A DNA stretch of 64,000 nucleotides from Fibrobacterales bacterium (lineage in GTDB: Bacteria; Fibrobacterota; Fibrobacteria; Fibrobacterales; JAOPTW01). The number at the start of each line of letters is the position of its first letter. Positions within the stretch are counted from its first letter, which is position 1. Under the pieces are notes generated by a model. The model did no database searches. It had not been told where the DNA came from and worked only from the letters and a program-made list of their open reading frames with translations. Of the stretch, positions 1 to 64,000 are shown in pieces. Where the stretch lies: assembly GCA_051532035.1 (NCBI GenBank), contig JAOPTW010000011.1, positions 62,043-126,042 on the forward strand, in the 5' to 3' direction. The position numbers were made by a program, and so were the translations under genes.

Positions 1-1807
1 TAGATATCTCTATGACGCCAAATCTATTTCTGCCGGTCTCAATGAGCTGTGTTGTTGCATGGCCCATGGGTATATTAAATGAGAGCCCATACCCGGTTTC
101 TGATTTTCTTAAGGTGAGTTCTGGCTCTGCCTTGTGGAGTTCAATAAATACGTCACGGTCTACATGATATATGTAGGGATGTCCCATCAGGGCAATGAGT
201 GCTTTGGAAGTGTTGAGTTCATAATCTTTACCCGAACCCCAGTAGCCTCTATGTGAACTCTCGGTAATACAGCGGCCCGCATCTTTATCTTGCTGAAGCA
301 TGTTGGGCACTTTATGCTCTTTCAATCTCTTGAGCGCAACAGCACGCCCTTTAGTCCATCCTCCGGATTTAGTTCGTTTTTGCTCGGTTGGTACCAGATC
401 TATTTCTTGATGGTTGTATATAGTAGACGGCGGGAGGAGCTTCCAGATAATCCTACTTTCTGGTTCATCAGATTCGAGCTCCTCAGGTTTGCCTGCTGGT
501 GCCAAAAGTGATAACGTAGAGAGTACCTTCTCCCAGTCTTGCTGTACAACGTAGAGTCCTTTAAGTGAGCGCATATCGGGAAAACGTTTTTTGAGTCGTT
601 TAATTTCTGCCCCATCATACTGCTTGGGGTAGAGGTCGGCAAGGTGTAATCCCAAAAGAGGAGCGCCATTGTCTAAATAGTCTTGCGCTAGGTGACGAGT
701 AAAATTGGGAAGGATCGATTGTTTGTCTGATCCTTTGTAAAACCAATACCAGGTAAGGCTATTAAAGAGCCCCGACCACATGCAGGTATTGTCTATTCGA
801 GCGATAAAGTGTTTGGGAAAGGTCTCTTTAAGCCCTCTCACTAAATGGGCAAACCACAAGCGATGCTCAAAGAAGTCATCGATATTTTCGCTCTTCTTAT
901 GATACTGCTCTGCATTAAGAGGATCGGTGATCGTTTTCAGAAACAAATAGATAATAGTGAAAGGAGTATTGGGTATTTTACTTCGTTTCTTAGTATTCTT
1001 TCGCCATGCGATAATGGTATCATCATAGAGGGCTATGGCTTTTGGGGCATCGGCATGAATCAATGCTTGCATGGTAAAAGGGTAGAGTGTCGATCCTGTT
1101 TGGGTGTCGTGTAAGCGTAACAAGCGTTCCGCATTTTTAAGATCGCCATTGAGAAAGAGAGACAGTCCGAGCCCGGGAAGAAGATCTTGGTCTTCTTCAA
1201 TCAGATGTTGTATTGGGTCGAATAACTCAGAATTAAGCAGCTTGGGCGAAAGATCGTTGAACAAATTTGCATAGTTTGTGTATCGAATTCTATAGAGGCT
1301 TAATAATAATCGATTGTGACGCGATTGTATGAATGGTTCAGTCAGGTGTTCGATGATAGTGTTCATCATATTTGAAAACTGAATATAGAGTGGGGGTGTT
1401 GCGAACTTTAGGGAGCTTACGAAGTCATCAGCATGATTGACGTAGAAGAGTATTCTTAAAAAGTAGTTGTTAAAAATGCCATTTGAAATTCCTGCAGAGT
1501 AGAGATAGTCAATACACCACGCATTTTGATGGCTTAAGCAACACTCAATCAGCGCCTTGTGGTACGAGTGCTGGGTAATATCTTCCATTAACGCATTTTT
1601 TGCACCGTCGGTCAGAGTCAATTGCGCACTAGAAACACCGTCAATCAGTTCAGGAAAGTCCGAGAGTCGTATAATGCACTCTTTAATAGTTTTGAGGGTA
1701 ATTGTTCCCCACATATCCATATAGATTAAGCGAATATTCGCTATTTTCATGGATGGCACGCCACAGATTGCCGCAATTTGAAAGATTCGGAGGTCATCCT
1801 CACTCAT
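1..1807 (-). CDS. Large hypothetical protein, N-terminal ~600 aa only (3' end runs off the window). It may be the N-terminal region of an SNF2/helicase-associated protein, but that call is weak.
   Basis: This ORF is absent from the supplied track because it has no stop inside the window. Reading the minus strand in the frame of ATG 1807-1805, I found no stop codon down to position 1. I spot-checked plus-strand TTA/CTA/TCA at positions = 2 mod 3 over 1-300, 661-720 and 1081-1140. An alternative GTG start lies at 1870. The translation looks like real protein: MSEDDLRIFQIAAICGVPSMK...RIIWKLLPPSTIYNHQEIDLVPTEQKRTKSGGWTKGRAVALKRL... Confidence 0.7.
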   Translation of the reverse strand, partial: MSEDDLRIFQIAAICGVPSMKIANIRLIYMDMWGTITLKTIKECIIRLSDFPELIDGVSSAQLTLTDGAKNALMEDITQHSYHKALIECCLSHQNAWCIDYLYSAGISNGIFNNYFLRILFYVNHADDFVSSLKFATPPLYIQFSNMMNTIIEHLTEPFIQSRHNRLLLSLYRIRYTNYANLFNDLSPKLLNSELFDPIQHLIEEDQDLLPGLGLSLFLNGDLKNAERLLRLHDTQTGSTLYPFTMQALIHADAPKAIALYDDTIIAWRKNTKKRSKIPNTPFTIIYLFLKTITDPLNAEQYHKKSENIDDFFEHRLWFAHLVRGLKETFPKHFIARIDNTCMWSGLFNSLTWYWFYKGSDKQSILPNFTRHLAQDYLDNGAPLLGLHLADLYPKQYDGAEIKRLKKRFPDMRSLKGLYVVQQDWEKVLSTLSLLAPAGKPEELESDEPESRIIWKLLPPSTIYNHQEIDLVPTEQKRTKSGGWTKGRAVALKRLKEHKVPNMLQQDKDAGRCITESSHRGYWGSGKDYELNTSKALIALMGHPYIYHVDRDVFIELHKAEPELTLRKSETGYGLSFNIPMGHATTQLIETGRNRFGVIEIS

Positions 1808-2044
1808 CTCGTATGAGGTGAGATTTATTAAGGGGTATTTGTGGTGCTTATTGAGAGAGTTTTCTGACACGTGTTGCCTGATTTCGTGGGAGAGAGCGTT
1901 ATGCTAAAGATAGTTAATATTTACGGGTATTCTAGAGAACAATTTGCCCTTGGTAGGGGCTTATTTGGGGTTTTAAACCTTAAAAATAAATGATTTGTCT
2001 AGATTTAAGCCATTACAACTGCTTCCTCATTAAGGGCGATACTC

Positions 2045-2401
2045 ATGAATAAATCAAACAGCATCTTCTCCTTTGTCATCTTTATACTCACCCTTATGAT
2101 ATCTATTTTTACTGCTTTTGGTACGGCGGGAATGATTCGACTGGAAGTGGCCAACTATCACCATTACTATTGGTTTCTTGTGGCGCTCTTTGGCGGGGGT
2201 GTTATTTATTCATATGCACTGAATGATCTTAAACCACTGACCTGTGTGGCTATTTTAAATATACCGATGGTTCTGTTGATGATAGGGGTTCTCTTTATCG
2301 ATATTGGAGGCTATGACAAGTCACTCATTTTTGTGCCGTTTTTTGTGAGTCTCTCGGCACAACTCTTTGTGGTGAGACGTATTGATGGGTATTTGAGGTA
2401 A
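2045..2401 (+). CDS. Small integral membrane protein, function unknown
   Basis: 118-aa ORF starting at ATG. Most of its length consists of 3-4 hydrophobic helices. Confidence 0.55.
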   Translation: MNKSNSIFSFVIFILTLMISIFTAFGTAGMIRLEVANYHHYYWFLVALFGGGVIYSYALNDLKPLTCVAILNIPMVLLMIGVLFIDIGGYDKSLIFVPFFVSLSAQLFVVRRIDGYLR

Positions 2402-2501
2402 CTAACCACTATCATAAAAACGAGTTCCAAAAAGGAACTTTTTTGAGCGACATTTAGTCCGGATTTTCCATATATTTGATCTATATAACTATGGAGAAAC
2501 C

Positions 2502-3347
2502 ATGAAAATCATACATTATACATGCTTCGCACTACTATCTTTGCTGACCCTCAGTGGCTGTAATGCAACTCAATCATCTGGTACCGAATCAAGTACAACC
2601 TCAGATTTTGAATCATCGAGTACACCTACATTTGAATCATCAAGTACAGAGAGCACATCGAGCGAAGAAAACGACGAGGGAGTGAGTTCATCAATTGAGG
2701 CCTCATTATCCAGTGAAACTGAAGAGGTTTTTACAGAAAGTTCTATAGAAAGTTCCGTACTCGCTGAATCAAGCTTTGATATTTTATCTCGTTCGAGCAG
2801 TGAAGAAGTAGAGACAGAAGATGGTGAAAGTAGCCTCGATCTAATTGCTGACCTTTCAAGTTCTTCACAGTCAAACGAAGTAGAATTCAATGAAGAAACA
2901 GTGACACAACTGTTTAATATCGTTGGTTTCAAAGGAGTTGCAGGGGCAGATGATGCGCTTAAAAATTCCTTTACTGGAGTATTTGGCCGCTTAGATAGTA
3001 ATGGGGACAATCTCATTGTACTCGATGAATATATTGCATCACCAATGTTTGATGAAACAGCGGCAACCGGAATTTATAACGCAACCGATCGTGACAAAAA
3101 TGGGAGTATTACCCTCGAAGAGTATATTGAAAATCGCATCATTACTGATGAAGCAAAACTCATTTTTGAGGAACATGATACTGATGGTGATGGTTTTCTA
3201 ACTTCAGAGGAGTGGGTGGCGAGTAGTAACTTGGATGAAGCAATTGCAGTGGCATCATTCGAAGCATTTGATAGCGACTTAAATGGCCAGGCAACAACTC
3301 CAGAGTATTTAGTTGTTTGGGGAGCGTGGGCCCGTTCTGAATATTAG
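2502..3347 (+). CDS. Secreted lipoprotein with an acidic Ser/Glu-rich linker and EF-hand-like calcium-binding loops
   Basis: Lipobox LLTLSGC. Long S/E/T-rich low-complexity linker. Four DxDxDG-type loops: LDSNGDNLIVLDEY, DRDKNGSITLEEY, DTDGDGFLTSEEW, DSDLNGQATTPEY. Confidence 0.8.
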   Translation: MKIIHYTCFALLSLLTLSGCNATQSSGTESSTTSDFESSSTPTFESSSTESTSSEENDEGVSSSIEASLSSETEEVFTESSIESSVLAESSFDILSRSSSEEVETEDGESSLDLIADLSSSSQSNEVEFNEETVTQLFNIVGFKGVAGADDALKNSFTGVFGRLDSNGDNLIVLDEYIASPMFDETAATGIYNATDRDKNGSITLEEYIENRIITDEAKLIFEEHDTDGDGFLTSEEWVASSNLDEAIAVASFEAFDSDLNGQATTPEYLVVWGAWARSEY

Positions 3348-3445
3348 TCTCAATATGTTTGCATATATCACCTACTTTATATACCCTTATACATATTCAT
3401 TAAGGAACTATTCAGTAGGTTTACGTCTTATAAAAAAGGAACGAT

Positions 3446-4270
3446 ATGGAGTTGATTTATGGCTATCTTGACTACCGAAAATATCTGAAGGATAGATTTG
3501 AGCATCTACGAAATACAGATCCTGATTTTAGTTTAAAACGGATTAACATCGAAATAAAAGCAACATCGGGTGGGTTTATTTCGAATGTAATCGCAGGACG
3601 AAAAAACCTTACCCACGCTCAAATCCCTCTTTTAAGCTCTTACCTTAACCATAACAAAAGTGAAAAACGTTATTTTGAGGCGCTCCTCTACTTTACCCGT
3701 ACCAAAAAACGCGAAGAAAAAGAACACTACTTCTCTATAATGAGAAGCCTCCAAAAAGCCAACATCAAAAAGATACCTTCTGAAGCACTCTGCCTCTTTG
3801 AGAAATGGTACTATGTGACCGTCCTCAATATTTTGAGAGTACACAAGTTTAGTGGACACTATAAAGAGCTCTCACAAATACTGATCCCCGAGATAACGGT
3901 TTCAGAGGCTAAACAGTCGATTGCTCACCTCCTCGACCTCGGTCTTATTAAGAAAGGTGGTCCATTAGGGTATACGGTATTAGATTCTATTCTCACGACA
4001 GGTGACGAAGTCCAGTCACTCTATGTAACGCCCTACCATCAAGCATTGCTCGAAACAACTTCGAAAGCACTGCCTCGTATTCCGGCAGATACACGGGACA
4101 TTTCAAGCATTACAATGACTATCTCTGAGAATACCTTTTTTAAAATCAAAGGAGAGCTCCAGCAGTTTCGCAAAAATATTTTAAATTTAGTAGAATCTGA
4201 TACAGCACCAAACAAAGTATATAACATGAATATGCAATTTATACCGGTAACTCGCGAGTTGAACAAATGA
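3446..4270 (+). CDS. TIGR02147-like protein (paralogous family first defined in Fibrobacter succinogenes), cytoplasmic
   Basis: N-terminal pattern YLDYRKYLKDRFEHLR...FSLKRINIEIK...GFISNVIAGRKNL matches my recollection of the TIGR02147 family. No signal peptide. The stop overlaps the next gene's start (ATGA). Confidence 0.6.
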   Translation: MELIYGYLDYRKYLKDRFEHLRNTDPDFSLKRINIEIKATSGGFISNVIAGRKNLTHAQIPLLSSYLNHNKSEKRYFEALLYFTRTKKREEKEHYFSIMRSLQKANIKKIPSEALCLFEKWYYVTVLNILRVHKFSGHYKELSQILIPEITVSEAKQSIAHLLDLGLIKKGGPLGYTVLDSILTTGDEVQSLYVTPYHQALLETTSKALPRIPADTRDISSITMTISENTFFKIKGELQQFRKNILNLVESDTAPNKVYNMNMQFIPVTRELNK

Positions 4271-4974
4271 AAACGGTACATCTAAAACTCCTATATACTC
4301 TTTTCTCGGTACTTATTGCTTTCACTTTCATAAGCTGTAGTCTCTCTGAAGACGTTTCTGGGAGTGGTGCTACAGAAGTAGGTAACCCAAAGCTTGCAAG
4401 CGTAGAAGGTGTATTACTTAATGAAGATGGAACACGCGCACCATTTATGCCATTCATACTATCACAAAAAGATTCTGTCGATGTACCACTGTTACTCAAA
4501 CAAGGTGCTATAGAGTTGACCTCTTCAGATAGTGGACGTTCATCGGTTATTGATACCACAGATTCAGAGGGAGCATATTATGTCTCACACCTCATTCCAG
4601 GCTCATACATTCTCACCTCAAGCCCTGATACTAGCGCACTTCCTATTCGCCTAGAGTTTTCGTTAACCACACAAGAGCATAAGACTCTGGCTCCTGCATT
4701 ACCACAATCACCGGGAAGTCTTTCAGTCACCTTTACCTCTCAGATACATACGGTTCAGCTCGTTACAATTCGTATCTATTCGCCTGAACAGATATACACT
4801 CATCTCTATAAAGAGTTCGATGCTACCTTTGAGAAATCTATTGCCCCTGGTACCTATTTTATACGGTTTATCGTGCCAGAGAAGAATGGAGATAATCACC
4901 TGTTTATCAATCGTACTGTCACTATTGTGTCAGGAGAAGAGAACGCCTTCCAAGTTTCAATAGACGCAGAATAG
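4267..4974 (+). CDS. Lipoprotein with a carboxypeptidase-regulatory-like beta-sandwich segment
   Basis: Lipobox FTFISCS. Motif DSEGAYYVSHLIPGSYIL is typical of CarboxypepD_reg-like folds. A 4-nt overlap with 3446..4270 suggests co-transcription. Confidence 0.65.
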   Translation: MKTVHLKLLYTLFSVLIAFTFISCSLSEDVSGSGATEVGNPKLASVEGVLLNEDGTRAPFMPFILSQKDSVDVPLLLKQGAIELTSSDSGRSSVIDTTDSEGAYYVSHLIPGSYILTSSPDTSALPIRLEFSLTTQEHKTLAPALPQSPGSLSVTFTSQIHTVQLVTIRIYSPEQIYTHLYKEFDATFEKSIAPGTYFIRFIVPEKNGDNHLFINRTVTIVSGEENAFQVSIDAE

Positions 4975-5153
4975 CGGTGATTTGATACATTATTGTATCC
5001 AATACCAAGATACTTAGTTGGTGGGGTAGTGCGATTACCCCATTTATAAGCAATCCTAACAAGAGTGGTTATAAATACTCCCTGTATTCTTTGACTTTGG
5101 GTGCCGAACTGTGATATTATAAAATGGTATGATATGATTTCATAGGAGGCATT

Positions 5154-5549
5154 ATGGTTGTGCCGACAAAGCCTAGAATATTATTTGTCGATGACTCTCA
5201 GCTTATTCTTGATGCAATGAAGCGAAGATTAATATCTATCAAATCGGAATGGGATATTGTATTTTGTTCAAGTGGTTATGAGGCATTAGAATTAATGGGG
5301 GAAACCCCTTGTCTAATGGTAATTACGGATTTGAAAATGCCTGGAATGGATGGGCTTGAGTTGCTCAATACAGTAAAAGAACGCTTTCCTGACACTATTA
5401 GAGTTATTCTTTCTGGGGACTCTGACAGCGAGGCATTCCTTAAAACATGTGATTCCGTTCATCAATTTCTATCCAAGCCCTGCGATACTACCATCATAAA
5501 AAAGGTTATTGTGCATGCTGTTCATAATTTTTCGCTTAACAACCCATAG
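5154..5549 (+). CDS. Stand-alone response-regulator receiver domain (CheY-like)
   Basis: ILFVDD...VITDLKMPGMDGLELL...ILSGD...SKP supplies the acidic pocket, phospho-acceptor Asp and conserved Lys. AGGAGG RBS lies 6 nt upstream. Confidence 0.9.
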   Translation: MVVPTKPRILFVDDSQLILDAMKRRLISIKSEWDIVFCSSGYEALELMGETPCLMVITDLKMPGMDGLELLNTVKERFPDTIRVILSGDSDSEAFLKTCDSVHQFLSKPCDTTIIKKVIVHAVHNFSLNNP

Positions 5550-5797
5550 AAATATTGTAAGTAATTGAAACCTCTTTTAACTCATGTACAAGCTCTGCTA
5601 ATATACCCCAATACAATTAAGAAATAGTGCAACTATTATTTCTTAAATCGTATTTAAGGTCGTTCAGTAGATGGCGTTTTTTTAATAATTTACTCTATTC
5701 AGTCAAACAAAGATTATTTTATAAAGAGTAGAGTCTTCCATTAGACTCAACAGTTATAATTGTCGGTTCATTTTTTCAAGCATAAAAGTGATCAATT

Positions 5798-6256
5798 ATG
5801 AAACCACAAATCAGAATCGCAACCATAGATGATGTTGATACCATAGTGCCATTACTCACAGAATTATACGATCAAGTCATTGATCTTATTTCAAATGCTG
5901 CCGCTCAAAAGGCCGGGATTTCAAAAGTTATATCAAACCCTGATTTTGGTACCGTTTTAATTGCAGAAATAGACAACCAAATAATAGGAGTGCTCAATAT
6001 ACAATATACCATCAGTGCCGCAACAGGTGGTGTAGTTGCAACTTTTGATGACTTGATTATAACTAATGAGTATCAGAGCAAAGGAATGGGGGAGTTCTTG
6101 TTAAAAGCGGGAATAGACCATGTTAAAAGTATGAATATACCAAGGATATCATTGATGACTGATTTTGACAATGACACTGCGATAGCATTTTATGAAAAAC
6201 ACGGTTTCTCAAAGTCAGCTATGATTCCATTTGTACTGCAACTAAAAGATGGGTAA
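5798..6256 (+). CDS. GNAT-family N-acetyltransferase
   Basis: 152 aa. Acetyl-CoA-binding motif-A-like segment YQSKGMGEFLLKAGIDHV, followed by AIAFYEKHGF. Confidence 0.8.
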   Translation: MKPQIRIATIDDVDTIVPLLTELYDQVIDLISNAAAQKAGISKVISNPDFGTVLIAEIDNQIIGVLNIQYTISAATGGVVATFDDLIITNEYQSKGMGEFLLKAGIDHVKSMNIPRISLMTDFDNDTAIAFYEKHGFSKSAMIPFVLQLKDG

Positions 6257-6349
6257 GTATAGAAATGGGGAAGTAAGGTCAAACCAGAGGTTTACTTCCG
6301 TCTAGCATACTGACAAATAAACCACTTTAATATCTATTTTTAAGTGTTC

Positions 6350-6805
6350 CTACTCAAAATCATCAAAGTAATCATCATAGCTAGGCTCAGGCCTCAACAG
6401 GCGCATCCCTATGAAGAGGGATTCTTCGAATGTAAATACGATGTTTAAAGAGCGGATCATAATCTCATAGAAATCCCCTTGGTCTTCTTCTTGTAAATCG
6501 CTTATTTCTACATTGGAATGGATGATGTTTCTCACGAGCATAATGTGGTGCTTGTAGGGGATGACCTGATCAAAGACTATGACATCAGAACTCCATATAT
6601 CAATTGCAGAAATTTCATAATTATTCTCTTTCCAAAATTCAAAGCTCATACGATTCCGGTGGTAGAACCAAGAATAATAGTAGCCGCTTTCTTCATCGTG
6701 TTCTACCTCTTGCGGTTCGCCGAGAGTCTTTTTGATATCTGATTTCGAACTTTCAAATCCAATGGAGTTTACACCCCAGTTTGGTTTTATCGTATATGTT
6801 TCCAT
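6350..6805 (-). CDS. Hypothetical cytoplasmic protein
   Basis: The track ORF starts at TTG 6841. I prefer the internal ATG at 6805 (METYTIKPNW...). No recognisable motif. Confidence 0.5.
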   Translation of the reverse strand: METYTIKPNWGVNSIGFESSKSDIKKTLGEPQEVEHDEESGYYYSWFYHRNRMSFEFWKENNYEISAIDIWSSDVIVFDQVIPYKHHIMLVRNIIHSNVEISDLQEEDQGDFYEIMIRSLNIVFTFEESLFIGMRLLRPEPSYDDYFDDFE

Positions 6806-7078
6806 AGTGTGCTCTTGGTAAAAGGGCGGTGTTTTAGACAAGAATACTATGTTTTAGGGGCAGAGACCACTGTTTTGGTGAGGTTTTGTGTGGATTTAGA
6901 AGCTTTCCCATTCTGTAGTTGATACCTTTGATGTAGTTTTAGCTTTTTGGATGACATTTAGTTTGTAGCTAATAATGTCCACACAAAAAAAGTAGCTACA
7001 TACTCAAGAACTCTGTTTACACCCCTGTTTTCTATCTTTTTGGACCAATATATCCTATTTCCCTTAAAAAGAGGACAC

Positions 7079-9718
7079 ATGGTTTATAGAAAACTAATGC
7101 CTTTATATATGTTGTTTTTCATATGTATCACTATTTCTTGCACTGAAAACTCAACATCTACAGCTGGAGCTTCACCAGAAGACATACCATCTTCAAGCTC
7201 TGAAATCGACCCCACAAAAGACATTGCCTTTGCAGCAAAAATTGTTCAGTCCGTAGGACAACTACCTACGTGTGATGAAAGTCTATACGGACAACTCTAT
7301 TTTGTTCTTTCAGAAGGTACTTTTCATGGGTGTATGGCCACGGGATATCAAGTAATTAACTTTGCCGGACCACAGGGCGAAACTGGTGCACAGGGGACTT
7401 CGGGAACAAATGGAACATCCTGCAATGCACTATCTATAGCTGAAGGTATAGAAGTTGTTTGTGCTGGTATGGTTATGGATACTATACATAATGGAGTAGA
7501 TGGTACTGACGGTGTAAATGGCCAAGATGGTACTGATGGCGCTGATGGAACAAATGGTATGCATGGTACTCACGGCACAAACGGACTTAATGGGATCGAT
7601 GGAAAAGATGGGATCGATGGCGCAAACGGGACATCATGTACTTCTCGGTCAATTATAGAAGGCACAGAAGTATTGTGTGCAGGTGTTGTTATTGATACAG
7701 TACGTCACGGACAAGATGGTTTTGCTGGTGTTGATGGTCAGGATGGTATAAATGGTGTTAATGGGGAATCTTGTAGCGCTCGTCCTATTACTGAGGGCAT
7801 TGAAGTTTCTTGCGGTGGTATTATTATTGATACTCTTAATCAGGGTGTTGATGGTCAAGAAGGTCAAAAAGGTACGGACGGTATAAATGGTATCAACGGA
7901 ACGAACGGCGTGGCTGGTAGAGATGGCAATGATGGGGCTGATGGAAGCAACGGAGTCAATGGCTCTGATGGAGAAGATGGAGTAGAGGGTGCCGCTGGAT
8001 ATAATGGTATTGACGGTATTGATGGAGCCTCATGTACAGCGCGCACTATCTTAGAAGGTTTAGAAATTTCTTGTGGCAGCGTTGTAGTTGATACCATTCG
8101 TGATGGTACTGCTGGCCAAGATGGAGCAGATGGTCAAGATGGTGTAGCTGGTCAGGATGGAGTTGACGGTCAAGATGGTGTAGCTGGACAAAATGGAGTT
8201 GACGGTCAAGATGGAGCAGATGGTCAAAATGGTGTAGCTGGTCAGGATGGAGTTGACGGTCAAGATGGTGTAGCTGGACAAAATGGAGTTGACGGTCAAG
8301 ATGGAGTAGATGGTCAAGATGGAGTAGATGGTCAAGATGGTGTAGCTGGTCAAGATGGTTCAGATGGCCACAACGGTCGAGATGGTTTGTCTTGTAGTGT
8401 TAATGCGATCGAAGAAGGTGTTGTTATTTATTGTCCTCGACTGGGCTATGATACATTGTATCATGGAGAAGAGGGAATACAAGGTCTCCAAGGACAGGCA
8501 GGCGATTCATGTATGGCTTATCCTATTGCTGAAGGTTCAGAAATTTACTGTGGCAATAGAGTTGTTGATACTATTTATAATGGAGTAGATGGTGTCGATG
8601 GTGTCGATGGTCAAGATGGTGTGGCTGGTCAGGATGGAGTTAACGGTCAAGATGGTGTAGCTGGTCAGGATGGAGTTGACGGTCAAGATGGTGTCGATGG
8701 TCAAAATGGTACTGATGGTGCTAGTATAGAATGGTTAGGTGCACTTGTTACACCTCCAAATACTCCTTTTCTGAATCAGGCTTTTTATTGGTCTACAATG
8801 GGTATTTCGTGTATTTGGGCTGGCAATTCATGGGAATTAATTTCAAAAGATGGTGGAGTAACTGTGACTACTTGCGAAGCTGCTAATGATAGAAATGCAA
8901 TGGCTCCATCAAGAGCTTCAAACTCATGGGATGAGCTAAAACTTGGTGATTTTTACCTACTCAATAATCGTTGGGGCTCAGATGCAACTCAATGTGGGTC
9001 AGACTATGAAATTTATGTTGCTGATGATTATACTTTTGGGTGGGAATTTAGTAGACCTTCTTGTGGTACAGAAAGGCAGCAGGATAGGTATCCAGATTAT
9101 CCATCAATAGTTATTGGGGCATCACCTTTCGAAAAAGTTGAAAGTGATCCAGCCCCTTTTAAATCATCTACCGATCTTTTACCTATACAGGTTGGAGATA
9201 TTGTTTCTGCCCAATTAGAGATCGATGCATTAAATTTGATTCTTGCACAGGACAATCGTTGGATTGTTTCATTAGAATTATGGTTGAGCCGTGAAGACCC
9301 AACAATAAATCGTCAACCAGACCCTGAAGTACAATTGTTATTAATTTTTGGGTGGTCCGATGAATGGTGGCCTTGTAATCAAACAGTTGGGAGGTTTGCT
9401 GAAAATCTTGAACTTACTACTGGTGCACATGATTTTACTCTCTGCCAACAAGAAGATGACTGGGGAGGATGGAGTTACTTTCAGTTTCGTGCAGGTGATG
9501 GTACCGATGCCTTTTCTCAACAATCTATCAATGGAATAATTGATCTAAAAGCTGCTATTGATTGGTTAGTCGCTCATGCGGGAGTATCAACTGACTATTA
9601 TGTTTCTATGCTCACATTAGGTACAGAAATTGATAATAATACTGATGGAGTTGTGACTATTGCCGATCTGACTCTCGAAGTGAATTCTGAATATGGTGGT
9701 ATTGAGTTTGGTAATTAA
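7079..9718 (+). CDS. Lipoprotein with collagen-like Gly-X-Y runs alternating with six Cys-containing modules, and a C-terminal GH12-like domain
   Basis: The track start 7040 is TTG. ATG 7079 has an AAGAGGA RBS and gives MVYRKLMPLYMLFFICITISC (lipobox). There are long GxDGxDG (G-X-Y) runs. The module SC-x9-E[IV]xC[AG]xx[IV][IV]DT[IL] occurs six times. The C-terminal ~290 aa carries GH12-like landmarks: NNRWGSDATQC, YPS, ELWL, LLLIFGW, LGTEIDN. Confidence 0.85.
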   Translation: MVYRKLMPLYMLFFICITISCTENSTSTAGASPEDIPSSSSEIDPTKDIAFAAKIVQSVGQLPTCDESLYGQLYFVLSEGTFHGCMATGYQVINFAGPQGETGAQGTSGTNGTSCNALSIAEGIEVVCAGMVMDTIHNGVDGTDGVNGQDGTDGADGTNGMHGTHGTNGLNGIDGKDGIDGANGTSCTSRSIIEGTEVLCAGVVIDTVRHGQDGFAGVDGQDGINGVNGESCSARPITEGIEVSCGGIIIDTLNQGVDGQEGQKGTDGINGINGTNGVAGRDGNDGADGSNGVNGSDGEDGVEGAAGYNGIDGIDGASCTARTILEGLEISCGSVVVDTIRDGTAGQDGADGQDGVAGQDGVDGQDGVAGQNGVDGQDGADGQNGVAGQDGVDGQDGVAGQNGVDGQDGVDGQDGVDGQDGVAGQDGSDGHNGRDGLSCSVNAIEEGVVIYCPRLGYDTLYHGEEGIQGLQGQAGDSCMAYPIAEGSEIYCGNRVVDTIYNGVDGVDGVDGQDGVAGQDGVNGQDGVAGQDGVDGQDGVDGQNGTDGASIEWLGALVTPPNTPFLNQAFYWSTMGISCIWAGNSWELISKDGGVTVTTCEAANDRNAMAPSRASNSWDELKLGDFYLLNNRWGSDATQCGSDYEIYVADDYTFGWEFSRPSCGTERQQDRYPDYPSIVIGASPFEKVESDPAPFKSSTDLLPIQVGDIVSAQLEIDALNLILAQDNRWIVSLELWLSREDPTINRQPDPEVQLLLIFGWSDEWWPCNQTVGRFAENLELTTGAHDFTLCQQEDDWGGWSYFQFRAGDGTDAFSQQSINGIIDLKAAIDWLVAHAGVSTDYYVSMLTLGTEIDNNTDGVVTIADLTLEVNSEYGGIEFGN
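8104..8385 (+). repeat. Near-perfect tandem 18/36-nt DNA repeats encoding (GVDGQDGVAGQ[DN])n
   Basis: The unit ggtcaagatggtgtagctggtcaggatggagttgac recurs with only a few substitutions. A second block lies at 8578-8715. Confidence 0.9.
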
Positions 9719-9797
9719 TTTCCTTTTATTTTATCTCTAAGAACCAATAGATCAAGGCAAGGGCATTCCTTGTCCCCAGTCTGTACTTTATACAAGG

Positions 9798-9825
9798 AGC
9801 CCCCAAAAAAGGGGCTGTTATGTTG
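9798..9825 (+). terminator. Candidate rho-independent terminator after the collagen/GH12 gene
   Basis: Stem agcccc / ggggct with an A-rich loop, followed by a weak T-rich tail. Confidence 0.4.
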
Positions 9826-9885
9826 CTATCTTATTCTCACCATTCAGCTTTTTGGCAAATGGCCGTAGAATAAAGGAATAATACA

Positions 9886-10710
9886 TTGAATACACAAACG
9901 CTGAAAATACCTAATGCACCTCAATCCATTCAAAAAGGGGTTCCTTTAAAGTTACTCTTAGACCAAGAGGCTATTGCCCAATTAGCAGAAAATTTTCAAA
10001 TGGTGTATTCTGAATTTGATACAGCTGGTTTTGTGAAACACGCTATGGAAAATATTACTCCTCTTGGTATAAAAGAGAGAGGTGTACATATCTCTAAAGT
10101 AATGAAAGAATATTTGCCGAATAAATATTCTGATGCAATTAATGTTATTCTTAAATCACTCACTCCACCTTTAGATAAGACAGAAGGAAATGGGTTGGCA
10201 GGTATGTTTTATATGCCGCATTGCAGTTTCATTGCTCAATACGGACTTGATAACTTTGATATTTCTATGCATGCTCAATATGAGTTAACGAAACGGTTTA
10301 CCTGTGAATTCTCAATGCGTCCATACATTAATGATGATGAAAAAAGAACTATGGATGTTCTATATACATGGATGAACGATACTGACCCACATGTGAGACG
10401 GTTATGCTCTGAAGGGACCAGACCTCGATTGCCTTGGGCAACTAAAATAAACTCTTTTGTTAAAGACCCCAGTCCTACCATTATTATTTTAAATCATTTA
10501 AAAAATGATACCGATTTATATGTGAGAAGAAGCGTTGCCAATCATGTTGGCGATATCGCCAAAGACCATTTAGAACTTGCTTTAGAATTGTGTGAGGAGT
10601 GGTTAGTAGGGGCAGATACTCATCTAAAATGGGTAATTCGTCATGCGCTACGAAATCCCGCAAAAAAAGGGAATGTAACGGCTTTAGAAATCAGAAAGAA
10701 TGCAGTATAG
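9886..10710 (+). CDS. DNA alkylation repair protein (HEAT-repeat family, AlkC/AlkD/YhaZ-like)
   Basis: TTG start with AAGGA 8 nt upstream. Motifs DPHVRRLCSEGTRPRLPWA and DLYVRRSVANHVGDIAKDH are typical of the DNA_alkylation (PF08713-type) family. Confidence 0.7.
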   Translation: MNTQTLKIPNAPQSIQKGVPLKLLLDQEAIAQLAENFQMVYSEFDTAGFVKHAMENITPLGIKERGVHISKVMKEYLPNKYSDAINVILKSLTPPLDKTEGNGLAGMFYMPHCSFIAQYGLDNFDISMHAQYELTKRFTCEFSMRPYINDDEKRTMDVLYTWMNDTDPHVRRLCSEGTRPRLPWATKINSFVKDPSPTIIILNHLKNDTDLYVRRSVANHVGDIAKDHLELALELCEEWLVGADTHLKWVIRHALRNPAKKGNVTALEIRKNAV

Positions 10711-10836
10711 GCTTATTATAGACAATAGTATCTCCCGTTATTTCACCCATACCGTCATTTTTGAACCTTCTTGCAAAGCTACTTAACAATTTTTAGATTT
10801 GTACCGAGACAATTGATCACCAAGAGAGAAGAGACT

Positions 10837-11436
10837 ATGAGTTTTATACAATCAATGCAGACTCGGTATACTACCAAAACATACGATGCTTCAAAAGGTA
10901 TCGACCCAAGTCAGATTGAAGCATTAAAAAATATTTTACACTTGAGCCCCTCGTCAATAAATAGCCAACCGTGGAAGTTTACTTTCGTATCAGATCCCGA
11001 TACCAAACAAAAGCTGGCTGAGGCTTCTTTTTTCAATGCGCCAAAAGTTCTTGATAGTCATACTGTTATTGTGTTTAATAGAATTGATTCGGTGCCGTTA
11101 TTTGAAGAGATCATCAATAGCGATCTTCCTGAAGGCGCTTTAGGGTATTACAAAAATTTCATTCAACCGCTGCCCGATGCAGAAATCTTAGCATGGTTTG
11201 ACAAACAAGTTTACTTGGCTCTGGGTGTGTTATTAAGTGCATGCGCCGAAATGAATATCGATACTACTTCGATGGAAGGTATTGAAACTGAAAAATATGA
11301 TGCAATTCTAAAGAATGACAAATACACTGCACTTATGGCTGTAGCAATTGGTACCAGAGATGCGAATGATTCTAATCAACCGCATCTTAATCCAAAGTCA
11401 CGCAGAGCGATAGACACAATTATTGAAGTAATTTAA
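10837..11436 (+). CDS. Oxygen-insensitive NAD(P)H nitroreductase, NfsB/NfnB-like
   Basis: The track start 10771 is TTG. The ATG at 10837 gives MSFIQSMQTRYTTKTYDASKGIDPSQIEALKNILHLSPSSINSQPWKF, which aligns along its whole length with E. coli NfsB as I recall it (..RHSTKAFDASKKLT..SPSSTNSQPWHF..). Confidence 0.85.
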   Translation: MSFIQSMQTRYTTKTYDASKGIDPSQIEALKNILHLSPSSINSQPWKFTFVSDPDTKQKLAEASFFNAPKVLDSHTVIVFNRIDSVPLFEEIINSDLPEGALGYYKNFIQPLPDAEILAWFDKQVYLALGVLLSACAEMNIDTTSMEGIETEKYDAILKNDKYTALMAVAIGTRDANDSNQPHLNPKSRRAIDTIIEVI

Positions 11437-11492
11437 AGGCAAACCGAGCATACTGGTATAGTATACTTAATGGTCTTTTGAAAACAAAATAT

Positions 11493-11530
11493 GAGAGTGG
11501 GGTTGGCTTTGTTCCACTCTCTTTATATTT
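11493..11530 (+). terminator. Candidate terminator between convergent genes
   Basis: 8-bp stem gagagtgg / ccactctc (11493-11500 and 11514-11521), followed by tttatattt. Confidence 0.5.
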
Positions 11531-11553
11531 CTAGTACCGTCTATATACTCCAC

Positions 11554-13182
11554 TTACTCCACCTGATCATAACAGATAGCATCAAAAGGAGTACCCGGTA
11601 CCGCTGAACGGCCGGTAGTAATAACAATAGAGTCAGACATATCAAAGGTTATGTTTGAGACAATGGAAGTGGGCTTACCATTCTGTAAGGCCGTAACCGA
11701 TACATTGTTAGCGCCTTTACTGAATTTGATATCAGACCCTTTCACCTGCATGATATGCGGCGCGAGCATTACATCCGGCGGTACTTCAAAAAGAGGGAGG
11801 TCGGTAGATATGAACCAATCATCGGTTGTTGTGTTTTTCACTTCTATCTCTCTCGGCTTATCTGTTTGGATAGCACTTTCTAAAATTTGATTAAAAATAC
11901 CTTCTATCTGATCAGCATCAGAGAGTGCTTTAAAAAATCCATTTGTTTTTTCGGCCATAGCAACGAGTGGCTCATACCTTGAATTTTGTAATCCTATGTA
12001 GTATATCTCAGGATAATTTGTTGAATCTTGTTTCGCAATATAATTATCAAGCTTGGTAAGATCTTCTTCATAAGGGTTTCCATCAGTGAAGAACAATATC
12101 ACCTGTCTGTTAGGAGATTCAGTAGAGATAATATCACTCCAATCTTTTGCAAGAACGAGGGACGATTTAAAACTCGTTCCCACAGAATCATTATACTCAC
12201 CACAATTCATGGTACTTTCAAAGAGTTCGAAGTCATAGGTTGCTTTCTTTTTAAGTTTGTCAAGGTGAGCTGCATTAGAGAGTTTATCGGGCATTACGAG
12301 ACTATTATAGGTACTCACCGCTTCCCCATTACATACTCCCGCAGCAAACCCAAAATATGCGACATTGGATTTCGGTACTCGTGCGGTGAGTGTATCAATC
12401 GCTTTTACCACGGCAACAGAGGTGAGCATATCGGGATCATACTTTCTCATAGACATACTTCTATCAATAACAAAGGTGATATCGATAGGGTCGTTGAGCA
12501 CGTTCTTTAGAGGGAGACACATATTCAGACCGTTTTCACTTATGGAGCGTATGTTACTCGGTAGGGTATAGGTACTTATGATATCTGACTCGAATGATAC
12601 ACAGGAGTCATTCTGTGTCGCTAGTTCACAGCGATATGCAAGACATACAGAGAGCCCAGAACACTCATCATCAGCGCAGTCAATGTCACCGTCATCATCA
12701 TTATCAAGACCATCGATACAGAGAATTGTTGTATTTTCTCTGTCGGGGAGGCACGCTGCTATACCACTACAATCCATGTCATCACAATCAATGGCACCAT
12801 CGTCATCATTATCTACTAAGTCTGTGCATGTTTTGTGGGTGTTTTCTCCATCGGGTAAACAAACATCAATTGCCTTGCAGTTTAAATCGTCACAGTCTAT
12901 TTTATTATCACCATCATTATCAATTCCATCACTGCAGAGTTCTTTGGTGTTTTCATGTAATATTTCATTAGCTAAGAGTACACAGTATCGATCTGCATCA
13001 CAGTCACTGTCGTCACAATCAATATAACCATCGGAGTCATTATCAATTAAGTCGTCACACAGAGTTTCACTGGGTTTAATATCTTTTTTCATAGATAATT
13101 TTAAATTATCATCTTGATCGGAAATACAATTACTCAAAACTAATTGTATGAGTACCATTAAAAACAACTTTCCCTTAATCAT
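11554..13182 (-). CDS. Lipoprotein with four Cys/Asp-rich MopE-like putative metal-binding repeats and a von Willebrand factor A domain
   Basis: The track start 13218 is TTG. ATG 13182 gives MIKGKLFLMVLIQLVLSNC (lipobox). The repeat C-x-D-x-[IV]DND-x-DG-x-IDC-x-D-x-[DE]C occurs four times. VWA MIDAS motif: DITFVIDRSMSM. Confidence 0.8.
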   Translation of the reverse strand: MIKGKLFLMVLIQLVLSNCISDQDDNLKLSMKKDIKPSETLCDDLIDNDSDGYIDCDDSDCDADRYCVLLANEILHENTKELCSDGIDNDGDNKIDCDDLNCKAIDVCLPDGENTHKTCTDLVDNDDDGAIDCDDMDCSGIAACLPDRENTTILCIDGLDNDDDGDIDCADDECSGLSVCLAYRCELATQNDSCVSFESDIISTYTLPSNIRSISENGLNMCLPLKNVLNDPIDITFVIDRSMSMRKYDPDMLTSVAVVKAIDTLTARVPKSNVAYFGFAAGVCNGEAVSTYNSLVMPDKLSNAAHLDKLKKKATYDFELFESTMNCGEYNDSVGTSFKSSLVLAKDWSDIISTESPNRQVILFFTDGNPYEEDLTKLDNYIAKQDSTNYPEIYYIGLQNSRYEPLVAMAEKTNGFFKALSDADQIEGIFNQILESAIQTDKPREIEVKNTTTDDWFISTDLPLFEVPPDVMLAPHIMQVKGSDIKFSKGANNVSVTALQNGKPTSIVSNITFDMSDSIVITTGRSAVPGTPFDAICYDQVE

Positions 13183-13379
13183 AATACCCCTCGATGCATG
13201 CATATTGTCTGTGAACAATTAAATATATATTGTTGAGAATCAATCAACGTGCGACTTACACTGATATTTGGGTTGTTAAGAATGTTTTACTTTTGCGAAC
13301 TGTTTGAGTACAATTGGGGCGTATGGTGAGTTGCTTATTATGGCCCGAACTTCTCAGTTGTGAGTGGGAGGTCCATTAC

Positions 13380-14543
13380 TCATTCAATAATTTTCGCATC
13401 AATTAACTGATAACTATACTGCTTATTTTCACTTTTGAATACAATATGATAGATACCGAGTGTATCAATTCTTATGGATGATTCATTGACATTTACTTCA
13501 CCGTCATCATTATTATCGCCATAATAGTTTTCAATGTGATCATAATGATTGAATTTAAACCGGGGCTCCGCTTCAACAGTATCTTGAGTAAAATCAACAT
13601 AGATCTCCCATACGCCACTATCATCAATTAATTCAGTCATAGGAGTGTGCTTCCAATTGTTGAGATTCGAATGAAAGAATGCTGTTTGCCATCCAAACCC
13701 TGTTGGTTCATATTTCCAATCGGTATCATCACCAGCAGGATGATACCAAAGACTTGATGAAATGATATCGGGTCGATGATCGATAGTGTACTCTTTGGTG
13801 AGTGAATTAAACGTGATTTTATATTTAAATGTAGAATCAACACGTATTGAAGAGCCATGTAACGCCGCGACACCTTCAATCCCAGAAAGACCATAATTAT
13901 GGGGTACGGTATCAATATCAACGGTACCTTCATTGCCGTAGCGACTTATTTTGAAGCGTGGATCAGATGAACTATTAAAGTTTGCGTAGATTTCCCAAGT
14001 ATACGGACTGGTGCTTGTCATGGGGGTAGATTTCCAGTCGTTCAGAGTTCCTTTGATGTAGCATGTAGCCCATAGAGATTCAGAGGTGTCATTTACTGGC
14101 TCTAGTTTCCATGGGTTGTTTATTACGCGTTTTAATAGGAGTGGCTGTGGAGAAATACTGCTCGAAGACTCAGGAAAAGGATCAGATGACAAAAAGGGGG
14201 TGGTGCTCGATGGGGGCGATGATGATGATGAGATGGAGGATGATGGGTATATTGAGGATGAAGAAATGGGTGGTATCACACTCGATGAGGAACTTAAAGG
14301 GGGAATCACTTGTGAGCTTGAAAGAGTAGTAATTAATGAGTCTTTACTTGATAGAGTATCGGGGCGAGTGGAAGAAGAGGGCACTAGAGTCGGTGTTTGG
14401 GGTATGTTTGATGAAAGTGACACTATTATTGTTGAGGATGATAGTTCAGAGAGGGTATCAATTGTGTGTAATTCATCGACACAGCTTGAAAAAAAGATAC
14501 TCAGTACAGTGAGACTGATTGATATGACGGAGTGGGTATGCAT
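13380..14543 (-). CDS. Secreted Ser-rich protein with two tandem CBM48/CBM20-like (E-set) modules
   Basis: Signal peptide, then a ~120-aa Ser-rich linker. Two repeats have the pattern [LN]N[DN]WK-x-TPMT...WEIY..F....PRFK[FI], which resembles the GSFNNW...YKF pattern of CBM48. Confidence 0.55.
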   Translation of the reverse strand: MHTHSVISISLTVLSIFFSSCVDELHTIDTLSELSSSTIIVSLSSNIPQTPTLVPSSSTRPDTLSSKDSLITTLSSSQVIPPLSSSSSVIPPISSSSIYPSSSISSSSSPPSSTTPFLSSDPFPESSSSISPQPLLLKRVINNPWKLEPVNDTSESLWATCYIKGTLNDWKSTPMTSTSPYTWEIYANFNSSSDPRFKISRYGNEGTVDIDTVPHNYGLSGIEGVAALHGSSIRVDSTFKYKITFNSLTKEYTIDHRPDIISSSLWYHPAGDDTDWKYEPTGFGWQTAFFHSNLNNWKHTPMTELIDDSGVWEIYVDFTQDTVEAEPRFKFNHYDHIENYYGDNNDDGEVNVNESSIRIDTLGIYHIVFKSENKQYSYQLIDAKIIE

Positions 14544-14552
14544 AGTGGTTCC

Positions 14553-16079
14553 TTAAAAATTATAGGTTAGAGCGATATGAAAGGTATTTCTTTTATGAAT
14601 ATATAAGGTTGGTTGGGTATCACTGAAGGTTTTAGAAAATAATGCATAGCCCGCTGTTGCTGTAATGGCAATTTTTTGTGTAATATAGAGATGGAGCTCG
14701 GAGACTATTTCAAAATCTTGTGAATAGATATAGGTACCTTGATGTTTACCAACGAGCCCAAAACAGTAATACGAACCCAATGAAATTGCACCTTTTTGAT
14801 TGAAGATGCGGGGAGAAGTGAATCCTAGTCCAATTTTTGTCCAGTATTGCCGCTCTTCACTCTGGTTAAATTGTAGGTCTTGTGCAAGATACCACAGAGG
14901 CACTGGGTATACTTTGATTGAACTTTTTACTGATCCATCTAATGAGAGTGCTTTAGCGAGGGTGACTGTTATGTATGAATGGGGAGGTTTGATTGGAGCA
15001 GTTTTTTGAACTGTTCCTTTATAGTAGGCGATAGATATAGGGAGTGTGTGAAGGTCTGTAGAGTATATTTCTTTCTGTTCACGGCGTCGCACAACAAATG
15101 AATGAGAGCGGGTGGTCTCTTCGTTCTTCTGATAGAGGGTATAGTTTCCGGGGTTTAATGCAATAGAGAGGGGAATGCGTGATCGTTTGGTTAGGTCGGC
15201 AACGATGAGATTATCTCTATTGGCAATGGTAATACTGCCCATAAGGTGTGAATCGAGAATGATTCCAGAGCCAGAGCGATTGAGGTCTGTAAGAATGAGG
15301 TCGCCTTCGAGTTTCATGTTAAATTCAGCATTGGGGTGTTGTGAGGTGCCGAAAAATGATTGAGACTGTATCAGAGTATTGTGGTAAGCATAGGTATAGG
15401 CTTCCATGAGTGAGACTTTATTGTCACCCGATACATCTGCAGCCCCTCGTAATCCATTAGTAAAATAGTGTGTGAAATACGAACTGCCCAATTGATCAGA
15501 TTCATGGGAGAGCTCATTATGAGCGCTCGATGAAATAAGGATAGTCCCTTCGGCAGTAATGCTTTGGTTTATGGCTACGGGGGCAACCTTTTTTACCCCT
15601 TTTTTGCGGATGAGCGATCCACTTTCACAGGCATCAAAAAAACCGATTTTTACCCGAGCAGGTATTTCCTTAAAGAGACGCGCAAATTGATGATAGGTAA
15701 ATGAGGTAGAGCCAAGTTTCATCCTATGAGAATCGCCATGGCCCGAAAAATAGAATATAAAAACAGCAGGTTCTGATGTGGACTTATTGTGTAGTGCGAT
15801 CGTTGATTGCATCTGATTAAATGCTGTGATAACTTCTTTTTTTGTGGGAGACTTGAGGAGTGTTATGTTTTTGGGTTGTAAAAAACCAAAGTGAGAAAAT
15901 ATGGAAGATATTTTCTCAGCATCCTTTTCAGAGTATTTAAGCTTGGCATCTGATGGATCACCTTGGTTATGACCAATAAAAAGACCGTAGTGTGTTGAAG
16001 CGTGGACAGGGAGTATCGCCATAACAAAGAGAATAGTTATACTGGTTATAAAGAGTCGGCTCAATTTATTTTTTCTCAT
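14553..16079 (-). CDS. Secreted caspase-family (peptidase C14) domain protein with a C-terminal beta-barrel-like region
   Basis: Signal peptide. His-Cys dyad context FIFYFSGHGD...IGFFDACESGS. The C-terminal ~150 aa has alternating hydrophobic residues and ends ...HIALTYNF (terminal aromatic, as in OMPs). Confidence 0.75.
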   Translation of the reverse strand: MRKNKLSRLFITSITILFVMAILPVHASTHYGLFIGHNQGDPSDAKLKYSEKDAEKISSIFSHFGFLQPKNITLLKSPTKKEVITAFNQMQSTIALHNKSTSEPAVFIFYFSGHGDSHRMKLGSTSFTYHQFARLFKEIPARVKIGFFDACESGSLIRKKGVKKVAPVAINQSITAEGTILISSSAHNELSHESDQLGSSYFTHYFTNGLRGAADVSGDNKVSLMEAYTYAYHNTLIQSQSFFGTSQHPNAEFNMKLEGDLILTDLNRSGSGIILDSHLMGSITIANRDNLIVADLTKRSRIPLSIALNPGNYTLYQKNEETTRSHSFVVRRREQKEIYSTDLHTLPISIAYYKGTVQKTAPIKPPHSYITVTLAKALSLDGSVKSSIKVYPVPLWYLAQDLQFNQSEERQYWTKIGLGFTSPRIFNQKGAISLGSYYCFGLVGKHQGTYIYSQDFEIVSELHLYITQKIAITATAGYALFSKTFSDTQPTLYIHKRNTFHIALTYNF

Positions 16080-16803
16080 AGGTTAACACTGATACAGAGT
16101 GGTTTTTAAATAGTGGAGAGAGCCTATCGTACAGAGTCCCATTGGTCAGTGGTTGGATGGCAGTTTTACTCAATGATTGTATGGTATCAAGCATAAGTAA
16201 TGGATCAAATATTTCTGGAGCAGCAAGGGCAATAAGGGCTTCTTTACCAATATACCCATCAAGCTCTAAGGCAAAAGGGAGAGGGGTGCCATCACTTGCA
16301 GGCATGTGGAGCACTTGCGTACTGGTGATACATTCAACAGAGCCTGACTGATTGAGTAGATAAAAATGAATATAATTCGCTGTGTCTGAGGAGTAAAAAG
16401 GTTGTATTTTGTTTTTTTCAGCAAGGATGCTTCCAGAGATAACGGGGGAAAAGGTTCCTTGGTGCTCCAAGTAGTAACTGATAGAAAATGAGAGACTTTT
16501 CGAACGAACCGCTACCTGTGGAGTGGCGTTTGTATCAAAGGGAGAGGTGTCACTGAAAGAAATTATTGCAGTGCCCGTAATAGTAATACCAATGAGTACC
16601 ATGAGCGTAGAGACTGTTTGCAACCATTTTATATTGAATAGTAGTATTGGTCCTTTTTTCGAAACGGTCTGTTGCTGTGTGAGTTGTTCATTGGCTATTT
16701 GATCAACAACATTTTTAAGTATATGCTCAGGTGCTTTAACTGAAGTGCGTTTCATCGTTCCATATGCCTGTAACAGGTCTTCTGTATCGCGGTTGTTATT
16801 CAT
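16066..16803 (-). CDS. Anti-sigma factor (single-pass membrane protein)
   Basis: 8-nt overlap with the upstream ECF sigma gene. One central TM helix (TVSTLMVLIGITITGTAIISF). Its 3' end overlaps the caspase-like gene. Confidence 0.6.
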   Translation of the reverse strand: MNNNRDTEDLLQAYGTMKRTSVKAPEHILKNVVDQIANEQLTQQQTVSKKGPILLFNIKWLQTVSTLMVLIGITITGTAIISFSDTSPFDTNATPQVAVRSKSLSFSISYYLEHQGTFSPVISGSILAEKNKIQPFYSSDTANYIHFYLLNQSGSVECITSTQVLHMPASDGTPLPFALELDGYIGKEALIALAAPEIFDPLLMLDTIQSLSKTAIQPLTNGTLYDRLSPLFKNHSVSVLTYEKK

Positions 16804-17347
16804 AACATTCCCATATTTTCTTTAGATGAATACATTTTTTTAGGTTCTTTTTTGCTCTGACAATACGAGACTTTAAAGTGCCGATTGTCAGTGATGCTGT
16901 ATCTGACGCTTGCTCATAAGAGAGTTGTTGTACATAGATAAGCTCAATTACTTCGGCTTGATCAGTAGAGAGATGCGCTATGCTTTGCTCGATCTGTTTG
17001 TTGATGAGTGGATCACTTTCTAAGGTTATCGGAGTAGAGATTGAATCATCAAATTCGACAGCCTTAGCTTGGTTTGCGTTTTTTCTGAAATAATCCATGG
17101 TACAGTTTTTGGATATCTTTAAAATCCATCCATGAAAAGACCCTTTTGTACCATCAAAAAGGGACAGTTTTCGGTAAATCTTAATGAGGGCGTCTTGTAA
17201 AATGTCTTGTGCTGCGTTTTCTTCTTTAACAATGGTCAATATATAGGAGTATAACATATGCTGGTACTCTTCCATAAGGGTACCAAAAACCTCTCTATTG
17301 CCATTTAAAATTGAGCGGATAGAGAGTATAGAGTGTTCTTCATTCAT
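16796..17347 (-). CDS. ECF-type RNA polymerase sigma factor (sigma-70 family)
   Basis: Region 2 (AAQDILQDALIKIYRKL) and region 4 HTH (LSYEQASDTASLTIGTLKSRIVRAKKNLKK). The internal ATG at 17347 gives a typical ~183-aa ECF sigma; the track start 17473 adds an unlikely 42 aa. Confidence 0.85.
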   Translation of the reverse strand: MNEEHSILSIRSILNGNREVFGTLMEEYQHMLYSYILTIVKEENAAQDILQDALIKIYRKLSLFDGTKGSFHGWILKISKNCTMDYFRKNANQAKAVEFDDSISTPITLESDPLINKQIEQSIAHLSTDQAEVIELIYVQQLSYEQASDTASLTIGTLKSRIVRAKKNLKKCIHLKKIWECYE

Positions 17348-17601
17348 AAGCAGGTATAGACCAAAATAATTACGTAAAACAGTTGAATAATAGGTGTACG
17401 GTGTGAGTTCCGAAAAAGTTCCCATATTTTTAAAATATTTGAACGTATCGATTGAAGTGTATCGAAGATACAATCAAGTACAGGAAGCAAAGTTTAGGGA
17501 ACTTTTTAACTCATCAGCGCGTATCTTGCGTGTAAATGTAATAAATGACTGGCAGTTCTCCAGTTCATTTGCATTTCAATTAAACCAAACTTGGAGAAAT
17601 A

Positions 17602-19908
17602 ATGATAATTTTAAAACATTTAAGGGTGAGTGCACTGCTCTCATTACTCTGTGCGCCAATCGCATTTGCAGGCAACTATAGTGGAGAGTACAATATAATT
17701 TCACGGAAGAGCCGCAAGGTACTCTACGTGTCGGGCAATACCTTTGACAATGGAGAAACCGTAAAACAGCACGGTATAACTGATCGTGATCGTGATATAT
17801 GGACACTGGTACCCCTAGGAAATTCATCCTATAAGATCCAAAATAAAAACAGCGGTAAGGTACTCGAGGTTGAGGGAGCAGATACCGAAAGTGGTGCTGA
17901 TGTTCAACAATGGGACTATTTAGGCGCTGCGCATCAACAGTGGAATATTGAGGATGTCGGTGAAGGGTTTGTTAAAATTGTGTCGGTACACAGTGGAAAA
18001 GCACTCGATGTAGCGAGTAGAAGTATCAAAGAATGGGCTAATGTGCAGCAATGGCGATATTTCGGAGGAGAGCATCAACAATGGGAGCTTGAATCGCTCA
18101 GCCCAGAGAACGAAACGCCGAAGGATTTAACAATAGAGGCAGTTACTTCTCATTCAATTTCATTACATTGGTCTGGGGTATCAGGAGCTTCCGCATATTC
18201 TATTGAATATAAAAAAGAGGGATATCTAGAAGGAACACAAACTACTCCCGGAACTGAAACATCAGCAGTTATAGATGGGCTTGAATCTCTCACCAATTAC
18301 TCCTTTAAGATTGCTGCGGTATATGAAGAAGAGGTATCCCCCTATAGCGAATATATATATGGAGCAACTGCTGGTGATATTTCTGAGTATAATATTTATT
18401 ATGGTGATCTGCATAATCATAGCTGGTATTCTGTTGGTGATGGTACCGGTTCACCCTGGGAGGCATACAGTTATGCACGGTATTCTGCAGGCCTTGATTT
18501 CTTTGCTTTGGCAGATCATTCCAGGTCTTTCGGTTCAGATGAGTGGGATGAGATGAAAAGTATCGCACTCGATGCCAATGACGAAGGGGCATTTACTGCA
18601 TTTCATGGCTTTGAATGGTCTTCCGGAACCTATGGGCATGTTGCGGTAATTGGAACCGATAATAAGTGTAGTGTAAAGGAATCTGCTACCAATACTTTTA
18701 CAGAACTGACAGAGTGGTTAGAAAATACAAATGGTGTTGCATTCTTGAATCACCCGGGCAGAGAAGATGGTGATCGATCTGAGTTTAATCACTTTGGCTC
18801 GGCTCCCAGTGACAAAGTTGTGGGAATAGAGTTGTTTAATAAGAGTAAAGGTTTTGATGTGTATTATGATAATGACGGCTATTTTACTCAAGATGGCGGA
18901 TTGTCGTATTTTGATGAAGCAAATCTTATGGGCTGGAACATTGGTGCTGCTGGAGGTGGAGATCATCATAAATCACGCTGGGGTACGGAGACGGAGTACA
19001 GAATAGCTGCTCTCTCACATGAAAATAGTCGTGACGGTTTGATGGATGCCTTTAACGCGCGCCGCTTTTACTCAACTACCGATAAAGATATAAAACTCTC
19101 TTTTGAAATTAATGGGAGACAGATGGGGACAACTCAAGAAGCTGGTTTTAGCCGACTCATGGTTAAGGCACTTGATAAAAATGGTGAGAAATTTGAAAAA
19201 GCTGAACTGTATTACAATGGTAAACTCTCAATGGTATTGTCTGAAGATGTACATGTGGTACTCTATGAACGTTATTTTACTGGAGAGCCAGGCTTCTATT
19301 ATGTAAAGGTGACCCAAAAAGATGGTGGTTCTGCAATATCATCGCCAATCTACTTATCAAATGGGTCAAAAAAGGTGTCACTTAAAGTGATGAGCTCAAA
19401 AGATGATGCAGAAGAAAGCCCTGATGGTACCGTTACTATAACAAGTACTGATTTGGAATTAGTTGATGATGCTGATAATCAGGTTATTGGAATGCGTTTC
19501 AAAAAATTACCCATGCCAAAGTCAGCAGAAATAACTAATGCGTATCTACAATTTACAACAGATGAAAAAAATGGTCGTTATACCTTCCTCACAATAATGG
19601 GTCAGGATATTGGCTATGCATCGGGGTTTTCAGAAACTGACAATAATATATCGTCCCGTAATCGCACCGATGCAACGGTTACTTGGGTGCCTGACTCTTG
19701 GAATACCATTGGTGAAGCTTCAGAAGCTCAACGCTCACCTAATTTGACTTCAATTGTACAAGAAATCGTGAATCGCTCAGATTGGAAGCAAGGTAATGCA
19801 CTTGCATTAATTATAGAGGGAAGTGGAAAACGTGTTGCAGATAGTTTTGATGGTGAATCTAATGATGAATCCAGTACTGCCCCCTTATTGGTGATAGAAT
19901 ATAAATAG
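17602..19908 (+). CDS. Secreted ricin-B lectin / fibronectin-III / PHP-like metallohydrolase multidomain protein
   Basis: Signal peptide. Ricin QxW repeats (QQWDYLGAAHQQWNIE, VQQWRYFGGEHQQWELE). FN3 segment (LTIEAVTSHSISLHWSG...YSFKIAAVY). YYGDLHNHSWYS...ALADHS is typical of PHP/CehA-like metal sites. The C-terminal ~170 aa module has the pattern TSTDLELVDD...IGMRF...ITNAYLQF. Confidence 0.8.
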   Translation: MIILKHLRVSALLSLLCAPIAFAGNYSGEYNIISRKSRKVLYVSGNTFDNGETVKQHGITDRDRDIWTLVPLGNSSYKIQNKNSGKVLEVEGADTESGADVQQWDYLGAAHQQWNIEDVGEGFVKIVSVHSGKALDVASRSIKEWANVQQWRYFGGEHQQWELESLSPENETPKDLTIEAVTSHSISLHWSGVSGASAYSIEYKKEGYLEGTQTTPGTETSAVIDGLESLTNYSFKIAAVYEEEVSPYSEYIYGATAGDISEYNIYYGDLHNHSWYSVGDGTGSPWEAYSYARYSAGLDFFALADHSRSFGSDEWDEMKSIALDANDEGAFTAFHGFEWSSGTYGHVAVIGTDNKCSVKESATNTFTELTEWLENTNGVAFLNHPGREDGDRSEFNHFGSAPSDKVVGIELFNKSKGFDVYYDNDGYFTQDGGLSYFDEANLMGWNIGAAGGGDHHKSRWGTETEYRIAALSHENSRDGLMDAFNARRFYSTTDKDIKLSFEINGRQMGTTQEAGFSRLMVKALDKNGEKFEKAELYYNGKLSMVLSEDVHVVLYERYFTGEPGFYYVKVTQKDGGSAISSPIYLSNGSKKVSLKVMSSKDDAEESPDGTVTITSTDLELVDDADNQVIGMRFKKLPMPKSAEITNAYLQFTTDEKNGRYTFLTIMGQDIGYASGFSETDNNISSRNRTDATVTWVPDSWNTIGEASEAQRSPNLTSIVQEIVNRSDWKQGNALALIIEGSGKRVADSFDGESNDESSTAPLLVIEYK

Positions 19909-19940
19909 GGTTTATAGTTTAATTGTATAGGTAACGAATA

Positions 19941-19970
19941 AAGGAGCTCATGTAATGGGCTCCTTTTTTG
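19941..19970 (+). terminator. Rho-independent terminator
   Basis: Stem aaggagc / gctcctt followed by tttttt, 33 nt after the stop codon. Confidence 0.75.
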
Positions 19971-20143
19971 GGTGTACTCCGGAGTATTCTGAAGATAACT
20001 GCGTACAATCGCACCAGCTGTACTCATCATGTTCGCATAAGTAAATTGTTATATATAAACAAAAATCATGTTTGCTTTTTCAATTTGGAGGATTAGTTTG
20101 AGGGTAATAATGCGATAAATGCTTTTGTAATAGGGGATAGAGT

Positions 20144-21712
20144 ATGAGAATATATACTAACAAAAAATTAGTCATAGGTATTGGGTATGGTCTACTCATG
20201 TCTATACTAGGGTGTTCCGAACAATTATTTGAAATTGAAGTTGTTGACGTTTCAAGTTCACATACTCAAATCATTGGAGGGATAAGTAGCTCTGCTTTGA
20301 ACGATACGGCAAAAATATCACATTCGAATCCTACGGTTCGTAAATTGTCATCTGATAATTCGGATATTAGTACACTGTCTTCTTCTGAAGCAGAAAAACT
20401 ATCGAGCCAGAAAAGAACTCTTGGTAGGAGTAGTAAAGAAGATACCTCAGAAAGTCTCGTGTTATCAAGTGACCATCAATCATCAACGGTATATAGTCCT
20501 CCAATTGACTACCCCATTGCCTCTACCGTTCCTGATCAACGGGTTGAAAAGGATTGGACTCCTGTGTTGAATAAAACATGGGAAGGGATGAAACGAAGAA
20601 ATGTAGATCCTTATCCCTTTGGATTGTTGCACCGACCCAAATCCGAAACACCCAATGACGCAGTTTCTGAGGGGCAAGGGTATGGAATGATGATGGCGCT
20701 CTATAGTAATGATCAAGAGTATTTTAATAAAATCTATGAGGCCGCCCGAGTGAAGATGTGGAATGGTACCACCTTTAATTGGCGGTTGTGGGATAACGGT
20801 ACTTTAGCGGGGGAGAATGGTGCGACTGATGCAGACCAGGATATTGCCCTTATGCTCGTGTACGCTGACCATTTAGTAAAGAAAGGTGTCTGGCGGGAAA
20901 CAGCTGATAAACCATATATGGATGAAGCACATGAAATTATCGGTTCGCTCCGCCATAATTTTCTTACGGGCGATGTTCTGAAACCAGGGAATAAATTTGG
21001 GAGCGTTGATGCACTCAATCCAGGGTATTGTACCCCGGCATTTTATAGGATATTTAAACAAGTAACGGGTGATACGCACTGGGATGCAGTTAGAAATAAG
21101 TGTTATGATATGATTGAAGCGAATCCTGGCTATAGTAAAGGGTTACTCCCGGATTGGATGAATGCATGGGGAGGCCTTCTTCCGAAAGGCCCAGGATATA
21201 ATGCATATCTTAACGGTCAGGCAATGTTTAAAGATGCAATTCGTATTTATTGGCGCGTGGCAAATGATGCTATCTGGTTTGGAGAGCCGAGGGCCAAAAA
21301 GTTCTTACAGAATGCAATTGATTTTATTAAAACAAAGGCAGACAAAAGTGACCCTAATTATCCTGCCGATGCAGCAGATTACTTTCAACTCGATGGGTCA
21401 CTGGTGCCCCAAGGGGACCGATGGGAGCATGAAGGGTTTTCGCGTTGGAGAAGAGAACATAGTCATTTGACTCTCGGTATGTGGGCTACGGCAGCGTATG
21501 GTGCTGGTGATATGGAAGCCGCTGAAGCTTTTAGTAGAGAACTTGCCGAATTTTATGAAGAGGGAAGTGATACCTGGGGTTTAACGGTTGATCCTTCGGG
21601 TAACGAAGAAGATCAGGCGCACAATGAACTCTATTTTGATCAGTTTCTTGCATGGTATGGTGCCGCAATGTTGAATGGCAACTTTTGTAACATTCTTGAT
21701 TGTGTGAAGTAG
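20144..21712 (+). CDS. Glycoside hydrolase family 8 lipoprotein (endoglucanase/chitosanase/xylanase type)
   Basis: Lipobox MSILGCS and a Ser-rich linker. Catalytic-acid context SEGQGYGMMMA. GH8 signature ATDADQDIALMLVYADHLV. Confidence 0.85.
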   Translation: MRIYTNKKLVIGIGYGLLMSILGCSEQLFEIEVVDVSSSHTQIIGGISSSALNDTAKISHSNPTVRKLSSDNSDISTLSSSEAEKLSSQKRTLGRSSKEDTSESLVLSSDHQSSTVYSPPIDYPIASTVPDQRVEKDWTPVLNKTWEGMKRRNVDPYPFGLLHRPKSETPNDAVSEGQGYGMMMALYSNDQEYFNKIYEAARVKMWNGTTFNWRLWDNGTLAGENGATDADQDIALMLVYADHLVKKGVWRETADKPYMDEAHEIIGSLRHNFLTGDVLKPGNKFGSVDALNPGYCTPAFYRIFKQVTGDTHWDAVRNKCYDMIEANPGYSKGLLPDWMNAWGGLLPKGPGYNAYLNGQAMFKDAIRIYWRVANDAIWFGEPRAKKFLQNAIDFIKTKADKSDPNYPADAADYFQLDGSLVPQGDRWEHEGFSRWRREHSHLTLGMWATAAYGAGDMEAAEAFSRELAEFYEEGSDTWGLTVDPSGNEEDQAHNELYFDQFLAWYGAAMLNGNFCNILDCVK

Positions 21713-22386
21713 TTTTACATTGAGCACGGTACGCCCTGTTTTAGATTGATCCGGTATTTCTGTAAACTAATAGTATCAAGATGGTAAGAAATTCGATACG
21801 AAAGAAGTTACCTATGCAGATAAAACATGCTTTCAAGACCTACTCGAGTTTTACTGTGCAGAGTATCGTGGAGATACTGACCACTGTGATGAATTGAACC
21901 GATAAGGGCGAAGGTGTACAGTATTGCCGAATGTGCTTGTTTGTATGCTGTAAACGCGATAGAACGAGTTGGCGTGCTTTTCTAACCTTTTTGATACCCT
22001 GTCTGCTTTTTGAAATTATCTATTGTGATCTCTTTATACACTTTCTCACACCGATATTCACCTTGAGGGTATACTACAAATACATCGGCTTTTTTAGAGT
22101 AGATTAGGTCAGAGTCATGTTAATAACAGGTATGTATCAATAATCCCTACTCTTACTCTTCTTTTTTCATTGAGTTACTCCTGGTTTTTGCGAAAAAGTA
22201 GACATTTTACCAGTAAATACCTGTAGTGCTTACTTAAGTTGGTGGTGAATCCAAAGTTGTAAATTGGTTGAAATAAAGGCGCTCATGGAGGAATAATTAA
22301 GTGGTGTACGGGTATTAATTGGGCATAAAGTGATACAATATATCATGTTCTAGCTAAGCTAGATAGCACCGAAATAAGGATATGTT

Positions 22387-24426
22387 ATGAAACTCATTAA
22401 AAAAATACCACTCGCGGTAAAGCTGATCGTAGTATTTATACTCGCAGGGCTGGGGCCACTCATGTATACGGCAGACAAAGCGATAGAGCTTGCATCGAAT
22501 GAGTTAGAAATGAAGGCCTTCGCTCAGTTGGAGTCAATTCAAACAATTAAGAGTAACCAGATCAAAGGCTTTTTTAGTGAAAGAATTGGTGATATAGAGG
22601 TTCTTTCTACAAACCCAAGTGTTATTGAGGCTGCTGAAGTATTTGGTCAGGCCTATTTTCAGTCGGGTTTGGATGGTGAAATGTGGAGAGATGTGGAAAA
22701 AAAGTATAGCCCGTGGCTCACGGAATATATGGATAAATATGGGTATTATGACCTGTTTGTGATTTCTGAGAAAGGTGATATAATATATACTGTTGCCAAG
22801 GAGAGTGATTTTGGTCAAAATATCCTACGGACCAATTTGGCGTCGAGCCCTATAGGGGTAGCTTTTAATAAAGCCGTAGCAGGGAAGAGTACGCTCTCTG
22901 ATTTTGCGCCGTATGCCCCAAGTAACGATGAGCCGGCAGGGTTTGTTGCTGCCCCTATTTATAAGAATGACGATTTAATTGGTGTAGTAGCATTACAAAT
23001 TTCGACCGGTGCTATAAATGCTATTATGCAAGAGAGAGCTGGCCTTGGTGAGACGGGCGAAACGTATTTAGTTGGGTCTGATAAATTAATGCGCTCAGAT
23101 TCGTATCTCGACCCGGTTAATCACTCTATCATCGGATCATTCAAAAATCCTCTCAAGGGTTCAGTAGACACAGAGGCGACACGAGAAGGACTTGCGGGAG
23201 TGAGTGGTAAAAAAATAATAATTGATTATAATGGCAATCCCGTGCTCTCGGTATATTCACCGGTTAAGATTAAAGATGTTACCTGGGTGTTAATAGCTGA
23301 AATAGATGAGGCAGAAGCCTTTCATGTTATAGAGGTGATCACTAGTGAAATTATTAGTTCATCAATATGGGTTATCGTGGTTCTCACCATCATTGCTGGT
23401 TTTATGACGTTTAGCATTGCCCGTCCTATTAAAAAAATATTCAAAGGTCTCAAAACGTTGAGTGCAAGTGAGCTGGAGACAACATCTGATACCTTTCGTG
23501 GGATAATCAGTAATCTAACATCGAGTAGTAACCAAGTGAACTCCGCTTCGGGGCAACTCGCGAATGCAAGCCAGCAATTATCAGAGGGGGCAAGTCAGCA
23601 ATCATCGAGCATAGAAGAGATATCGAGTAGTTTGGAAGAAGTCGCAGCGATGTCTCGACAAAATTCTAGCAATAGTAATGAGTCTAAGAAGCTTGCAGAA
23701 TCTGCAAGAGGTATCGTTAATGAGAGCATACAGTCAATGAATTCTATGACTCTTACGATGGATAAAATACAAACGTCATCAGATCAGACGGTTAAAATTA
23801 TTAAGACGATTGATGAAATAGCGTTTCAGACAAATTTATTGGCGCTCAATGCGGCAGTCGAAGCGGCGAGGGCTGGCGATGCAGGTAAGGGGTTTGCAGT
23901 GGTTGCAGAAGAGGTGCGCAACCTTGCCCAACGAAGTGCGGAGGCCGCTAAAAACACATCTACCTTAATCGAAGAATCGAAACAGAACTCGGATGATGGG
24001 GTACGGGCTGTCTCGCAGGTGAGTGAAGCGATGAATCAAATTAATGAAGCCATCGGAAAAGTTTCGCAATTGATTAACGAAGTTGCTGCTGCGAGCGGTG
24101 AGCAAACAAAAGGAGTTGATCAAGTGAATGAGGCGATCACCCAGTTAAATCAAGTGACTCAATCAAATGCGGCGAACTCTGAAGAGACAGCGGCTGCAAG
24201 TGAAGAGCTCAACGGCCAGGCAGCCGTACTTCAGTCTATGGTGAATGAAATGCTTATCATATTAGAAAACAGGAAAAAGGATACCATAGTGACCAATACT
24301 GCACCACAATATAGGCCTGCAAAAAAGTCACCGTTACCACTGATATCACCAGCAAAGAGAAGTAGATCAGTTACTCCTGTAAAAGAAATCATTCCTTTTG
24401 ACGACGATGAACTGAAAAACTTTTAG
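22387..24426 (+). CDS. Methyl-accepting chemotaxis protein with a periplasmic double-Cache-like sensor
   Basis: Two TM helices flank a ~290-aa sensor domain (..[15 protein letters not shown].., ..[12 protein letters not shown]..). Highly conserved MCP hairpin: [39 protein letters not shown]. Confidence 0.9.
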
Positions 24427-24561
24427 TATTGCAATGGTGTCTCTCCAGTAGTATTGCCCACAGGCTTTGATAGCGAAATGGCTCAAATCTATTATGGAGA
24501 GTATCTGCTAAACTATTAGACGAAAAGTAATTCGGCGCGGAGTTGCATAATATAAACACGT

Positions 24562-26112
24562 TTATCTCCAGCCCTTAACCACCTTACGCCCTTTCTCTAT
24601 AGTCTCTTTAAGTGTGTTAAGAGTGTTTTTCCACTCTTTCATGGTTAGGGCTCCGGTTTCTGGAAAGGTTCCTTGATGTGCCGCACGTGCCTGTTTATGA
24701 GCTGGTTCGATTTGTGCGGCCCATTCATCGAGCTTGGTATTTACTTGTGGGTACACCTCATCCAGAAGTTTATCAAGTGCTTCGCTGGCCTCAGGGAAAC
24801 AGAGCCAATGTTGTGCAATTTTATTGGTGCGATGCTGTGAGTTACAGGCTAATGCTGCGCGGGCTTCTTTCTCTACTTCAACTAAGCCACCCCAAAAGGG
24901 AGCCATTCTCGGAATAAAATCTGCATTATCCATATCCCAAGGTATCGTATAGAGCTTACCAGTTAACGTATCTGCATACCAATAGGAGTTATGCCCATCA
25001 TCACGCACAAAGGGACTGTCCCAATGCATGATAGCCATAGAGGTTAATACTGAGCTCACTAGGGAGGGGACATCCATATTTTTTCGTATTACTGCTTTAA
25101 TACGAGCAGGTTCATTCGCCTCCAATACATCACGTTCAAGGGATTGCCAGATTTCATGGGTTGGATCTTCATCCTCATTAGTCTTCAATACATAATTTAG
25201 GGATGGGCTCGGTGTTACCATATCATACTTGAGCGGTATTATCTCTTTATACACATTTCCTTCTCCGTCTTTAAAACGATCCCGAGTAAATCTTCCATCG
25301 ATATACTCTACGTGCGTAAATAATCCGATAAGTTTCCCGTTTATTTTAATCTTTGCATGTACAGCACGGGGGGCTATGCTTCCCATCTGTCGATGCATCC
25401 AATATGATAATCGTTCTTTCATTTGATCACGATAAAAATGCATGTGATGGAAAATCAATTTTTTCATACCAAAGAACAATCTATCCGAGTGTTTCTCACT
25501 ATTAATCTTTAGTTTCAGAGCAAGCTTTATGCACGTTTTTTCTCCTTCAGGGCTCCCCATTTCTCCAGAAGTACAATCGGCCCACGCTCCAAAACTTCCT
25601 TTATAACGCACTTGAATATCACGAATGGTATCTCCTTTAAATACTAAGTGTGCATACTCATAGTTCTCCATCTTTGGAGCCGCATCAAGCCGTGCCAATG
25701 CTTTAGTATCAATAATAATTTCATATGTTTTTACGGCATCCGTTTCATCAAAAATATATTCAAGATCGTGTCTGAGATTTTCACGTTTACTTAATGCAGC
25801 TGTTGAAGACATAGGTACTTCACTTGATGAAAGTATTTTTTCAGAGCTTCTATGAACATTGTCTGCACTGCTCGACAATACTGCAGGAGCATCACTACTC
25901 AGACTATCGATACTATTCGAACTTTCATGTACGCCACTGTGAGTACTTGTTTTAGGTTCACTACTTGTTCTCCTAACTTCTGCAGTGGAACTTTCAAAGC
26001 TCATTGCTTCACTACTAGCAGTATCAGATTGTGCCGTCGATAGATTATCTGAACCACAAGCCGTTAATCCTAATAGTACCATTAGCATTGCCCATTGTAA
26101 TATATATATCAT
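24562..26112 (-). CDS. CotH-family protein (putative secreted kinase-fold protein), lipoprotein
   Basis: Lipobox LLGLTACGS and a Ser-rich linker. CotH-like blocks: MKERLSYWMHRQMGSIAPRAVHAKIKINGKLIGLFTHVEYIDGRF, GNVYKE, HNSYWYADTLTGKLYTIPWDMDNA. Confidence 0.7.
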   Translation of the reverse strand: MIYILQWAMLMVLLGLTACGSDNLSTAQSDTASSEAMSFESSTAEVRRTSSEPKTSTHSGVHESSNSIDSLSSDAPAVLSSSADNVHRSSEKILSSSEVPMSSTAALSKRENLRHDLEYIFDETDAVKTYEIIIDTKALARLDAAPKMENYEYAHLVFKGDTIRDIQVRYKGSFGAWADCTSGEMGSPEGEKTCIKLALKLKINSEKHSDRLFFGMKKLIFHHMHFYRDQMKERLSYWMHRQMGSIAPRAVHAKIKINGKLIGLFTHVEYIDGRFTRDRFKDGEGNVYKEIIPLKYDMVTPSPSLNYVLKTNEDEDPTHEIWQSLERDVLEANEPARIKAVIRKNMDVPSLVSSVLTSMAIMHWDSPFVRDDGHNSYWYADTLTGKLYTIPWDMDNADFIPRMAPFWGGLVEVEKEARAALACNSQHRTNKIAQHWLCFPEASEALDKLLDEVYPQVNTKLDEWAAQIEPAHKQARAAHQGTFPETGALTMKEWKNTLNTLKETIEKGRKVVKGWR

Positions 26113-26391
26113 ATTTCTTGATACCCCTTAGAAGCTTTTGAACCACTGTAATATAACATTAATAAAATCCAAAAACTGAGGACCTCTGAGTCTAAACACT
26201 ATTTTACTGTTGCGAACATGTTGGATACAATATTGAGTGTATTTGTACCAATAAATAGACACGACGCGCTGTAAGACCCTAAAAATAAGGCTTTATTTAA
26301 CATTAGTTTACGGGGGCGTTTAGTGATTGTAATATATATTTCTGACTCCTTAGGGAATTATGTTTAACACAACACAAAAAAAAGGAACACT

Positions 26392-27819
26392 ATGAAACTA
26401 CTCAGTTCAATTATTGGATTGATTTATTTTGCGATACTCTTTATAGGGTGTGATGCAAAAACCAATCCTCAACAGACAGAAATTACACCAGAAAAAACAA
26501 CACAGCATTCCATCGTTGATGATGGGAACCCCGACACCCATCTTTTTAAAATTGCACAACAGGATCAACAACTGGTAATTGTGTGTAATCATAAACATCA
26601 CAGAGTCACAGACGATACCTCTTCAGAAAGTATTGCAGCAAAACATGGTTCTACTGTAGCACAATTCAAATACACTTATCTTATAGATGACCAACAAATT
26701 AAATGGGTCACCGTACGGGTTGATGAATCAGTGCCGACATCGGGAGTAGACAATTGGCGCACTCAAATTAAAAAGTCTCTAAAAAAATGGAATGCCGTTT
26801 CTGGAACACGGGTGTTTTTAAAATACACAACAGCAGCAGAGGCTGATATAACGATACAGAGTGATGTGGATGGGGAGCTTCCTGATTATGCCCTCGGAAG
26901 TGCGTATTATCCACTCAGTAATAACACGCTCCATGGAACCCTTCGACTTAATTTAGATGCAATGGGGAACAGGCCCTTCTCAAGTGCCTTAAAAACACAA
27001 ATCGTTTCACATGAACTCGGTCACGCGTTAGGGCTCGGTCATACAAACTCTTCAGAGGGACCATATACTACTCATATTGCTGGAACTAAAATTAATGATG
27101 GCAAATCATTAATGAATACAACTACCTACCTACACATTGATGGTAATGGTGAATTAAATACTCATATTCTAGGTTTCACCCTTGGTGATATTGATGCAAT
27201 TCGTTTGCTCTATCCGGATTATAGCGCATCTCTAGCATGGGATAACACAAACGTGCTAATGTTTAAAGGTAATTCCTATGTAATGTATGATATCAGTACT
27301 AATACAATCGTAGGCACTGAGAAAAGTATTGAGAGCGACTGGCCGGGGCTTACTGATCACTTTGCTACTATTGATGCCGCTGTTCATTCACCATGGAACA
27401 AGAATAGGGTCTTTTTCTTTAGAGGGAACAAATGTATTGAATACCAAAAATCACCGCGTCAAATCATAAGTGGTCCTAAAAAAACAGGCACTGTTTGGCC
27501 CGGCTTAGGTGATATTGTTGTTCAAGCGGCAATTGCATCCCCATGGAATGCTAAACAACTCCTTTTCTTTTCGGGTAAAAACTACTATAAATATGTGCAT
27601 ACTAAAAAGGCCCTGAGTAAAAAGAGCCCTCAAAAAATCAAAGGAAAATGGGGCGACCTCAAATTCTCTACTATAGATAATGCATTCATTTCTGCTTCCG
27701 AAAACAACTCAATTTATTTCTTTAAAAACAGATCTTACAGCATGTTTGATACAGATCTTAGACAGCAAGAAGTAGGATTCCCTGCAATTGCCGAAGAGAA
27801 CTTAAGTGGATTGTATTAA
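26392..27819 (+). CDS. Matrixin-like (M10) zinc metalloprotease with a C-terminal four-blade hemopexin-like domain
   Basis: Lipobox ILFIGCD. Zinc site HELGHALGLGHT. The C-terminal ~200 aa contains four repeats of the hemopexin pattern (..FKGNSYVMYD.., DAAVHSPWNKNRVFFFRGNKCIEY, QAAIASPWNAKQLLFFSGKNYYKY, DNAFISASENNSIYFFKNRSYSMFD). Confidence 0.8.
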   Translation: MKLLSSIIGLIYFAILFIGCDAKTNPQQTEITPEKTTQHSIVDDGNPDTHLFKIAQQDQQLVIVCNHKHHRVTDDTSSESIAAKHGSTVAQFKYTYLIDDQQIKWVTVRVDESVPTSGVDNWRTQIKKSLKKWNAVSGTRVFLKYTTAAEADITIQSDVDGELPDYALGSAYYPLSNNTLHGTLRLNLDAMGNRPFSSALKTQIVSHELGHALGLGHTNSSEGPYTTHIAGTKINDGKSLMNTTTYLHIDGNGELNTHILGFTLGDIDAIRLLYPDYSASLAWDNTNVLMFKGNSYVMYDISTNTIVGTEKSIESDWPGLTDHFATIDAAVHSPWNKNRVFFFRGNKCIEYQKSPRQIISGPKKTGTVWPGLGDIVVQAAIASPWNAKQLLFFSGKNYYKYVHTKKALSKKSPQKIKGKWGDLKFSTIDNAFISASENNSIYFFKNRSYSMFDTDLRQQEVGFPAIAEENLSGLY

Positions 27820-27848
27820 TATCGTCTGAGTATCAATTTTTTAATTAC

Positions 27849-27875
27849 ACCGGGGTATTAATCCCCGGTTTTTAT
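27849..27875 (+). terminator. Rho-independent terminator
   Basis: Perfect 7-bp stem accgggg / ccccggt with a 7-nt loop, followed by ttttt. Confidence 0.85.
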
Positions 27876-27989
27876 TATAGGTTGAATAGATCAATAGTAA
27901 AACAACTCATTCTATTAAAAAACATCAAATTCAGAATATAAGTGAAGTTGTTCTCGTGAAAAGATCATACAATATAAACAGTTTATTAA

Positions 27990-29228
27990 ATGTATTGTTC
28001 TATGGAGCTTGACTTAAAAACAATTGTTGTAATGCATACAGTTCTCACAACCTGTATGACCTTCGTGTATTTTTCATATTGGAAAGTGCAGCGCTGTCAT
28101 CCTGGGTATGGGTTGTGGATGCAGAGTTTATTTGTGTTATCTTTTGCCGTTTGGGTGTATGTTGCTCGTGTTTCCATTCCTTTATGGGTTAGCGTAGGCG
28201 GAGCAAGCTTTCTCTTTGCACTAGCAGCGGTATTGAGGGCCGATTCTATTTCACGATTTGTAACAGGAAAAAGAACTCATAAATGGTCCTATAGTATTCC
28301 TTTTGTTTGTACGCTCTCTGCGCTCTATTTTGGATTTGTTGCTGACGTTTATGTGGGTCGAAATCTATCAGTTACCGCGCCTTTAGTGGTATTACTATCG
28401 TATATGATGATGGTATTACTCCAAAATGCAAAAGGGAGCGTGGCCTGGCTCTATAGAGGCGTTGCTTTTCTTACCTTTGTAAAAGCAGTTATGTTGATCA
28501 CTCGATTTGTATATAATACTAAATATGGGTATGAAATGGATCTTTCACAAGACAACATTATTGCCACTCTTTTCTTTATTCTCGTGGCGTTAGAAGTTCT
28601 CGAAGCAACTGTATTTTTACTCTTAAATATGCAGCGCAGTGAACTGCTGTTATCGGAGTCAAATAAGGAACTTACTGAAAGTGAAAATCGCTTTCATTCT
28701 CTTTCGGATGCTTCATTTGAAGGGGTAGCTATTGTAGAAAACGAGAAAGTTATAGAGGTAAATTCAAGCTTTATAGCTATGTATGGCTTTAATGATGCAT
28801 CTGAAGTGGTGGGTAAAGAGTTTTCGGAATTTATCCCTCACAACAAATATGAAAGAGTGATGTTACGATTGAATTCAGATGAAAATTCTCCTTATGAATC
28901 TGAGGGATTAAAAAAAGATAAATCTATTATACCTGTAGAATATAATGGAAAACCATTTGAATATAAAGACAGTCTACTCCGTATAATTGCGGTAAAAGAT
29001 ATGAGTAGACAAGTAGCTGCCGAAAAAGAGATAAAAGACCTTAAAGGTATATTGCCTCTCTGTAGTTACTGTAATAAAATTAAAGATGATGAAGGTAATT
29101 GGGAAAAAGTAGATCAATATATTCAACATAATTCACAAGCTGATATAAGTCATAGTCTATGCCCAACCTGCCTTAAGCAAAATTACCCGGATGAGTACGA
29201 AAAAATGAAAGGTCTCGATGGTATTTAA
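27990..29228 (+). CDS. 7TM-PAS sensor protein with a C-terminal CxxC...CxxC zinc-ribbon-like tail and no recognisable enzymatic output domain
   Basis: Seven hydrophobic helices in aa 10-215. PAS-like segment (FHSLSDASFEGVAIVENEKVIEVNSSF...). Tail: LPLCSYCNKIKDDEGNWEKVDQYIQHNSQADISHSLCPTCL. The start could instead be ATG 28002. Confidence 0.75.
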   Translation: MYCSMELDLKTIVVMHTVLTTCMTFVYFSYWKVQRCHPGYGLWMQSLFVLSFAVWVYVARVSIPLWVSVGGASFLFALAAVLRADSISRFVTGKRTHKWSYSIPFVCTLSALYFGFVADVYVGRNLSVTAPLVVLLSYMMMVLLQNAKGSVAWLYRGVAFLTFVKAVMLITRFVYNTKYGYEMDLSQDNIIATLFFILVALEVLEATVFLLLNMQRSELLLSESNKELTESENRFHSLSDASFEGVAIVENEKVIEVNSSFIAMYGFNDASEVVGKEFSEFIPHNKYERVMLRLNSDENSPYESEGLKKDKSIIPVEYNGKPFEYKDSLLRIIAVKDMSRQVAAEKEIKDLKGILPLCSYCNKIKDDEGNWEKVDQYIQHNSQADISHSLCPTCLKQNYPDEYEKMKGLDGI

Positions 29229-29598
29229 TAGGGCAGACAATCTTATTCATTACTATCGTTCCTGAACCATTATTAACTGGTATCTCCATAAACACCGATG
29301 GATAATTCTCTGCTTACACCGATATAATGCGCTTGTTTCTAGTGTTTGTTTAGGTAGCAGGAAACGTCAAATAAATACCTCATTTAATACCAATTTGTAA
29401 TATTGGAGTCATGAATGCTCGATAGGGCCTTTAAATGGGGGTGTTATCCTAAAACAACACATCATTACTTTGTTTTTAAAGCCTCCGGGTATTTTCAAAG
29501 ATGCATAAATTGATGAATTGTTATACACTAAAGGGAGTAGTTAATAATTGATGAGTTAATACTATTTGCTCTTTCAAAAAATACTGAGAAGGATCAGT

Positions 29599-32500
29599 AT
29601 GAAATTATGGTCGAAAGTATTCATAGGTTTAGGAACAGTGATTGTGTTGTTGATCACTCTTGCCGGAACTGGAATATTCAGTCTCTCTGACGCAAATAAT
29701 AATTTTAAGGAATATCGATCCCTAGCGCGAAAAACTAATGCAGATGGCCGGATTCAGGCAAATATGCTTATGACACGGTTGTACGTTAAGAATTTTATCA
29801 TTAACCCCAGTGAAGAGAATATCAAAGGGGTTACTGCTCGTGCAAAGAAAACAATAACAATGATAGAAGAAGCTCATGCCCTCGAATTAGATTCTTTAGA
29901 AAATAATATGGTACATATTCTCAATAATGAACTTGATGACTACGTCCTTATTTTTGGAGAGGTAGTGAAAAAACACGCAAGAAGAGATGACCTTGTCTTA
30001 AATACTCTTAATCTTGTTGGCCCAAATATGGAGAGGGGCCTCACTACAATAATGGCCAGTGCTTTTGCTGATTCGGACAATCAAGCTTCATATTGGGCAG
30101 GAATGACACTACGAAGTATGTTGCTTGCACGCATCTATGCAACACGGTATCTTGTCCAAAATGATAAACAATCTTTTAAGCGTGTTGAAGTAGAATTTGA
30201 AAATATGGAAACTGAGTTAAATGAACTGATAGATCATCTTGAAAATCCCTATCGGCTATTACTTGCTAAAAGAGTTAAGAAAGACCAACAAACCTATCGT
30301 GATGCTTTTAAAGAAGTGTACCAATCAATTTCAAATCGCAATAATCTTATTAAAAATAGATTGGATAAAATAGGGCCCTATGTAGCAGATGAGATTGAGC
30401 AACTGAAGTTATCACTTAAAGATCAACAGGATGAACTGGGACCAATTGCAGAACAATCGGTAAACCGTGGGGTTAACATAATGATTGTTGTCTCGCTTAT
30501 TTCTTTAGTGTTTGGTGGAGTAATCATCTGGCTAACAGGTTTAAGGGTGGCACAACCTCTTAAAAAGATTACCCTTGCAATGGATGTGTTGGCTAAAGGG
30601 GATACAACTGTAGAGATACCCTATACCCAGAACCATGATGAAATTGGTGATATGGCAAAGGCAGCAACTATTTTTAGAGATAATATGATACAGGTTCAGA
30701 CTCTCACTGAAGTACAGGCAACATCGATGAATGAACTTGAAGAAAAAGTGGCTGAGCGAACAGGGGAGTTTGAGAAAGCAAAAATTGAGGCTGAATCTGC
30801 GAATGAAGCGAAATCAAATTTTCTCGCCAATATGTCACATGAAATTCGTACACCAATGAACGCAGTGTTAGGCCTTAATCACCTTCTTGCAAAAACAACC
30901 CTCACTGATAAACAAGTGGATTATGTACACAAAATTGGTGAATCAGCCCAAGGCCTATTGGGGATAATAAATGACATACTTGATTTCTCAAAAATTGAGG
31001 CGGGTAAACTCGATATAGAAGAGATAGATTTTGAGTTGGACTCTGTTATAGATAATGTATCAAATATGATCTTAATGAAAGCGCAGGAACGAGACATTGA
31101 GCTGATATTCTCTGTAGCCCCAGAAATACCACCGGTCTTGGTAGGAGATCCATTGAGACTCGGTCAGGTGTTATTAAACTTAGCCAATAATGCTCTCAAG
31201 TTTACCGAATCAGGGGAAATTAAATTTAATGTTACAAGTGAAGAAAAAGGTGATGACTTTATTAAACTTGGCTTTAGCATTACCGATACTGGGATTGGCA
31301 TGACTGATGCACAACAAGAAAAACTTTTTAAGGCATTCACGCAAGCTGATAGCTCAACTACTCGAAAATTTGGTGGTACCGGCCTCGGTCTCAGTATTTC
31401 CAAACGACTTACAGAAATGATGGGTGGCGAAATTGGAGTTACCAGTAAAAAAGGTGAAGGGAGTTGTTTCTTTTTTAATGCAGTGTTTAAAATTAGTGAT
31501 GCAATAATTGAACAAAAATATGTCATACCTGATGGGATAGAAGGAATGAAAGTATTAGTCGTTGATGACAATGACTCCGCCTTACAAGTCATGGATGCTT
31601 ATTTGACAGACTTCTCTATTAATGCGACCTGTGTATCTGATGGGATACACGCACTTGAGATGGTAGCTCAAAAGAATAATGATGAAGAGACCGCCTATCA
31701 AGTAATATTTTTGGATTGGCAAATGCCTGGAATGAATGGCATAGAAGTTGCCCGTGAGGTCAAAGGAATGAACTTGGTAGTACAGCCTAAAATAGTTTTG
31801 GTAACCAGTTATGGGCGAGAAGAAATTAAGGACCAGAGTGACAGCCTCATGCTGGATAGCTTCTTATTAAAGCCGGTGGGACAGTCATTGATTTATGACA
31901 CCATACTAGAAGTGTTTAATTTCACTGAACTCAGTCCAAAAAGATTCAACAAGACTCATAGTATCCCTAACGTTGAAAGGATTCGTGGTGCATCAATACT
32001 ATTAGTTGAAGACAATGAAATAAACCAACAAGTTGCACAGGAATTACTAGAGGCCGAAGGATTGCTGGTTACTGTAGCAGACTCTGGACAACATGCTTTG
32101 GATGTATTGAATGGAGATAGAAATTTTCATTTGATACTGATGGATTTACAAATGCCGGGCATGGGTGGGATAGAGGCGACTACTCATATTCGTAAAAAAT
32201 ATGGGAACGGGCTTCCCATTATCGCTATGACTGCAGATGCAATGAGTGGTGTTGAAGAAGAGGTCTATTCAGTAGGTATGAATGGCTATATTACCAAACC
32301 TATCGATGTATCAATACTTTTTGATCACCTGTTACAGTTTATAGATGGTGATGAAATCTCTGAAGGTGACCGTTTAAAGGGGGGGCAACAAAGTACCCTC
32401 TCTAAAAATACTGATGCAACAGCGTTAGAAGTTACAGGTATAAATACCGTCGATGGTATAAATCGAGTAGCCGGAAACAGGAAGTTATACACCTCCTTAC

Positions 32501-33006
32501 TCAAAAAATTCATGGATAATAATCAAAGTTTTATGATTGATATTACCCAATCTATTGATGCCGGAGATTTTGAAGCGGCCGCAAGAATTGCTCATTCTCT
32601 TAAAGGAGTCTCAGGGAATATTGGGGCGGAACGTATATTTGATAGAGTACGTCGTTTAGAGGGGTTTTTAAAGGAGCCTTCGCCAGATAAAACGATAGTA
32701 GAAAGTCACCTGGAAACAATTGGCAGGGAATTAAAAACGGTCTTTGAAAGTATTTCAGATAATCTCGATAGTATGGGCGTTTCCAATGCCGACATATCAA
32801 TAGAAAATGACCCGACGATTCTACTGGCCCGATTAAAAGTTGAGTTAGAAGAGTACAGTGTTAATAGTGATACAACTTTTAATACTTTAAAACCCTGGCT
32901 TGCTAAACAGTTCAACACAGAAGATATGCTCGCGATACAAAATGCAATAGAAGAGTATGCTTATGATACGGCAATTGATCTTCTAGAAAATATTGGGCGT
33001 GCATAG
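29599..33006 (+). CDS. Hybrid sensor histidine kinase (periplasmic helical sensor, HAMP, HisKA, HATPase, two receiver domains, Hpt)
   Basis: The track start 29566 is TTG. ATG 29599 has an AAGGA RBS. H-box [10 protein letters not shown]-boxes DTGIGM and GGTGLGLSI. Receivers [22 protein letters not shown] and [22 protein letters not shown]. Hpt motif [13 protein letters not shown]. Confidence 0.9.
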
Positions 33007-33138
33007 AGGCAACGTTTCACCAAAATAAACCCATATTTTGGCTATAATCTACGTTGTCCCTGTATATATTCTTCTTTACTCTTTACGGCATTTGACTTTA
33101 AAATACTGAAATAGTATAATAATGTCAATAAGGCAGAT

Positions 33139-34701
33139 ATGATGAAGGAATTACTACGAAGGTTTTGTAATCAAGGTAATGCGCGAGGTTTCATTCTTGT
33201 CTTTAGTTTTAGTGCATTTCTTTTTCAGATTGGGTTGGCGGCTTATATATATAGGCATTATGTAATTCACTCGGAAGAAGATGCATCACAACTCTTTGAA
33301 GTTGGACAGATACAAAAAGCAATAGAAGAGCGCTTTTATCATATTGGTAGTGACCTTAGGTATCTAGTAAAAATAGATCTTACCCCCTTTATATTTTCTG
33401 ATACTCGCAACACATTGGTCAAAGCGAGCCTTACTTCACTTGCATCATCTATCATGGAGCGCTATTCTTACGACCAGATACGATGGATTGATACCAGTGG
33501 GCAGGAGGTATTACGAATTAATTACGATTCTGATTTAAATACACCATATAGAGTACCAGATTCTTTGCTTCAAAATAAGAGAACGCGATACTATGTTACT
33601 GAGACATTTGAGGCTGCTGGTAAGATATTTATTTCTCCAATAGATTTGAATGTTGAGCATGATGTCGTTGAAAAACCAATTAAGCCAATGATCAGAATTG
33701 CAAAGGCCGTGGTTGATAAAGCAGGAAATACTCTAGGTATGGTAATTCTTAATTATCGCATGAATGATCTTCTTCACACTCTAGATGAATTGAATGCACA
33801 TGAGGGTGATCAATTACTGTTATTAAATTTAGATGGCTATTATTTAAAGGGATTGAATCGTGCGCATGAGTTTCGCTTTATGTATCCCGATCTCGAACAG
33901 GTCACTTTTTCAACAGATAATCCTGAACTATGGAAACATGTATTAACATCAGATAGTATTATCTCTCATAAAAGTGGAAATTGGTATATCAAAAAAATAT
34001 TCCCTTACAAAGGAGTTGAATTTGCGAGCATAGATAAAAGATGGTATTTATACCTCGTTATGCATAAGCCAGAAAAGATGGTTCACAAACTTGATTATAG
34101 CTTGTTGATGACTTTGGCTGGCTCCGGAGGAATACTGTTACCCTTATTGATGTTTCTTGGTTGGAAATTAGGAAAGTACCAAGCAAGAGAGCTGGCTCAT
34201 TTGGCAAAATTAAAACGTGAAGCTACGCTTGATGATTTCACCGGTGTTTATAATAGGCGTGGGGGAAATAAGAAACTCGCAGATCTCTTTGATATATTTC
34301 AAAGAATTAAAGGGCGTTTTGCAATCGCATTTGTCGATATCAACAATCTAAAGTATACAAATGATGTACTGGGGCACGAAGAAGGCGACTTGCTTATAAA
34401 AGGTGTGGCACTGATACTCAATCAGCGTCAGAGAAAAATAGACTTTGTAACTCGTCTTGGAGGCGATGAATTTTTAGTCGTATTTATTGATTGTGGGGAA
34501 GGTGATGCAATCAGAATTATGAGCACTATACAAGAACAGATCATTGACCTAGGGCGGATTCGTGAAAGAGATTGGAGTATTAGTTTTGGGTGTGTAGAAA
34601 ATAAAGGGTACACTGCTGTTGATGATATTATAAGAGAGGCGGATATCAGAATGTACCAGTTTAAACAACAATATAAGGCGACAGAAGGGAGGAACAAATA
34701 A
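33139..34701 (+). CDS. Diguanylate cyclase (GGDEF) with an N-terminal Cache-like periplasmic sensor
   Basis: Two TM helices flank a ~290-aa sensor. GGDEF domain with DDFTGVYNRRG and the active-site motif RLGGDEFLVVF. Confidence 0.85.
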   Translation: MMKELLRRFCNQGNARGFILVFSFSAFLFQIGLAAYIYRHYVIHSEEDASQLFEVGQIQKAIEERFYHIGSDLRYLVKIDLTPFIFSDTRNTLVKASLTSLASSIMERYSYDQIRWIDTSGQEVLRINYDSDLNTPYRVPDSLLQNKRTRYYVTETFEAAGKIFISPIDLNVEHDVVEKPIKPMIRIAKAVVDKAGNTLGMVILNYRMNDLLHTLDELNAHEGDQLLLLNLDGYYLKGLNRAHEFRFMYPDLEQVTFSTDNPELWKHVLTSDSIISHKSGNWYIKKIFPYKGVEFASIDKRWYLYLVMHKPEKMVHKLDYSLLMTLAGSGGILLPLLMFLGWKLGKYQARELAHLAKLKREATLDDFTGVYNRRGGNKKLADLFDIFQRIKGRFAIAFVDINNLKYTNDVLGHEEGDLLIKGVALILNQRQRKIDFVTRLGGDEFLVVFIDCGEGDAIRIMSTIQEQIIDLGRIRERDWSISFGCVENKGYTAVDDIIREADIRMYQFKQQYKATEGRNK

Positions 34702-35402
34702 TGGAGTTGCATAGTTATTTGTATTTAAGCTTTCTGGTTCTGTATGTTTGTTGGGCTTTATTCAACCTTTATACATTATATACTGGTAGTTGTAAAATGT
34801 ATTTCTATTTAACAGGTTTGCCAATTGCGCTCTCACTACTTACACTATCAGCATACAATGGTTTAAGTGCTGAAAATGTTCAGAGTTATATTCTATCCCG
34901 ATATTTATATTATGGCTCAGCTACAGGTATCGCTTTGTTTATACTTTTGCTCATTGGAGAATTATCTACTGGAAGTCTCGCTAAACTGCGCTCTCTATGT
35001 ATTACATTGTTTTTAACGTTACTATGTGTACTCTATTGGGAGCTTACCGTTTCACCAGCATCCTACATTCTATACGAGATTGATACCTTTGTAGGGAAAG
35101 TTACATCTATAGATGCTGTTATGAAACCTAGATGGGTACATGCTGGTTTGTTTGTTTTGATGAATTTACTTTTGTTGTTGGGTATAAAAGTAGCGTATAA
35201 GGTAATTGAATTAGATAGTGTAAAAGGTGTCTGGTTTTTCCTGTGGTATGCATTGTTCTGGATGATGTTTTGGTCAAATCTTTTTTACGAATTTAATATG
35301 GTCCCAATCAGTGTCAGTTGTGTTTTAATGTCAATACCTCTATTGCTTGTTCAAAAGTATGTGTCAACCTATTATTGTTGTAAGAATAAAGGTGAGGCAT
35401 AA
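34701..35402 (+). CDS. Polytopic membrane protein, translationally coupled to the GGDEF gene
   Basis: Its ATG overlaps the last base of the upstream stop (aaaTAATGg). About 7 hydrophobic helices. No known motif. Confidence 0.6.
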   Translation: MELHSYLYLSFLVLYVCWALFNLYTLYTGSCKMYFYLTGLPIALSLLTLSAYNGLSAENVQSYILSRYLYYGSATGIALFILLLIGELSTGSLAKLRSLCITLFLTLLCVLYWELTVSPASYILYEIDTFVGKVTSIDAVMKPRWVHAGLFVLMNLLLLLGIKVAYKVIELDSVKGVWFFLWYALFWMMFWSNLFYEFNMVPISVSCVLMSIPLLLVQKYVSTYYCCKNKGEA

Positions 35403-35457
35403 AAATATTCCCTGTTAGCACAAGTAATCATTATGTTAAATCATACCCATGCCTGTC

Positions 35458-35598
35458 CTAAGCCAACGTTTCCTTGTCGTTCTTATCCTCTTCACCCATC
35501 GCCTTCAACCTTTTCTTCTCCTTGTGGTAACACTCTCCCCAATACTCTTTATTAACCTCATCACCGTTTGCGCTCGTTCTACTGTTAATCTCGTACAT
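35458..35598 (-). pseudogene. 46-codon chimeric remnant combining a piece related to gene 41348..41851 with the tail of the 272-aa multi-copy family
   Basis: My translation: MYEINSRTSANGDEVNKEYWGECYHKEKKRLKAMGEEDKNDKETLA*. Nucleotides 35519-35570 are ~80% identical to 41431-41480 (GDEFSKEYWEECYHK). Nucleotides 35455-35515 are ~75% identical to the 3' ends at 54658 and 58202 (..KKKRLKA.G..GK.RLA*). Confidence 0.5.
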
Positions 35599-35725
35599 CT
35601 ATGACCGTAAAATATATGGTCTACAGGTTCCAACAATTAATTAACGTTAAGGAAAGTATAGCTGAGAAGTAGTATTGCCACTCTGTTGCGAAAGTATTCT
35701 CCAAACAATAGAGTGCACTCATACC

Positions 35726-37477
35726 TTATCGGATAATCAAAGATGATGGGAGTGCACTGTCATTAGTATACATATAGAGACCAGGGGAGAGGCGATCAAC
35801 CATGCCACGATGTATGGCGCCCTGGTATATCTTTGTTCCAGTGATGGTGTAGAGCGCTCCACGCAGTGGGAGGTCGGTTTGGATGTTGATCTCTCTATAC
35901 AGGGTACTGATACCTTCTGAAGAGTCGAGGGATGATGAGAGGCCTTTGCCTGCAGCAGATTCTTCAGATTGTGAAGAGAGGAGCTCGATACTACTTGATA
36001 CCAAAACATCTAGAGTGGAACTCTCTACTTGGGTACTATCAATGGGGGTTTCCGGGGCGTCTATCAGCCGTGATCGAGCAATTGTCAACACTTTGGGATG
36101 TGCAAACGTTTTGGTTAGATGGTCGGCGCTGTTATCTTCAAATGTTCTGTCGGCCCAGGTTGACCACCATGCCCAAGGGGCATCTTCTGTAAAGAGGGCA
36201 TCAATGGTAGGGATTGAGCCATTCTCTGTCATAGCTACCATTTTTTCTCCGTTACCTAAGTCGTAGTGTTGATCAAAGAGGCTCTTTTGGGAGCCATAGT
36301 TAAAAGGCTCGGGGTATGAATCGTATCCGATAATGTCTACCATGTTGTTTCCGGGGTACCACTCTTCTTCTGGAGTAGACCATATCCAGATTAAATTGTG
36401 AATGCGGTGATAGGTGGTGAGTCGCTCATAAAGAATACCCCAAAGAGTAATGGCTGCTTCGGGTCCGTGTGCCCCCCACCAAAACCATCCGCCTCCTGCT
36501 TCATGGAGTGGCCGCCAGAGAACAGGGATTTTTTGGGCAGCAAGGCGTTTGAGTTGTATTGCTATTGAATCGATATCTTCAATGATGGCGCTGTATTCTT
36601 GCGTACCCTCGGTAATAGCCTGTCTCACATCAAAGTCGGTATTGATGGTGTAGAAATTATTTACCCCGGCGGTTGTGGCAATAGGGGTGTGCCAGTGCCA
36701 GGTGAGCTCTACCATTCCTCTGCCTTTGGTGCTGCTCTGCCACTCAATAATACCCTCAACCTCTGTTGTGAGGGCACCTACATAGCCAAGGACATGGGTA
36801 TCCTCTTCCCAAAACCATGGGTTGAGTGTACTATAATTAGAGAGATCAAAAGACCGGAGCAGTGGCTGGTCATTAATGAGCGTCGTTAATTGGGTGTAGT
36901 TTGGATGGTCACCATCAAAATCCTTTCGTGTGTCATGTATGCCAGAGATTATATGAGAGCCATATCCAGACCGTATCCGATCGTATAGGGCTTGGGTGTA
37001 TGGCGTGATGTTGGGGTCGATAAGTGTTGATGTTGGAGTATAGCTGTTGGCAGGCCGCGGTGATAGCATACAGGCATCTACAAAAACCCATCCCCAGTCT
37101 TTTATGATTGCTATGGTATTCGTGCCACTCTTCAGCCATATACCGCCAATAGATACGGTGTCAAATGCGTTGTTTTGTTGAGTCACCAGGAGCCCTGATG
37201 CTTGGCCATTAACCTGAATTATTTGAGTTTTGTCTCCGAAAGGAGCAGCGTAGATGATGGAGAGTTGGTAACTCCCTGGAGAATTGATTTCGACAGTGAG
37301 TGTGAGTGTATCGGTATCTCCGGAAAAATTGCCGACATAGCCGCTCCCAGAATATCCAGTGAGTGAAGACTCAATGGTGAGGGAGCTTGTAGACAGTCCT
37401 TCTTCGGCCTCTAACAGTATCGGAGAGGAGAAAAGAGGTAGGGAAATAAAGAGCACTAGTTGTAATAGGGTTTTCAT
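35726..37477 (-). CDS. GH26 beta-mannanase with an N-terminal CBM35/CBM6-like module and a T9SS-type C-terminal sorting domain
   Basis: Signal peptide. CBM pattern LEAEEG...GYSGSGYVGNF. GH26 catalytic contexts WRPLHEAGGGWFWWG and VAMTENGS. The Ser-rich linker is followed by the tail ..GALYTITGTKIYQG...LSPGLYMYT... Confidence 0.85.
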   Translation of the reverse strand: MKTLLQLVLFISLPLFSSPILLEAEEGLSTSSLTIESSLTGYSGSGYVGNFSGDTDTLTLTVEINSPGSYQLSIIYAAPFGDKTQIIQVNGQASGLLVTQQNNAFDTVSIGGIWLKSGTNTIAIIKDWGWVFVDACMLSPRPANSYTPTSTLIDPNITPYTQALYDRIRSGYGSHIISGIHDTRKDFDGDHPNYTQLTTLINDQPLLRSFDLSNYSTLNPWFWEEDTHVLGYVGALTTEVEGIIEWQSSTKGRGMVELTWHWHTPIATTAGVNNFYTINTDFDVRQAITEGTQEYSAIIEDIDSIAIQLKRLAAQKIPVLWRPLHEAGGGWFWWGAHGPEAAITLWGILYERLTTYHRIHNLIWIWSTPEEEWYPGNNMVDIIGYDSYPEPFNYGSQKSLFDQHYDLGNGEKMVAMTENGSIPTIDALFTEDAPWAWWSTWADRTFEDNSADHLTKTFAHPKVLTIARSRLIDAPETPIDSTQVESSTLDVLVSSSIELLSSQSEESAAGKGLSSSLDSSEGISTLYREINIQTDLPLRGALYTITGTKIYQGAIHRGMVDRLSPGLYMYTNDSALPSSLIIR

Positions 37478-37593
37478 AGGGTAGTGTGTAAAATGGTCTG
37501 CCTATCATTAGTTGTTATTTATGTGAAGAGGTTCACATTTTTATCTCTCAATTTGATTGGTCCCAAGGTTACTCTTCCATAATGCTACAAAAT

Positions 37594-39558
37594 CTATGTG
37601 TTTTCACCGGATATTGAATCGGCAATGTTGGTTATGTGCTGGTTAATATGTTGAAATGACTGTGATATATTTTCCATGTATGAATTCATTTCATCGGTTG
37701 ACACAGATTGTTCGGTAACAGCAGTGGCGATAATACTTTGATACTCCTGCAGTTTAGTAAGAACATTGGTTATTTCAGCAAGAGTTGTAACGGTGTGTGT
37801 AACATTAGATTTCATCTCTTCAACGTGTTCTTTTATTTCATCTGTAGCACCTGCAGTTCGCTTTGCCAGCTCTTTAACTTCACTAGCAACAACAGCAAAA
37901 CCTTTTCCGGATTCGCCTGCAGAAGCAGCTTCAATTGTAGCATTCAACGCTAATAGAGAGAGCATATCGGCAGTATCGGTAATCATGTTGACTATTTTTG
38001 AAATTTTATCACCGGAGGTTTCCAGGTTTTTAATAACATGAGTAGAGCTTGCTGCAAGTTCAGCTCCGCTATCAGATAAATTTTTGGATTCGAGTGTGTT
38101 TTGTGAAATCTCCGAAATTGTCTGTGATAACTCTTCCATGCTTGCTTTCACCGTTGCTACAGTAGAATTTACCGTATCTGAGGATTCCTTGATCTCAGAA
38201 ATCGCCGATGTTTCAAGTGAGCGCGAATTTATTTCGTCCATAAGTATATGAGACTCTTTAAGCATATGGTGATGGCAATTTTCTGGCTTATTTAAACCGT
38301 TGTGAATAGCTGTTGCCATATCTTCGCATTTACCATAACCGCAGGCGTTGCAGTTAAACATATCTGCTTCGGTCTCTTTACCCATTGATAGATAAATGTT
38401 TTGAACGTCTTGTGTATTGGGAGTTTGAATAGTATTATTTGAACTTTTATCGGTATACGTTCTACTGTAGAGCCCTGGCTTCCAGTGACTGTTAACGAGC
38501 TTCTCAAGTTCTTTCTGGGTTTTTAACTCCCCTTTACGGCCACTTTTTTTGTACAGCGCCTGCATCTCTTGGTTTCTTTTCTCAACAAAATATTCAATAT
38601 CATCAGGAGATTTGTGTGAATTTCCCGTTCCCGGCCCGCCATTACAACCAAGGTCACAATTTAGGCAATCTATTAATACCGGCTGTCTTCCTTTATTAAT
38701 TACATCATCAAGCTTTTCAAGATATTCATAAATTACTTCTGGGCCCTCTATTTTCCTCGTGATCTGATCGATATCTCTGTTCCATCTTTGCGCTGTTCTC
38801 AACAATCCCCCAGGGGTAGAAAATAGAACCCCTCTCTCTGCAGGAGGATTTGAGTAATCCTCTTTTGGAAAGCGGTTTATATTAATGTTATTCTCTTGGA
38901 GGTGCTCTTTAAATGCCTTCATAGTAACATTGAAGTCACCAATAGTGTCATCAAACTCACGTTTTTTAGCAACACACGGTGAAACAATAAGAACTTTATG
39001 GTATTTGTATTCCGGATAATACTCTTTAAGAAGTTTTACTGTGTGGAGCATTGGGCTGTCGGCTGGTGCAAGATGATCAATAAGTTCAGGATGATAAATT
39101 TCAATAAAGGAGACGAGCGAGGGGCAGGGCTGCGAGATTACTGTTTCTGGACTATTTTTTTCAACATGATCCAGGTAAGATTTTATAGTGAGTTCTGCCC
39201 CAAAACTAACATCAAAAAAACCATCAACGCCAAGAGACTTTAAATACCCGTTAAATTCCAGATAAGCATCGGGAAAAACAGCGGCAATAGCAGGAGCAAC
39301 AATGGCAACAATTTTATCACCCTTTTTTACTGCTTGCTGAAAAGAGTCCATGTCATCAACTCCAACCCTGGCTTCATGGGTGCAATGCTTCAAGCACTGA
39401 CCGCAACCCAAACACATATTATCATTTAACTGTACAGTGTCACCAGATCCGTCATTACAATATTTTACCGGGCACACAGCGATACACGTGTGACAATTAT
39501 TACATTTTTCATCAATGACAGAAATGACTTTTGCTAAGTTGTGCATACAATACCCCAT
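37594..39558 (-). CDS. Soluble chemoreceptor with 2x[4Fe-4S] ferredoxin, [FeFe]-hydrogenase-like domain and MCP signalling domain
   Basis: CNNCHTCIAVCP and CLGCGQCLKHC clusters. H-cluster-like motifs ISQPCPS, VSPCVAKKRE, IDCLNCDLGCNGGPG. C-terminal MCP hairpin [38 protein letters not shown]. No TM helix. AAGAGG RBS upstream of 39558. Confidence 0.85.
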   Translation of the reverse strand: MGYCMHNLAKVISVIDEKCNNCHTCIAVCPVKYCNDGSGDTVQLNDNMCLGCGQCLKHCTHEARVGVDDMDSFQQAVKKGDKIVAIVAPAIAAVFPDAYLEFNGYLKSLGVDGFFDVSFGAELTIKSYLDHVEKNSPETVISQPCPSLVSFIEIYHPELIDHLAPADSPMLHTVKLLKEYYPEYKYHKVLIVSPCVAKKREFDDTIGDFNVTMKAFKEHLQENNININRFPKEDYSNPPAERGVLFSTPGGLLRTAQRWNRDIDQITRKIEGPEVIYEYLEKLDDVINKGRQPVLIDCLNCDLGCNGGPGTGNSHKSPDDIEYFVEKRNQEMQALYKKSGRKGELKTQKELEKLVNSHWKPGLYSRTYTDKSSNNTIQTPNTQDVQNIYLSMGKETEADMFNCNACGYGKCEDMATAIHNGLNKPENCHHHMLKESHILMDEINSRSLETSAISEIKESSDTVNSTVATVKASMEELSQTISEISQNTLESKNLSDSGAELAASSTHVIKNLETSGDKISKIVNMITDTADMLSLLALNATIEAASAGESGKGFAVVASEVKELAKRTAGATDEIKEHVEEMKSNVTHTVTTLAEITNVLTKLQEYQSIIATAVTEQSVSTDEMNSYMENISQSFQHINQHITNIADSISGENT

Positions 39559-39846
39559 TGGTTGCCTCTTTTAAAGTAACCTTTTTAGCTATGGGTGATA
39601 TATGAAAAGTGAATAATTGTAAAGAAACTATTTACATGCGTAGCCAGTGCAGTGTGTGCGTTATTTAATCACAGCAGAGTGTGGGCTTGTTGATAGAAGT
39701 ATTTCCGGTTTTAATTGAGCTCCCAATTTTGTATGTACCATACAGAAGATTCAATTTCCCCATCTTACTGAAAGGAATAACTGCAAAATAAATATGTACT
39801 ATTCAGTATATATATTAGTACATAGAATGTTTTTTGGTTATTGCTA

Positions 39847-40491
39847 ATGAAGCAGATACTGTATTTTGTGATACTCTTGCCAATCATTGAATTGATTGTT
39901 GCCTGTTGTCATTCGAGTCCTCATACTTACGTAGTAGACCCAGGAGTCCCAGCAATTTCCATTATTGATTTTCGTGGGGAAGCCCCCGAGGACGTGACCG
40001 GTTTTGGAGTCGGGAATAAAAGTTTGGGTATTAGACTTGAGTTAGCACTGGAGGTTGTTGAAAATTTAGAGGTAGCAATGGTAGGGAGTAGTGTGTATGC
40101 GACTACATGCCCAATGCCAGAGCTCAACTATCAACACATCGACTCAATAAGTGATATTGTTTTTAAAACAGTGTATTCGCTGAATGACTCTGTTCCAGAA
40201 GGTTCAGATATCACTCATTTATTCAAAGGTTTTGTAGATAAGTCGGGAAAACCATTGTATCAATATCAGTCCATTCAACGTTTTCTTGATCATCAGTATC
40301 TACAGGCAAGCTACAAAAACGATTTTTCATCAGAATTGAAAGTGTACTATGATTTTATGCTCATGACTGATATCACAAATAATGTAGTCAAGCTTGAGGT
40401 CGAAATCACACTCACCAATGGAAATACTTTTTCTTTAGAAACTACAGAAGTAACCGTCGACCAAATCGCCCTTCTATCGGTACAGTATTGA
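39847..40491 (+). CDS. Lipoprotein, function unknown
   Basis: The track start 39841 is TTG. ATG 39847 gives MKQILYFVILLPIIELIVACC (lipobox). 4-nt overlap with the next gene. Confidence 0.6.
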   Translation: MKQILYFVILLPIIELIVACCHSSPHTYVVDPGVPAISIIDFRGEAPEDVTGFGVGNKSLGIRLELALEVVENLEVAMVGSSVYATTCPMPELNYQHIDSISDIVFKTVYSLNDSVPEGSDITHLFKGFVDKSGKPLYQYQSIQRFLDHQYLQASYKNDFSSELKVYYDFMLMTDITNNVVKLEVEITLTNGNTFSLETTEVTVDQIALLSVQY

Positions 40492-41288
40492 TGAAATTAG
40501 TATTCACAAGTGTGCTTTGCTTTTGTTTGACGGGGGTACCGGTTCTAGGGAGTGATTTATTAGATTCGTTTACGTTACGCGAATGTAGGTACAATATGTC
40601 AATAGGGGGGCATGGTTATATATCCAATGTTCCTACTCATACAAAAACAGACCCTGTTATCAATACGCTATCAGGTGGTATCTATTTTAGCCCAATATCC
40701 GTGAGTCTAATCTGGCAATCAAGTTTGGGAGTGACGGGATCAATATCAGCAATCAGAGAATCATCATTTTACAGTGCTCCTAATCTAGATACTGTAAACG
40801 CTAAAGAATACCCAGAGTTTTACAGTAGTGGATCTTTCTTGAGAGATCAAACAACCAAAAAAGGCTTTTCCCCTTCATTCCTTGTAATGGCTGGCCCATT
40901 ATATAAGCACACGTATTCAGATACAAAGACGTCTGTTACAGGATCTATCCAAATTGGGCTGCATACAATAGACATACGAGATACAGAATTTTATTTGAAA
41001 GAGAAAAACACTCATACTATTGTACACCACTCTTACACAAAAGAGGACTCAGAGGTATCATATCTACTCCTTGCTGACCTACTCTATGGTATTGAATGGA
41101 AAAAGAATATCGAATTCACCTTAGGGTGCTCATATAGTGTCACCTTTTTGGATCTCACTATTCTTGATACAGAACGTAATTTAGTTACCGAAACAAATAC
41201 TGTTACACGCTATCACTATGATAAACCAATACATTCACTTATTCTAAAAGTGGGAATGTCTATAGAGATCGCGCACCTATTACCCTAG
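40488..41288 (+). CDS. Secreted protein, possibly an outer-membrane beta-barrel
   Basis: Signal peptide. Alternating-hydrophobicity strands throughout. ATGA overlap with 39847..40491. Its 3' end is duplicated at 46187-46273. Confidence 0.6.
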   Translation: MMKLVFTSVLCFCLTGVPVLGSDLLDSFTLRECRYNMSIGGHGYISNVPTHTKTDPVINTLSGGIYFSPISVSLIWQSSLGVTGSISAIRESSFYSAPNLDTVNAKEYPEFYSSGSFLRDQTTKKGFSPSFLVMAGPLYKHTYSDTKTSVTGSIQIGLHTIDIRDTEFYLKEKNTHTIVHHSYTKEDSEVSYLLLADLLYGIEWKKNIEFTLGCSYSVTFLDLTILDTERNLVTETNTVTRYHYDKPIHSLILKVGMSIEIAHLLP

Positions 41289-41347
41289 CTAATGATATTT
41301 GTTTTTCTTTTATGTCGGCTGGGCGTTACTCAGTCTGAGGTTGTTCA

Positions 41348-41851
41348 TCACGGTATTTCGGGTGGCAAAAAGGCATCGGGAAAACGTGTCCCATACTTTT
41401 CCATAAACTTTTCTTGATCTACTTTGTGATAACACTCTTCCCAATACTCTTTACTGAACTCATCACCGCAGTGTTTGGCCAGGTTGAGTTCTGCAAAAGC
41501 TTTAAAGTAGTCTTTCATCTTCATTAACACTCTAATATGTACTGTGTTCAATTGGCTTTCGATATTGAGATCTGCATTTTCACCATCATTAAAGGTAAAC
41601 ATAAGAGCGGTAGAGCAGCAGTCTTTTGCGTCGTCATATTTTTTGAGTTGTTCAAAGCAGAGTGCCTGGTGAAGGAGTACTTCAGCTCTCATATCTCGTG
41701 AAAGATCATCGAGGAACTGGATTCTATTAAAATCTTCTCCAGCTTTTTCATATTCACATAAAATTTCTGAAATGCAGGCTCGTTGAAAGAGAAGGTCTGC
41801 GATGCCGATAGTGTCTAAATCTAGATGAGGAAAAATTGTACTGTAATCCAC
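41348..41851 (-). CDS. Cytoplasmic helical-repeat (TPR-like) protein
   Basis: 167 aa, all-helical, with TPR-like Ala/Tyr spacing (LHQALCFEQLKKYDDAKDCCSTAL). A fragment related to its 3' end occurs at 35519-35570. Confidence 0.55.
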   Translation of the reverse strand: MDYSTIFPHLDLDTIGIADLLFQRACISEILCEYEKAGEDFNRIQFLDDLSRDMRAEVLLHQALCFEQLKKYDDAKDCCSTALMFTFNDGENADLNIESQLNTVHIRVLMKMKDYFKAFAELNLAKHCGDEFSKEYWEECYHKVDQEKFMEKYGTRFPDAFLPPEIP

Positions 41852-42170
41852 TGTGTACCTTCTGGAGTATTTGTGATATTGAAGATACTACTATTGTTTT
41901 AAAAAAAGTACTGTCAGAATTGATGATTTTAAAATATGAGAAATTTTAGGCTGTTGGTATTAATGGACTACGCCTCCTTAAAGAGTAACAGTACTTTGAC
42001 TGTTTCGATTACAAGATTGTACAAGGTAATGATTTGTCTATACAGCTTTGTTAGTCTGGCGAATGAATGGTAATGAGGTTCTATATTCAACAGTAGGTTG
42101 AGACAGAATGGATCTGACACACATATAGATGGCCATTACATTGAGGGTCAAACAGTATAAAAGGAAAAAT

Positions 42171-43148
42171 ATGAATACAATAAAATGGGGACTTGTTGGC
42201 ATCGCGATATCGTTGTTCGTGGGCTGTGACCTAATGAACGATGAATCAGGGGATGCTGCAACGGGGAGTAATGCTGATTCAGCAAGTGCGCGTGATGAAG
42301 TAATTGCTGCTGATAGTCTGGTGACTTCGTTGCTTAATGAAAATGATGAATGTGTGTCTGTGGAGTGCCTTGCTGCAAAAGATAGCTTAGCGATGGCGGC
42401 ACAGAATTTACAGACGGTTATTGAGGGCGGGTCGTATGTTCATACAGTAATGGCCTATGATAGAGACAGTGTATCGATTTCGGGTGATACTATTACCGTT
42501 TTCGATAAAGATTATAGCTGTGATAATGATGTTATTTCTTCCTATAACTATAAGAATAATCATCTATTTACTCTAACAAACAATACACTTTCTATTCAAG
42601 AAGAGTGGGAGTGTGAAAAAAAGCATTTTAGTGGAACGGGTACCACTCCATTGGGATCGTGGAGTTATACTGGAGAAGACTATATGCTTGATAGCTTAAA
42701 TTGTACTGGTGAGAGAGACGGTATCTCTTTTGAAACGTATAAACTATCAGAAGAGTTGAATATTACTGAGACTCAATTTGAACGCGTAAGAAGCTGGAAT
42801 TTTAATTGTTATGTTGATGATTTTGCAATAGAGCATGAGTATAGTGATAGACCAGAAACCTTTGAAAAAGTGGATTGTAGTACGTGGACACTTTCTATTA
42901 ACGGAAAAGTATCTACAGAGAGTATTACATTTGCACCAACTCTTGTGACAGAAACAAAAACCATTACTTACAAAACGCATAATTGTACTGAGAATGACAT
43001 GAACGAGATGGATAGAAGAAACCTTCCGGTTCCCACAACTTGTGCCGACCTACAGGATGATGGTGAAGATGCAAATGAGTGTATGCAGGCTCTTTTTACA
43101 GAATACTGTCTGGACTTTCCTGAGTCTAATAGTTGTGGTGATCACTAA
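42171..43148 (+). CDS. Cys-rich lipoprotein, function unknown
   Basis: The internal ATG at 42171 (RBS AAAGGA) gives MNTIKWGLVGIAISLFVGCD (lipobox). Many paired Cys residues. Confidence 0.65.
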   Translation: MNTIKWGLVGIAISLFVGCDLMNDESGDAATGSNADSASARDEVIAADSLVTSLLNENDECVSVECLAAKDSLAMAAQNLQTVIEGGSYVHTVMAYDRDSVSISGDTITVFDKDYSCDNDVISSYNYKNNHLFTLTNNTLSIQEEWECEKKHFSGTGTTPLGSWSYTGEDYMLDSLNCTGERDGISFETYKLSEELNITETQFERVRSWNFNCYVDDFAIEHEYSDRPETFEKVDCSTWTLSINGKVSTESITFAPTLVTETKTITYKTHNCTENDMNEMDRRNLPVPTTCADLQDDGEDANECMQALFTEYCLDFPESNSCGDH

Positions 43149-43172
43149 TTAAATTATTGTATTGTTATGTAG

Positions 43173-43203
43173 AGCACTCATCAATCGATGGGTGCTTTTT
43201 TTG
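43173..43203 (+). terminator. Rho-independent terminator
   Basis: 10-bp stem agcactcatc / gatgggtgct with one G-U pair, loop aatc, then an 8-T run. Confidence 0.85.
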
Positions 43204-43227
43204 TATCGGTGTAGTGGCTGAACTTAT

Positions 43228-43320
43228 AATACCTAATGTATCCTTCTAACACAATGTGGGCTCAATTGTGGGCAAGGGAATGGGCAAGGGAATGGGCAAG
43301 GGTATTGGTTGGGAGACTCC
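43228..43320. repeat. Junction motif R1, copy a (AATACCTAATGTnTnnTTCTAACACAATGTrrG plus ~60 nt shared with copy c)
   Basis: Matches 53381-53470 over ~90 nt and 47176-47215 over ~35 nt. Confidence 0.85.
43270..43305. repeat. 12-nt microsatellite (GGGCAAGGGAAT)x3
   Basis: gggcaagggaat gggcaagggaat gggcaagggtat. The homologous copy at 53427-53438 has a single unit. Confidence 0.9.
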
Positions 43321-43424
43321 ATGGTTGTGAAGGGACGAATATACTTTGTAGAACCCACCCATCCATGAGTTGCTGATTTTACTATATTCAGCATATGTTT
43401 TATTGCAACTAATGGGTCACACAT

Positions 43425-43934
43425 ATGTCTTTACAGCAAATATCATATTTGATTATTCGAATATATACTTTTTACCAAATAATTATCCACTTGATTTCTG
43501 GTGTTACGATTTTTGGACAAATGGTTTTTTATAACGGAGATGAATATGGAGACTATATGTCGGGGAACTTTTATTCCGGTTTATTCTTTAGTATAGTACT
43601 CACTGGTATATTCGTTTTATTATTTAAAAATGCTGAAAAGTTGAGTTCCTTCTTAATTAAGCAAGATGATGAAATAGATGTAAATTTGGGTTTTGTTCGT
43701 GATATTTCATTAAAAATTGTTGGTGCATTTGCAGTTGTATTCTCTTTGCCTGAGGTTGTAGAAAAGATAAGTACATTAGTTTTTAAGTATCAATTGCTTG
43801 GTTTGTCTGATTTCAAGCCTTTTGATTTTTGGCCAAGTTTTATCGCTCATGGTGTAACTTTGGCATTAGGTGGATTGATAATAAAGGGTGATATCGCATT
43901 TGTCAAACCAAATAACAAGCCGGTAGAGGGGTAA
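43425..43934 (+). CDS. Small membrane protein (4 TM)
   Basis: 169 aa with hydrophobic helices. Bounded by R1 upstream and R2/R3 downstream. Confidence 0.55.
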   Translation: MSLQQISYLIIRIYTFYQIIIHLISGVTIFGQMVFYNGDEYGDYMSGNFYSGLFFSIVLTGIFVLLFKNAEKLSSFLIKQDDEIDVNLGFVRDISLKIVGAFAVVFSLPEVVEKISTLVFKYQLLGLSDFKPFDFWPSFIAHGVTLALGGLIIKGDIAFVKPNNKPVEG

Positions 43935-43937
43935 CTA

Positions 43938-44007
43938 TAGTGGCCGCTCATTTGAGACACCCGAAACTGATTTTTTAATTATAAACGAATCGATTTTCCA
44001 TGATACA
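43938..44007. repeat. Junction motifs R2+R3, copy (GTGGCCGCTCATTTGAGACAC + CCGAAACTGATTTTTTAATTATAAACGAATCGATTTTCCATGATACAG)
   Basis: ~80% identical to 58058-58133. R2 alone also occurs at 43212-43230 and 53046-53068. Confidence 0.8.
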
Positions 44008-44159
44008 GAAAAAATTCTTCATTAAATGGATATTTTGACCTGAGACAAGGGGCTCCGGTGAACGTTGGATATGGGAATTGGCAGTGCCTCTATTGGGGAG
44101 GCTGCATGAATATGCAGAGACGAAATGTAATAGAAGATTGTGGAATAAGGAAGAAAATA

Positions 44160-44642
44160 TTATTTGATTTTAATGAATCCATCCCAGTATATAATATCTA
44201 AAGTGTCATTATAAACTTGATAACCATATGCAGTGGCTGGATTATTACACCAATCTTCAGTGTGACGGGAAAGTTCATTTGTGTTAGATTGGTCAAAATC
44301 TAGCTTCTCTAAATATTGGTTGTATGTTACCACCTCATTTAATTCTGTGTTATATTCCCAGGGAATGCATATGTATTGTTTGTCGCTTAAAAGGTTATTG
44401 TTATCTATAAAGTATGGATAATATACAGTGTCAGTTTCTGTATGGATAGATAGTATTGAATCTGAATTTATTATTAATGTATCATTCCAGCCTAATTTAT
44501 CACGATATCCAACTACTCCTTCATGTGATCTAAAAAAATTAACGTATGTACCATAAATACTGGGTTTACTATTGCTTGTATTTTGGGTGATACATGAGCT
44601 GAATATTATGATAATAAGTGCTGATAATAAAAGAAATTTCAT
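44160..44642 (-). CDS. Small lipoprotein, function unknown
   Basis: Lipobox IIFSSCI. 160 aa. Confidence 0.6.
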   Translation of the reverse strand: MKFLLLSALIIIIFSSCITQNTSNSKPSIYGTYVNFFRSHEGVVGYRDKLGWNDTLIINSDSILSIHTETDTVYYPYFIDNNNLLSDKQYICIPWEYNTELNEVVTYNQYLEKLDFDQSNTNELSRHTEDWCNNPATAYGYQVYNDTLDIIYWDGFIKIK

Positions 44643-44841
44643 AATGATTTATTCGTATTTTGAGAGTTGTTCATAGCTAATGTAGTAATTGTTGTTTTGT
44701 TTTACATCGAGTAAGAGTACAGACTTCATTCTATCGGTGGTGTCAATATTTGGCGAACTGAATGTATCTTTGGTCAAGTGGGATGTTTCCTAAATGTCGC
44801 GTTAGTGGGGGTGTGGTACCTCTATTGCGAATCACACCAAG

Positions 44842-45141
44842 TTACAGCGCCCTACGCAACTCAGTCATTTGGTCCACTACCTCCTTGCCATCTGTACCCT
44901 CAACCCCCACCGCCTTCAACCTCTTCTTCTTTAAATACTGCAGCCTCGCATACTGGCTATTAAACTCCTTGCGTACTTCTGGGGAGTCTTGAAAGGCTCC
45001 ATCTATCCAGTTTCTAATCTCTCGTTCAGTTGTTCGTAGGAGTGAAATACACTGGTCGCGGATGGTTTTGTAATCAGTTGCTAGTGGGAACGCTCTCCCG
45101 AGTAAGGCAAGTTCTACGATATTTTTCAGCACACCGTCCAT
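44842..45141 (-). pseudogene. Truncated, internally deleted copy of the 272-275-aa multi-copy gene family
   Basis: MDGVLKNIVELALLGRAFPL|ATDYKTIRDQCISLLR..IRNWIDGAFQDSPEVRKEFNSQYARLQYLKKKRLKA matches aa ~152-172 and ~205-262 of 54658..55485. It lacks the N-terminal 150 aa and the central block. Confidence 0.75.
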
Positions 45142-45234
45142 AGTTTTTGGTCGTGCTAGAATTTGTTATAGGTAGCATTAAGGGGACTAATATTTTAGAT
45201 TTAGTAAAGACGTCATTTAACTTGCTCAAAAGTC

Positions 45235-45741
45235 ATGAATCATTTCAGTGTGCCAAAAATAATAGTATTTCTTCTCGTATTCGTTGGCATGTCGATATGT
45301 AATGAAATAGGGGTGAAGTTTCGATCGATTAACCCAAGTAGTGATAACATAATTTCAGTATCATTTCCTGATATCGTTTATAAAGTAAATATTGGTGACC
45401 GTTACTCAATAGGTATTGTTTTTGAAGAGGATGTATATAGTTCAGTATTTAGCGAAAACGAATATACTGCAGCTTTTTCATCATTTTTTGAGTTTAGGTC
45501 TCAAAACAAAATAGGTTTTGAATTTGAACATGGTCCTGGAATACGTGTAAAATATTCAAATTATAATTCTGAGTTTAAGTTGGTACCCGCTGTCATGTAT
45601 TTGTTAGAACTGAATTATTATTTTAATGAGGATGTTTATGTAGGACTGGGAGGCCGTCCATATCACGAATGGGATATTTGGGAAAAGAATATTCAAGCTA
45701 ATCTCCCCGCTTTGGATTTAGGTCTACTATACTGTTTTTAG
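45235..45741 (+). CDS. Small secreted protein, beta-barrel-like (C-terminal ...GLLYCF)
   Basis: Signal peptide, alternating hydrophobic strands, terminal Phe. Confidence 0.55.
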   Translation: MNHFSVPKIIVFLLVFVGMSICNEIGVKFRSINPSSDNIISVSFPDIVYKVNIGDRYSIGIVFEEDVYSSVFSENEYTAAFSSFFEFRSQNKIGFEFEHGPGIRVKYSNYNSEFKLVPAVMYLLELNYYFNEDVYVGLGGRPYHEWDIWEKNIQANLPALDLGLLYCF

Positions 45742-45893
45742 ATATAGCAAACATGGGAACGGTATCTGCTACCCATAAACTATGACTCTATATCAAATCA
45801 AGGATAACGTCAATGGGTAGGTGTTGTAAACTAGCTTTAGGAAGTCTCATTGAGTAGGGTTTGAGTGAATATGCTCAGCCACTATAGGAATCA

Positions 45894-46145
45894 CTATTTA
45901 GCCTTTAACTTTTTAAGAAATTTATCAACTGACTTTTTATAAGAGTTATCATATTTCTTTTCGCAGGTTAACATTTTGGCAAAAAGATCGGTAGCACCAA
46001 TATAATAGGTGACACACCCTGTGCCATCATCTTTGTGGGCTCTTAGCTTTTCAAAGGGCTTCCCTTTAAGTTTATTATACACTTTGCCATTAGGGTAGTA
46101 GGAGGCGAAGTCTTTTACCGTTTTACGTGAACTTTTCCCTTTCAT
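45894..46145 (-). CDS. Small basic hypothetical protein (83 aa)
   Basis: Lys-rich and without a signal peptide. Support is the ORF itself and codon-usage appearance only. Confidence 0.4.
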   Translation of the reverse strand: MKGKSSRKTVKDFASYYPNGKVYNKLKGKPFEKLRAHKDDGTGCVTYYIGATDLFAKMLTCEKKYDNSYKKSVDKFLKKLKAK

Positions 46146-46186
46146 TTTAGTTGAATAGGGGCCATAGGTAATGTGGTATTACTATA

Positions 46187-46273
46187 ATAAACCAACGCAT
46201 TCTCTCATTCTCAAAGTGGGAATGTCTATCGAGATAGCACACTTGTTACGCTAGCTAAAGATATTTGTTTTTC
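46187..46273 (+). pseudogene. 3'-terminal remnant of a paralog of gene 40488..41288
   Basis: 87 nt, ~85% identical to 41221-41307. That region covers the last ~22 codons, the stop and 20 nt downstream (..aagtgggaatgtctat.gagat.gc.cac.t.ttac.ctagctaa.gatatttgtttttc). Confidence 0.8.
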
Positions 46274-46435
46274 ATATATATATGAAAACGTCGCTATATA
46301 GAATGTCTCAAGCGGCATTGTATAATGATTCACCAACAGGAGGCGGAGGCTATTTGTAGTCATGTATATTGGGGATGTATATTTTCTGTTCAGGTTTCTA
46401 TTATTAAGTAATTGGTACTATTAATGGTTTATTAC

Positions 46436-47197
46436 ATGAGATTTCTATTCCTATTAGCGTTATTTATGACTCAGTGTAGTACAATGCTATTGAGTAAACT
46501 TCCTACTACTGAGATTAAGTATAAAGAGTCCTATCTCAGTGGTACTATTGCAGGCATTCCTCCTTCATTTGATGTTGAAGTGTTATTAGATCATCATAAA
46601 AGTAATGGAGAAATAGTAGCAGACTCATTTCTAATCATGAGTTCTGATGTGAATTCACAAGAATTTTTACTCATACTTGAGCCTGGGAAGTGGGAAATTA
46701 TCAGTTTCAGGTTTATAAAAATGAAAGAGTTTCCTGAGCATGCACCTGAATCGAGTGGTCCTTACTTTATCATGGACTGTACTCTTATGGATAGGCCCAA
46801 TATTACTCTAGAGATTGAAGAGGACGCTATTAATGACTTAGGAGCGTTACAATTTGTTGGGTTACCTGATTTGGAAGTATTGGCAGCAAAGGATATTGAG
46901 GGGTTTCTTTCACAAGACACATTTCCACGGCAATATACTGAGCGTAGAGCAGCCTTTTCAATAGAGTTTACCTCATTCACAGATTTAGAGATGCAGTACG
47001 AGATTGAGTATGCCCAAAAGTTTGAGATGAAGTTAAATCCTCTCACAGCAAAAGCAAATTTTGAGACTAACGTTAAGTATTTTGGCATTCAGATGTGGGA
47101 TCCTTCTCAAATTGTAGAACAGGGAGGTGGCCGTTTTAACCATGATCCATTTAATATGACTAATCCTTCTCCATCAATACCTAATGTCTCATTCTAA
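46436..47197 (+). CDS. Lipoprotein, function unknown; its 3' end runs into junction motif R1
   Basis: The track start 46412 is TTG. ATG 46436 gives MRFLFLLALFMTQCS (lipobox). The last 8 codons are encoded by R1 copy b (47176-47215). Confidence 0.6.
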   Translation: MRFLFLLALFMTQCSTMLLSKLPTTEIKYKESYLSGTIAGIPPSFDVEVLLDHHKSNGEIVADSFLIMSSDVNSQEFLLILEPGKWEIISFRFIKMKEFPEHAPESSGPYFIMDCTLMDRPNITLEIEEDAINDLGALQFVGLPDLEVLAAKDIEGFLSQDTFPRQYTERRAAFSIEFTSFTDLEMQYEIEYAQKFEMKLNPLTAKANFETNVKYFGIQMWDPSQIVEQGGGRFNHDPFNMTNPSPSIPNVSF

Positions 47198-47337
47198 CAC
47201 AATGTGAGTTCTATAATTCCCATAATGAAGGGGGTTGCCTCCTACTGATACACAAGTGTTACTGGGCTTAAGAGCAGGCAACGATTTTTTCTAGAAATGA
47301 AGAAGAAAATCGCTCCGTACAATTCGCCAAATGCTTC

Positions 47338-50300
47338 CTACTCAAATGATACTATAAATACGCCTTTCGGTAATGAACTGGAAAGAGAGAGTGTCTCTTT
47401 CTCTACTGTGCCAGACTGTATCAGGGCACCCCGAATACTATAGAGTCTAAACGTTTTTGAATTACGTGGTACGGCAAGGAGGTGTGAACTTCTTTTAATA
47501 TTATTAATGAGCTTCACCGATGAGAATTGAGAGGTGCTTTGAGTATAAGTAATCGCTGTAAGGGCTGATGAGAGAGGAGCGCTGGTGCCTGAAACGAGTA
47601 CCCCCGATGAAGGTGTCATTGTATTCTGAAAAGAGCTGCCGTGATTTCCAGAGTTTGGAGGTATTTCAAATGAGCTACTGGTGTCAGCTACATAAGAAAT
47701 CCCCGGTACGTTATAGTCTGCTGAAGAAGTGAGTGTTTCATCGGTATCATCAGAACTAATCTGTTCCGTATCAGAATATACATCAATCGTCATGATTACT
47801 GGTGCACTCGTGTCTCCAGCTGCAAATGCACGTACCGGTACGTGAAGTCTACCGGTATATTCCTGATTCGGAGTGACCCTCTGGTTGTTAATGGTGTAGT
47901 GCTCTCCAGGCTCTAACAAGAGTGTGATAGCGTCTCTATCCTGGTCTTGTGCATCCGTCATAGCAAGAGTAACTGTAAGGCTGCTATTGAGAGGTATTGT
48001 TTGAGGTGTAGTATGGGTAAGAGTAGGTGGGTAGAGGACAGGGATGACAAAAACTGATAGATACCTTGTGTTACTTGTATCAGAGCCGGAAATGGCTCTT
48101 ACAGGGACATTCAGGGTGCCGCTGTAATTATTTGATGGAATTACTCGATTGTCATCTATAGTATAGCGGTAACCACTTGAAGGTATAACTTTATCTATTG
48201 TGTCACCTTCAAGGTCGATTATTTTAACCATGCTTGGGAGTAATGTGAGAATAGAATCTTCCTTGATTGTTTGTGTTCTAGTGGAGATAAGTGTCGGCGG
48301 GTCGTTTACCGGAGTCACTATAATCGTCATATCAATCGGGGGAGATTTATAACTATATCGGGAAACATAAAGTGGTACCGTCAATATTCCATTGAAATTA
48401 TCATCAGGGATTATGGTTAAATAGGAAACAGTGTAATTGTCACCACTTTGTACATTCAAATAAAAGGGGTCACCATCTATATCTTGGGCGTCAGTCATTG
48501 CAGAGGTGACTGTTAAAGTACTGTCTTCTGGAATTGTCCTCATTTGCGCTGTAGTAATTGTCGGATTGTCTTGTCTACCTCTCACATATATTTCAATAAC
48601 AGAGGTGTCAGAGTCACTATTATCAGTGAGCTGGTACCAGAGAGTGTCAGTTCCATACCAGTCTTTGTATGGTGTGTAGTAGAGAGTATCATTTTGATGC
48701 ACAAAGGTTCCATGGTGGGGAATACTGTCATTTAAAAGAGTAAATGTAAGTGGGTCGCCATCCGGGTCATATCGGTTTGAATTCAGATTATTAGTGGTAA
48801 ATGATGTTAAGGAATCCTCATAGCCATAGCGCGTTATTACATGAGCATTGGGAGGGTTATTTTTGCCCTGCGTTACTACCAGTATTGCCTGATTGCCCCA
48901 TAAGGTATCACCTGATTCAAGTTCTTCTCCTATGCGGTAGCGTAGAGAGTCGACAGTTCCTATAGGGGTATCATCTATAAAGGAGATGTTGTGTAAGGAG
49001 TCAATAAACATATCTCCAAAGAGGCTATCAACGTGTACCACCAGGCTGTCGCCATTTGATTCAATGTCATAGTCATTTTGCAGTACTTGATTGAATGGTG
49101 TTGTCTGCAGGGCAATTATTGAATCTCTAAAGGCCATAGGAGCATTATTTATGTTTAATAGTCCCGCATAGGTTTGAGTGCTTTTTATGATCCAGTCTGA
49201 ACCAAAAGACCATGTACTATATGAACTCTGTTGCCGAAGCTGATCGGTGGTTAACGGTGTGCCCAAAGCAGATGCTGTCTGGTTCGATGTTTCGGTATTC
49301 CAATAGCTCTCAGGTGAACTTATACTGGTGCTACCAACGAGCCCGCCAACAGTATTTTTGCCCCAAACGACACCTGTGCTGTAGCTTTGAAAAATAGTTA
49401 AACCTCCAGAGCCGACTAAGCCACCGACAGTAGTGTTGCCGCTCACTGTTCCAGTATTATAGGTGTTGCTGATCTCCGTATCAAGGTCTCCAACAATTCC
49501 TCCAACGATACTGGTTCCATGGACGTTCCCTGAATTGTAACTCTGGAGAATAGTATGACTTTCTCCTGCTATACCACCTACTCTCTTGCCACCCTTTATG
49601 CTGCCAGTATTAAAGGAGTAAGATATGGTGTCGTCATTGAGGCCTGCTATGCCGCCTACCTGCTCTGAACCGTTAATAGGAGAGATATTAAAAGTATGTA
49701 TGATTTTTTCATAATTTCTACCGGCAATTCCGCCCGTATTTTCTTGACCCTCAATTATTCCTTTGTTGCTGCTATAAGAAATTATGCCATAGTTTAATCC
49801 GGCAATTCCACCGGTAGCATGGCTGTAGTGAGAACTTTTTTCTTGTATATGCGCTTCGTTATAGGAGTGAGATATGGTCCCCCGGTTGGAGCCTGCAATG
49901 CCCCCTACAGTGTATGCGGTTGAGATTACCGACCCTTTGCAGTGTGAATACTGTATTGTACCTTTATTAACTCCTGCAAAGCCACCGACAAAATTCTTTC
50001 CTGTTATTTCAACAGCAAGTCCCAGGCTGTCTACATGAGCGGCTGAGTCTATTGCAGAAAACAAGCCGATATAATCTTCGTTCTTGTGGTTTATGAAGAG
50101 GTTCGAAATGGTGTTGCCGGCTCCATTAAAATAACCAGAGAACCCTCCGGTACCGTAGCCTATCGGAGAAAAACCGAAGCCATGATTGTCGGTTTTTGAG
50201 TCTGTTGCATCAATGTTTTGTGTTAACCTGTATGAACCGTAGAGTGGGTGAGTCGATACATTTCCAATCTTTTTAAGGTCTTCATAGGTTGCAATAGGGA

Positions 50301-52863
50301 TAATGGTATCGATAAAAGGCACTGCGATACTACTCCAGTTACCCCATAGTATGGCTCCCGATGTTAATTCTTCTCCCGGTCGATAATAACGATACAGTGA
50401 ATCTCGTGTTTCATTAATAGAGGAATAGGGTATTTCTATAGCTTTTGTAACAGGTGTATCGTCGGGATCAAAATCATTTTGAATAAAAACAGATAAGTCT
50501 ATTGGGTTATTCAGAGACTGAACTGAATCCATAAAACCGATGGGGGCATCATTGACACCGCGTAAACCCGGAAAACTTTGACCCTCATGTAACTCCCAGA
50601 TAGTGGTACGGTCCCAAGGAATAAATGGGTCCAGTTGTTTCATGCGATCCGTATTCAGGGGAGTACCGCCCCCTGAAGAGTCTATACCGGAGGTTTCTAT
50701 GTTCCAATAGCCTGATCCGTTACCACGTCCCGGTGCGCTTCCGGAATTGTCAGCACCGATTAATCCACCAAGATTACTGATACCGATAACTTTTCCGGTA
50801 CTATAACAGCGGGTGGTCGTCTCACCGTTTACTCCTACGAGCCCCCCGATGTTGTAATTGCCCTGAACAGCCGCAGTGCTGTAGGCGTTCCGGATTGTGT
50901 CCTGGTTACTTCCGGTGAGGCCCCCAATGTTGTTCCTGCCTTTCACAAATCCGGTTGAGTAACTCTGTGAAATAATACCGAGACTCGTTCCGGCATAAAC
51001 GCCTACATAGTTATTTCCAATTATTGTTCCTTCTGTTCCAAGGCTGTCAATTCGAGCAGTCTCTCCAAGTGTGCTGAATAATCCAACGTTGTCTTCTGTT
51101 GGTCTATTAATGTATAGGTTGGTAATAACATATCCTGAACCGTTAAATGAGCCGGAAAAATGTCTAGAGATTGTACCTATAGGGTCGAACCCTGCGCCGT
51201 TATTTTCATAGTGAGAAGCAGATGCGTCAATATTTTGAGTCAATCGATAATTGATGTTTAAGGGGTAACGCCAATGTTTTCCTATGCGTTTAAGCTCCTC
51301 GTAGGATGAAATGGTAATTTCTTGCTGCGTAAAGGGCATTGATATATGGACAGATCCACCCCACAGAGTGTCTCCTGAAGGAGTGATCTCTCCAGGACGG
51401 TAGAATATGTAGAGTGAGTCGACATCGTTAGGAATTGAGTCTATTTCAGGAATCATTTTTGAATATTGGTCGTATTTTACGAGCGTAACGTGAGGAATTT
51501 CAGCATCAAAATCATTGTTGAGAAAAGGGGAGTAGTCTATAGGGTCAGTAAGTGCAGGGGAAATGTCTGGAAAGCCAAATGGAGCATTGTTAAAGGTTGC
51601 ATCATTTAGAGCAGGATACGTCTGGTTGTTTGGGTTTTTCCAAATGGGAAGAGACCAATTAAAGTGGGAGGTGAGCTGTTTTAATCCCTGCGTAGTAAGT
51701 GAAGTCGCGGTAAGAGGTGTACTGCCATGGGGGTTTGACCCGACAGCGGAATCAAGGGTGGATGTCTCTCTGTTCCAGTAATTATTGGTAACTGTGGCAT
51801 GATAGAAGTCGAGCCATGCGGTGCCGACAAGGCCTCCAATTGACACATTTCCAGTAATATATCCACTACTGTAACAGTTGTCTATACTTCCAAGAGTGAA
51901 TCCTATGAGCCCACCAACATCCATGTGACCATGGACACGTGCAGTACTATAACTTTGCTCGACAATGTAGTTGTAAGGAAAGCCGGAAGAGGCATCGTTG
52001 CTACCTATAAGGCCTCCAACGCTCTGATATCCTTCCACAGGTCCCGTACTGTAACAACGATTAACGGAACCTCTATTGGAACCTATGATGCCACCCACAC
52101 TGTATTTACCTGTAACTGTTCCTGTTGAATAACTTAATTCCAGTAATCCGTCGTTAAATCCGGTAATGCCCCCAATTGTTCTCTCGCCATGTATTGCACC
52201 AATATTATAGCTTGATAGTATTGTACTTCTGTTTTGACCGGTAATACCGCCGATATCTTCTTTGCCCTGAATAGAACCTCTGTTGATGCACGCTTTAAAG
52301 GTAAATTTTGTGCTATAGCCGGATATTCCCCCCACGCGCCGTTCTCCATTTACACGCGCTTCATTTTGTACATTATAGATGGTGCTGTTGAGTATTCCGG
52401 CAATACCTCCAACATAGTCTTTTCCGGTAATTTGACCGGTTATCGTCAGGTTTGCTATATGCGAAGTAGTGTCTCTATTTGAAATACTATCCAATAGAGC
52501 AAAAAGTCCAATGGTATCCTGATGAGGGCGGTTGATGTATAGATCGGTGATTTTAAAGTTTTTACCATCCAGCCATCCCTTAAATGGACGTTTAGTTCCT
52601 CCGATTGGTGCAAAGCCTTTTCCACTGTTTTCATTGAGCGAGGCTGAAGCATCAATATCGTTTGTTAATATGTAATATGCGGTGAGGTTGCTATCTACTT
52701 GCTTTAAGTCAGCATAATCAGCAATTTCATAGGGATTACTTTTGAACCCTGAACCGGAGAGTTGCCCATCGACGGCATGGGTTGTACCCATACTGAGTAA
52801 AATGATGTAGAGTATTGAGGGAAAAGCATGATCTTGTAATAGTAATTGGAATATAGCTTTCAT
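47338..52863 (-). CDS. Giant (1841 aa) surface protein with three GLUG-repeat modules, cadherin-like/tandem repeats, a Ser-rich linker and a T9SS-type C-terminal domain
   Basis: Signal peptide. A ~370-aa module (Y[EA]DLK.[IV]....Y.LT[NQ][DN]IDA[ST].S then many [VI]GG[IL][IVT]G GLUG motifs) occurs three times. Repeats are bounded by NNPPNA, QDNPTI, VNDPPTL, LYPPTL. Tail: FRLYSIRGALIQSG...LPKGVFIVSFE. Confidence 0.85.
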   Translation of the reverse strand: MKAIFQLLLQDHAFPSILYIILLSMGTTHAVDGQLSGSGFKSNPYEIADYADLKQVDSNLTAYYILTNDIDASASLNENSGKGFAPIGGTKRPFKGWLDGKNFKITDLYINRPHQDTIGLFALLDSISNRDTTSHIANLTITGQITGKDYVGGIAGILNSTIYNVQNEARVNGERRVGGISGYSTKFTFKACINRGSIQGKEDIGGITGQNRSTILSSYNIGAIHGERTIGGITGFNDGLLELSYSTGTVTGKYSVGGIIGSNRGSVNRCYSTGPVEGYQSVGGLIGSNDASSGFPYNYIVEQSYSTARVHGHMDVGGLIGFTLGSIDNCYSSGYITGNVSIGGLVGTAWLDFYHATVTNNYWNRETSTLDSAVGSNPHGSTPLTATSLTTQGLKQLTSHFNWSLPIWKNPNNQTYPALNDATFNNAPFGFPDISPALTDPIDYSPFLNNDFDAEIPHVTLVKYDQYSKMIPEIDSIPNDVDSLYIFYRPGEITPSGDTLWGGSVHISMPFTQQEITISSYEELKRIGKHWRYPLNINYRLTQNIDASASHYENNGAGFDPIGTISRHFSGSFNGSGYVITNLYINRPTEDNVGLFSTLGETARIDSLGTEGTIIGNNYVGVYAGTSLGIISQSYSTGFVKGRNNIGGLTGSNQDTIRNAYSTAAVQGNYNIGGLVGVNGETTTRCYSTGKVIGISNLGGLIGADNSGSAPGRGNGSGYWNIETSGIDSSGGGTPLNTDRMKQLDPFIPWDRTTIWELHEGQSFPGLRGVNDAPIGFMDSVQSLNNPIDLSVFIQNDFDPDDTPVTKAIEIPYSSINETRDSLYRYYRPGEELTSGAILWGNWSSIAVPFIDTIIPIATYEDLKKIGNVSTHPLYGSYRLTQNIDATDSKTDNHGFGFSPIGYGTGGFSGYFNGAGNTISNLFINHKNEDYIGLFSAIDSAAHVDSLGLAVEITGKNFVGGFAGVNKGTIQYSHCKGSVISTAYTVGGIAGSNRGTISHSYNEAHIQEKSSHYSHATGGIAGLNYGIISYSSNKGIIEGQENTGGIAGRNYEKIIHTFNISPINGSEQVGGIAGLNDDTISYSFNTGSIKGGKRVGGIAGESHTILQSYNSGNVHGTSIVGGIVGDLDTEISNTYNTGTVSGNTTVGGLVGSGGLTIFQSYSTGVVWGKNTVGGLVGSTSISSPESYWNTETSNQTASALGTPLTTDQLRQQSSYSTWSFGSDWIIKSTQTYAGLLNINNAPMAFRDSIIALQTTPFNQVLQNDYDIESNGDSLVVHVDSLFGDMFIDSLHNISFIDDTPIGTVDSLRYRIGEELESGDTLWGNQAILVVTQGKNNPPNAHVITRYGYEDSLTSFTTNNLNSNRYDPDGDPLTFTLLNDSIPHHGTFVHQNDTLYYTPYKDWYGTDTLWYQLTDNSDSDTSVIEIYVRGRQDNPTITTAQMRTIPEDSTLTVTSAMTDAQDIDGDPFYLNVQSGDNYTVSYLTIIPDDNFNGILTVPLYVSRYSYKSPPIDMTIIVTPVNDPPTLISTRTQTIKEDSILTLLPSMVKIIDLEGDTIDKVIPSSGYRYTIDDNRVIPSNNYSGTLNVPVRAISGSDTSNTRYLSVFVIPVLYPPTLTHTTPQTIPLNSSLTVTLAMTDAQDQDRDAITLLLEPGEHYTINNQRVTPNQEYTGRLHVPVRAFAAGDTSAPVIMTIDVYSDTEQISSDDTDETLTSSADYNVPGISYVADTSSSFEIPPNSGNHGSSFQNTMTPSSGVLVSGTSAPLSSALTAITYTQSTSQFSSVKLINNIKRSSHLLAVPRNSKTFRLYSIRGALIQSGTVEKETLSLSSSLPKGVFIVSFE

Positions 52864-53045
52864 AGGAATCTCGATTTTATATAATACCAGTTATGGTGAT
52901 TTACTGAGCCGAAGTGTAAAATGGGATTAAAATACCCAATTAATAGATGGATCAAATATAAAAACTTGATGCTGAATGTTAATGTTTACTCTTAGTAAGC
53001 GCCTCGTCTTTGTTTGTGTTTTTCCCTTTGTAACGCCCCCTTAAA

Positions 53046-53068
53046 GAGGCCGCTTATTTGAGATACAC
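53046..53068. repeat. Junction motif R2 copy
   Basis: gaggccgcttatttgagatacac, compared with gtggccgctcatttgagacac at 43938. Confidence 0.6.
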
Positions 53069-53090
53069 TATCTTTTATAGTGCCCGACGT

Positions 53091-53382
53091 AACCTCTCCT
53101 TCCCATCCTTACCTTCAACTCCCTGCGCCTTCAACCTCTTCTTCTTTAAATACTGCAGCCTCGCATACGGGCTATTAAACTCCTTGCGTACTTCGGGGGA
53201 GTCTTGAAAGGCTCCATCTATCCAGTTTCTAATCTCAACTTCAGATTGTCTGAGGAGTGAAATACACTGGTCGCGGATGGTTTTGTAATCAGTTGCTTGG
53301 AACCTCTCTGCATGGGCGAGGACTTTGAGTTCACGGAGTTCTGTTACGAGGGCGTCAGCTTCATCCCAGAGGTGAGTATCAA
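53091..53382 (-). pseudogene. 5'-truncated copy (about the C-terminal 95 codons) of the 272-275-aa multi-copy family; normal stop lost
   Basis: The minus-strand translation ..DTHLWDEADALVTELRELKVLAHAERFQATDYKTIRDQCISLLRQSEVEIRNWIDGAFQDSPEVRKEFNSPYARLQYLKKKRLKAQGVEGKDGK.. is collinear with 54658..55485. Homology stops at gtatcaa|tacctaatgt, exactly where R1 copy c begins. Confidence 0.8.
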
Positions 53383-53470
53383 TACCTAATGTATTCTTCT
53401 AACACAATGTAGGCTCAATTGTGGATATAGGAAAGGGCAAGGGTATTTGTTTGGAGATCGAATAGTGTTT
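53381..53470. repeat. Junction motif R1, copy c
   Basis: aatacctaatgtattcttctaacacaatgtaggctcaattgtgg... matches 43228-43320. Confidence 0.85.
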
Positions 53471-53569
53471 CAGGGAAGAAAATGTTTTTGTTGAAACCCA
53501 CCGTCTATGGCGGGTTTGAGTTTTTATATTTACAAGAATATTATTCTTTATTTGAAAATTGAGTTTCCT

Positions 53570-54142
53570 ATGAATACAATAAAAACTAAGGTTACGGAAA
53601 GTATTTTTTTGACAAACGCTTGGGTATATTTACTCGTGCTTGTTCTTTTACCGATCGCTAATAAAATTTTTGCACAACATTTTTCAAGTGACTTTATCTA
53701 TAAAGTCTCTGCCAATAACTACTTTAATCCTGTAAGTATTTTCATTACCATTTTGGTTAAAGCGATTTGGTATGTTTGGATTTGGTGTATAGTAATTGTA
53801 TTTTCTCAATCGACCAAAAAACAATTGAGGAAAAGTCTTGGGTTGTTTAAGGTGGCATTTGTTTTGGCTGTAATATGCAATATGTGCTTTTCAGAAGTTG
53901 TTTTATATTATATCGACCGAATAATTGAACTGAAAGTTGTATTGGGAATTTTCATTGTATCGATGGTTTTTATTAGTTGGGAGGCGGCAAAACAACTTAG
54001 AAGCTTTGAACTTGGGCGATTAAGTACTTTCAAAGAAACATTTAGTTCCTTTGTTGCTGTTTTGTTTTTACCTCTGGGAGTCTTTTGGTTGCAACCAAAA
54101 TTAAAGGTTTATTGGAATACATTAATTAAAAGATCTTTATAA
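53570..54142 (+). CDS. Membrane protein (5-6 TM), function unknown
   Basis: Hydrophobic helices throughout. ATG 53570 (MNTIKTKV..) is preferred over ATG 53507, but both are possible. Confidence 0.55.
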   Translation: MNTIKTKVTESIFLTNAWVYLLVLVLLPIANKIFAQHFSSDFIYKVSANNYFNPVSIFITILVKAIWYVWIWCIVIVFSQSTKKQLRKSLGLFKVAFVLAVICNMCFSEVVLYYIDRIIELKVVLGIFIVSMVFISWEAAKQLRSFELGRLSTFKETFSSFVAVLFLPLGVFWLQPKLKVYWNTLIKRSL

Positions 54143-54263
54143 CAATTCATTGGAGCGGTATCACTGATGATCCGTTCAAATTTGAAGTTATTTCTATCAC
54201 TGAGTAACTCTTTTCCAATTTGATTCGTTTAATATTCAGCTCGTTTTTATTCCATTGGTAAAT

Positions 54264-54626
54264 ATGTCAAAAGTTGTAGTTCTCGTTTTATGTACCTTAA
54301 TTGTTTTGGGGTGTCAGAATAATGGCGATGATGATATCGTAGGGGGACCTTGTACGTATGAGTACACGGAAGGTACTTTACATATAACTAATATTGACAC
54401 TACCTTATTTGATCACGGAATGGTTATAGATATGATATATGAGTCAAGTGACATTGATTTAATGGATAAATTATACCTCAATAATGAATGTGTGATAACC
54501 TCTGGGGTATCTGTAGGGGATACTATAGTGGGTGGGAAATATGAAATAATGACGGGAACTTGTGCCCCAAGGCACTACGAAAGTAATGCTTTTGATAGTG
54601 TTTCTTGTGGTGAAGTGATTTGGTGA
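54264..54626 (+). CDS. Small lipoprotein, function unknown
   Basis: The track start 54255 is TTG. ATG 54264 gives MSKVVVLVLCTLIVLGCQ (lipobox). Confidence 0.6.
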   Translation: MSKVVVLVLCTLIVLGCQNNGDDDIVGGPCTYEYTEGTLHITNIDTTLFDHGMVIDMIYESSDIDLMDKLYLNNECVITSGVSVGDTIVGGKYEIMTGTCAPRHYESNAFDSVSCGEVIW

Positions 54627-54657
54627 TGTTTCTAAATTAAAATTCGCACCAACGGCC

Positions 54658-55485
54658 CTAAGCCAACCTCTCCTTCCCATCCTTACCCTCAACACCCTGT
54701 GCCTTCAACCGTTTCTTTTTCAAATACTGCTGCCTTGCATACTGGCTATTAAACTCCTTGCGTACTTCGGGGGAGTCTTGAAAGGCTACATCTATCCAGT
54801 TTCTAATCTTAACTTCAGTTGCTCTGAGGAGTGAAATACACTGGTCGCGGATGGTTTTGAAATCAGTTGCTTGGAACCTCTCTGCATGGGCGAGGACTTT
54901 GAGTTCACGGAGTTCTGTTGCGAGGACGTCAGCTTCATCCCAGAGGTGCGTATCAAAAATGACGGGGGAGTTGTCGAGGGGGAGTGCTCTGCCGAGTAAG
55001 GCGAGTTCTACGATATCTTTCAGCACACCGTCCATAGCTTTTGATTTATTAAAAGAGATGATCCGTTTAATATGGCGTGGTTCTTTCATGCACACCAGTT
55101 TTAATATTTTAACCATCTTAGAACGCAGCTCCTTGGCTTCAGGGGCGCGCTGTGTCCAGAGGTCGCGGTCGGTGGTTTCGGTACGTAACTTTTGCTTAAA
55201 GAGTATGTCGGCATGCTGTGCGGCCCGAGACTGCATGATTGCTTTATGCGCGGTCTCTTTGCTAAACCCAAAGGTCTTGAGTGCTTTTAAGTGATTGAGT
55301 GCAGTCTTACCCAGTTCCTCTACTTCAAAGAGGTACGTATCGATACGCATTGAGGGAATGTGGAGTGCATTGGTCGGTTGCGCAGTGATCTCGTCGATAA
55401 TAAGGTCATAACACGCCTCAGGTTGGTCGGGAACCTCAGAGCTGGGCCTGGTATAGGGGCTTTTGCTATCGTTTTTGCTACTCAT
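54658..55485 (-). CDS. Uncharacterised 275-aa helical cytoplasmic protein, multi-copy family, full copy 1
   Basis: GAGGGAG RBS 5 nt upstream of the ATG. aa 1-157 differ at one residue from copy 2 (58202..59020). A central block is divergent and the C-terminal block is conserved. I recognise no catalytic or DNA-binding motif. Confidence 0.8.
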   Translation of the reverse strand: MSSKNDSKSPYTRPSSEVPDQPEACYDLIIDEITAQPTNALHIPSMRIDTYLFEVEELGKTALNHLKALKTFGFSKETAHKAIMQSRAAQHADILFKQKLRTETTDRDLWTQRAPEAKELRSKMVKILKLVCMKEPRHIKRIISFNKSKAMDGVLKDIVELALLGRALPLDNSPVIFDTHLWDEADVLATELRELKVLAHAERFQATDFKTIRDQCISLLRATEVKIRNWIDVAFQDSPEVRKEFNSQYARQQYLKKKRLKAQGVEGKDGKERLA

Positions 55486-55684
55486 GGTGTCTCCCTCGGG
55501 TTAATTCCTACCCATATGTTACTCAATGCTATCCATATTTGGTTGATTCAATATGTCCTTTCGGGAGTGTTCAAAATTCTGTGTAACTAGCGATAATACG
55601 TTGCAGTAAATTAAAACATAATTTTTGTCACAATTTCCCCATTGGATTCGTCTAATATGGTCAGATAATAAGTTTGAATTTTAA

Positions 55685-57883
55685 ATGGAGAAAAAAATGA
55701 AGTTAATAATTATTTTGACAACTGCTGTTTTTGTGATGATTGCGGGAGCGAGTGTACCACAAAAGGCTCTAATAGACCAATATGACCCATCTTATGGATG
55801 GGACTGGAATGATCATGATTGGTGGAATGCATTAAATGAACACATTACTTCCATTGAAATTCCCAAGCCAACCGTTCCAGAAAATTTCCATAGTGTTTTT
55901 AGTACAAATGAAAATAAGATGACAAAAGGTGATGGTTGGTTGCTCTATACCAGAAGATTGTTAGAGTCGGACTCTCGCGGGTATCAGAATTATTTTTTTG
56001 ATTATGGACTTGAAGAGAATGAACCTTATGAACACCCATATAATTTTGAAACCTTGGGGACAAAATTAAACGCGAGTGTAAAGTACTATGCCTTGTATAA
56101 TAAGTATACAGGTGTTTTAAGGTTCTTTATATTTAATGAATTTGATCCTGCTGATTTTCAAACTCTCAACCATGCCCTGGGACTAGAAATAAATGGTGCA
56201 ACTTATTCGTCTCATAGATTTTTCAGTACATCGGCCGACAATTATTATCCTAAGAACTATGCAAGTTATGGTCACGTAGTCAAAGGGCCTATACCGGCGG
56301 AGTATGAATTGTTGAATAGTGCTAATCTGCAAAAAAAATGGTTAATCGTCGATGTTCCACTTGATTATAATAATGATAATCTGAGTGCCGGTGAAGTGGA
56401 CTTTAAACTTACTACCCAAAAAGTGCGTGTAGATAAGATAAATCTAAATGGAACAATCGTGACAGAAGAAGAAGTTCCTAAAAATGATGGCGGATTTTTT
56501 GGGAGTTTGGTTGGGGCAGCGGCTAAAGGTGCTTTAAACTATTTTGCTCCTGTAATTGGCGGTTATGCAGGGCAGGAAATTGTGGATCAATTCACTGGAA
56601 TGTTTTTTAATGAAAACTCATGTTATGATGACCCGATGCTAGAGGCTATGCAGGTTAAGTTAGAGTCTTCTACTTCCGATAAACTTGCAAGCAATATAAA
56701 AGATTTGGATTTGGTTTCTAAGGTTACTAATAGAGGTGGAAGTACAGAAATTGTATTTAAAGAATCAAAGGTTAATCTGTCAGGAGAAATCACAAATGAC
56801 TCTGAAACATCATTAAGAGTATCTATGCCTGTAATAGGATCTAAATTTGAGAACGAAGCAGATGTTCCGTACCTTGCAAAATCAAAAGAGGTTTCTCAAT
56901 TAGGATTGTTTTATTTTAACAATCCTCCAAAGGCAACTCTATTTGGGCGAAAAGGTGGGGGAATTCATGAACTTCATATTGAAGACTTTACCAAATGTGG
57001 TAATTTGGTCATAAATCCAGAGTCTGGAAATGAACTTGTTGATTATAATGCTAATATTTCACTCACAGCCTCAACGTCACATTCGTATATGCAGGATGGA
57101 CATTTTGGTCCTATATATACAACGGATTATGGAACGTTGATATCGAATTCTTCTAATTTCCTGTCTCCTAGTCAATGGAGGTCAATACCCCTTTATTCGC
57201 CCACTGCTACTAATATTACATCACCAAAAATGACTATGAAAGTGTACTTAAAATTTAGGTATACTGATGGATATGGTCAGGTAAAATATAATGAGTTTGT
57301 ACAGAGCTATGACGTTAATGTATCTGTATCTATGGTTGACCCGAACGGAGTGCAACCATATAAATATGAATTCTGTGCGGAGCAACATAACAGATTGCAG
57401 GCTGGATTAGATAATTATAGTATGACATTTTGGTCAGATTGGCCAGTGTATTATGATTTAAATACTGAGGCAACAGGCGGTGATGCATTGTATAATGTTG
57501 GTTATATAGGTGTTGTAGATGCTTATGCAGATAATGTATATTACCCTGACACTTGGCGTATAACACATGCCTTGGATGAACAAAACGTATACACTAGCAT
57601 TAATGGGCCAGGTACATTGAAGTTCTCGTGGGCACTTGGGGAGGGAGAAAAAATTGCTATGAATGGCTATATGCCTGTTTCATCAGCTCAATTGAAATTG
57701 TATGTTGATGATGTTGAAGTTGAATTGACTTCTTTGCCATCGGACTGGATGCATGAAGAAATCGGAATAGAAAGTGGTGTTCATACAATTAGATGGGCTA
57801 TGGGGTCGGCATTGTTAGATCATGTAACATGGCAACCAATAAATATTGTACCTACTATTATTACACCTTTATTACTTAATTAA
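55685..57883 (+). CDS. Secreted 732-aa protein of unknown function, transcribed divergently from family copy 1
   Basis: Signal peptide MKLIIILTTAVFVMIAGASVP. No recognisable domain. The start could instead be ATG 55697. Confidence 0.7.
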   Translation: MEKKMKLIIILTTAVFVMIAGASVPQKALIDQYDPSYGWDWNDHDWWNALNEHITSIEIPKPTVPENFHSVFSTNENKMTKGDGWLLYTRRLLESDSRGYQNYFFDYGLEENEPYEHPYNFETLGTKLNASVKYYALYNKYTGVLRFFIFNEFDPADFQTLNHALGLEINGATYSSHRFFSTSADNYYPKNYASYGHVVKGPIPAEYELLNSANLQKKWLIVDVPLDYNNDNLSAGEVDFKLTTQKVRVDKINLNGTIVTEEEVPKNDGGFFGSLVGAAAKGALNYFAPVIGGYAGQEIVDQFTGMFFNENSCYDDPMLEAMQVKLESSTSDKLASNIKDLDLVSKVTNRGGSTEIVFKESKVNLSGEITNDSETSLRVSMPVIGSKFENEADVPYLAKSKEVSQLGLFYFNNPPKATLFGRKGGGIHELHIEDFTKCGNLVINPESGNELVDYNANISLTASTSHSYMQDGHFGPIYTTDYGTLISNSSNFLSPSQWRSIPLYSPTATNITSPKMTMKVYLKFRYTDGYGQVKYNEFVQSYDVNVSVSMVDPNGVQPYKYEFCAEQHNRLQAGLDNYSMTFWSDWPVYYDLNTEATGGDALYNVGYIGVVDAYADNVYYPDTWRITHALDEQNVYTSINGPGTLKFSWALGEGEKIAMNGYMPVSSAQLKLYVDDVEVELTSLPSDWMHEEIGIESGVHTIRWAMGSALLDHVTWQPINIVPTIITPLLLN

Positions 57884-57913
57884 TCACTACCAAGCAGAAT
57901 AAAGTAATTGAAT

Positions 57914-57962
57914 TACGCAGCATTTTTTCTATTCACTGAAGTGGAAAAATGCTGCGTACATT
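57914..57962 (+). terminator. Strong rho-independent terminator
   Basis: 14-bp stem tacgcagcattttt / aaaaatgctgcgta, followed by cattttg. Confidence 0.8.
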
Positions 57963-58057
57963 TTGTGAACAGATTTACATCTTCAAGCTAGGTACCTACC
58001 AATTGTACAGAAGACAAGTACCTTTCTTTGAATTAAAATATTCCTACTTATATTCAC

Positions 58058-58133
58058 AGTGGCTGAACACATAAGACAACCGAAACTGGTTTTTTAATTA
58101 AGAACGTATCGATTTCATGATACATGAGTATCT
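58058..58133. repeat. Junction motifs R2+R3 copy
   Basis: agtggctgaacacataagacaaccgaaactggttttttaattaagaacgtatcgatttcatgatacatg, matched against 43938-44007. Confidence 0.8.
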
Positions 58134-58201
58134 TCCTGTGGTGATACTCTATAGGGACTGGAAAGAATAGTATAGAGTGAATTCCTCGTGTTGACGTCCT
58201 C

Positions 58202-59020
58202 CTAAGCCAACCTCTCCTTCCCATCAACACCCACCGTCTTCAACCGTTTCTTTTTCAAATACTGCTGTCTCGCATACGGGCTATTAAACTCCTTGCGTAC
58301 TTCTGGGGAGTCTTGAAAGGCTACATCTATCCAATTTCTAATCTCGACTTCAGTTGCTCTGAGGAGTGAAATACACTGGTCGCGGATGGTTTTGTAATTC
58401 GTTGCACGGGACCGCTCTACTATAGCGAGCTTTTTGAGATCACGGAGTTCCGTTATGAGGGCGTCTGCTTCATCCCAGATGTGAGTATCAAAAATGACGG
58501 GGGAGTCTTCGAGGGGGAGTGCCCTGCCGAATAGAGCAAGGTCGGTGAGGTCTTTTAACACACCGTCCATCGCTTTTGATTTATTAAAAGAGATGATCCT
58601 TTTAATATGGCGTGGTTCTTTCATGCACACCAGTTTTAAAATTTTAACCATCTTAGAACGCAGTTCTTTTGCTTCAGGGGCGCGCTGTGTCCAGAGGTCA
58701 CGGTCGGTGGTTTCGGTGCGTAACTTTTGCTTAAAGAGTATGTCGGCGTGCTGTGCGGCCCGAGACTGCATGATTGCTTTATGCGCGGTCTCTTTGCTAA
58801 ACCCAAATGTCTTGAGTGCTTTTAAGTGATTGAGTGCAGTCTTACCCAGTTCTTCTACTTCAAAGAGGTACGTATCGATACGCATAGAGGGAATGTGGAG
58901 TGCATTGGTCGGTTGCGCAGTAATCTCGTCGATAATAAGGTCATAACACGCCTCAGGTTGGTCGGGAACCTTAGAGCTGGGCCTGGTATAGGGGCTTTTG
59001 CTATCGTTCTTGCTACTCAT
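58202..59020 (-). CDS. Uncharacterised 272-aa helical cytoplasmic protein, multi-copy family, full copy 2
   Basis: Same RBS and 5' region as copy 1. Mosaic identity pattern relative to copy 1. Lies immediately downstream of the left 21-bp repeat array. Confidence 0.8.
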   Translation of the reverse strand: MSSKNDSKSPYTRPSSKVPDQPEACYDLIIDEITAQPTNALHIPSMRIDTYLFEVEELGKTALNHLKALKTFGFSKETAHKAIMQSRAAQHADILFKQKLRTETTDRDLWTQRAPEAKELRSKMVKILKLVCMKEPRHIKRIISFNKSKAMDGVLKDLTDLALFGRALPLEDSPVIFDTHIWDEADALITELRDLKKLAIVERSRATNYKTIRDQCISLLRATEVEIRNWIDVAFQDSPEVRKEFNSPYARQQYLKKKRLKTVGVDGKERLA

Positions 59021-59029
59021 GGTGTCTCC

Positions 59030-59262
59030 CTCGGGTTAATTCCTATCCATATGCAACGGTTTGCTATAGATATTGGGTGGTTTGCTGTCCATATGTATGC
59101 TGATGCTATCCATATTGGGCAATTTCCTATCCATATGTTGTCGAATGCTATTGGTATGTGCAGGTTTGCTCTACCTATGCAAGCGGATGCTCTCCATATG
59201 TTGTAATTTCCTATCCATAGGTCACTCGATGCTATCCATATTGGGTTGATTCAGTATATCCT
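59030..59262 (-). repeat. Left array: ~11 tandem degenerate 21-bp units (consensus on + strand nnTGCTATCCATATGnnnnnn)
   Basis: The core CCATAT or a one-mismatch variant starts at 59047, 59068, 59089, 59110, 59131, 59152, 59173, 59194, 59215, 59236 and ~59257, an exact 21-bp phase. The copy-1 locus (55505-55560) has only 2-3 units. Confidence 0.9.
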
Positions 59263-59547
59263 TTCTTACCAGTATTGAGTAATTAAATATCTGTTTTTAC
59301 TAAAGATTTATGGATATTCAATGATTGTAAGTCATGCTATCTTAGCTATATCCAAATCTTTATTAAACTATTACCTGTATTCTATAATTCATTGCCAATA
59401 CTCAAAGGTATCAAATATTAAGTATTACTGTCTTATGATTCATATATCATGGTTTAATATAGAGCAACACTATTTAGAATTTTTCTGAGCTAGGCATTTA
59501 GATACTCAGTCCTTACAGTCAACTCATTATCCCTAGGAAAGCTTTAC
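59263..59547. other. AT-rich ORF-free spacer between the two inverted 21-bp arrays
   Basis: About 285 bp, visibly AT-rich, with no ORF of 60 aa or more on either strand. Confidence 0.7.
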
Positions 59548-59885
59548 TCAGATCTGTGACTCCATATGGCAGTAATTCAGGTCGAGTGTGTAGTAAAGCG
59601 TACGCAGATGGTAGGTAATTCGTGAGATATGGGTAGTATTTACTCAGATATTGGTTGTAATTGCCTCAATATGGACGGTATTCTATGAAATATGAGGGTA
59701 AATGAGCACAATAGGGTAGGGATTATACCGGAGATCGTATTGCGGAGACTGTATATGGTATGTAATGACCTGAATAGGGCATGCATTCTATTGAGTATGG
59801 GTGTAAATGAGGTCATTAGCGTCGTAATTGAACTGAATATCGGAGTAAATCACCCAGATTGACACTCAAATGTGTAGAATCTAGG
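59548..59885 (+). repeat. Right array: ~14-16 tandem degenerate 21-bp units in inverted orientation (consensus GTAAWTnnnnnnn(G)AATATGG)
   Basis: The core ATATGG or a variant starts at 59564 (inside the palindrome CCATATGG), 59585, 59606, 59627, 59648, 59669, 59690, 59711, 59732, 59753, 59774, 59795, 59816, 59837, 59858 and 59879, an exact 21-bp phase. AATATGGAyrGyA is the reverse complement of the left-array core. Confidence 0.9.
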
Positions 59886-59934
59886 GGTGGTTTGGAGCAG
59901 GGTGGTGTGTATGGGTGCGTATTAACGGTTCGAG

Positions 59935-60075
59935 GGGGAGTGGATGTTGTCTCTTGTGAATGATGTTGGTTTTTCCGTTGTAATTTGAGGGGGAATTTTT
60001 AGGTTTATGGTGTAAATTTACCTGCTGAGTGATAAGGGTTGTATTGGCTTGCGCATAATTACAACTGAAGTACAC
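59935..60075 (+). repeat. Repeat A, copy 1 (upstream leader shared with 62262-62400)
   Basis: Shared blocks: tctcttgtga.tgat, ttggttt...cgttgtaatt.a..gg.ga, ttacctgctg.gt.at.ag. Confidence 0.7.
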
Positions 60076-60092
60076 CAAAGAAATATTGTAAA

Positions 60093-60503
60093 ATGATGCA
60101 CTTAATATTGACTACTGCTCTAGGATTAATCTGCATATTGACGGGATTAATTAGCTTGAGAAAATACGATAGATTGAATAAAACATCATTCAAGTTTGGC
60201 GTTGCATATATTGTATTTACAGCTATTTTTAATTTCACAATTATATGGCTAGATTCTCAAGGACCCGACAATGGTATAATCATTTCCATGATGGTTTATA
60301 GTATAATAAATTTTCCATTCTCAATAATTGCCTATGCTAATTCGCCCTTAATATGGATGATTTTAATTTACTCTGGTTTAATTGGGACTATCGAATTTGT
60401 CTTGATAGGAAAATTAATAAATAACTTCACTTCAAGAAATGATGATGACGGAAACAGCAAGATAACATCTATATGTCCCCCCAAGTCAAGTGGAAAGCAT
60501 TGA
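60093..60503 (+). CDS. Small membrane protein (cassette gene 1)
   Basis: 136 aa with 4 hydrophobic helices. The last ~13 codons and the stop lie inside conserved module CR1. Confidence 0.6.
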   Translation: MMHLILTTALGLICILTGLISLRKYDRLNKTSFKFGVAYIVFTAIFNFTIIWLDSQGPDNGIIISMMVYSIINFPFSIIAYANSPLIWMILIYSGLIGTIEFVLIGKLINNFTSRNDDDGNSKITSICPPKSSGKH

Positions 60504-60768
60504 TTCCCCTCAAATAGTTTTACTTGACTTCTCACTCCTGAATCTCTTATACGACTCTATGGAAGAGTGAAATGACTTACCAGCGGATATAAGTCATATA
60601 CTCAATAATGTGTATTGTAAGGGAGGCGCTGTAATGCCTCTCTATGGTAGTATCTTTTGAGAATGGCGATAGTTTAATCAGAATGAGCAATCAGAGCTAG
60701 GGAAGGGTACAGCTTCAGTGGGAATTAGCTAGATTATTTGTTATAAATCAACTCTCTGTACAATAAGA
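60464..60768 (+). repeat. Conserved inter-cassette module CR, copy 1 (~305 bp)
   Basis: Left core AACATCTATATGTCCCCCC. IR aagtcaagt(31 nt)acttgactt at 60483-60530. Hairpin atgactta/taagtcat. Hairpin gggaggc..gcctc at 60621-60642. Block 60667-60737 is identical in CR3 and CR4. Right end ctgtaNrATAAGA. Confidence 0.9.
60738..60764 (+). promoter_or_regulatory. Sigma-70-like promoter candidate at the right end of CR1 (TTGTTA-15 nt-TACAAT), facing gene 60783
   Basis: The equivalent positions are TTGTTA-15-TAGAAT in CR3 (63020-63046) and GTGTTA-15-TATGAT in CR4 (63764-63790). All three -10 boxes keep TAnnAT despite substitutions. The spacer is short at 15 nt. Confidence 0.3.
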
Positions 60769-60782
60769 TTTAACTGCGACCT

Positions 60783-61166
60783 ATGATTAAATATTTACTC
60801 ACTTTGCTTTTGACTTGCTCAATTTTTAGCTGTGTCTCCACAGATTCTGAATCCTCTTGTTCTGTGGGAACGCCACTTACGCCTCAATTACAAATAAATA
60901 ACAACATTGACTTACGCCTTTCGGTTATATACGAAAAAATTATGTCCTTCCCAGTGCACTCACTAGATTCTCTAGTTACACTCAGTAGCTTGCCTAGAGA
61001 AGACTCTTTCAAAATATATTTGATTAACCTGTCATCAGAAACCACATCTAAAGATTCAGTCTCTTTTTCAACAATGAGTCATAACAGCTATTATCTAAAT
61101 ATTGATGAAGGGCCGAATAATTCGCTAGAATTTGACATTACCTATAAAGACAAATATTGCGAATAA
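60783..61166 (+). CDS. Small lipoprotein (cassette gene 2)
   Basis: Lipobox LLTCSIFSCVS. 127 aa. Followed at 61190-61208 by a vestigial CR left core (aacatctatagctcccccc). Confidence 0.6.
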   Translation: MIKYLLTLLLTCSIFSCVSTDSESSCSVGTPLTPQLQINNNIDLRLSVIYEKIMSFPVHSLDSLVTLSSLPREDSFKIYLINLSSETTSKDSVSFSTMSHNSYYLNIDEGPNNSLEFDITYKDKYCE

Positions 61167-61549
61167 CTTATTTGCAAAGTGTAGCAGTTAACATCTATAG
61201 CTCCCCCCGTTTATAATCGAGGGGGTTATACAGGTGATTTAAATTTCTTTAGTGCCCCAGTTTAATAATGAGAGTGCTCTATTGTAGATGTATGTTGTGG
61301 GGTACTCTTACCCCATTATTGAGATGTTTAGAGGTAGGGGAGTTTAAAAAAAATGTTCTTATACATCTTATTCAAAAATCATGTAACCTTTTCCAATAAT
61401 AGCGGCGTCAAATCCTTAGAGACAAAAAAAGAATATTTTGCATCTTGGTATTTACTATGAACTTTTACGCGGCTGAGACAAATCCTGACTTAGATTTGGA
61501 TTATTCTACAGCCTCGTATCCCCTCTAGACTAATTCATCATGAGGAAAC

Positions 61550-62062
61550 ATGAAATCCTTCGCAATTATAATCATCCTTCTTTGTTCGAGTCTGTATTCT
61601 AAATCGACCTATCATATGTTTGCTGTTCGCCCCCTAACTATAGGCGATCCTGATGCTAGCCATTTGCTTCCCACTAGAATTGTCTCGTATTATTGTCAGT
61701 ATAAATCACTGGTCTTTGCAATTGAGCCAATCTACATCTTTGATGGGGAATTTGGAAATGCAGGATACGGAGGCTCAACATCAATCATGTTTTTTGAAAA
61801 CGACAGAACTATATTTGCTCCAGGAGCAACTGTCTCTATTCTTAATCCCACTAATGGAAGTATTACACCGGAAATATTTTTTAGACTTCAATTGTTGAAT
61901 TCAAGGAACAAATGGTACTTGTTTGGCATGGAGGCATTGTTAGGGTATGGTCTAAAAAGAATGAATACAACCGCACTTATTCATGATACCGAAGCACAAA
62001 CATCAAGTGGCTTTACGTTTAGATTAGGCTTCGAAATTGGCTTTAAGTACAAACATAGATAA
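61550..62062 (+). CDS. Small secreted beta-barrel-like protein (cassette gene 3)
   Basis: Signal peptide. Alternating strands. Followed 32 nt later by the partial module CR2. Confidence 0.6.
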   Translation: MKSFAIIIILLCSSLYSKSTYHMFAVRPLTIGDPDASHLLPTRIVSYYCQYKSLVFAIEPIYIFDGEFGNAGYGGSTSIMFFENDRTIFAPGATVSILNPTNGSITPEIFFRLQLLNSRNKWYLFGMEALLGYGLKRMNTTALIHDTEAQTSSGFTFRLGFEIGFKYKHR

Positions 62063-62093
62063 AAGAAGAACAAAAATTAACTACAGAGGTGAT

Positions 62094-62176
62094 ACCATCT
62101 ATTTGCCCCCCAAGTCACGTAAAGAATCTTGATTCACCTCAAATTGTTTTACTTGGCTTCTCACTCCTGAATCTCA
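62094..62176 (+). repeat. CR copy 2 (left ~85 bp only), joined to repeat A copy 2
   Basis: accatctatttgccccccaagtcacgtaaagaatcttgattcacctcaaattgttttacttggcttctcactcctgaatctc, after which homology to CR1 ends. Confidence 0.85.
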
Positions 62177-62261
62177 CACTGCTCCCTGCATCGGTAACCT
62201 ATTCTCATATGGCTCTGCTTTCTGTATCAATTGAATGGGCGGTCCGGCATCTTACTGAGGA

Positions 62262-62400
62262 TGGGGAGTTGGGTGGTTTCTCTTGTGATTGATTGTGTAT
62301 TTGTAAGTGAATAGGGGGTGATATTTGGTTTGACGTTGTAATTGAATGGAGGATTAGTAGATTTATTGCATAGACTTACCTGCTGTGTAATCAGAGATAT
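62262..62400 (+). repeat. Repeat A, copy 2
   Basis: See 59935-60075. It lies directly upstream of gene 62406. Confidence 0.7.
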
Positions 62401-62405
62401 TTGGA

Positions 62406-62723
62406 ATGCTTCGACGACCAAAAGAAACTCAATTAGAAAAAGCCGACTTGTTTCCTGTAATAAGGTTTAATTACTTTCCTCTAGTTTTTGCATCAATATT
62501 ACTGCCAATTTTAAGTTTGGGATTTATCAACGTTAGTTATGGTAATAGAAGTAACCTTGATTTAAAGGTATACAGAAAAGTCGTTCGTCAAAAGTATGAA
62601 GTAGAAGAAAGAGGTTTTTACTATTTTAAAGACGGAAAACTAATTCTGCGCCCATTCTTTGGAACAATTGTAGGTGTATTTCTTTTCATAGCTTCGTTTG
62701 GTGTTATGACTTCGATACTATAA
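62406..62723 (+). CDS. Small membrane protein (cassette gene 4)
   Basis: 105 aa with two hydrophobic helices. Unrelated to the other cassette ORFs. Confidence 0.55.
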   Translation: MLRRPKETQLEKADLFPVIRFNYFPLVFASILLPILSLGFINVSYGNRSNLDLKVYRKVVRQKYEVEERGFYYFKDGKLILRPFFGTIVGVFLFIASFGVMTSIL

Positions 62724-62747
62724 GTATTTAGCGCCTAATCGACATAT

Positions 62748-63050
62748 ACCATCTATATACCCCCCCAAGCCAAGTAAAGAATCTTGATTCCCCTCAATTG
62801 TATTACTTGACTTCTCACTGCTGAATCTCTTATATGACTCTATAGTGGAGTGAAATGACTTAACAGCGGATACGCGTCATATACTCAATAATGTGTATTA
62901 TAAGGTGGTGCTATAATACCTCTCTATGGTAGTATCTTTTGAGAATGACGATAGTTTAATCAGAATGAGCAATCAGAGCTAGGGAAGGGTACAGCTTCAG
63001 TGGGAATTAGCTAGATTATTTGTTAGAAATCAACCCTCTGTAGAATAAGA
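62748..63050 (+). repeat. CR copy 3 (full length)
   Basis: Collinear with CR1. The hairpin at 62902-62924 carries a compensatory C-G to T-A change. Confidence 0.9.
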
Positions 63051-63165
63051 GCTAGCCTGCATCTACACCTAATTAATCATTAATTATAAAAAGTTTGAAC
63101 TTTCATTCACATTTTAATATTACCCATCGTCTAAAGATGTATAACATTCAAAAATCAGGAAAAAT

Positions 63166-63504
63166 ATGAAATTATTTACTAAAACAATCATAGGCTTAAC
63201 CTTAATTTGTGCTGTTTTCACTTCAAATACTTATGCAGGAAACACAAGTGGGCAAAAAGTATCAATTAACGAAATCAATTTTAATTCCGGAAGCATTTAT
63301 TTCCAATTAAGCTCTGAAATGTTTGATTGTAAAAATGGTACACACTTAAAACTTAATGAAAATTCAAATAAAGATTTATATGCAGCATTATTAAATACAT
63401 ATGCAACGAATGGAAAACTTATAATTGAATGGGTACATTGCTATGATGGAAGTGTCGGAGACCTAAATTCAGGAACTGGTGTAAAAATTCGATTCAGCAA
63501 GTAA
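63166..63504 (+). CDS. Small secreted protein (cassette gene 5)
   Basis: Signal peptide MKLFTKTIIGLTLICAVFTSNTYA. RBS AGGAAA. 112 aa. Confidence 0.65.
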   Translation: MKLFTKTIIGLTLICAVFTSNTYAGNTSGQKVSINEINFNSGSIYFQLSSEMFDCKNGTHLKLNENSNKDLYAALLNTYATNGKLIIEWVHCYDGSVGDLNSGTGVKIRFSK

Positions 63505-63530
63505 ACCTTGCACCTTACAACAGCAGGCTT

Positions 63531-63794
63531 ACGTCTATATGCCCTCCAAGTCAAGTAAAAAATATTGATTCATCTCAACTGTTTTACCTGACTTCTCACT
63601 TATGAATCTCTTATACGAGTCATATACTCAATAATGTGTATTGTAAGGGAGGCGCTATAGTGCCTCCCTTAGGTGTTATCTTTTGAGAATGGTGATAGTT
63701 TAATCAGAATGAGCAATCAGAGCTAGGGAAGGGTACAGCTTCAGTGGGAATTAGCTAGATTATGTGTTAGAAATCAACCGTCTGTATGATAAGA
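63531..63794 (+). repeat. CR copy 4 (full length apart from a 38-nt internal deletion)
   Basis: Collinear with CR1. It lacks ctctatgg...gatataa, the left arm of the second hairpin. Hairpin gggaggc/gcctccc at 63647-63668 is perfect. Confidence 0.9.
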
Positions 63795-63846
63795 GTTATA
63801 TGGCTTTTGATTACATATTATTTCTGCTCACCAAATAGGATTTGTA

Positions 63847-64000
63847 ATGTCTCCCACTAATAAACTTGGCACACCAAAAGATTTAGATAGTATCACATTA
63901 AACGATGTGCTTGAAAATAAGGTTTGGGTTTGGACCTGGGAAGTAAACCTTGACGAAGAATATGATGAATCCTGGCAGTTGCCTATAATTGGACTTGATG
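63847..64000 (+). CDS. Hypothetical protein, N-terminal 51 codons only (cassette gene 6, runs off the window)
   Basis: Not in the track. ATG 63847 followed by an open frame to the window end (MSPTNKLGTPKDLDSITLNDVLENKVWVWTWEVNLDEEYDESWQLPIIGLD). No signal peptide. Confidence 0.45.
   Translation, partial: MSPTNKLGTPKDLDSITLNDVLENKVWVWTWEVNLDEEYDESWQLPIIGLD

Follow-up and report, generated by a model that had tools for sequence, protein, structure and literature searches.

The window, the 64,000-nt stretch of Fibrobacterales DNA analysed here, encodes a predicted lipoprotein in which a collagen-like stalk is joined to a C-terminal domain of the GH12 fold with substitutions at several catalytic-centre positions. 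We read it as a cell-surface lipoprotein made up of an anchor, a probably trimeric stalk and a non-catalytic, glycan-binding head derived from GH12, and give this reading a probability of roughly 0.55. If true, it would represent a clear natural conversion of a glycoside hydrolase into a lectin-type head, with an intact paralogue in the same genome available for comparison.

In this reading, the protein would be lipid-anchored at its N-terminus, and a short linker would connect the anchor to a small disulfide-containing domain and then to a collagen-like region of ~450 aa, the G-X-Y part of which alone would extend about 88 nm if triple-helical. Its seven G-X-Y runs alternate with six beta-modules of 24 residues, in each of which the Cys pair probably forms an intrachain disulfide, and the stalk trimer would hold three C-terminal domains away from the cell. 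The head descends from a divergent clade of GH12 endo-beta-glucanases and has lost the nucleophile together with several residues of the -1/+1 subsites. As the fold, the acid/base Glu and the residues of the -2 subsite have been kept, it would most likely act as a non-hydrolytic, multivalent, lectin-like head adhering to a polysaccharide, while hydrolysis would fall to intact paralogues, P0001 of the same genome among them. The protein would have originated when a GH12 domain replaced the FISUMP head of a Fibrobacterota stalk cassette. Surface exposure, glycan binding and the specificity of that binding are what we infer for it.

Gene, coding frame and predicted lipoprotein signal

The open reading frame (7079-9718, + strand) is intact, running from an ATG at 7079 to a stop codon that ends at 9718, and its 879-aa product comprises, in order, a predicted lipoprotein signal, a small Cys-pair N-domain, seven G-X-Y runs with six interruptions, a junction module and a 275-aa C-terminal domain. 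The purine-rich AAAAAGAGGA (7066-7075) lies 5′ of the ATG, and the flanking genes are cellular and give no hint of function. The source is a short-read MAG of a single strain, in which the copy number of repeats may be mis-assembled, and the codon for Q752, discussed below, comes from the same single source. The features of the gene up to the head, and a hairpin past its stop, are as follows.

7079..7141, + strand: signal peptide with lipobox, MVYRKLMPLYMLFFICITIS before C21, read from the sequence
7142..7231, + strand: linker (aa 22-51) rich in Ser, Thr, Pro and Glu, following the predicted lipid anchor, from composition
7232..7366, + strand: N-terminal Cys-pair domain (aa 52-96; LPxC...GxLYFV...FxxC), candidate trimerisation/nucleation domain, conserved in FISUMP-headed homologues
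7367..8725, + strand: collagen-like region of seven G-X-Y runs, from the Pfam Collagen match and triplet count
7367-7420, 7493-7636, 7709-7771, 7844-8032, 8105-8392, 8465-8509 and 8582-8725, + strand: G-X-Y runs 1-7 (6, 16, 7, 21, 32, 5 and 16 triplets, in order)
7418..7492, + strand: Cys-pair module 1 (SCNALSIAEGIEVVCAGMVMDTIHN)
7634..7708, + strand: Cys-pair module 2
7769..7843, + strand: Cys-pair module 3
8030..8104, + strand: Cys-pair module 4
8390..8464, + strand: Cys-pair module 5, divergent (SCSVNAIEEGVVIYCPRLGYDTLYH)
8507..8581, + strand: Cys-pair module 6
8720..8878, + strand: junction module (aa 548-600; SIEWLG...P...NQAFYW...SCIW..NSWELIS...TTCE), the most C-terminal element common with FISUMP-headed relatives
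9798..9816, + strand: terminator-like hairpin (AGCCCC-CAAAAAA-GGGGCT) 80 nt past the stop, from a consensus scan only, with a weak T-tail

At the N-terminus, a basic n-region is followed by a hydrophobic core and by I-T-I-S-C, a by-eye fit to the general lipobox pattern; the equivalent boxes in stalk homologues and GH12 paralogues (FTGC, FASC, LSAC and LAGC) are clearer. The collagen/GH12 protein appears to be a lipoprotein, with its lipid anchor predicted at C21. No family match was found for the linker of aa 22-51.

A nearly proline-free collagen-like stalk

The collagen-like repeats described in the earlier note pass the HMM check that it had called for: Pfam PF01391 (Collagen) scores 149.4 bits on the whole protein (cut-off 27.2; E 2.3e-44; 7 matched stretches), so that the likeness lies far beyond chance. 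The ~450 aa of triplets claimed there correspond to the span of aa 97-549 with its interruptions included, while the triplets themselves number 103 and account for 309 aa over the seven runs. Nor are they free of proline, as had been stated, since one is present in GPQ at aa 98. At the X position the commonest residues are V (27), Q (26), T (13) and A (9), and at the Y position D (52), N (20) and A (12); 53 D and 7 E outnumber 2 K and 2 R, giving the G-X-Y part a net charge of -56 per chain.

Each of the six interruptions is exactly 24 residues long and contains one Cys pair, which preserves the triplet register throughout. All six of the Cys-pair modules that had been noted are indeed present (aa 114, 186, 231, 318, 438 and 477), although the fifth departs from the motif proposed for them. 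In the AF2 model, module 1 is a three-stranded beta-meander with both Cys at the ends of the first hairpin (pLDDT about 63), and the disulfides of these modules are probably intrachain. The N-domain is modelled as a small beta-sheet (pLDDT 74-91), for which the best PDB fold matches are the trimerisation domains of collagens XVIII/XV, at E values (0.3-0.9) that are not significant.

Balanced charge pairs are thought to stabilise other bacterial collagens; the triplets of the window stalk are almost purely acidic and lack such pairs, a point against a helix here. If the proposed reading holds, a near-Pro-free acidic collagen with register-preserving interruptions would test helix stability without hydroxyproline or charge pairs, and the stalk could be a designable scaffold for trimeric display. 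Proline is not required for bacterial collagen-like structures, and Lcl forms a lollipop-shaped trimer whose C-terminal head binds glycans (PMC11162425). In our reading, the window stalk would form a triple helix and most likely trimerise.

The strongest competing explanation, which we regard as a minority prospect of some weight, concerns the stalk only and agrees with a non-catalytic binding head. On this view the head is shown singly, on a monomeric spacer that is extended or disordered, polyanionic and perhaps able to bind cations. Its high negative charge and near-absence of basic residues would suit such a spacer, as would the AF2 monomer model, which stays below pLDDT 50 over the G-X-Y run and is uninformative on the helix. 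In all other members of the head's clade that were inspected, low-complexity Ser-rich, Ser/Glu-rich or Gly/Thr-rich linkers take the place of the stalk, which would do the job of the Ser/Glu-rich linkers of the paralogues. However, a disordered spacer would not need six interruptions of precisely the length that keeps the register, and Gly periodicity is strict across all 103 triplets. A conserved small domain, moreover, adjoins the first G-X-Y run in all relatives, its best (non-significant) fold matches being collagen trimerisation domains, and Pro-poor bacterial collagens do form triple helices (PMC11162425).

A stalk cassette shared with FISUMP-headed lipoproteins

Eight Fibrobacterota proteins (P0031, P0018, P0034, P0057, P0068, P0071, P0044 and P0016) share the N-domain, the G-x-D/N runs, the Cys-pair modules or the junction module with the window protein, and all end in PF09603 (FISUMP; 69-77 bits against a cut-off of 33.9). 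From P0031, P0057, P0071 and others we defined an uncurated Fibrobacterota stalk cassette of five elements, all of which are present in the window protein and collinear with P0031: the lipobox, LPxC...GxLYYV...FxxC, the G-X-Y runs, the SC-x12-C-x5-DT[IL] modules and the WLG junction. The FISUMP-headed lipoproteins thus match the window protein in lipobox, N-domain, Pro-poor runs, 24-residue modules and junction, and differ from it in the head. BLASTP against P0031 returned E values of 4e-40 and 2e-39, with 37-42% identity over the stalk; the homology runs to TVTTCE/TSTKCE (about aa 600) and then ends, which indicates a head swap. PF09603 has no match in the window protein, the head being GH12-like instead. 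On these alignments, the window stalk belongs to a cassette that already existed in Fibrobacterota, with FISUMP as its usual head. The junction module also recurs between collagen runs in P0016 and P0011, and a FISUMP-domain protein is among the identified cell-envelope proteins of F. succinogenes (PMC4619616).

The fusion itself seems rare, in line with the earlier note, which knew of no described case: collagen is absent from the 150 best representatives of the GH12 clade, and the literature searched yielded no relevant paper on a collagen-GH12 fusion. The same literature gave no description of what the cassette would amount to, a modular display scaffold of collagen and disulfide modules in Fibrobacterota.

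A divergent GH12 head

The C-terminal domain and the two codons of its catalytic positions map as follows.

8891..9715, + strand: GH12-fold C-terminal domain (aa 605-879, 275 aa), catalytically degenerate, from fold and profile matches
9332..9334, + strand: codon CAA, Q752, in the column of the GH12 nucleophile Glu, from alignments
9626..9628, + strand: codon GAA, E850, retained general acid/base Glu of the G-T-E motif (LGTEID), from alignments

The top 50 PDB matches of the AF2 head model (pLDDT 68, pTM 0.74) in Foldseek are all GH12, with E values of 2.5e-14 to 2.4e-10, a probability of 1.00 and target-normalised TM scores of 0.57-0.77. A profile of the window head and four close homologues, aligned by hhalign with five GH12 proteins above the Pfam threshold, gave a probability of 99.86% and an E value of 5e-31 over 234 columns. 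Against PDB GH12 chains, the same profile reached 8e-5 and a 61-sequence profile 3e-46, while the window head sequence alone reached only E 0.07-0.16. Pfam PF01670 (GH12) matched neither the isolated head, even at E up to 10, nor the whole protein. The GH12-like character that the earlier note had assigned to the C-terminus is therefore borne out by profiles and fold comparison only.

Intact close homologues of the head score 19.8-24.5 bits on PF01670 against its cut-off of 27, and the head belongs to a divergent GH12 clade from Fibrobacterales and Polyangiaceae that lies below the Pfam threshold. CAZyme surveys relying on the Pfam GH12 model would probably miss this clade, of which we know of no characterised member. 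With established GH12 enzymes (T. reesei Cel12A, R. marinus Cel12A, B. licheniformis XG12 and A. aculeatus XEG), the window head shares the beta-jelly-roll fold and the motifs NNxWG, FGW, YP, [DE]xW and G-x-E with the acid/base Glu. Unlike them, its clade has FWGW, extra Cys pairs and insertions, and the window head is in addition fused to a collagen-like stalk. Within the head, conservation extends to both Cys pairs and to the Gly, Pro and Trp of the structural core.

Degradation of the catalytic centre

A Gln in place of the nucleophile Glu had been suspected from a manual alignment, and both the family alignments and hhalign place Q752 in that column; with E850 kept as the acid/base, Glu stands at one of the two catalytic positions. 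Of the 119 family members that have a residue in the nucleophile column, 103 carry E, as do about 97% of 60 aligned relatives. Where relatives have E-L-M-x-[FW], the strand of the head reads Q752-L-L-L-I, and in the hhalign alignment Q752 stands opposite E, L754 opposite M, I756 opposite W and I729 opposite N. The other cleft changes are N729I, M754L, I756 (W or F elsewhere), R844M and E846T; N729I, M754L and E846T fall among only 22 superfamily-conserved columns, and 8 of the 44 subfamily-conserved positions are changed in the head. NNRW, FGW, YP, E733-x-W735 and G-T-E850 are kept, the first being the NNxW of the -2 subsite. As aligned, the catalytic centre is degraded at several positions and not only at the nucleophile.

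W22, M118, W120, E116 and E200 are reported to be absolutely conserved in GH12; in TrCel12A, E116Q and E200Q serve as the inactivating substitutions, M118A leaves <1% activity and N95A 7%, and E200Q still bound CMC in ITC (PMC4680936). From these mutant data and the substitutions in the head, we predict that the latter is devoid of endo-beta-1,4-glucanase or xyloglucanase activity. Since the cleft changes extend beyond the nucleophile, the head may in addition no longer bind the ancestral substrate, or may bind it differently. Replacements at the nucleophile column are also seen in PDB chains 2jem and 2jen (Q and A) and in the sporadic members P0135 (N) and P0144 (Q, together with A at the acid/base column). 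By comparison, the 47% identical paralogue P0001 (ELM..FWGW) keeps the nucleophile, the four other cleft residues, the acid/base Glu and the -2 residues. It comes from the same MAG as the window, because its locus tag (OCD01_10125) and those of window genes (OCD01_04000 and OCD01_04170) all carry OCD01.

The share of altered subfamily-conserved positions, along with the loss of catalytic residues in P0135 and P0144, might be expected of a decaying relic without a ligand role, in which case the protein would be only a surface fibre or its gene a pseudogene in the making. We consider this unlikely, as the 2.6-kb frame is intact through highly repetitive DNA, the core Gly, Pro and Trp and both head Cys pairs are conserved, and the changed positions appear, by strand periodicity, to be clustered on the cleft side.

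Slightly more doubtful still is a head that works as a hydrolase or transglycosylase through another carboxylate or an altered mechanism. Its candidate would be E750, which precedes Q752 by two residues and shares its strand face, with E850 available as the acid/base and with the fold and many aromatic cleft residues kept. However, E750 is also found in intact close homologues (PEFELM, PEIELM) and is therefore no compensating change. Four or five catalytic-centre columns are changed together, E116Q serves as the inactive form of TrCel12A, and substitutions in the Met and Asn columns, both altered in the head, nearly abolish activity (PMC4680936).

Comparison with known systems

The non-catalytic head has a counterpart in Phytophthora XLP1, a non-enzymatic paralogue of XEG1 that, like the window head, is GH12-derived and coexists with an active paralogue, and for which a decoy role is documented (PMC12003678). 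That the window head likewise captures inhibitors or receptors directed against the active enzyme seems very improbable to us, even though the MAG also encodes a putatively active paralogue: decoys are soluble secreted proteins, whereas a lipid anchor and a long stalk apparently tether the window protein, there is no sign of a host or inhibitor, and identity to the paralogue is only 47%. XLP1 itself is a secreted oomycete decoy without stalk or anchor, tied to the window head no more closely than by family membership. Just as improbable is that the gene is of the phage tail-fibre type, or that assembly has wrongly joined a collagen gene to a GH12 gene, despite PHROG tail-fibre matches and the short-read MAG source, given that nearly all of these matches fall on the G-X-Y region, with a weak one at aa 74-114, another that extends into the junction module and none on the head, that the neighbouring genes are cellular, that a lipoprotein signal is predicted and homologous cellular lipoproteins exist, that the stalk-head join falls in unique sequence outside the repeats, and that the G+C of the head equals that of the window (0.39).

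For the anchored, stalk-borne lectin that we favour, Scl1/Scl2 of Streptococcus, Lcl of Legionella and BclA of Bacillus offer parallels: their G-X-Y repeats lack hydroxyproline, and a stalk displays a globular head at the cell surface. In contrast to them, the window protein has a lipobox anchor rather than LPXTG or an amphipathic helix, almost purely acidic triplets, regular interruptions by putative disulfide modules and a different head fold. The NCBIfam cut-offs were not reached for SclB (156 against 325), SclA (74 against 400) or Lcl (72 against 500), with matches confined to the repeats, and the likeness to Scl and Lcl is thus one of repeat composition only.

Collectins, ficolins and C1q are analogous in architecture only, with a Cys-containing N-region and a collagen stalk that leads through a neck or junction to heads that recognise carbohydrate and are presented in threes; they are not homologous to the window protein, are secreted and soluble, have collagen rich in Pro and Hyp, and bear C-type lectin, fibrinogen-like or C1q heads. 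A fuller version of our reading, which we offer tentatively and with less confidence, would make the protein a collectin analogue: an obligate trimer with a near-Pro-free polyanionic helix nucleated by the N-domain, its register locked by six disulfide modules of eight-triplet length and divalent cations possibly stabilising it. Three dead GH12 clefts would serve as a multivalent lectin, and unrelated ligand-binding heads (FISUMP, GH12) would be swapped on a plug-in scaffold.

Tandem repeats in the stalk DNA

The DNA encoding the stalk contains repeat arrays at 8113-8359 and 8580-8719, within which two in-frame tandem arrays were delimited.

8117..8359, + strand: in-frame tandem array, period 90 nt, 2.7 copies, 18-nt subunits
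8609..8703, + strand: in-frame tandem array of 2.6 copies with a 36-nt period, matching at 93%

No close relatives (strains) were found for comparing repeat number. What had been described as near-perfect 18/36-nt repeats holds for the 36-nt period, whereas the 18-nt period matches at only 74-77%, and the near-perfect longer period is that of 90 nt, of which copies 1 and 2 are identical at 89 of 90 positions. As every period is a multiple of 9, a change in copy number keeps both the reading frame and the G-X-Y register.

Organisation of the gene and its product

The protein (879 aa) is encoded by a + strand open reading frame running from an ATG at 7079 to a stop at 9718. An in-frame TTG lies upstream at 7040; we took the ATG as the start because the purine-rich AAAAAGAGGA (7066–7075) directly precedes it. 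The gene looks monocistronic. Exact look-ups recovered neighbouring proteins of the same MAG (MGL1934149, MGL1934152, MGL1934160 and others; locus tags OCD01_), and none of the candidate starts at 7040, 7079, 7097 and 7109 gave an exact match in the protein collection; the accession and locus-tag numbering of the neighbours leaves room for an annotated protein here.

Parts of the protein, and the terminator-like hairpin on the DNA
aa 1–21: signal peptide with a lipobox-like end, I-T-I-S-C21
aa 22–51: Ser/Thr/Pro/Glu-rich linker
aa 52–96: small domain with a Cys pair, C65 and C85 (N-domain)
aa 97–549: seven G-X-Y runs (6, 16, 7, 21, 32, 5 and 16 triplets) with six Cys-pair modules between them
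aa 548–600: junction module SIEWLG...NQAFYW...SCIW...NSWELIS...TTCE, with its own Cys pair
aa 605–879: globular C-terminal domain (the head), with two further Cys pairs
9798–9816: terminator-like hairpin

The G-X-Y runs comprise 103 triplets, 309 aa in all, and score 149 bits with Pfam Collagen (cut-off 27.2). The figure of about 450 aa of triplets in the earlier note holds for the span with the modules included, and its description of the triplets as free of proline was off by one residue (GPQ, aa 98). V, Q, T and A predominate at the X position, D and N at the Y position. Acidic residues of the G-X-Y part (53 Asp, 7 Glu) far outnumber the basic ones (2 Lys, 2 Arg). Each of the six interruptions (7421–8581) spans exactly 24 residues, or eight triplet-lengths, from the last Y-position Ser to the next Gly, and the six modules therefore leave the triplet register intact. 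A Pfam 'Cementoin' match was put down to the GQD/GVD repeats and discarded as spurious, and the NCBIfam matches to SclB, SclA and Lcl fell far under their cut-offs and reflect repeat composition only. Phage origin was likewise rejected, as the PHROG tail-fibre matches lie almost entirely within the G-X-Y runs and none lies in the head.

The head derives from GH12

Pfam and NCBIfam scans of the isolated head returned no GH12 match, so profiles and fold comparison were required. Searched alone against PDB sequences, the head gave four matches, all of them GH12, at E 0.07–0.16; a profile of the head and its four close homologues (37–47% identity; five sequences) matched GH12 structures at 8e-5. 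An exhaustive HMMER search with this profile yielded 316 representatives from Fibrobacterales and Polyangiaceae/Myxococcota, among which the close clade members score just below the Pfam GH12 threshold of 27 bits (19.8–24.5) and more distant matches exceed it (39–80). Aligned by hhalign with five Pfam-passing proteins, the subfamily profile reached a probability of 99.86% (E 5e-31, 234 columns). Moreover, all of the top 50 Foldseek matches of an AF2 model of the head (pLDDT 68, pTM 0.74) in the PDB were GH12 structures, the best at E 2.5e-14. The head is thus GH12-derived, and the motif correspondences with GH12 that had been drawn by eye in the earlier note are backed by both the PDB profile alignment and hhalign.

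Predicted loss of the catalytic centre

Catalytic-centre positions of the head (TrCel12A, T. reesei Cel12A, provides the reference numbering)
Q752 (codon CAA, 9332–9334): E in relatives; catalytic nucleophile column
I729: N in relatives; +1 subsite, N95 of TrCel12A (alignment and hhalign)
L754: M in relatives; M118 of TrCel12A (alignment and hhalign)
I756: W in relatives, or F in the close subfamily; W120 of TrCel12A (hhalign)
T846: E in relatives; on the strand shared with the acid/base (alignment)
E850 (in G-T-E): E in relatives; acid/base, retained

As suspected from the first reading of the DNA, the nucleophile position is substituted: Q752 sits in a column where each of the four close homologues has E, as do 103 of 119 family members and ~97% of 60 aligned relatives, and the nucleophile strand reads Q-L-L-L-I-F-G-W as against E-L-M-x-F-W-G-W in the close homologues. 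Four changes (N729I, E752Q, M754L and E846T) fall among just 22 superfamily-conserved alignment columns. A sequencing error at a single base is an unlikely cause, since several positions nearby have changed as well. The motifs NNRW, FGW, YP and E733-x-W735 persist, together with most aromatic residues of the cleft. Beta-strand periodicity would place R844M, E846T and E850 on one side, which suggests that the aglycone side of the cleft may have been remodelled. Read from the sequence, the catalytic centre of the head is degraded.

In the B. licheniformis GH12 chains 2jem_A and 2jen_A the nucleophile column holds Q and A, respectively, presumably as crystallographic nucleophile variants; the 'native' entry 2jem is in the same E-to-Q state at this column as the protein described here.

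Biochemical work on GH12 lists W22, M118, W120, E116 and E200 as absolutely conserved and both E116Q and E200Q as inactive, with M118A retaining <1% and N95A 7% of activity; E200Q still bound CMC (PMC4680936). By these precedents the head would be inactive.

Catalytic residues have been lost in at least two further clade members: in P0135 the nucleophile column has N, and in P0144 it has Q and the acid/base column A, so inactive derivatives would seem to arise repeatedly in this clade. P0001 (OCD01_10125), a paralogue in the same genome with 47% identity to the head, retains all catalytic-centre residues. It shares with most of the clade a lipoprotein build with a Ser/Glu-rich low-complexity linker in place of collagen; among the 150 best of the 316 clade representatives, none has real collagen or Cys-pair modules, and all have only Ser-rich or Gly/Thr-rich linkers.

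A stalk cassette shared with FISUMP proteins

A search with the full-length protein matched many collagen-like proteins, among them a Fibrobacterota subset (P0031, P0018, P0034, P0057, P0068, P0071, P0044 and P0016) that has some or all stalk elements in common with it: the N-terminal LPxC...GxLYYV...FxxC domain, the Pro-poor G-x-D/N runs, the SC-x12-C-x5-DT[IL] modules and the WLG junction module. BLASTP aligned aa 37–302 and 432–600 with P0031, the similarity ending at TVTTCE/TSTKCE, past which P0031 and the other subset members carry PF09603 (FISUMP; 69 and 77 bits in the two proteins checked, cut-off 33.9). The exchange of a FISUMP head for the GH12 domain would therefore account best for this architecture. 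A FISUMP-domain protein is among the cell-envelope proteins identified in F. succinogenes (PMC4619616), which fits a role of the stalk in displaying a binding head.

The ~45-aa junction module (I-x-W-x-G...P...N-x-A-Y-Y-N...Y-I-[WY]-D-G-x-x-W) also lies between collagen runs of other FCB-group proteins, the stalk relatives P0016 and P0011, with up to six or more copies. Tested within the C-terminal piece of our protein, the module matched no Pfam family.

Assembly of the stalk and proposed function

We propose that the stalk is lipid-anchored and probably trimeric, and that it would project three non-catalytic GH12-derived clefts, together forming a multivalent glycan-binding head. The analysis shows the domain composition, the homologies, the substitutions, the shared cassette and the repeats; surface exposure, the triple helix, the disulfides, inactivity, glycan binding and its specificity are what we infer for this protein. 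With a collagen rise of 0.286 nm per residue, the 309 triplet residues would extend over ~88 nm, the six beta-modules being extra.

An AF2 monomer model of aa 47–145 (7-sequence alignment) renders the N-domain as a small beta-sheet (pLDDT 74–91) and the first module as a three-stranded meander (pLDDT ~63), and leaves the G-X-Y run unmodelled, as expected for one chain. C115 and C128 sit at opposite ends of the first hairpin of this module, a predicted placement that would suit a disulfide staple within the chain. The best Foldseek PDB matches of the model are the trimerisation domains of collagens XVIII and XV at a non-significant E of 0.3–0.9, a likeness that we treat as a possible lead, not as evidence.

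Pro-poor bacterial collagens are thought to depend on cross-chain interactions of charged and polar residues (PMC11162425), whereas the negative charge of the present stalk is unbalanced, so that a triple helix would probably need counter-ions. The purely acidic triplet composition is the main weakness of this proposal. Its strongest rival is that the G-X-Y region may instead serve as a monomeric, extended spacer.

Collagen-like surface proteins with globular heads and FISUMP paralogous families are already known, as is a non-enzymatic GH12 paralogue, XLP1 (PMC12003678). Our literature search found no relevant paper on either a collagen–GH12 fusion or Fibrobacteres lipoproteins with collagen-like regions. 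Three features appear to be new: a collagen stalk joined to a presumably dead GH12 head, an acidic and nearly Pro-free collagen in which putative disulfide modules of 24 residues recur regularly, and the evidence of head swapping on a common stalk.

Repeats in the stalk DNA

TRF located arrays at 8113–8359 and 8580–8719. Near-perfect tandem repeats of 18 and 36 nt had been reported earlier; this is right for 36 nt (93% matches), and the 18-nt unit matches at only 74–77%, the other near-perfect period being 90 nt (1 of 90 positions differs between the first two copies). Because every period is divisible by nine, adding or losing units would keep both frame and triplet register. Repeat copies may be collapsed in this short-read MAG assembly, and no close relative of the head turned up in a metagenome scan. 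A 97-aa antisense open reading frame of repetitive ILT/YTILT (8060–8353, −), entirely within the G-X-Y repeat, is almost certainly a repeat by-product and not a gene.

Neighbouring genes

The neighbours encode a response regulator, a GNAT acetyltransferase, a HEAT-repeat protein, a nitroreductase, a VWA lipoprotein and a caspase-domain protein. With no carbohydrate-utilisation genes in the window or at the paralogue locus (L001), the two neighbourhoods give no substrate clue and no functional link. Several of the other proteins encoded in the window have features of their own; DUF4423 we take to be a Fibrobacter paralogous family.

2502–3347 (+): EF-hand protein
3446–4270 (+): DUF4423 protein (E 1.4e-31)
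11554–13218 (−): 554-aa ORF with a signal/lipobox-like N-terminus, 4–5 tandem acidic Cys-rich repeats (C-x-D-x2-DND-x-DG-x-IDC-x-D-x2-C) ahead of a VWA domain (E 1e-6 in Pfam)
14553–16079 (−): caspase-domain protein (Peptidase_C14)
47338–52863 (−): 1841-aa ORF dense in VGG[IL][IA]G-type (GLUG-like) repeats in three large blocks, followed by repeated ~100-aa domains and a sorting-signal-like C-terminal tail

Follow-up and report, generated by a model that had tools for sequence, protein, structure and literature searches.

A putatively lipid-anchored M57-type metzincin with a hemopexin propeller, probably fused within bacteria, in a Fibrobacterales genome

In a window of 64,000 nucleotides from a Fibrobacterales bacterium (by window we mean the whole stretch of DNA that was analysed), an open reading frame with an ATG start encodes a protein of 475 aa in which an M57-type metzincin catalytic domain is followed by a four-blade hemopexin propeller. 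The combination of a catalytic domain with a hemopexin propeller is usually taken as a hallmark of the animal MMPs. The explanation that in our view best accounts for the protein as a whole, and that we hold to be probable, is that it is a lipid-anchored putative zinc endopeptidase of about 50 kDa that arose in bacteria when an M57 catalytic module was independently fused to a hemopexin module of bacterial origin. It would then be an analogue of the MMP layout, and neither an orthologue nor a xenologue of the animal MMPs.

Results

The gene, its flanks and its composition

26113..26391, + strand: intergenic region upstream of the gene, common to it and a divergent CotH-like gene (promoter and ribosome-binding-site scan)
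26392..27819, + strand: coding sequence, stop codon included, of the 475-aa lipoprotein with M57-type metzincin and hemopexin propeller (open reading frame, Pfam, NCBI name)
27849..27879, + strand: intrinsic-terminator-like hairpin with a 7-bp stem (six G-C pairs) followed by a T-run, 30 nt past the stop codon

An AGGA ribosome-binding site (26383-26386) stands 5 nt 5' of the ATG, and a weak sigma-70-like site was found at 26203-26231 in the intergenic region. Because promoter-like matches in 26113..26391 were no more common than in shuffled sequence, we do not regard a promoter of the gene as established. The terminator-like hairpin follows the stop codon closely, and the gene is therefore probably monocistronic. 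(A functional operon with the neighbouring genes was also considered, and rejected in view of the gene's own terminator and its flanks, which are the divergent CotH-like gene on one side and signalling genes on the other.) Around the gene lie genes for glycoside hydrolases, chemotaxis receptors and two-component systems, none of which hints at the substrate. A gene for a lipoprotein with G-X-Y (collagen-like) repeats, 7040..9718, lies 17 kb upstream of the protease gene. With a GC content of 0.390 the protease gene is close to the window (0.393), few genes of the window have a smaller codon-usage distance, and its GC3 is also window-typical; recent horizontal transfer was rejected on these grounds.

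A lipoprotein signal and a possible pro-segment

26392..26451, + strand: signal peptide with lipobox, residues 1-20 (FIG-C20; from sequence, Cys20 being the predicted lipidation site)
26452..26655, + strand: N-terminal tether or possible pro-segment, residues 21-88 (AF2 pLDDT below 60)

The N-terminus, MKLLSSIIGLIYFAILFIG-C20, combines a positively charged n-region, a hydrophobic core of 17 residues and a FIGC lipobox. In the two other active proteins with the same domain combination (P0002 and P0007, see below), G19, C20 and D21 are kept in P0002 and P0007 has LASC. By the rules known from E. coli, the Asp at position +2 after the lipid-modified Cys would lead to retention in the inner membrane. 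Note that these rules may not hold in Fibrobacterota, so the cellular location is uncertain; we infer a surface or periplasmic one.

Residues 21-88 are predicted to be mostly disordered except for a low-confidence beta-hairpin (51-66) that includes Cys65, which stands in a C-x-x-K-H stretch. These residues could make the protein a latent zymogen, in which they block the active site via Cys65 and are removed on activation, a non-canonical cysteine switch as in myroilysin. (Myroilysin is a bacterial metzincin that is activated by a cysteine switch.) Consistent with such latency, C65, K68 and H69 are conserved between the 475-aa protein (P0001) and P0002, myroilysin is among the profile matches to solved structures, and the segment is largely disordered apart from the one hairpin. 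However, all three residues differ in P0007, Cys65 is missing from the M57-like relatives as well, the AF2 confidence below 60 is too low to assert that it touches the zinc site, and the segment may be a plain lipoprotein tether. We consider latency of this kind quite unlikely.

The catalytic domain is of the M57 type

26656..27216, + strand: M57-like metzincin catalytic domain, residues 89-275 (Pfam M10 and M57, AF2, hhalign; 36 of 36 relatives M57)
27010..27045, + strand: zinc-binding consensus HELGHALGLGHT, residues 207-218 (H207, E208, H211, H217 and T218, invariant or nearly so in 36 relatives)
27106..27117, + strand: Met-turn S-L-M-N (S239, M241), 23 residues past the third His (36-member alignment, hhalign)

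Across 36 relatives, H207, E208, H211, G214, H217, T232, S239 and M241 are invariant, and T218 and D236 are nearly so. A sequence-only reading of this DNA had reported a lipobox and a zinc site, both of which are present (FIGC at C20 and HELGHALGLGHT at 207-218), and had proposed KSLMN as a candidate Met-turn, an assignment that is sound because S239 and M241 do not vary in the family. The signature of the M57 family, HExGHxxGxxHT...GT...D..S[VIL]MN, is found in HELGHALGLGHT followed by IAGTKINDGKSLMN. (The MEROPS holotype of M57 is PrtB of Myxococcus xanthus, an endopeptidase.)

The same reading had called the protein a matrixin and had suggested Pfam scans and a phylogeny as checks. Peptidase_M10 (PF00413) scored 31.5 bits against a threshold of 24, and Hemopexin passed as well, as that reading expected; Peptidase_M57 (PF12388) also passed, at 28.5 bits against a gathering threshold of 21. 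The Peptidase_M10 match covers only profile positions 7-129 of 159 and stops short of the Met-turn region. PF12388 was matched by every one of the 36 closest catalytic-domain relatives (best E 9e-22), and the NCBI product name is 'M57 family metalloprotease'. BLAST identity of the catalytic domain is 34-40% over about 190 aa to M57-like proteins, whereas the best animal MMP reaches 26% over 104 aa. The phylogeny, a neighbour-joining (NJ) tree and hence a distance method, with loci from a GTDB genome scan as bacterial M10 outgroup, did not bear out the matrixin assignment: P0001 and P0002 nest among M57-like proteins with a moderate bootstrap of 66% (without the rogue P0007), and the animal MMPs form a separate clade. 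Measured as a median Kimura distance, the catalytic domain lies 1.07 from M57 proteins, 1.83 from other bacterial M10 proteins and 2.04 from animal MMPs.

If the protein were a true matrixin (MEROPS M10A), it would have to be an ancient bacterial relative that already had the MMP layout, or else a xenologue taken up from an animal, the origin proposed for karilysin. The Peptidase_M10 score favours such an origin, and so does hhalign, which aligned the catalytic domain to those of animal MMPs with 98.3% probability. By profile E-value, however, the domain is about equally far from MMPs (1e-8), serralysins (4e-8) and myroilysin (3e-7). Across both domains, the family profile and proMMP-1 can be aligned over their full lengths (E 1e-33), and full-length MMP-13, MMP-1 and MMP-12 are the top two-domain Foldseek matches (E 1e-19 to 1e-16), which agrees with the earlier claim of an MMP-like layout and is what a matrixin would predict. 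Against a matrixin stand the details of the fold. In an hhalign alignment with 18 animal MMPs, the invariant structural-zinc ligands H170, D172, H185 and H198 align to D160, E162, S170 and N187, and the PFDGP Ca loop falls in a deletion in the query family. The third His is separated from the Met-turn by 23 residues as opposed to 7 in the animal MMPs of the same data set, an insertion of 18 residues precedes the turn, and Thr after the third His and an SLMN turn stand in place of the matrixin Ser and ALMYP-type turn. As claimed earlier, the PRCGxPD motif is not present; PRCG occurs nowhere in the 475-aa protein, P0002 or P0007, and among the proteins fetched it was found only in the animal MMPs (P0003-5). 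Further points against a matrixin are a hinge of at most 5 residues, the lack of the disulfide between blades I and IV, far closer bacterial relatives for each domain (in different protein families) and a gene composition native to the window. We consider a true matrixin very improbable.

Membership of the serralysins finds no support either: the NCBIfam serralysin model NF035945 scored 23.4 bits against a cut-off of 500, no RTX repeats were found in the 475-aa protein, and the Thr after the third His is accompanied by an SLMN turn that lacks Tyr. Judged by its sequence, the catalytic domain belongs with the M57-type lipoprotein metzincins of bacteria and not with the true matrixins. In the AF2 model, which was built from a 40-sequence alignment, its pLDDT is about 85-97 (a two-sequence alignment had given less than 50); the whole model has a mean pLDDT of 82 and a pTM of 0.79.

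A complete four-blade propeller

27220..27357, + strand: hemopexin blade 1, residues 277-322 (AF2, repeat alignment)
27358..27513, + strand: hemopexin blade 2, residues 323-374, beginning ATIDAAVHSPW (AF2, repeat alignment, Pfam)
27514..27663, + strand: hemopexin blade 3, residues 375-424 (AF2, repeat alignment)
27664..27816, + strand: hemopexin blade 4, residues 425-475 (AF2, repeat alignment)

Where four repeats of roughly 45 aa had been reported, we find four mutually alignable ones of 46-52 aa, the last of which ends the protein, with no C-terminal domain beyond it. The region scored 46.8 bits with Pfam Hemopexin (PF00045; cut-off 21.3, E 2.8e-12), with one repeat (327-373, in blade 2) passing individually; failure against the hemopexin HMM had been named as the outcome that would count against the assignment, and the repeats pass. 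AF2, with the 40-sequence alignment, predicts four blades of four strands each at a pLDDT mostly above 90, and Foldseek superimposed this predicted propeller on the MMP-14 hemopexin domain with an rmsd of 2.1 Å and a TM score of 0.84 over 195 columns. Its other Foldseek matches were vitronectin, the hemopexin domains of MMP-2, MMP-9 and MMP-13, and plant hemopexin-fold proteins. Thus, by prediction, residues 277-475 are a real and complete four-blade hemopexin domain, as had been claimed, and the sequence and structure features of both domains are far beyond chance. In the model the catalytic domain closes with a helix that stops at residue 273 and the first propeller strand begins at 277, so that at most 5 residues are left as interdomain linker. 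C348 is the sole Cys in residues 277-475, so the disulfide between blades I and IV is lacking; the Cys pair is also missing from the bacterial hemopexin relatives that we examined, and this disulfide is a mark of the MMP subtype and not of the hemopexin fold.

The propeller might be the main unit of the protein, a lectin-like or small-ligand binder (of glycan, polyamine or haem) that anchors the cell or captures a nutrient, with the protease secondary or self-processing. Its best single-sequence matches in the PDB are in keeping with this, being the plant hemopexin-fold lectins or albumins LS-24, CP4 and chickpea lectin, as is the setting, the organism being a polysaccharide degrader that encodes a GH8, a GH26-CBM35 and a ricin-lectin protein nearby. 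Moreover, the collinear relative P0109 retains the propeller although its zinc site is gone. Yet none of the three active members (P0001, P0002 and P0007) departs from the zinc ligands, the catalytic Glu or the Met-turn, carbohydrate-binding residues are not identifiable from the sequence, and serum hemopexin binds haem between two propellers via two His, whereas here there is one propeller and no conserved His pair. We regard a propeller-led function as unlikely.

A rare combination of modules

An exhaustive HMMER search scanned 1.84 billion cluster representatives, of which 1147 matched at E<=1e-10. The propeller is carried by 111 of the best 150 of these 1147, a result that contradicts the earlier statement that bacterial hemopexin repeats are rare. 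The bacterial carriers include Streptomyces, Sinosporangium, Oligoflexus, Gamma- and Alphaproteobacteria and Bacteroidota, and the partners of their propellers are toxin domains (RIP, pertussis-S1 and enterotoxin-A) as well as lipase, PI-PLC, M35, M23, trypsin and astacin-like domains. Of the 1.84 billion, three active representatives have M57 fused with hemopexin, and a fourth with this fusion is catalytically dead. P0002 and P0007, which come from the contigs JAOPTP010002318.1 and JAOPTP010000536.1, may be genes of Fibrobacterota or of Bacteroidota. Thus the combination is very rare and bacterial hemopexin repeats as such are not; the exact architecture, whose being common in the phylum had been named as a second outcome to count against the earlier reading, is not common there, with only three cluster representatives. 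In the M57 relatives the C-terminal module varies (DUF5648, FG-GAP, BTRD1, dockerin, tachylectin), with hemopexin in 3 of 36. Note that the catalytic domain of P0007 is a long branch whose grouping in NJ trees is unreliable, so that a single origin of the fusion is not proven.

Other searches add little to this count. Word-indexed protein searches are limited by their index, and a query with the propeller alone had no match at all, its own protein included; the full protein matched itself, P0002 and animal MMPs, and the 40-sequence profile matched animal MMPs alone. A GTDB genome scan with a three-member alignment gave, among the matches listed, only distant M10-type catalytic loci with a generic HELGH pattern and is uninformative on the frequency of the family in Fibrobacterota. 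In a metagenome scan for the family-specific motif TIDAA[IV]xSPW, all 65 matches were chance ones with neither domain present (the positive control worked). The literature that we searched held no paper on M57-hemopexin or other bacterial peptidase-hemopexin fusions, and hemopexin goes unmentioned in a survey of bacterial MMPs from 2025. The only data point on M57 found there is an enzyme of Kordia that is transcriptionally induced and is other than the algicidal activity that had been sought.

Discussion

Origin and proposed mechanism

The sequence-only reading offered an ancient bacterial relative or a horizontal acquisition, and neither is supported: the nearest relatives of both domains are bacterial and belong to different families, and in GC content and codon usage the gene does not stand out from the window. 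For the propeller, bacterial hemopexin proteins show 30-35% identity over about 195 aa as compared with 29% over 168 aa for the best animal sequence, and HMM E-values are 1e-30 to 1e-38 for bacterial sequences as compared with 1e-10 to 1e-13 for animal ones. Bacterial relatives in different families, together with a native composition, therefore indicate a domain fusion within bacteria.

In the mechanism that we propose, signal peptidase II would process the protein at Cys20, from which a tether or possible pro-segment of ~65 residues would lead into the catalytic domain. There, H207, H211 and H217 would hold the catalytic zinc, the one zinc predicted for the protein, E208 would serve as general base and M241 would form the Met-turn. 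The single propeller, joined to the catalytic domain almost without a linker in a pose taken from the predicted model, would most likely be a rigidly attached exosite. At the cell envelope it would dock a protein or glycoconjugate as its macromolecular target and present this to the catalytic cleft. Hemopexin domains have such a role in MMPs and, apparently, in many bacterial enzymes and toxins. We infer the proteolytic activity, the exosite role and the nature of the substrate alike.

A bolder idea, which we think improbable, is that the protein has a bacterial 'collagenase' layout, in which the rigid propeller recognises a triple-helical or polyproline-II-type substrate; candidates, just as speculative, would be bacterial collagen-like surface proteins (for example the product of 7040..9718) and structural proteins of animals or plants. 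If true, one of the mechanisms that define collagenolysis in animals would have been matched in bacteria by convergence. To be taken jointly with this idea, and at the same low probability, is the notion that the MMP hemopexin domain had its evolutionary source in bacteria, whose hemopexin propellers are many and varied, and not in animals.

The fusion suggests that bacteria can build an MMP-like layout from parts of their own. Moreover, hemopexin fusions with M57, astacin-like, M43-like and M11-like domains suggest repeated assembly, so that the layout would be convergent and not a marker of descent. The idea that hemopexin repeats are rare in prokaryotes is corrected. Since M57-type enzymes cross-match PF00413, surveys and datings that count 'bacterial MMPs' by that model need care. 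The M57-hemopexin protein, which is compact, free of disulfides and hinge-less, could also serve as a model of how a hemopexin exosite steers a metzincin; without a substrate and a biological role the finding stays an annotation-level curiosity.

Comparison with known systems

The M57 proteases (PF12388, 'dual-action HEIGH metallo-peptidase') are mostly lipoproteins of Bacteroidota-like organisms. With them the protein shares the lipoprotein signal, a VD.S.P..G.DNW motif, HExGHxxGxxHT (the third His being followed by Thr), a long spacer to the S-[VIL]-M-N Met-turn and 34-40% identity over the whole catalytic domain. It differs in that Ala replaces the Cys that normally follows the second His (HELGHC), the spacer lacks the full NW...GTP consensus, and the N-terminal GF...YLVEGDI.F motif is degenerate; its C-terminal propeller recurs in few of the relatives examined (3 of 36).

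The animal MMPs (M10A; MMP-1, MMP-13, MMP-12 and MMP-14) have in common with it a metzincin followed by a four-blade propeller, HExxHxxGxxH and a Met-turn. Unlike them, it has no PRCGxPD pro-domain, structural zinc or Ca S-loop, and it carries Thr, not Ser, after the third His. Its hinge is of at most 5 residues as opposed to 15-65, its propeller has a single Cys and lacks the disulfide between blades I and IV, and a lipid anchor takes the place of secretion, a GPI anchor or a transmembrane segment. Identity is only about 25%, and the interdomain pose predicted by AF2 differs, with an rmsd of about 15 Å over both domains.

Karilysin of Tannerella forsythia, a bacterial MMP xenologue of M10A, is likewise a bacterial metzincin of the FCB group without a cysteine switch, and its sequence similarity to the 475-aa protein is marginal (E about 0.2). 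Karilysin is a near structural copy of the MMP catalytic domain that has kept the structural zinc, with a short Asp-switch propeptide, a T9SS C-terminal domain and no hemopexin. The 475-aa protein, in contrast, has hemopexin and lacks both a C-terminal sorting domain and ligands for a structural zinc.

Serralysins (M10B) resemble the protein in the long spacer from the third His to S-x-M, the lack of a structural zinc and a beta-rich C-terminal domain packed on the catalytic domain; unlike it, they have Pro after the third His, Tyr in an SxMSY turn, an RTX beta-roll as C-terminal domain and type I secretion.

Other bacterial proteins also join a peptidase to hemopexin: Oligoflexus WP_324959649.1, P0055 and P0107 have an astacin-like domain with four repeats, P0008 has an M43-like domain between two propellers, and P0121 has a propeller with an M11-like domain. 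The RIP-hemopexin proteins of Streptomyces are further bacterial 'hemopexin repeat-containing proteins'. All of these share with the 475-aa protein a four-blade propeller (30-35% identical) with a catalytic or toxin domain attached, and several are lipoproteins. They differ in the partner (astacin-like with HExxHxxGxxHE, M43-like, M11-like and others), sometimes in domain order, and in their repeats, which score 140-330 bits with Pfam and follow the consensus DAA.NWGNGK.YFFKG..Y.RYD, whereas the propeller of the query subfamily is divergent, with 46.8 bits, DAA..SPW[NS] and shorter loops.

A lipoprotein with a C-terminal hemopexin propeller

The gene for P0001, the 475-aa protein under study, has the following features.

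26392 to 27819, + strand: open reading frame encoding 475 aa
5 nt upstream of the ATG, + strand: AGGA ribosome-binding site
N-terminus MKLLSSIIGLIYFAILFIG-C20-D, + strand: lipoprotein signal of the typical kind, its lipobox being FIGC
27849 to 27869, + strand: strong terminator-like hairpin followed by a T-run, 30 nt 3' of the stop codon

With this hairpin behind it, the gene is probably monocistronic. The features reported by a sequence-only reading of 26392 to 27819 (the open reading frame, lipobox, zinc site, Met-turn and repeats) were all borne out, as was the lack of a cysteine switch, for a PRCG motif was looked for in the protein and not found. (A zymogen switch built on Cys65 was weighed as a rival reading and is judged unlikely.)

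Residues 277–475 comprise four mutually alignable repeats of 46–52 aa each, which pass the Pfam Hemopexin cut-off with 46.8 bits (cut-off 21.3; E 2.8e-12); a single repeat passes by itself. Solved structures matched in a single-sequence search were plant hemopexin-fold proteins, MMP-1, vitronectin and gelatinase A. AF2 with a 40-sequence alignment gave a mean pLDDT of 82.3 and a pTM of 0.79. (This model superseded a run with a two-sequence alignment that was poor in the catalytic domain.) In the predicted propeller, where pLDDT is mostly above 90, there are four blades of four strands, and Foldseek superposed it on the hemopexin domain of MMP-14 at 2.1 Å rmsd over 195 columns (TM 0.84). Thus, judged by profile and by predicted structure, the C-terminal domain is a hemopexin propeller, and complete with four blades as the earlier reading had proposed. 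Note that in MMP hemopexin domains blades I and IV are disulfide-bonded, whereas the propeller of P0001, in which C348 is the sole Cys, is without that disulfide.

The model is compact and has two domains, with the catalytic helix ending at residue 273 and the first propeller strand starting at 277, such that the predicted linker is at most 5 residues. The best Foldseek matches over both domains were full-length MMP-13, proMMP-1, MMP-1 and MMP-12 (E 1e-19 to 1e-16), which upholds the MMP-like order of a catalytic domain followed by hemopexin. Superposition of both domains on these MMPs gave an rmsd of about 15 Å, and therefore the interdomain pose of the predicted model is unlike that of MMPs.

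The catalytic domain is of the M57 type

The sequence-only reading called P0001 a matrixin. The protein passes both Pfam M10 (31.5 bits, cut-off 24) and M57 (28.5 bits, cut-off 21). We searched 1.84 billion cluster representatives exhaustively with HMMER; 2984 matched at E ≤ 1e-3, 1147 of them at E ≤ 1e-10. Separate HMMs for the N-terminal, catalytic and propeller parts of the profile sorted the matches into catalytic-only proteins, propeller-only proteins (often with multiple propellers each) and a small number of proteins with both. The 33 catalytic-only relatives with E < 1e-20, nearly all lipoproteins, have in common HE[LI]GHxxG[LF]xHT, a 20–30-residue spacer with GTP...D, and an S-[VI]-M-N Met-turn. 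All 36 proteins of the family (these 33 and three fusion proteins) match Pfam M57, with a best E of 9e-22, and 30 of the 36 cross-match M10. In P0001 the zinc-binding consensus HELGHALGLGHT spans residues 207–218; H207, E208, H211, G214 and H217 are invariant in the 36 members, as are S239 and M241 of the Met-turn KSLMN.

Pairwise BLAST gave 34–40% identity over about 190 aa with M57-like relatives and 26% over 104 aa with the best animal MMP. When the family's profile was compared with that of 18 animal MMPs, homology at the level of metzincins was confirmed (98.3% probability, E 1.5e-14). In this alignment the invariant structural-zinc ligands of MMPs, H170, D172, H185 and H198, align with D160, E162, S170 and N187; the family lacks the PFDGP calcium loop and carries 18 inserted residues ahead of the Met-turn. 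Against solved structures, the catalytic profile was roughly equidistant from MMPs (1e-8), serralysins (4e-8) and myroilysin (3e-7).

A neighbour-joining tree was also computed for the catalytic domains of the family and of M57-like proteins, together with those of animal MMPs, astacin-like hemopexin fusions and M10 proteins of bacteria (Lactobacillus, Actinomycetota and other genomes). P0001 fell with P0002, a second fusion protein, inside the M57-like clade (66% bootstrap with P0007, a long-branch third fusion, left out), and animal MMPs formed a separate clade. Median distances from P0001 were 1.07 (M57), 1.83 (bacterial M10) and 2.04 (animal MMP). A true matrixin would account for the M10 match; the M57 matches of the whole family, the missing structural-zinc ligands and PFDGP loop, and the tree argue instead that the catalytic domain is that of an M57-type metzincin and no matrixin. 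NCBI names the product, from a Fibrobacterales MAG, 'M57 family metalloprotease'.

A tiny family of fusion proteins

Three representatives predicted to be active from an intact zinc site were found among the 1.84 billion clusters: P0001, P0002 (40% identical) and P0007 (29%). A metagenome scan with a family-specific motif gave no additional M57-hemopexin members, and as far as these searches reach the combination of an M57-like catalytic domain with this propeller subtype is a tiny family. P0109 (430 aa, from a Logan assembly) is a collinear lipoprotein with the same two domains (28% identity over 361 aa); it keeps the propeller, and because VLLGSALGFAIEG stands in place of the zinc motif HELGHALGLGHT it is probably a catalytically dead pseudo-protease.

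The P0002 and P0007 loci come from one assembly, GCA_047518385.1. NCBI labels P0007 as Reichenbachiella sp. (Bacteroidota), and its neighbours carry the Fibrobacter-typical domains Fib_succ_major (PF09603) and DUF4423, the latter also found in the window (3446 to 4270). The contigs JAOPTP010002318.1 and JAOPTP010000536.1 look Fibrobacter-like, and the bin may be mixed or mislabelled. (The P0007 locus also encodes a second M10-like protein, of 375 aa, at 9992 to 11119.) Gene order at the P0002 locus (1246 to 8110) is that of the window (26392 to 34701), namely protease, then a hybrid sensor kinase, then a response-regulator or GGDEF-type protein, interrupted in the window only by an additional PAS protein; the kinases are 38% identical over 698 aa and the third proteins 32% identical. 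Common descent or a regulatory connection could explain this partial synteny.

Bacterial propellers and the origin of the fusion

The earlier statement that bacterial hemopexin repeats are rare did not hold: the propeller was present in 111 of the 150 best-scoring cluster representatives, and all 91 propeller representatives scanned passed Pfam Hemopexin. Named sources include Streptomyces, Sinosporangium, Oligoflexus, Gammaproteobacteria, Taklimakanibacter and Bacteroidota, and NCBI frequently gives these proteins its standard name 'hemopexin repeat-containing protein'. The classical prokaryotic example is photopexin of Photorhabdus. Partners of the propeller include toxins (a ribosome-inactivating protein in Streptomyces; pertussis-S1 and enterotoxin-A ADP-ribosyltransferases) and enzymes (class-3 lipase, PI-PLC, M35, M23, trypsin, C39 and astacin). 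HExxHxxGxxH peptidases of other families (astacin-like, M43-like and M11-like) carry it in at least eight representatives, in varied domain orders; M57-like catalytic domains, for their part, are joined to many kinds of C-terminal module. These combinations make the bacterial propeller look like an under-described general targeting module of secreted effectors. (Giant proteins of 4600–5000 aa had about ten propeller matches apiece.)

The propeller of P0001 is 30–35% identical over about 195 aa to its nearest bacterial relatives (HMM E 1e-30 to 1e-38) and 29% identical over 168 aa to animal MMP hemopexin domains (1e-10 to 1e-13). In GC content (0.390, window mean 0.393), GC3 and codon usage the gene does not stand out from the window. 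The sequence-only reading had offered an ancient bacterial relative or a horizontal acquisition; neither an ancient bacterial MMP nor an acquisition from animals is supported. The simplest reading is that P0001 arose by fusion of two bacterial modules, and the MMP-like layout would therefore be an analogy.

Genomic surroundings

Neighbours of the gene encode a CotH-like lipoprotein, a PAS protein, a hybrid histidine kinase, chemotaxis receptors, GH8, GH26-CBM35 and a ricin-lectin protein; they depict a polysaccharide degrader and give no direct pointer to the substrate of the protease. Other features of the window are as follows.

7040 to 9718, + strand: 892-aa collagen-like lipoprotein (Pfam Collagen 149 bits, 5 stretches)
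11554 to 16079, − strand: adjacent genes for a VWA-domain protein (554 aa), an unannotated protein (387 aa) and a caspase-like Peptidase_C14 (508 aa)
24562 to 26112, − strand: CotH kinase-like protein (Pfam CotH 100 bits), divergent from the protease gene
37594 to 39558, − strand: 654-aa protein with 4Fe-4S, [FeFe]-hydrogenase large-subunit-like and methyl-accepting chemotaxis signalling domains
47338 to 52863, − strand: 1841-aa protein with bacterial Ig (Big_9), cadherin-like and GLUG motifs
54658 to 55485 and 58202 to 59020, − strand: two open reading frames of about 275 aa (GC 0.47–0.48, GC3 0.53–0.54)

The collagen-like lipoprotein has long acidic, proline-free G-X-Y tracts broken up by Cys-bracketed modules, and a C-terminal domain of about 300 aa with an NNRWG motif, typical of GH12 glycoside hydrolases; a functional link with the protease 17 kb away would be pure speculation. 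The CotH-like product is Ser-rich in its N-terminal region and bears a lipoprotein-type signal of its own (LLGLTAC). From their domains, the 654-aa protein is probably a redox- or H2-sensing chemoreceptor and the 1841-aa protein probably a large surface adhesin. The two open reading frames of about 275 aa, which had no Pfam match, are well above the window mean GC of 0.39 and have its most atypical codon usage; they may be foreign genes or spurious.

Proposed working and comparison with MMPs

The metzincin active site of P0001 is complete, and no additional sorting domain was found in the protein. Lipidation at Cys20 would tether the enzyme to the membrane via a largely disordered segment of about 65 residues, the propeller would dock a macromolecular target, and the tethered metzincin would cleave it. 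We infer docking and cleavage because hemopexin domains play such a role in MMPs, where it is established, and because the bacterial propeller is repeatedly appended to enzymes and toxins. Alternatively, the primary role of the propeller may be lectin-like or ligand-binding; we favour a membrane-tethered protease acting on a propeller-docked macromolecule.

In our literature searches, M57-hemopexin or other bacterial peptidase-hemopexin fusions were nowhere described. A 2025 survey of bacterial MMPs, covering 1677 bacterial Pfam-M10 sequences from at least 1039 species, nowhere mentions hemopexin (PMC12587646). The only functional data on M57 found in the literature searched concern Kordia algicida, where an M57 gene is strongly induced yet is not the algicidal protease (PMC10565126). 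Should the propeller prove to guide the enzyme to structural substrates, whether collagen-like or of another kind, the finding would gain interest. The interpretation in the sequence-only reading was partly correct, right on the propeller and the layout and unsupported on the matrixin assignment, rarity and origin: P0001, which public databases already list by a generic name, is a rare M57-hemopexin fusion that mimics the layout of MMPs.

Follow-up and report, generated by a model that had tools for sequence, protein, structure and literature searches.

R1, a lineage-restricted junction repeat in a hypervariable gene island of a deep-sea Fibrobacterales bacterium

The BIMEs of E. coli are composed of REP units and linker motifs, and the NIMEs of Neisseria of RS blocks and dRS3 repeats. 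Here we describe R1, a short repeat in a 64-kb stretch of Fibrobacterales DNA (the window), whose nearest counterparts in behavior are the linker motifs of BIMEs and NIMEs together with the core repeats of integrative elements. As in BIMEs and NIMEs, the modules are short (tens of bases), non-coding and reordered between genes; hairpin modules, here a module T and the terminator of a module R2, are combined with non-palindromic linkers, here R1; and the modules are lineage-specific with sharp edges. R1 departs from those systems in that it is non-palindromic, has three copies clustered in 10 kb rather than dispersed, and overlaps a coding end with one copy and truncates a gene with another; no RAYT-type transposase was seen and R1 has no sequence similarity to known families.

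The comparison with attL and attR cores also cuts both ways. Direct copies of 33-46 nt bracket multi-kilobase segments and one copy rebuilds the 3′ end of a gene, which is frequent in att cores, but no integrase was found within the segments or close to them, the core lacks dyad symmetry, the opposite arms are unrelated and no empty site was observed. R1 has in common with integron attC sites a conserved sequence at joints and an upstream stop in a TCTAAC-like motif resembling the RYYYAAC inverse core, whereas IntI, an imperfect palindrome and a folded bottom strand are all lacking, and the genes between the copies are in mixed orientation, one of them 5.5 kb long. We considered R1 as an attC site and rejected the assignment: TTCTAAC is one mismatch from RYYYAAC, with no GTTRRRY partner in hairpin register and no symmetry. 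Like the termini of IS elements and MITEs, R1 has a fixed end that meets varied neighbors, one of them a truncated gene, but we found neither a terminal inverted repeat nor a convincing target duplication, nor a transposase in 64 kb, and the repeat reaches to the right over differing lengths, 39 nt in copy b as against ~150 nt in copies a and c. R1 also contains CTAATGTAT, which resembles the center of the E. coli dif site; identity with a dif/Xer site (28 nt, two inverted arms, located at the terminus) was rejected, as there was no match to the XerD arm, no dyad and no switch of cumulative GC skew in the window.

In the rAID clusters of Bacteroidales, a tyrosine recombinase gene precedes a run of short genes that share one orientation and have conserved motifs between them (PMC12247911). 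The present locus belongs to the same superphylum and has short ORFan genes, conserved intergenic motifs and gene fragments; in contrast to rAID clusters, neither a tyrosine recombinase (in the 64 kb) nor immunity-type domains were detected, and its genes are in mixed orientation from 43 to 59 kb, with co-orientation and repeated spacers only at 60-64 kb. We conclude that R1 lacks the tested defining features of attC sites, IS and MITE ends, dif and rAID clusters.

Copies of R1, their extent and their authenticity

The 33-nt pattern that defines R1 matches the window exactly at 43228-43260, 47176-47208 and 53381-53413, always on the + strand, and nowhere else in the 64 kb with up to 3 mismatches (Table 1). 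These are the places that a preliminary description had given for it, and they held up, with 0 matches in 100 dinucleotide-preserving shuffles and with agreement from a second assembler. The three copies are thus direct repeats, all within 10 kb. A profile built from them found no weaker copies in the window or the fetched loci, neither half of R1 alone occurred above chance frequency in the window, and R1 was not found in the related contigs L009, L012 and L013 (~38 kb together). An R1-like stretch near position 11830 of L009, spotted by eye, was not supported by the profile search. No match to R1 was obtained in public genome contigs, metagenome contigs (searched with each motif half) or viral contigs, nor to an R1-R2 query in plasmid and phage collections. 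By these searches R1 appears to be lineage-specific, with no sequence relative in any collection searched.

Table 1. Positions of R1, its adjoining modules, neighboring genes and the contigs of a second assembly
Feature	Position	Strand	Remarks
R1 copy a	43228..43273	+	33-mer plus 'CTCAATTGTGG' common to copy c; intergenic
R1 copy b	47173..47214	+	~39 nt alone in common with a and c
R1 copy c	53378..53426	+	adjoins 5′-truncated 272-family fragment
R2 after copy a	43262..43376	+	perfect 12-nt x 2.8 tandem repeat 43269-43302; terminal hairpin decayed
R2 after copy c	53415..53527	+	terminator-like hairpin 53497-53520, then T-rich tail
R2 in contig L009	L009 3385-3505	-	R1 absent; module T directly precedes
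Module T	47270..47324	+	hairpin repeat 55 nt past R1b
Other module T copies	window 57915-57964; L009 2309-2363; L009 3515-3562
Intrinsic terminator, strong	43171..43198	+	belongs to gene 42171-43148, upstream of R1a
ORFan gene OCD01_04145, 253 aa	46436..47197	+	3′ end is R1b
1841-aa Ig-like/cadherin-like/GLUG gene	47338..52863	-	with 272 fragment fills 6.2-kb R1b-R1c segment
Full 272 copy A	54658..55485	-	breakpoint reference
Full 272 copy B	58202..59020	-
272 3′ fragment (C-terminal ~100 codons)	53091..53382	-	homology to full copies ends at R1c
Second 272 3′ fragment	44881..45149	-	internal deletion corresponds to 54872-54968 of copy A; no R1 adjoining
272 3′ tail	35457-35517		intergenic remnant
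Logan contig L016	window 41926-44940		spans R1a; 100% identical
Logan contig L010	window 45409-53155		spans R1b; 100% identical
Logan contig L011	window 53353-54686		spans R1c; 100% identical

R1 is about 33-46 nt long and non-coding. Its left edge is sharp and identical in all three copies and no similarity was found among the three left flanks; with only three copies from one genome, statistics on this edge are weak. To the right, copies a and c remain alike, with 66 nt at 88% identity by self-BLAST, in line with the further ~60 nt previously reported for this pair, and a weaker likeness out to ~150 nt by global alignment. R1 and the 11 nt that follow are identical at 42 of 44 positions, whereas the rest of the common unit is 78% identical and has many 1-nt indels. 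Because the identity is uneven and interrupted by several 1-nt indels, the R1-R2 unit common to a and c is taken to be non-coding, and R1 is its best-kept part, better conserved than R2.

Within R1 there are direct repeats (ACCTAATGT and ACACAATGT), together with direct AATGT repeats, and no dyad symmetry. DNA folds of both strands of the three copies gave no significant hairpin (z-scores -1.7 to +0.4) and no stem common to copy b. A check for an inverted partner, proposed in the preliminary description, found none in the window, either by pattern with up to 3 mismatches or by profile search. In copies b and c, each of the six reading frames is stopped within 35 nt, a property of 0.35% of the 35-nt windows of this sequence.

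The source sample was a biofilm degrading cellulose 'transparent paperboard' at 855 m depth, for which DNA reads (SRR21695763), RNA reads (SRR21695762) and a community assembly (JAOPTP) exist (PMC11980830). A 'Fibrobacterales bacterium' MAG carries the 272-family proteins of the window as OCD01_04165 and OCD01_04175, on a 140-kb contig. The second assembly used for comparison consisted of Logan contigs, built by a different assembler from the same reads and so representing one read set. These contigs were 100% identical to the window and reproduced all three R1 copies and their junctions. The first 30-mer of the contig that spans copy c ends in ..GTATCAA, which is the fork expected in the graph between the path into R1c and the full 272 copies, and the contigs pass straight through R1a and R1b with no branching. 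As the window is from a metagenome-assembled genome, where chimeric joins are possible at repeats, R1 might be an assembly artefact or a chance repeat; however, no match is expected by chance from the shuffles and the other assembler recovered every copy and junction without a mismatch, and we give this explanation practically no weight. We conclude that the R1 junctions are real, within what one read set can tell. The contig spanning R1b begins inside gene 45235-45741, 260 nt past the nearest known repeat, and this start at 45409 may reflect a population polymorphism or a drop in coverage.

Sequences adjoining the three copies

All three copies had been proposed to sit exactly at gene-truncation breakpoints, which proved correct for one copy (c), possibly for two, and incorrect for copy a. 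Copy a lies 29 nt downstream of the intrinsic terminator of an apparently complete gene and there is no gene breakpoint at that place. An ORFan gene has its last 7 codons (S-IPNVSF; of the first, a single base) and its TAA in copy b, so that the stop codon this copy was said to supply is confirmed and the 8 codons originally counted are reduced by one. Since the only homolog found for the protein of this gene is the protein itself, a truncation at copy b is not demonstrable. An imperfect TTC(T)CCAT repeat flanks a 42-nt stretch at copy b and nothing of the kind occurs at a or c; the right ends are undefined.

At copy c, the 272 fragment (53091-53382) matches the full copy (54665-54956) with 93% identity and the homology ends exactly at R1, which bears out the earlier account of this junction. 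The fragment reads ..GTGAGTATCAA|TACCTAATG where the full 272 copies read ..GTATCAAAAATGACGG, and past ..GTGAGTATCAA the fragment continues into R1 and the full copies into AAATGACGG. ATCAA occurs both in the 272 gene and at the left edge of R1 in copy b (CCATCAATACC), where it precedes R1, so that the join at copy c has a 5-nt overlap. From these alignments, gene truncation is demonstrable at copy c only.

The manner in which R1 ends the frame in copy b (..IPNVSF*) raised the question of whether R1 could be a relic 3′ gene end, that is, seven last codons, a stop and the start of a 3′ UTR, copied along with the downstream region. In the frame of copy b, both differences between a and b in the coding part (positions 13 and 16) are synonymous, though too few to weigh, and other repeats start in last codons, at 60478 in gene 60093-60503, at 41211-41313 in gene 40488-41288 and in the 272 3′ fragments. 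There are, however, three substitutions in all, that of copy c is non-synonymous, no ORF enters copy a or c in this frame, and the same left edge must still have arisen twice; we regard a relic gene end as improbable. The repeat at 41211-41313 is 103 nt long (84%) and takes in the final ~78 nt of gene 40488-41288 together with sequence downstream of it, and its second copy (46177-46279) is intergenic, upstream of the gene that ends in R1b. A 69-nt repeat (81%) likewise occurs at 43939-44007 and 58058-58124, just downstream of two unrelated + strand genes.

R2 is rich in GGA and GGG, has a terminator hairpin at its end and lies upstream of three unrelated genes. It had been thought to be fused directly to copy a; it does adjoin that copy, but not directly, since its 12-nt repeat starts 8 nt past the 33-mer, and it also follows copy c. 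The terminator hairpin shows compensatory changes between copy c and L009, and R2 could be a small RNA or a leader. Rfam searches with R1 and R2 returned nothing at threshold, and identity of the copy c R2 with the rnk leader was rejected (27.7 bits against a threshold of 55, not reproduced in L009). The perfect 12-nt tandem array in R2 of copy a contains six G-triplets and could form a G-quadruplex.

Module T is a REP-like hairpin with a stem of ~11-14 bp around TTTTTTCTA..AAAA, has compensatory changes among its four copies and is usually found 30-110 nt past the stop of a gene. Because the modules are combined differently in the window and in L009, as R1 and R2 at copies a and c (the terminator hairpin having decayed in a), as R1, a spacer and T at copy b, and as T, R2 and a terminator in L009, we consider R1, R2 and T to be separable.

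We also considered that R1 might regulate downstream + strand genes in cis, as an operator or promoter or as the beginning of an R2 leader or small RNA, with its position at junctions being incidental. In line with such a role, R1-R2 lies ~190 nt upstream of a + strand membrane-protein gene at both a and c, the R2 terminator hairpin has been kept by compensatory changes, and R1 is conserved and carries the direct AATGT repeats. Yet promoter prediction gave no sigma-70-like call on either strand of R1. Downstream of copy b there is no + strand gene, and this copy faces a convergent gene at its 3′ end. R2 is kept in L009 without R1, and neither an Rfam family at threshold nor, in L009, the weak rnk-leader match was recovered, so that a regulatory origin seems very doubtful. 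A promoter picked out by eye (TTGTGT-17-TATTAT, minus strand, in copy a only) was dismissed, there being no sigma-70-like call.

The 272 family and the bracketed segments

The 272 family is represented by two full and three fragmentary copies. Full copies A and B have nearly identical N-terminal halves and differ in residues ~155-215. An exhaustive HMMER search gave 195 distant cluster representatives of 230-290 aa, which have no Pfam family; the family is uncharacterized and widespread. AlphaFold modeling from 60 aligned distant homologs predicted an all-alpha elongated bundle at pLDDT 93.8 (from the single sequence, pLDDT 48, the model was not usable). Foldseek found no PDB match to the model better than E = 0.27, and a search of PDB chain sequences none below E = 0.3. 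The protein was considered as a recombinase or transposase and set aside, given that the confidently modeled fold, with no PDB match, is recognizable as neither.

Two side observations concern this family. The 272 3′ tail at 35457 is part of a stretch, 35457-35566, in which it is joined to 35507-35566, a sequence that resembles the 3′ portion of TPR gene 41348-41851, and the whole looks like the relic of a chimeric gene. Directly upstream of a 272-family gene, 59040-59245 holds ~ten tandem 21-nt units (consensus near TKCTATCCATATG, with a 42-nt super-period); the other full copy is preceded by a shorter set of the units at 55500-55562, and L009 has the array conserved at 9360-9585. By its layout it looks like an iteron or operator array.

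Four rearrangement edges, belonging to different 272 copies, fall within ~30 nt, corresponding to 54951-54976: the end of the copy c fragment, the end of a fragment in L009, one edge of the deletion in 44881-45149 and one edge of a deletion in L012. The L009 fragment breaks within ~5 nt of the copy c position and is joined to unrelated DNA. Because it breaks at nearly the same base without R1, the 272 gene may itself contribute a hot spot, and the clustering suggests a fragile or preferred spot at 54951-54976, with weak statistics in that the interval was chosen post hoc and two of the fragments are possibly orthologous.

R1 could be a passive passenger of segmental duplications or illegitimate joins, with the truncation at copy c set by the fragile spot in the 272 gene. 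The edge cluster, including the edge in L009 that lacks R1, speaks for this explanation, as do the many other sharp-edged short repeat families of the island. It leaves unexplained why three copies with unrelated left flanks start at the same nucleotide and why R1 is better conserved than R2, and the breakpoint cluster is merely suggestive for the reasons just given; overall, we judge a passive origin rather unlikely.

The island that contains R1 extends over ~39.8-64 kb and is made up of small genes, mostly for predicted lipoproteins or membrane proteins that have no Pfam, PHROG or NCBIfam matches, and several further families of short, sharp-edged repeats lie in it. Pfam scans of nearly all ORFs of at least 100 aa in the 64 kb detected no integrase, transposase, HUH enzyme or other recombinase domain, and the genes between the R1 copies had no recombinase matches in Pfam, PHROG or NCBIfam. 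Copies a and b are 3948 nt apart and copies b and c 6205 nt, in the same orientation. The segment of the 1841-aa gene has the highest G+C in the window, and without this 6.2-kb segment an ordinary order of gene, R1, R2 and terminator would be left. The segment ends opposite R1 have nothing in common.

Taking an Fe-hydrogenase/MCP gene as the anchor for a syntenic locus, the nearest genome, tPB_Fibr1 (70% amino-acid identity), showed no synteny, and contig L001 has the anchor gene alone in common with the window. In the protein encoded at 37594-39558 on the - strand, an iron-hydrogenase-like domain carrying Fe-S motifs is fused to a methyl-accepting chemotaxis signaling domain; it has relatives in Treponema, Cloacimonadota and another Fibrobacterales MAG. 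L009, which is from the same community assembly, contains 272-family modules with different cargo and without R1. The equivalent of window positions 60050-63771 (3.7 kb), bracketed by a ~30-nt imperfect direct repeat, is missing from L009.

Several features of this region were recorded separately. An array of small + strand ORFs at 59960-63820 has spacer repeats of 80-340 nt, whose copies start at 60453, 62091, 62746 and 63519 and each contain a 9-bp inverted repeat, AAGTCAAGT..ACTTGACTT. One copy provides the last codons and stop of ORF 60093-60503, and a copy also adjoins a 272 pseudogene in L012. Outside the island, 7040-9718 on the + strand encodes an 892-aa protein with collagen triple-helix repeats, whose DNA contains 18-nt periodic repeats.

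The preliminary description took R1 for a site-specific recombination site or the terminus of a mobile element. R1 does behave as a junction element, with a sharp left edge, conservation and direct copies, but no recombinase or transposase was found in the 64 kb, nor any dyad symmetry or inverted partner of R1. In its fuller form the proposal is that R1 is a dedicated site, with an att-like core and tandem accretion, or the end of a non-autonomous mobile element, with the enzyme encoded elsewhere in the genome. Direct copies bracketing 3.9 and 6.2 kb are arranged as att cores are in tandem islands, and tandem accretion would explain the common left edge, the right arm common to a and c and the differing arm of b without coincidence. 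The conservation of R1 beyond that of its flanks, the 5-nt ATCAA overlap at the copy c junction and the top G+C value of the 1841-aa gene segment are also favorable. On the other side, no integrase, transposase or HUH enzyme was found in the 64 kb, R1 has neither dyad symmetry nor a hairpin and lacks an inverted partner and a clear target duplication, the ends of the segments across from R1 are dissimilar, the R2 'arm' is present without R1 in L009, where a related 272 fragment breaks at nearly the same base with no R1 at all, and genome, metagenome, viral, plasmid and phage collections hold no match. R1 is a genuine junction repeat for which a dedicated recombination site is possible, and we rate that origin as unlikely while giving it real weight. 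If excision at R1 occurs, the circle junction would read ..GAGGTGAGTATC-R1-GAGTTCTATAATTCCC and the empty site ..CCTTCTCCATC-R1-CTCAATTGTGGATATAGG.

Formation of the junctions and what it would mean

R1 is lineage-restricted and non-coding, a sharply delimited left-hand module of ~36-46 nt. It lies in an island, in a deep-sea Fibrobacterales genome, that is hypervariable and holds ORFan genes for membrane proteins and lipoproteins. The explanation we favor, tentatively and with somewhat less than even confidence, is that R1 forms the boundary of a mosaic intergenic repeat as one of its modules, and that joining took place through recombination at short homologies or at preferred sites. Unrelated segments would be joined at R1 because it offers a brief stretch of homology or is a favored place of breakage, and the host's own recombination functions, or an enzyme whose gene lies elsewhere, would carry out the joining. 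R1 may be kept more uniform than its surroundings by exchange between the copies or by a DNA-binding function. The six-frame stops of copies b and c would close any reading frame joined to them, and because these stops close any joined frame, R1 would appear to 'supply' a gene end.

However the three copies arose, two or more joins must have been made at one nucleotide beside unrelated DNA. Because of this, and because R1 is more uniform than R2, R1 is probably either a preferred joining place or a functional sequence. Short-homology recombination itself appears to be active in the island: the deletion within the 44881-45149 fragment lies between AGTTG repeats, and the fact that a ~30-nt direct repeat brackets 3.7 kb absent from L009 suggests short-patch exchange. 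The direct R1 copies and the segments they bracket fit equally well with att-like sites undergoing tandem accretion and with short-patch exchange.

Several points weigh against the boundary-module explanation, besides the weak statistics on edges that three copies allow. Two joins at one nucleotide by coincidence have a chance of roughly 5%, which a dedicated site-specific mechanism explains better; 33-46 nt is little homology for RecA-dependent exchange; REP units are palindromic and R1 is not; and no empty or alternative site was seen, the Logan contigs being unbranched at R1a and R1b.

A broader and quite speculative possibility, to which we assign a low probability, is that R1 is one junction repeat among several belonging to an undescribed cassette-exchange platform of marine Fibrobacterales. 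Other candidate junctions of such a platform would be the hot spot in the 272 gene, the ~30-nt repeat around the 60-64 kb array and the ~80-340-nt spacers of that array. Genes for ORFan surface and membrane proteins would be inserted and swapped beside 272-family genes with their 21-nt iteron-like arrays, by a recombinase encoded elsewhere in the genome or of an unrecognized type. Such a platform would work in an integron-like way with none of the integron's parts.

If R1 is only a local boundary repeat, as the boundary-module explanation would have it, it illustrates, on a small scale, the shaping of a plastic island by short repeats in a phylum that has been little studied. Were it instead a true recombination site, it would point to cassette-shuffling of surface and membrane proteins in cellulose-degrading deep-sea Fibrobacterales, without a recognizable integrase nearby.

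Follow-up and report, generated by a model that had tools for sequence, protein, structure and literature searches.

Mosaic paralogs and partial copies of an uncharacterised gene family in a chromosomal island of a deep-sea Fibrobacterales bacterium

Introduction

Ectopic gene conversion and concerted evolution of bacterial paralogs, with pseudogene relics, are an established phenomenon, of which tufA/tufB is an example. In Neisseria pilE/pilS, Borrelia vlsE/vls and Anaplasma msp2, full gene copies are accompanied by promoter-less partial copies that lack the 5' region, and sequence tracts are transferred between them. Helically phased direct repeats of ~21 bp at a gene start, with a second cluster across an AT-rich core, occur in iteron-controlled rep genes and parC/sopC-type centromeres, which are plasmid systems.

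Here, we analyzed a window of 64,000 nucleotides (GCA_051532035.1 JAOPTW010000011.1:62043-126042) from a deep-sea cellulose-degrading member of the Fibrobacterales, in which a cluster of related genes and gene fragments lies in a chromosomal island that is plastic and encodes unrelated exported proteins of small size. The locus shares mosaic blocks, discordant phylogeny and truncated relics with tufA/tufB-type conversion, and both would depend on general homologous recombination, but its copies have not been homogenised: they differ at dS 0.15-0.6, so that exchange has been rare on the evolutionary scale, and patchy. The combination of full copies, promoter-less 5'-truncated partial copies and tract transfer is also that of the pilE/pilS-type systems, whereas here the product is soluble and cytoplasmic, the partial copies are decaying relics devoid of tract diversity, and diversifying selection is absent. 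Finally, the repeats upstream of one copy recall iterons and centromeres in their phasing, in their position at the gene start and in the presence of a second cluster across an AT-rich core, but the locus is chromosomal, with no plasmid or partition genes nearby, and the encoded protein, predicted to be purely helical, carries no winged-helix, RHH or HTH signature.

Results and discussion

Intact and partial copies

The 2 full copies that had been described in the initial annotation, hereafter A and B, are open reading frames on the minus strand with exactly the reported boundaries (Table 1). The encoded proteins are 91% identical, with E17K as the sole difference in residues 1-157, in agreement with the earlier count of 156 identities in this segment. 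Nucleotide homology extends over 54657-55543 and 58201-59078, ending at the stop codon on one side and ~80 nt upstream of the ATG on the other, and thus includes the common ribosome-binding site (RBS) and leader. The conserved-variable-conserved pattern is evident from the identities of the 3 coding blocks (Table 1; centre versus rest, p = 4e-12). The strong divergence ascribed to residues ~158-212 is real but had been somewhat overstated, with 17 of 55 residues differing, and the tract begins earlier, at CDS nt ~450 (aa 150).

All 3 partial copies noted previously (F53, F45 and F35) were recovered, with the anatomy that had been ascribed to them. F53 starts inside the central block, and its 5' junction adjoins a 66-nt copy of 43228-43293. 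F45, for which the public record has a protein call (P0007), lacks the N-terminal 150 residues and, through an in-frame deletion, residues 171-205. F35, a weak match (tblastn E = 0.016; blastn E = 9e-8), is a tail joined to a 60-nt copy of 41405-41468. None of the 3 fragments retains codons 1-150 or the leader, and they represent relics at differing stages of decay. The generalization that partial copies keep the 3' part and never the 5' part holds within the window but not in the genome of a sister species, where L007 keeps residues ~43-93 and the sequence at L001 11908-12067 lacks the 3' end. F53 remains in frame for ~100 codons (dN/dS versus A of 0.27), and F53 and F45 together, compared with the intact copies, display omega values of 0.2-0.3 with no internal stops or frameshifts over ~100 codons, features that would also fit donors kept by selection or renewed by conversion.

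Table 1. Features of the locus (window coordinates unless marked CDS; CDS blocks refer to the A versus B comparison)
Feature	Position	Strand	Description
Copy A	54658..55485	-	Intact paralog, ORF of 275 aa; NCBI OCD01_04165; exact protein present in collection
Copy B	58202..59020	-	Intact paralog, ORF of 272 aa; NCBI OCD01_04175
5' block	CDS nt 1-447		14/447 differences, 96.9% identity
Centre block	CDS nt 448-626		39/179 differences, 78.2% identity
3' block	CDS nt 627-795		11/169 differences, 93.5% identity
Copy A central divergent tract	54860..55038	-	CDS nt 448-626; common-type centre
Copy B central tract	58395..58573	-	Outlier haplotype
Fragment F53	53091..53382	-	Codons ~178-275; no start codon, normal stop lost, no internal stops
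Fragment F45	44842..45149	-	99-aa ORF (44842-45141) from internal Met151; in-frame 35-codon deletion; relic sequence at 44881-45149
Fragment F35	35457..35598	-	Tail only, ~aa 244-275, 55% identity
Copy A leader	55486..55562	-	Common RBS and two 21-bp units (55498-55539)
Proximal array	59033..59242	-	10 phased 21-bp repeats (CATATGGATAGCAAA...), ending 12 nt before the ATG of B
AT-rich spacer	59251..59550		Between the arrays, 28% GC
Distal array	59555..59848	+	~14 phased 21-bp repeats; ATATGG-type motif on plus strand, inverted relative to proximal array
Cassette-like array	60093-64000		Small unrelated same-strand ORFs separated by a conserved repeat

Selection and recombination between copies

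Over the 149 N-terminal codons, A and B differ by 13 synonymous changes and 1 nonsynonymous change (dS 0.15, dN/dS 0.02); the 3' part has a dS of 0.18 and an omega of 0.20. The 2 genes are duplicates of long standing in which strong purifying selection has maintained function. In the centre, dS rises to 0.50, with a dN/dS of 0.36, which speaks for the absence of diversifying selection. Synonymous divergence is thus ~3 times higher in the centre than in the flanks, and the heterogeneity of synonymous sites between the two is significant (p = 0.004).

The sister species provides the third sequence for a breakpoint analysis of the kind proposed in the initial annotation. The positional orthologue of B in that genome (L) shares its upstream arrays and 5' part with B, but its centre, which is of the A/fragment type, and its downstream flank with F53. 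In the A/B/L triplet, the topology switches at CDS nt ~450 (Fisher p = 5e-7): the odd-one-out counts (A:B) are 21:3 before this position and 9:30 after it (MaxChi permutation p <= 0.001). In the centre, 30 of 40 informative sites single out B, versus 3 of 39 in the 5' part. The 6 sequences compared fall into only 2 centre haplotypes, and no fragment has any but the common one: F53 and F45 have the A-type centre, as do the copy and the fragment of the sister species, and the tract is missing from F35. The topology switch and the A/fragment-type centre of L show that ectopic recombination between paralogs is real. The block pattern of A and B reflects recombination between diverged copies, consistent with the threefold central synonymous divergence and with the 3' half of the sister copy, which is of the 53091-53382 fragment type. 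The sole full-length copy in the sister species has a nonsense codon, and its genome also contains a copy with an internal deletion and a fragment from the interior of the gene; more paralog types of the gene are present in the same metagenome.

The wider protein family

No family had been recognised for this gene previously, an assessment that is now superseded. The gene belongs, as a divergent branch specific to its lineage, to a widespread but unannotated family of all-alpha cytoplasmic proteins of ~247 aa. A phmmer search yielded 195 representatives aligned end to end (E <= 1e-3), so that the family comprises at least 195 representative clusters; at E <= 1e-10, it includes 495 clusters spread over several phyla. 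The homology of the window gene is full-length and includes the family motifs MIQDLxDLxxLG and IRDxAYTxLKxxVDEIRxxGxxxF. Among 50 family members, 39 match NCBIfam NF052641 (PQLLE) below its curated cut-off of 80 bits (lowest E, 5.8e-11); for copy B, the score is 16.4 bits (E 0.0057, residues 183-240), and copy A has no match. With all scores far under the cut-off, we rejected membership in NF052641, which is a distant relative similar in length (about 211-250 aa) and all-alpha character; its name carries no assigned function, and no paper in the literature mentions it. No family member matched Pfam, PADLOC or PHROG. A search for further copies and their neighbours, as had been recommended, covered 88 loci elsewhere, each with a single copy and with no constant partner. 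A few distant relatives are situated near transposases.

The protein is soluble and basic (pI 9.2), with a Lys/Arg-rich C-terminal tail (net charge +6/+7), and lacks a signal peptide or hydrophobic segment (maximum 19-residue hydropathy of 1.08). An AF2 model of copy A built with the family alignment (pLDDT 93.3) is all helical, with no strands. The Foldseek comparison envisaged in the initial annotation was run against PDB and BFVD and returned merely generic helical-bundle matches.

Origin of the mosaic copies

The locus probably represents a local cluster of paralogs that arose by lineage-specific expansion of a widespread uncharacterised family and was patchworked by general homologous recombination; overall, this would be an ordinary evolutionary pattern within an uncharacterised gene family. 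A and B are the old paralogs in which function has been preserved by strong purifying selection, whereas at least 3 more paralogs would have been truncated by deletions and rearrangements, giving rise to promoter-less relics. Ectopic gene conversion or crossover would have moved tracts between diverged copies, producing the patchwork in which the centre of B is much older than its flanks, and the sister orthologue of B carries a fragment-type 3' half. The exchange itself seems to have been incidental rather than programmed.

In a programmed system, as suggested initially by analogy with pilE/pilS, A and B would be expression loci with a central block periodically overwritten from silent 3' donors, in the manner of pilE/pilS, vls, msp2 or the orphan modules of polymorphic toxins. 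Several observations point in this direction: the mosaic is real and its recombination breakpoint is supported, 3' fragments with neither promoter nor internal stops lie within 10-25 kb, all 3 window relics keep the 3' end and lack the 5' coding region (one sister relic retains part of it), and the sister-species copy has a fragment-type 3' half. However, the product bears no mark of surface exposure or secretion (no signal peptide; GRAVY -0.54), and the wider family is cytoplasmic, housekeeping-like and present in one copy per locus. There are just 2 centre types, and all fragments carry that of A, so that the silent partial copies have no diversity on offer; moreover, F53 begins within the block, F45 has lost most of it and F35 lacks it altogether. 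Given also a central omega of 0.36 rather than above 1, copies separated by dS of 0.15-0.6, relics in decay and a sister copy reduced to a nonsense pseudogene, we consider programmed variation very unlikely. The other proposal made at the outset, a novel mobile or recombining element of which this would be the signature gene and which would have inserted repeatedly, leaving truncated copies behind, would account for 5 copies or fragments within 24 kb, the further degraded copies in the sister species, the additional paralog types in the metagenome, the rearranged island with its short dispersed repeats and the transposases near a few relatives. Yet no transposase, recombinase, integrase or nuclease domain was detected in the window copies or 50 relatives (Pfam, NCBIfam, PHROG and PADLOC), neither A and B nor F53 and F45 have flanking inverted repeats, and there are no conserved ends. 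In 72,556 plasmids and 50,697 phages (tblastn), as well as in IMG/VR viral contigs, the family is absent, each of 88 loci contains a single copy without a conserved partner, and the copies are old (dS >= 0.15) and under purifying selection rather than near-identical, all of which renders this proposal extremely unlikely.

We also considered whether the mosaics and fragments could be chimeras or collapsed repeats. The genomes derive from a single CLC assembly of short reads (source metagenome SRR21695763), the biofilm sampled is dominated by 2 related Fibrobacteres (PMC11980830), and ~900-nt repeats are hard for short reads. Nevertheless, the contigs of the 2 populations share no identical stretch (at most ~95% identity), A and B differ at sites spaced every ~30 nt, so that reads can distinguish the copies, and both fragments and arrays are found again, with orthologous flanks, in the independent contigs of the sister genome. 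The substitution pattern is also biologically coherent, with synonymous changes dominating, and the probability of an assembly artefact is close to negligible.

Phased repeat arrays upstream of copy B

Two inverted arrays of phased 21-bp repeats lie upstream of B, a linked feature that is conserved in both species. In the leader of A, the 2 units match units 1 and 10 of the proximal array, fused together; as the 10 units abut the start of B and A inherited the first and the last of them, the array belongs to the duplicated segment. A unit-for-unit comparison of the source and sister species gives 94.8% identity for the proximal array, and the distal array is 88.8% identical. No upstream arrays were found in the other family members examined, including a 53%-identical paralog.

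Conceivably, the protein binds the DNA of the phased arrays of CATATGGATAG units in a sequence-specific manner, acting as an autoregulator or as an iteron- or centromere-like organiser, in which case the clustering with exported-protein genes and a cassette-like array would reflect control or organisation of the island. The position of the 10 units against the start codon of B and their partial inheritance by A, the conservation of the proximal array above that of the synonymous sites of the gene, the second, inverted array across the AT-rich spacer, and the basic protein with its Lys/Arg-rich tail are in line with such a role, which would be compatible with the paralog and gene-conversion history. 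Against it, no recognised DNA-binding domain or fold was found, the relatives mentioned above lack arrays, copy A appears functional with just 2 units, and the arrays may function with another factor or with the divergent cassette promoter. We thus regard this role as unlikely; more generally, the protein might, tentatively, bind nucleic acid, possibly the repeats co-duplicated with its 5' end. The array geometry (10 x 21 bp and ~14 x 21 bp) falls within the ~17-22 bp of phased direct repeats typical of iterons beside a gene. An iteron-binding Rep was nonetheless rejected, considering the strandless all-helical model, the lack of a Rep match or plasmid homologue, and the chromosomal neighbours.

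Genomic surroundings

The copies are surrounded by ordinary genes of the chromosome, and a Pfam scan of ORFs at 14.5-47 kb and 53.5-58 kb revealed no integrase. The island is rearranged and contains other short dispersed repeats. As described earlier, both full copies are placed divergently beside plus-strand genes, which is a matter of position; these neighbours are all unrelated to one another. The clustering of the copies beside variable exported-protein genes and a species-variable cassette-like array could nevertheless mean a functional link.

In its small same-strand ORFs, conserved repeat, variable content and divergent gene at one end, the cassette-like array is similar to integrons and rAID-1-type arrays. 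The inter-cassette repeats, however, are ~300 nt long and terminate not in an attC hairpin but in an extended -10-like promoter core, and Rfam returned nothing for them at gathering thresholds. An integron was rejected on these grounds and because no tyrosine recombinase was found and the divergent gene has no integrase homology. Cassette content differs between the 2 related genomes at a conserved core, a difference for which homologous recombination between the repeats would be a sufficient explanation.

Two diverged paralogs and their degraded relatives

The positions first assigned to the 2 intact paralogs, A and B, correspond to genuine minus-strand ORFs (see table), the products of which are exact matches to OCD01_04165 and OCD01_04175 in NCBI (Fibrobacterales MAG, 140-kb contig). 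The 2 proteins are 91% identical, and the near-identity of their N-termini reported in the initial annotation was borne out, E17K being the sole change in residues 1-157. At the nucleotide level, the homologous segment begins at the stop codon and reaches ~58 nt upstream of the ATG; a separate 58-nt match lies farther out. Differences between the 2 coding sequences number 14/447 in the 5' block (CDS nt 1-447; 96.9% identity), 39/179 in the centre (nt 448-626; 78.2%), and 11/169 in the 3' block (nt 627-795; 93.5%); the centre and the remainder of the alignment are heterogeneous (p=4e-12).

The 3 partial copies in the window (F53, F45, and F35) are likewise genuine. The rule that partial copies retain only the 3' part of the gene holds within the window but fails across the lineage: among the degraded copies of the sister genome, tPB_Fibr1, is one on contig L007 that keeps residues ~43-93. 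In the sister species, L is the one full-length copy, and it is interrupted by a nonsense codon. Neither the split annotation OCC49_17575/17580 nor the OCD01 fragments represent separate genes, all being pieces of pseudogenes. In gene coordinates, the 5' end of F53 (window position 53382) is no more than ~6 nt away from that of the internal fragment on sister contig L001 (nt ~531-537), and the upstream flanks of the two are non-homologous; the near-coincidence could reflect a shared ancient truncation followed by flank replacement, chance, or a preferred break site. A site-specific cut at this common breakpoint was considered and dropped, because the alignment upstream of it is ambiguous.

Coordinates of family copies, arrays, cassettes, and repeats (window positions unless a sister contig, L001 or L007, is named)
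Feature	Position	Strand	Description
A	54658-55485	-	intact paralog, 275 aa
B	58202-59020	-	intact paralog, 272 aa
F53	53091-53382		fragment from ~codon 178; start codon absent, normal stop lost
F45	44842-45149		99-aa ORF from internal Met151; in-frame 35-codon deletion
F35	35457-35598		tail only; joined to copy of 41405-41468
L	L001 9605-10435 (tPB_Fibr1)		full-length; codon 116 GAA-to-TAA nonsense; split annotation OCC49_17580 + OCC49_17575
Sister internal fragment	L001 11908-12067		
Sister internally deleted copy	L007		residues ~43-93 kept
Proximal array	59033-59242	-	ten helically phased 21-bp units (CATATGGATAGCAAA...); end 12 nt before B ATG
Spacer between arrays	59251-59550		300 bp, 28% GC
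Distal array	59555-59848	+	~14 21-bp units; related motif on opposite strand to proximal array
Cassette-like series	ORFs 60093-63504 (window 59900-64000)		five unrelated small exported/membrane ORFs at 60093, 60783, 61550, 62406, 63166
~100-nt post-stop repeat	60460-60557, 61186-61208, 62090-62186, 62744-62840, 63526-63621; L007 942-1068		
Short dispersed repeat pairs	43228-43293 = 53381-53446; 41211-41313 = 46177-46279		
Short dispersed repeat pairs	43939-44007 = 58058-58124; 35507-35566 = 41405-41468		

Origin of the mosaic

The divergence of A and B is not recent. Of 14 differences across codons 1-149, 13 are synonymous and 1 is nonsynonymous (dS 0.15, dN/dS 0.02), so that the near-identity of the N-terminal part reflects purifying selection and not recent homogenisation. 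The corresponding values are dS 0.50 and dN/dS 0.36 for the centre and dS 0.18 and dN/dS 0.20 for the 3' part. Since synonymous changes are themselves in excess in the centre (p=0.004), relaxed constraint alone is insufficient as a cause, and the substitution pattern suggests that this tract has an older origin.

Comparison with L revealed where such tracts have been exchanged. By position, L is orthologous to B: it has the upstream arrays in common with B and groups with B in its 5' part; from nt ~450 onward, its affinity shifts to A and the fragments. Counts of sites at which A or B is the odd one out (A:B) change from 21:3 before the breakpoint to 9:30 in the centre (Fisher p=5e-7; MaxChi permutation p<=0.001). 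The F53-like portion of L comprises the 3' half together with ~55 nt of downstream flank. This half and the switch in topology indicate that tracts were exchanged between family copies, including copies of the fragment type. The exchange proceeded on an evolutionary time scale, matching the expectation for general homologous recombination among dispersed repeats, and old paralogs with ectopic recombination provide an ordinary explanation of the mosaic. The gene conversion proposed in the initial annotation is partly upheld as evolutionary history, given the breakpoint and the exchanged tracts; as a dedicated mechanism, it is contradicted by the existence of 2 centre haplotypes only, the cytoplasmic protein, and the decay of the copies. 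The pattern itself is of a familiar kind, seen here in a protein family that is uncharacterised.

A programmed variation system, in which fragments would serve as donors for switching of the centre, is very unlikely on several counts. The 6 sequences carry just 2 centre haplotypes, the common one being present in every fragment, and the fragments are poorly furnished with the tract: F53 begins within it, most of it is deleted from F45, and none of it is present in F35. Diversifying selection is absent, the relics have decayed unequally, and the sole full-length copy of the sister species is broken. As a caveat, F53 and F45 are free of internal stops and diverge from the intact copies with omega of 0.2-0.3, which fits recent truncation of once-functional paralogs; occasional renewal by conversion would be compatible with it as well. 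The other early proposal, a mobile element inserted repeatedly, is not supported: neither a catalytic domain nor terminal repeats flanking the copies were found, and the copies are old. The ORFs scanned with Pfam included no integrase, and the neighbourhood consists of ordinary genes (for glycoside hydrolases, chemoreceptors, and two-component systems). The "cargo" genes opposite A and B are exported ORFans unrelated to one another.

A cross-phylum family of all-helical proteins

The protein was initially regarded as an orphan, with no family recognised; this view has been overturned, and the gene is now placed in an extensive family of conserved hypothetical proteins that spans several phyla, with a confident all-alpha model. 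The window proteins gave no credible match to Pfam, PHROG, or NCBIfam, and a word-indexed search with the single protein returned matches only in the source genome and its sister. An exhaustive HMMER search recovered 195 representative clusters at E<=1e-3, mostly of 230-290 aa and aligned end to end, with the common motifs MIQDLxDLxxLG and IRDxAYTxLKxxVDEIRxxGxxxF. Members occur in Bacteroidota, Calditrichota, Spirochaetota, Aminicenantes, Marinimicrobia, and other phyla, are always annotated as hypothetical, and gave zero matches to Pfam, PADLOC, and PHROG; a fused domain sought in the longer members with Pfam was not found. NCBIfam NF052641 ("PQLLE family") was matched by 39/50 members, well under its cut-off, and is a name without an attached function, mentioned in no paper in a literature search.

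With the family alignment, AlphaFold2 produced a confident all-helical model (pLDDT 93.3, pTM 0.83) containing one 55-residue helix; the single-sequence model was unusable (pLDDT 48). Foldseek comparison with the PDB and BFVD, a check suggested at the outset, retrieved generic helical bundles only (TM <=0.39, none at E<=1e-3), and a profile search of PDB sequences with one alignment of the wider family yielded nothing significant, the sole match being Rop (E 0.28). The A/B-type protein is soluble and basic (pI 9.2); its C-terminal tail is rich in Lys/Arg, and it lacks a signal peptide.

Across 88 loci from genomes and metagenomes, the family is represented by one copy per locus throughout, and clustering of the neighbours revealed no recurrent partner. 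Small upstream ORFs at 3 loci were considered as operon partners and rejected as mutually unrelated. The family is absent from plasmids, phages, and IMG/VR. Close relatives of A and B are found only in tPB_Fibr1 (JAOPTX/JAOPTP), a sister MAG with ~89% identity to the window genome over a syntenic stretch. A search of 185,579 species genomes located the A/B-type subfamily in tPB Fibrobacterales alone (specifically tPB_Fibr1 in the GTDB scan), and a scan of JGI metagenomes and IMG/VR for this close subfamily gave no matches. The same tPB metagenome contains a 53%-identical paralog, and a further, 37%-identical paralog is accompanied by a 3' fragment of its own type. Having several copies close together is thus peculiar to this lineage. 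The source of tPB_Fibr1 is a biofilm on cellulose "transparent paperboard" in the deep sea (855 m), in which two Fibrobacteres populations predominate and for which matched metagenome and metatranscriptome data are available (PMC11980830). Judging from the locus-tag series, it is probably the second of these populations that the window represents.

Phased arrays and putative promoter cassettes upstream of B

The pair of inverted, helically phased 21-bp arrays, with cores CATATGGATAG and ATATGGnnGTAA, lies between B and the first cassette ORF. In the leader of A, 55498-55539 is exactly unit 1 fused to unit 10 of the array of B, indicating that the array was part of the duplicated unit. In the sister species, both arrays are conserved unit for unit, the proximal one at 94.8%, above the synonymous sites of the gene. 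Such arrays accompany none of the remaining family members examined, the 53% paralog among them. The arrangement resembles iterons or operators, and a DNA-binding, autoregulatory, or iteron-like relationship of the protein to the arrays is plausible. Two other candidate roles were rejected: oriC, as GC skew does not switch here and the scanned ORFs offer no dnaA context, and a CsrA-sponge RNA, as the distal array is inverted and lacks GGA.

Each cassette ORF is preceded by a conserved ~300-nt repeat (R element) ending in an extended -10-like core, CTGTAnAAT. All 5 cassette units are missing from the sister genome (L001 8380-8760), with the junction within this core, and the series looks like portable putative promoter modules recombining homologously rather than an integron. 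A bolder reading, very improbable in our judgement, casts the 272-aa protein as the first representative, with DNA-binding activity, of a new type of island organiser, which would bind both inverted phased arrays (24 units, flanking an AT-rich core) and control or physically organise exchange and expression of the adjacent exported-protein promoter-ORF cassettes, with the 3' relics as scars of cassette exchange cutting into the gene; if true, it would amount to an integron-like cassette system without a tyrosine recombinase. The conserved double array and the adjacent putative promoter cassettes are worth pursuing, and the repeat arrays are the one feature that merits experiment.

Dispersed repeats and other genes in the window

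Several exported-protein genes in both genomes are followed, right after their stop codons, by a ~100-nt repeat; the inverted repeat that it includes, AAGTCAAGT...ACTTGACTT, suggests a shared terminator or REP-like element. Shorter dispersed repeats (60-100 nt, 81-88% identity) occur at the edges of family fragments and neighbouring genes, one of them coinciding with the 5' junction of F53, which indicates that the 35-64 kb region is heavily rearranged.

The 732-aa protein divergent from A (55685-57883, +) carries a signal peptide, matches nothing in Pfam, PHROG, or NCBIfam, and its gene ends in a 22-nt hairpin (57914-57958). A 654-aa protein (37594-39558, -) combines a domain resembling the Fe-only hydrogenase large subunit and 4Fe-4S motifs with a methyl-accepting chemotaxis signalling domain, and may be a redox- or H2-sensing chemoreceptor. 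Two further exported proteins are repetitive, one of 1841 aa (47338-52863, -) with many GGI/GGL-type and tandem-95 repeats and one of 892 aa (7040-9718, +) with 18/90-nt tandem repeats at 8113-8719.
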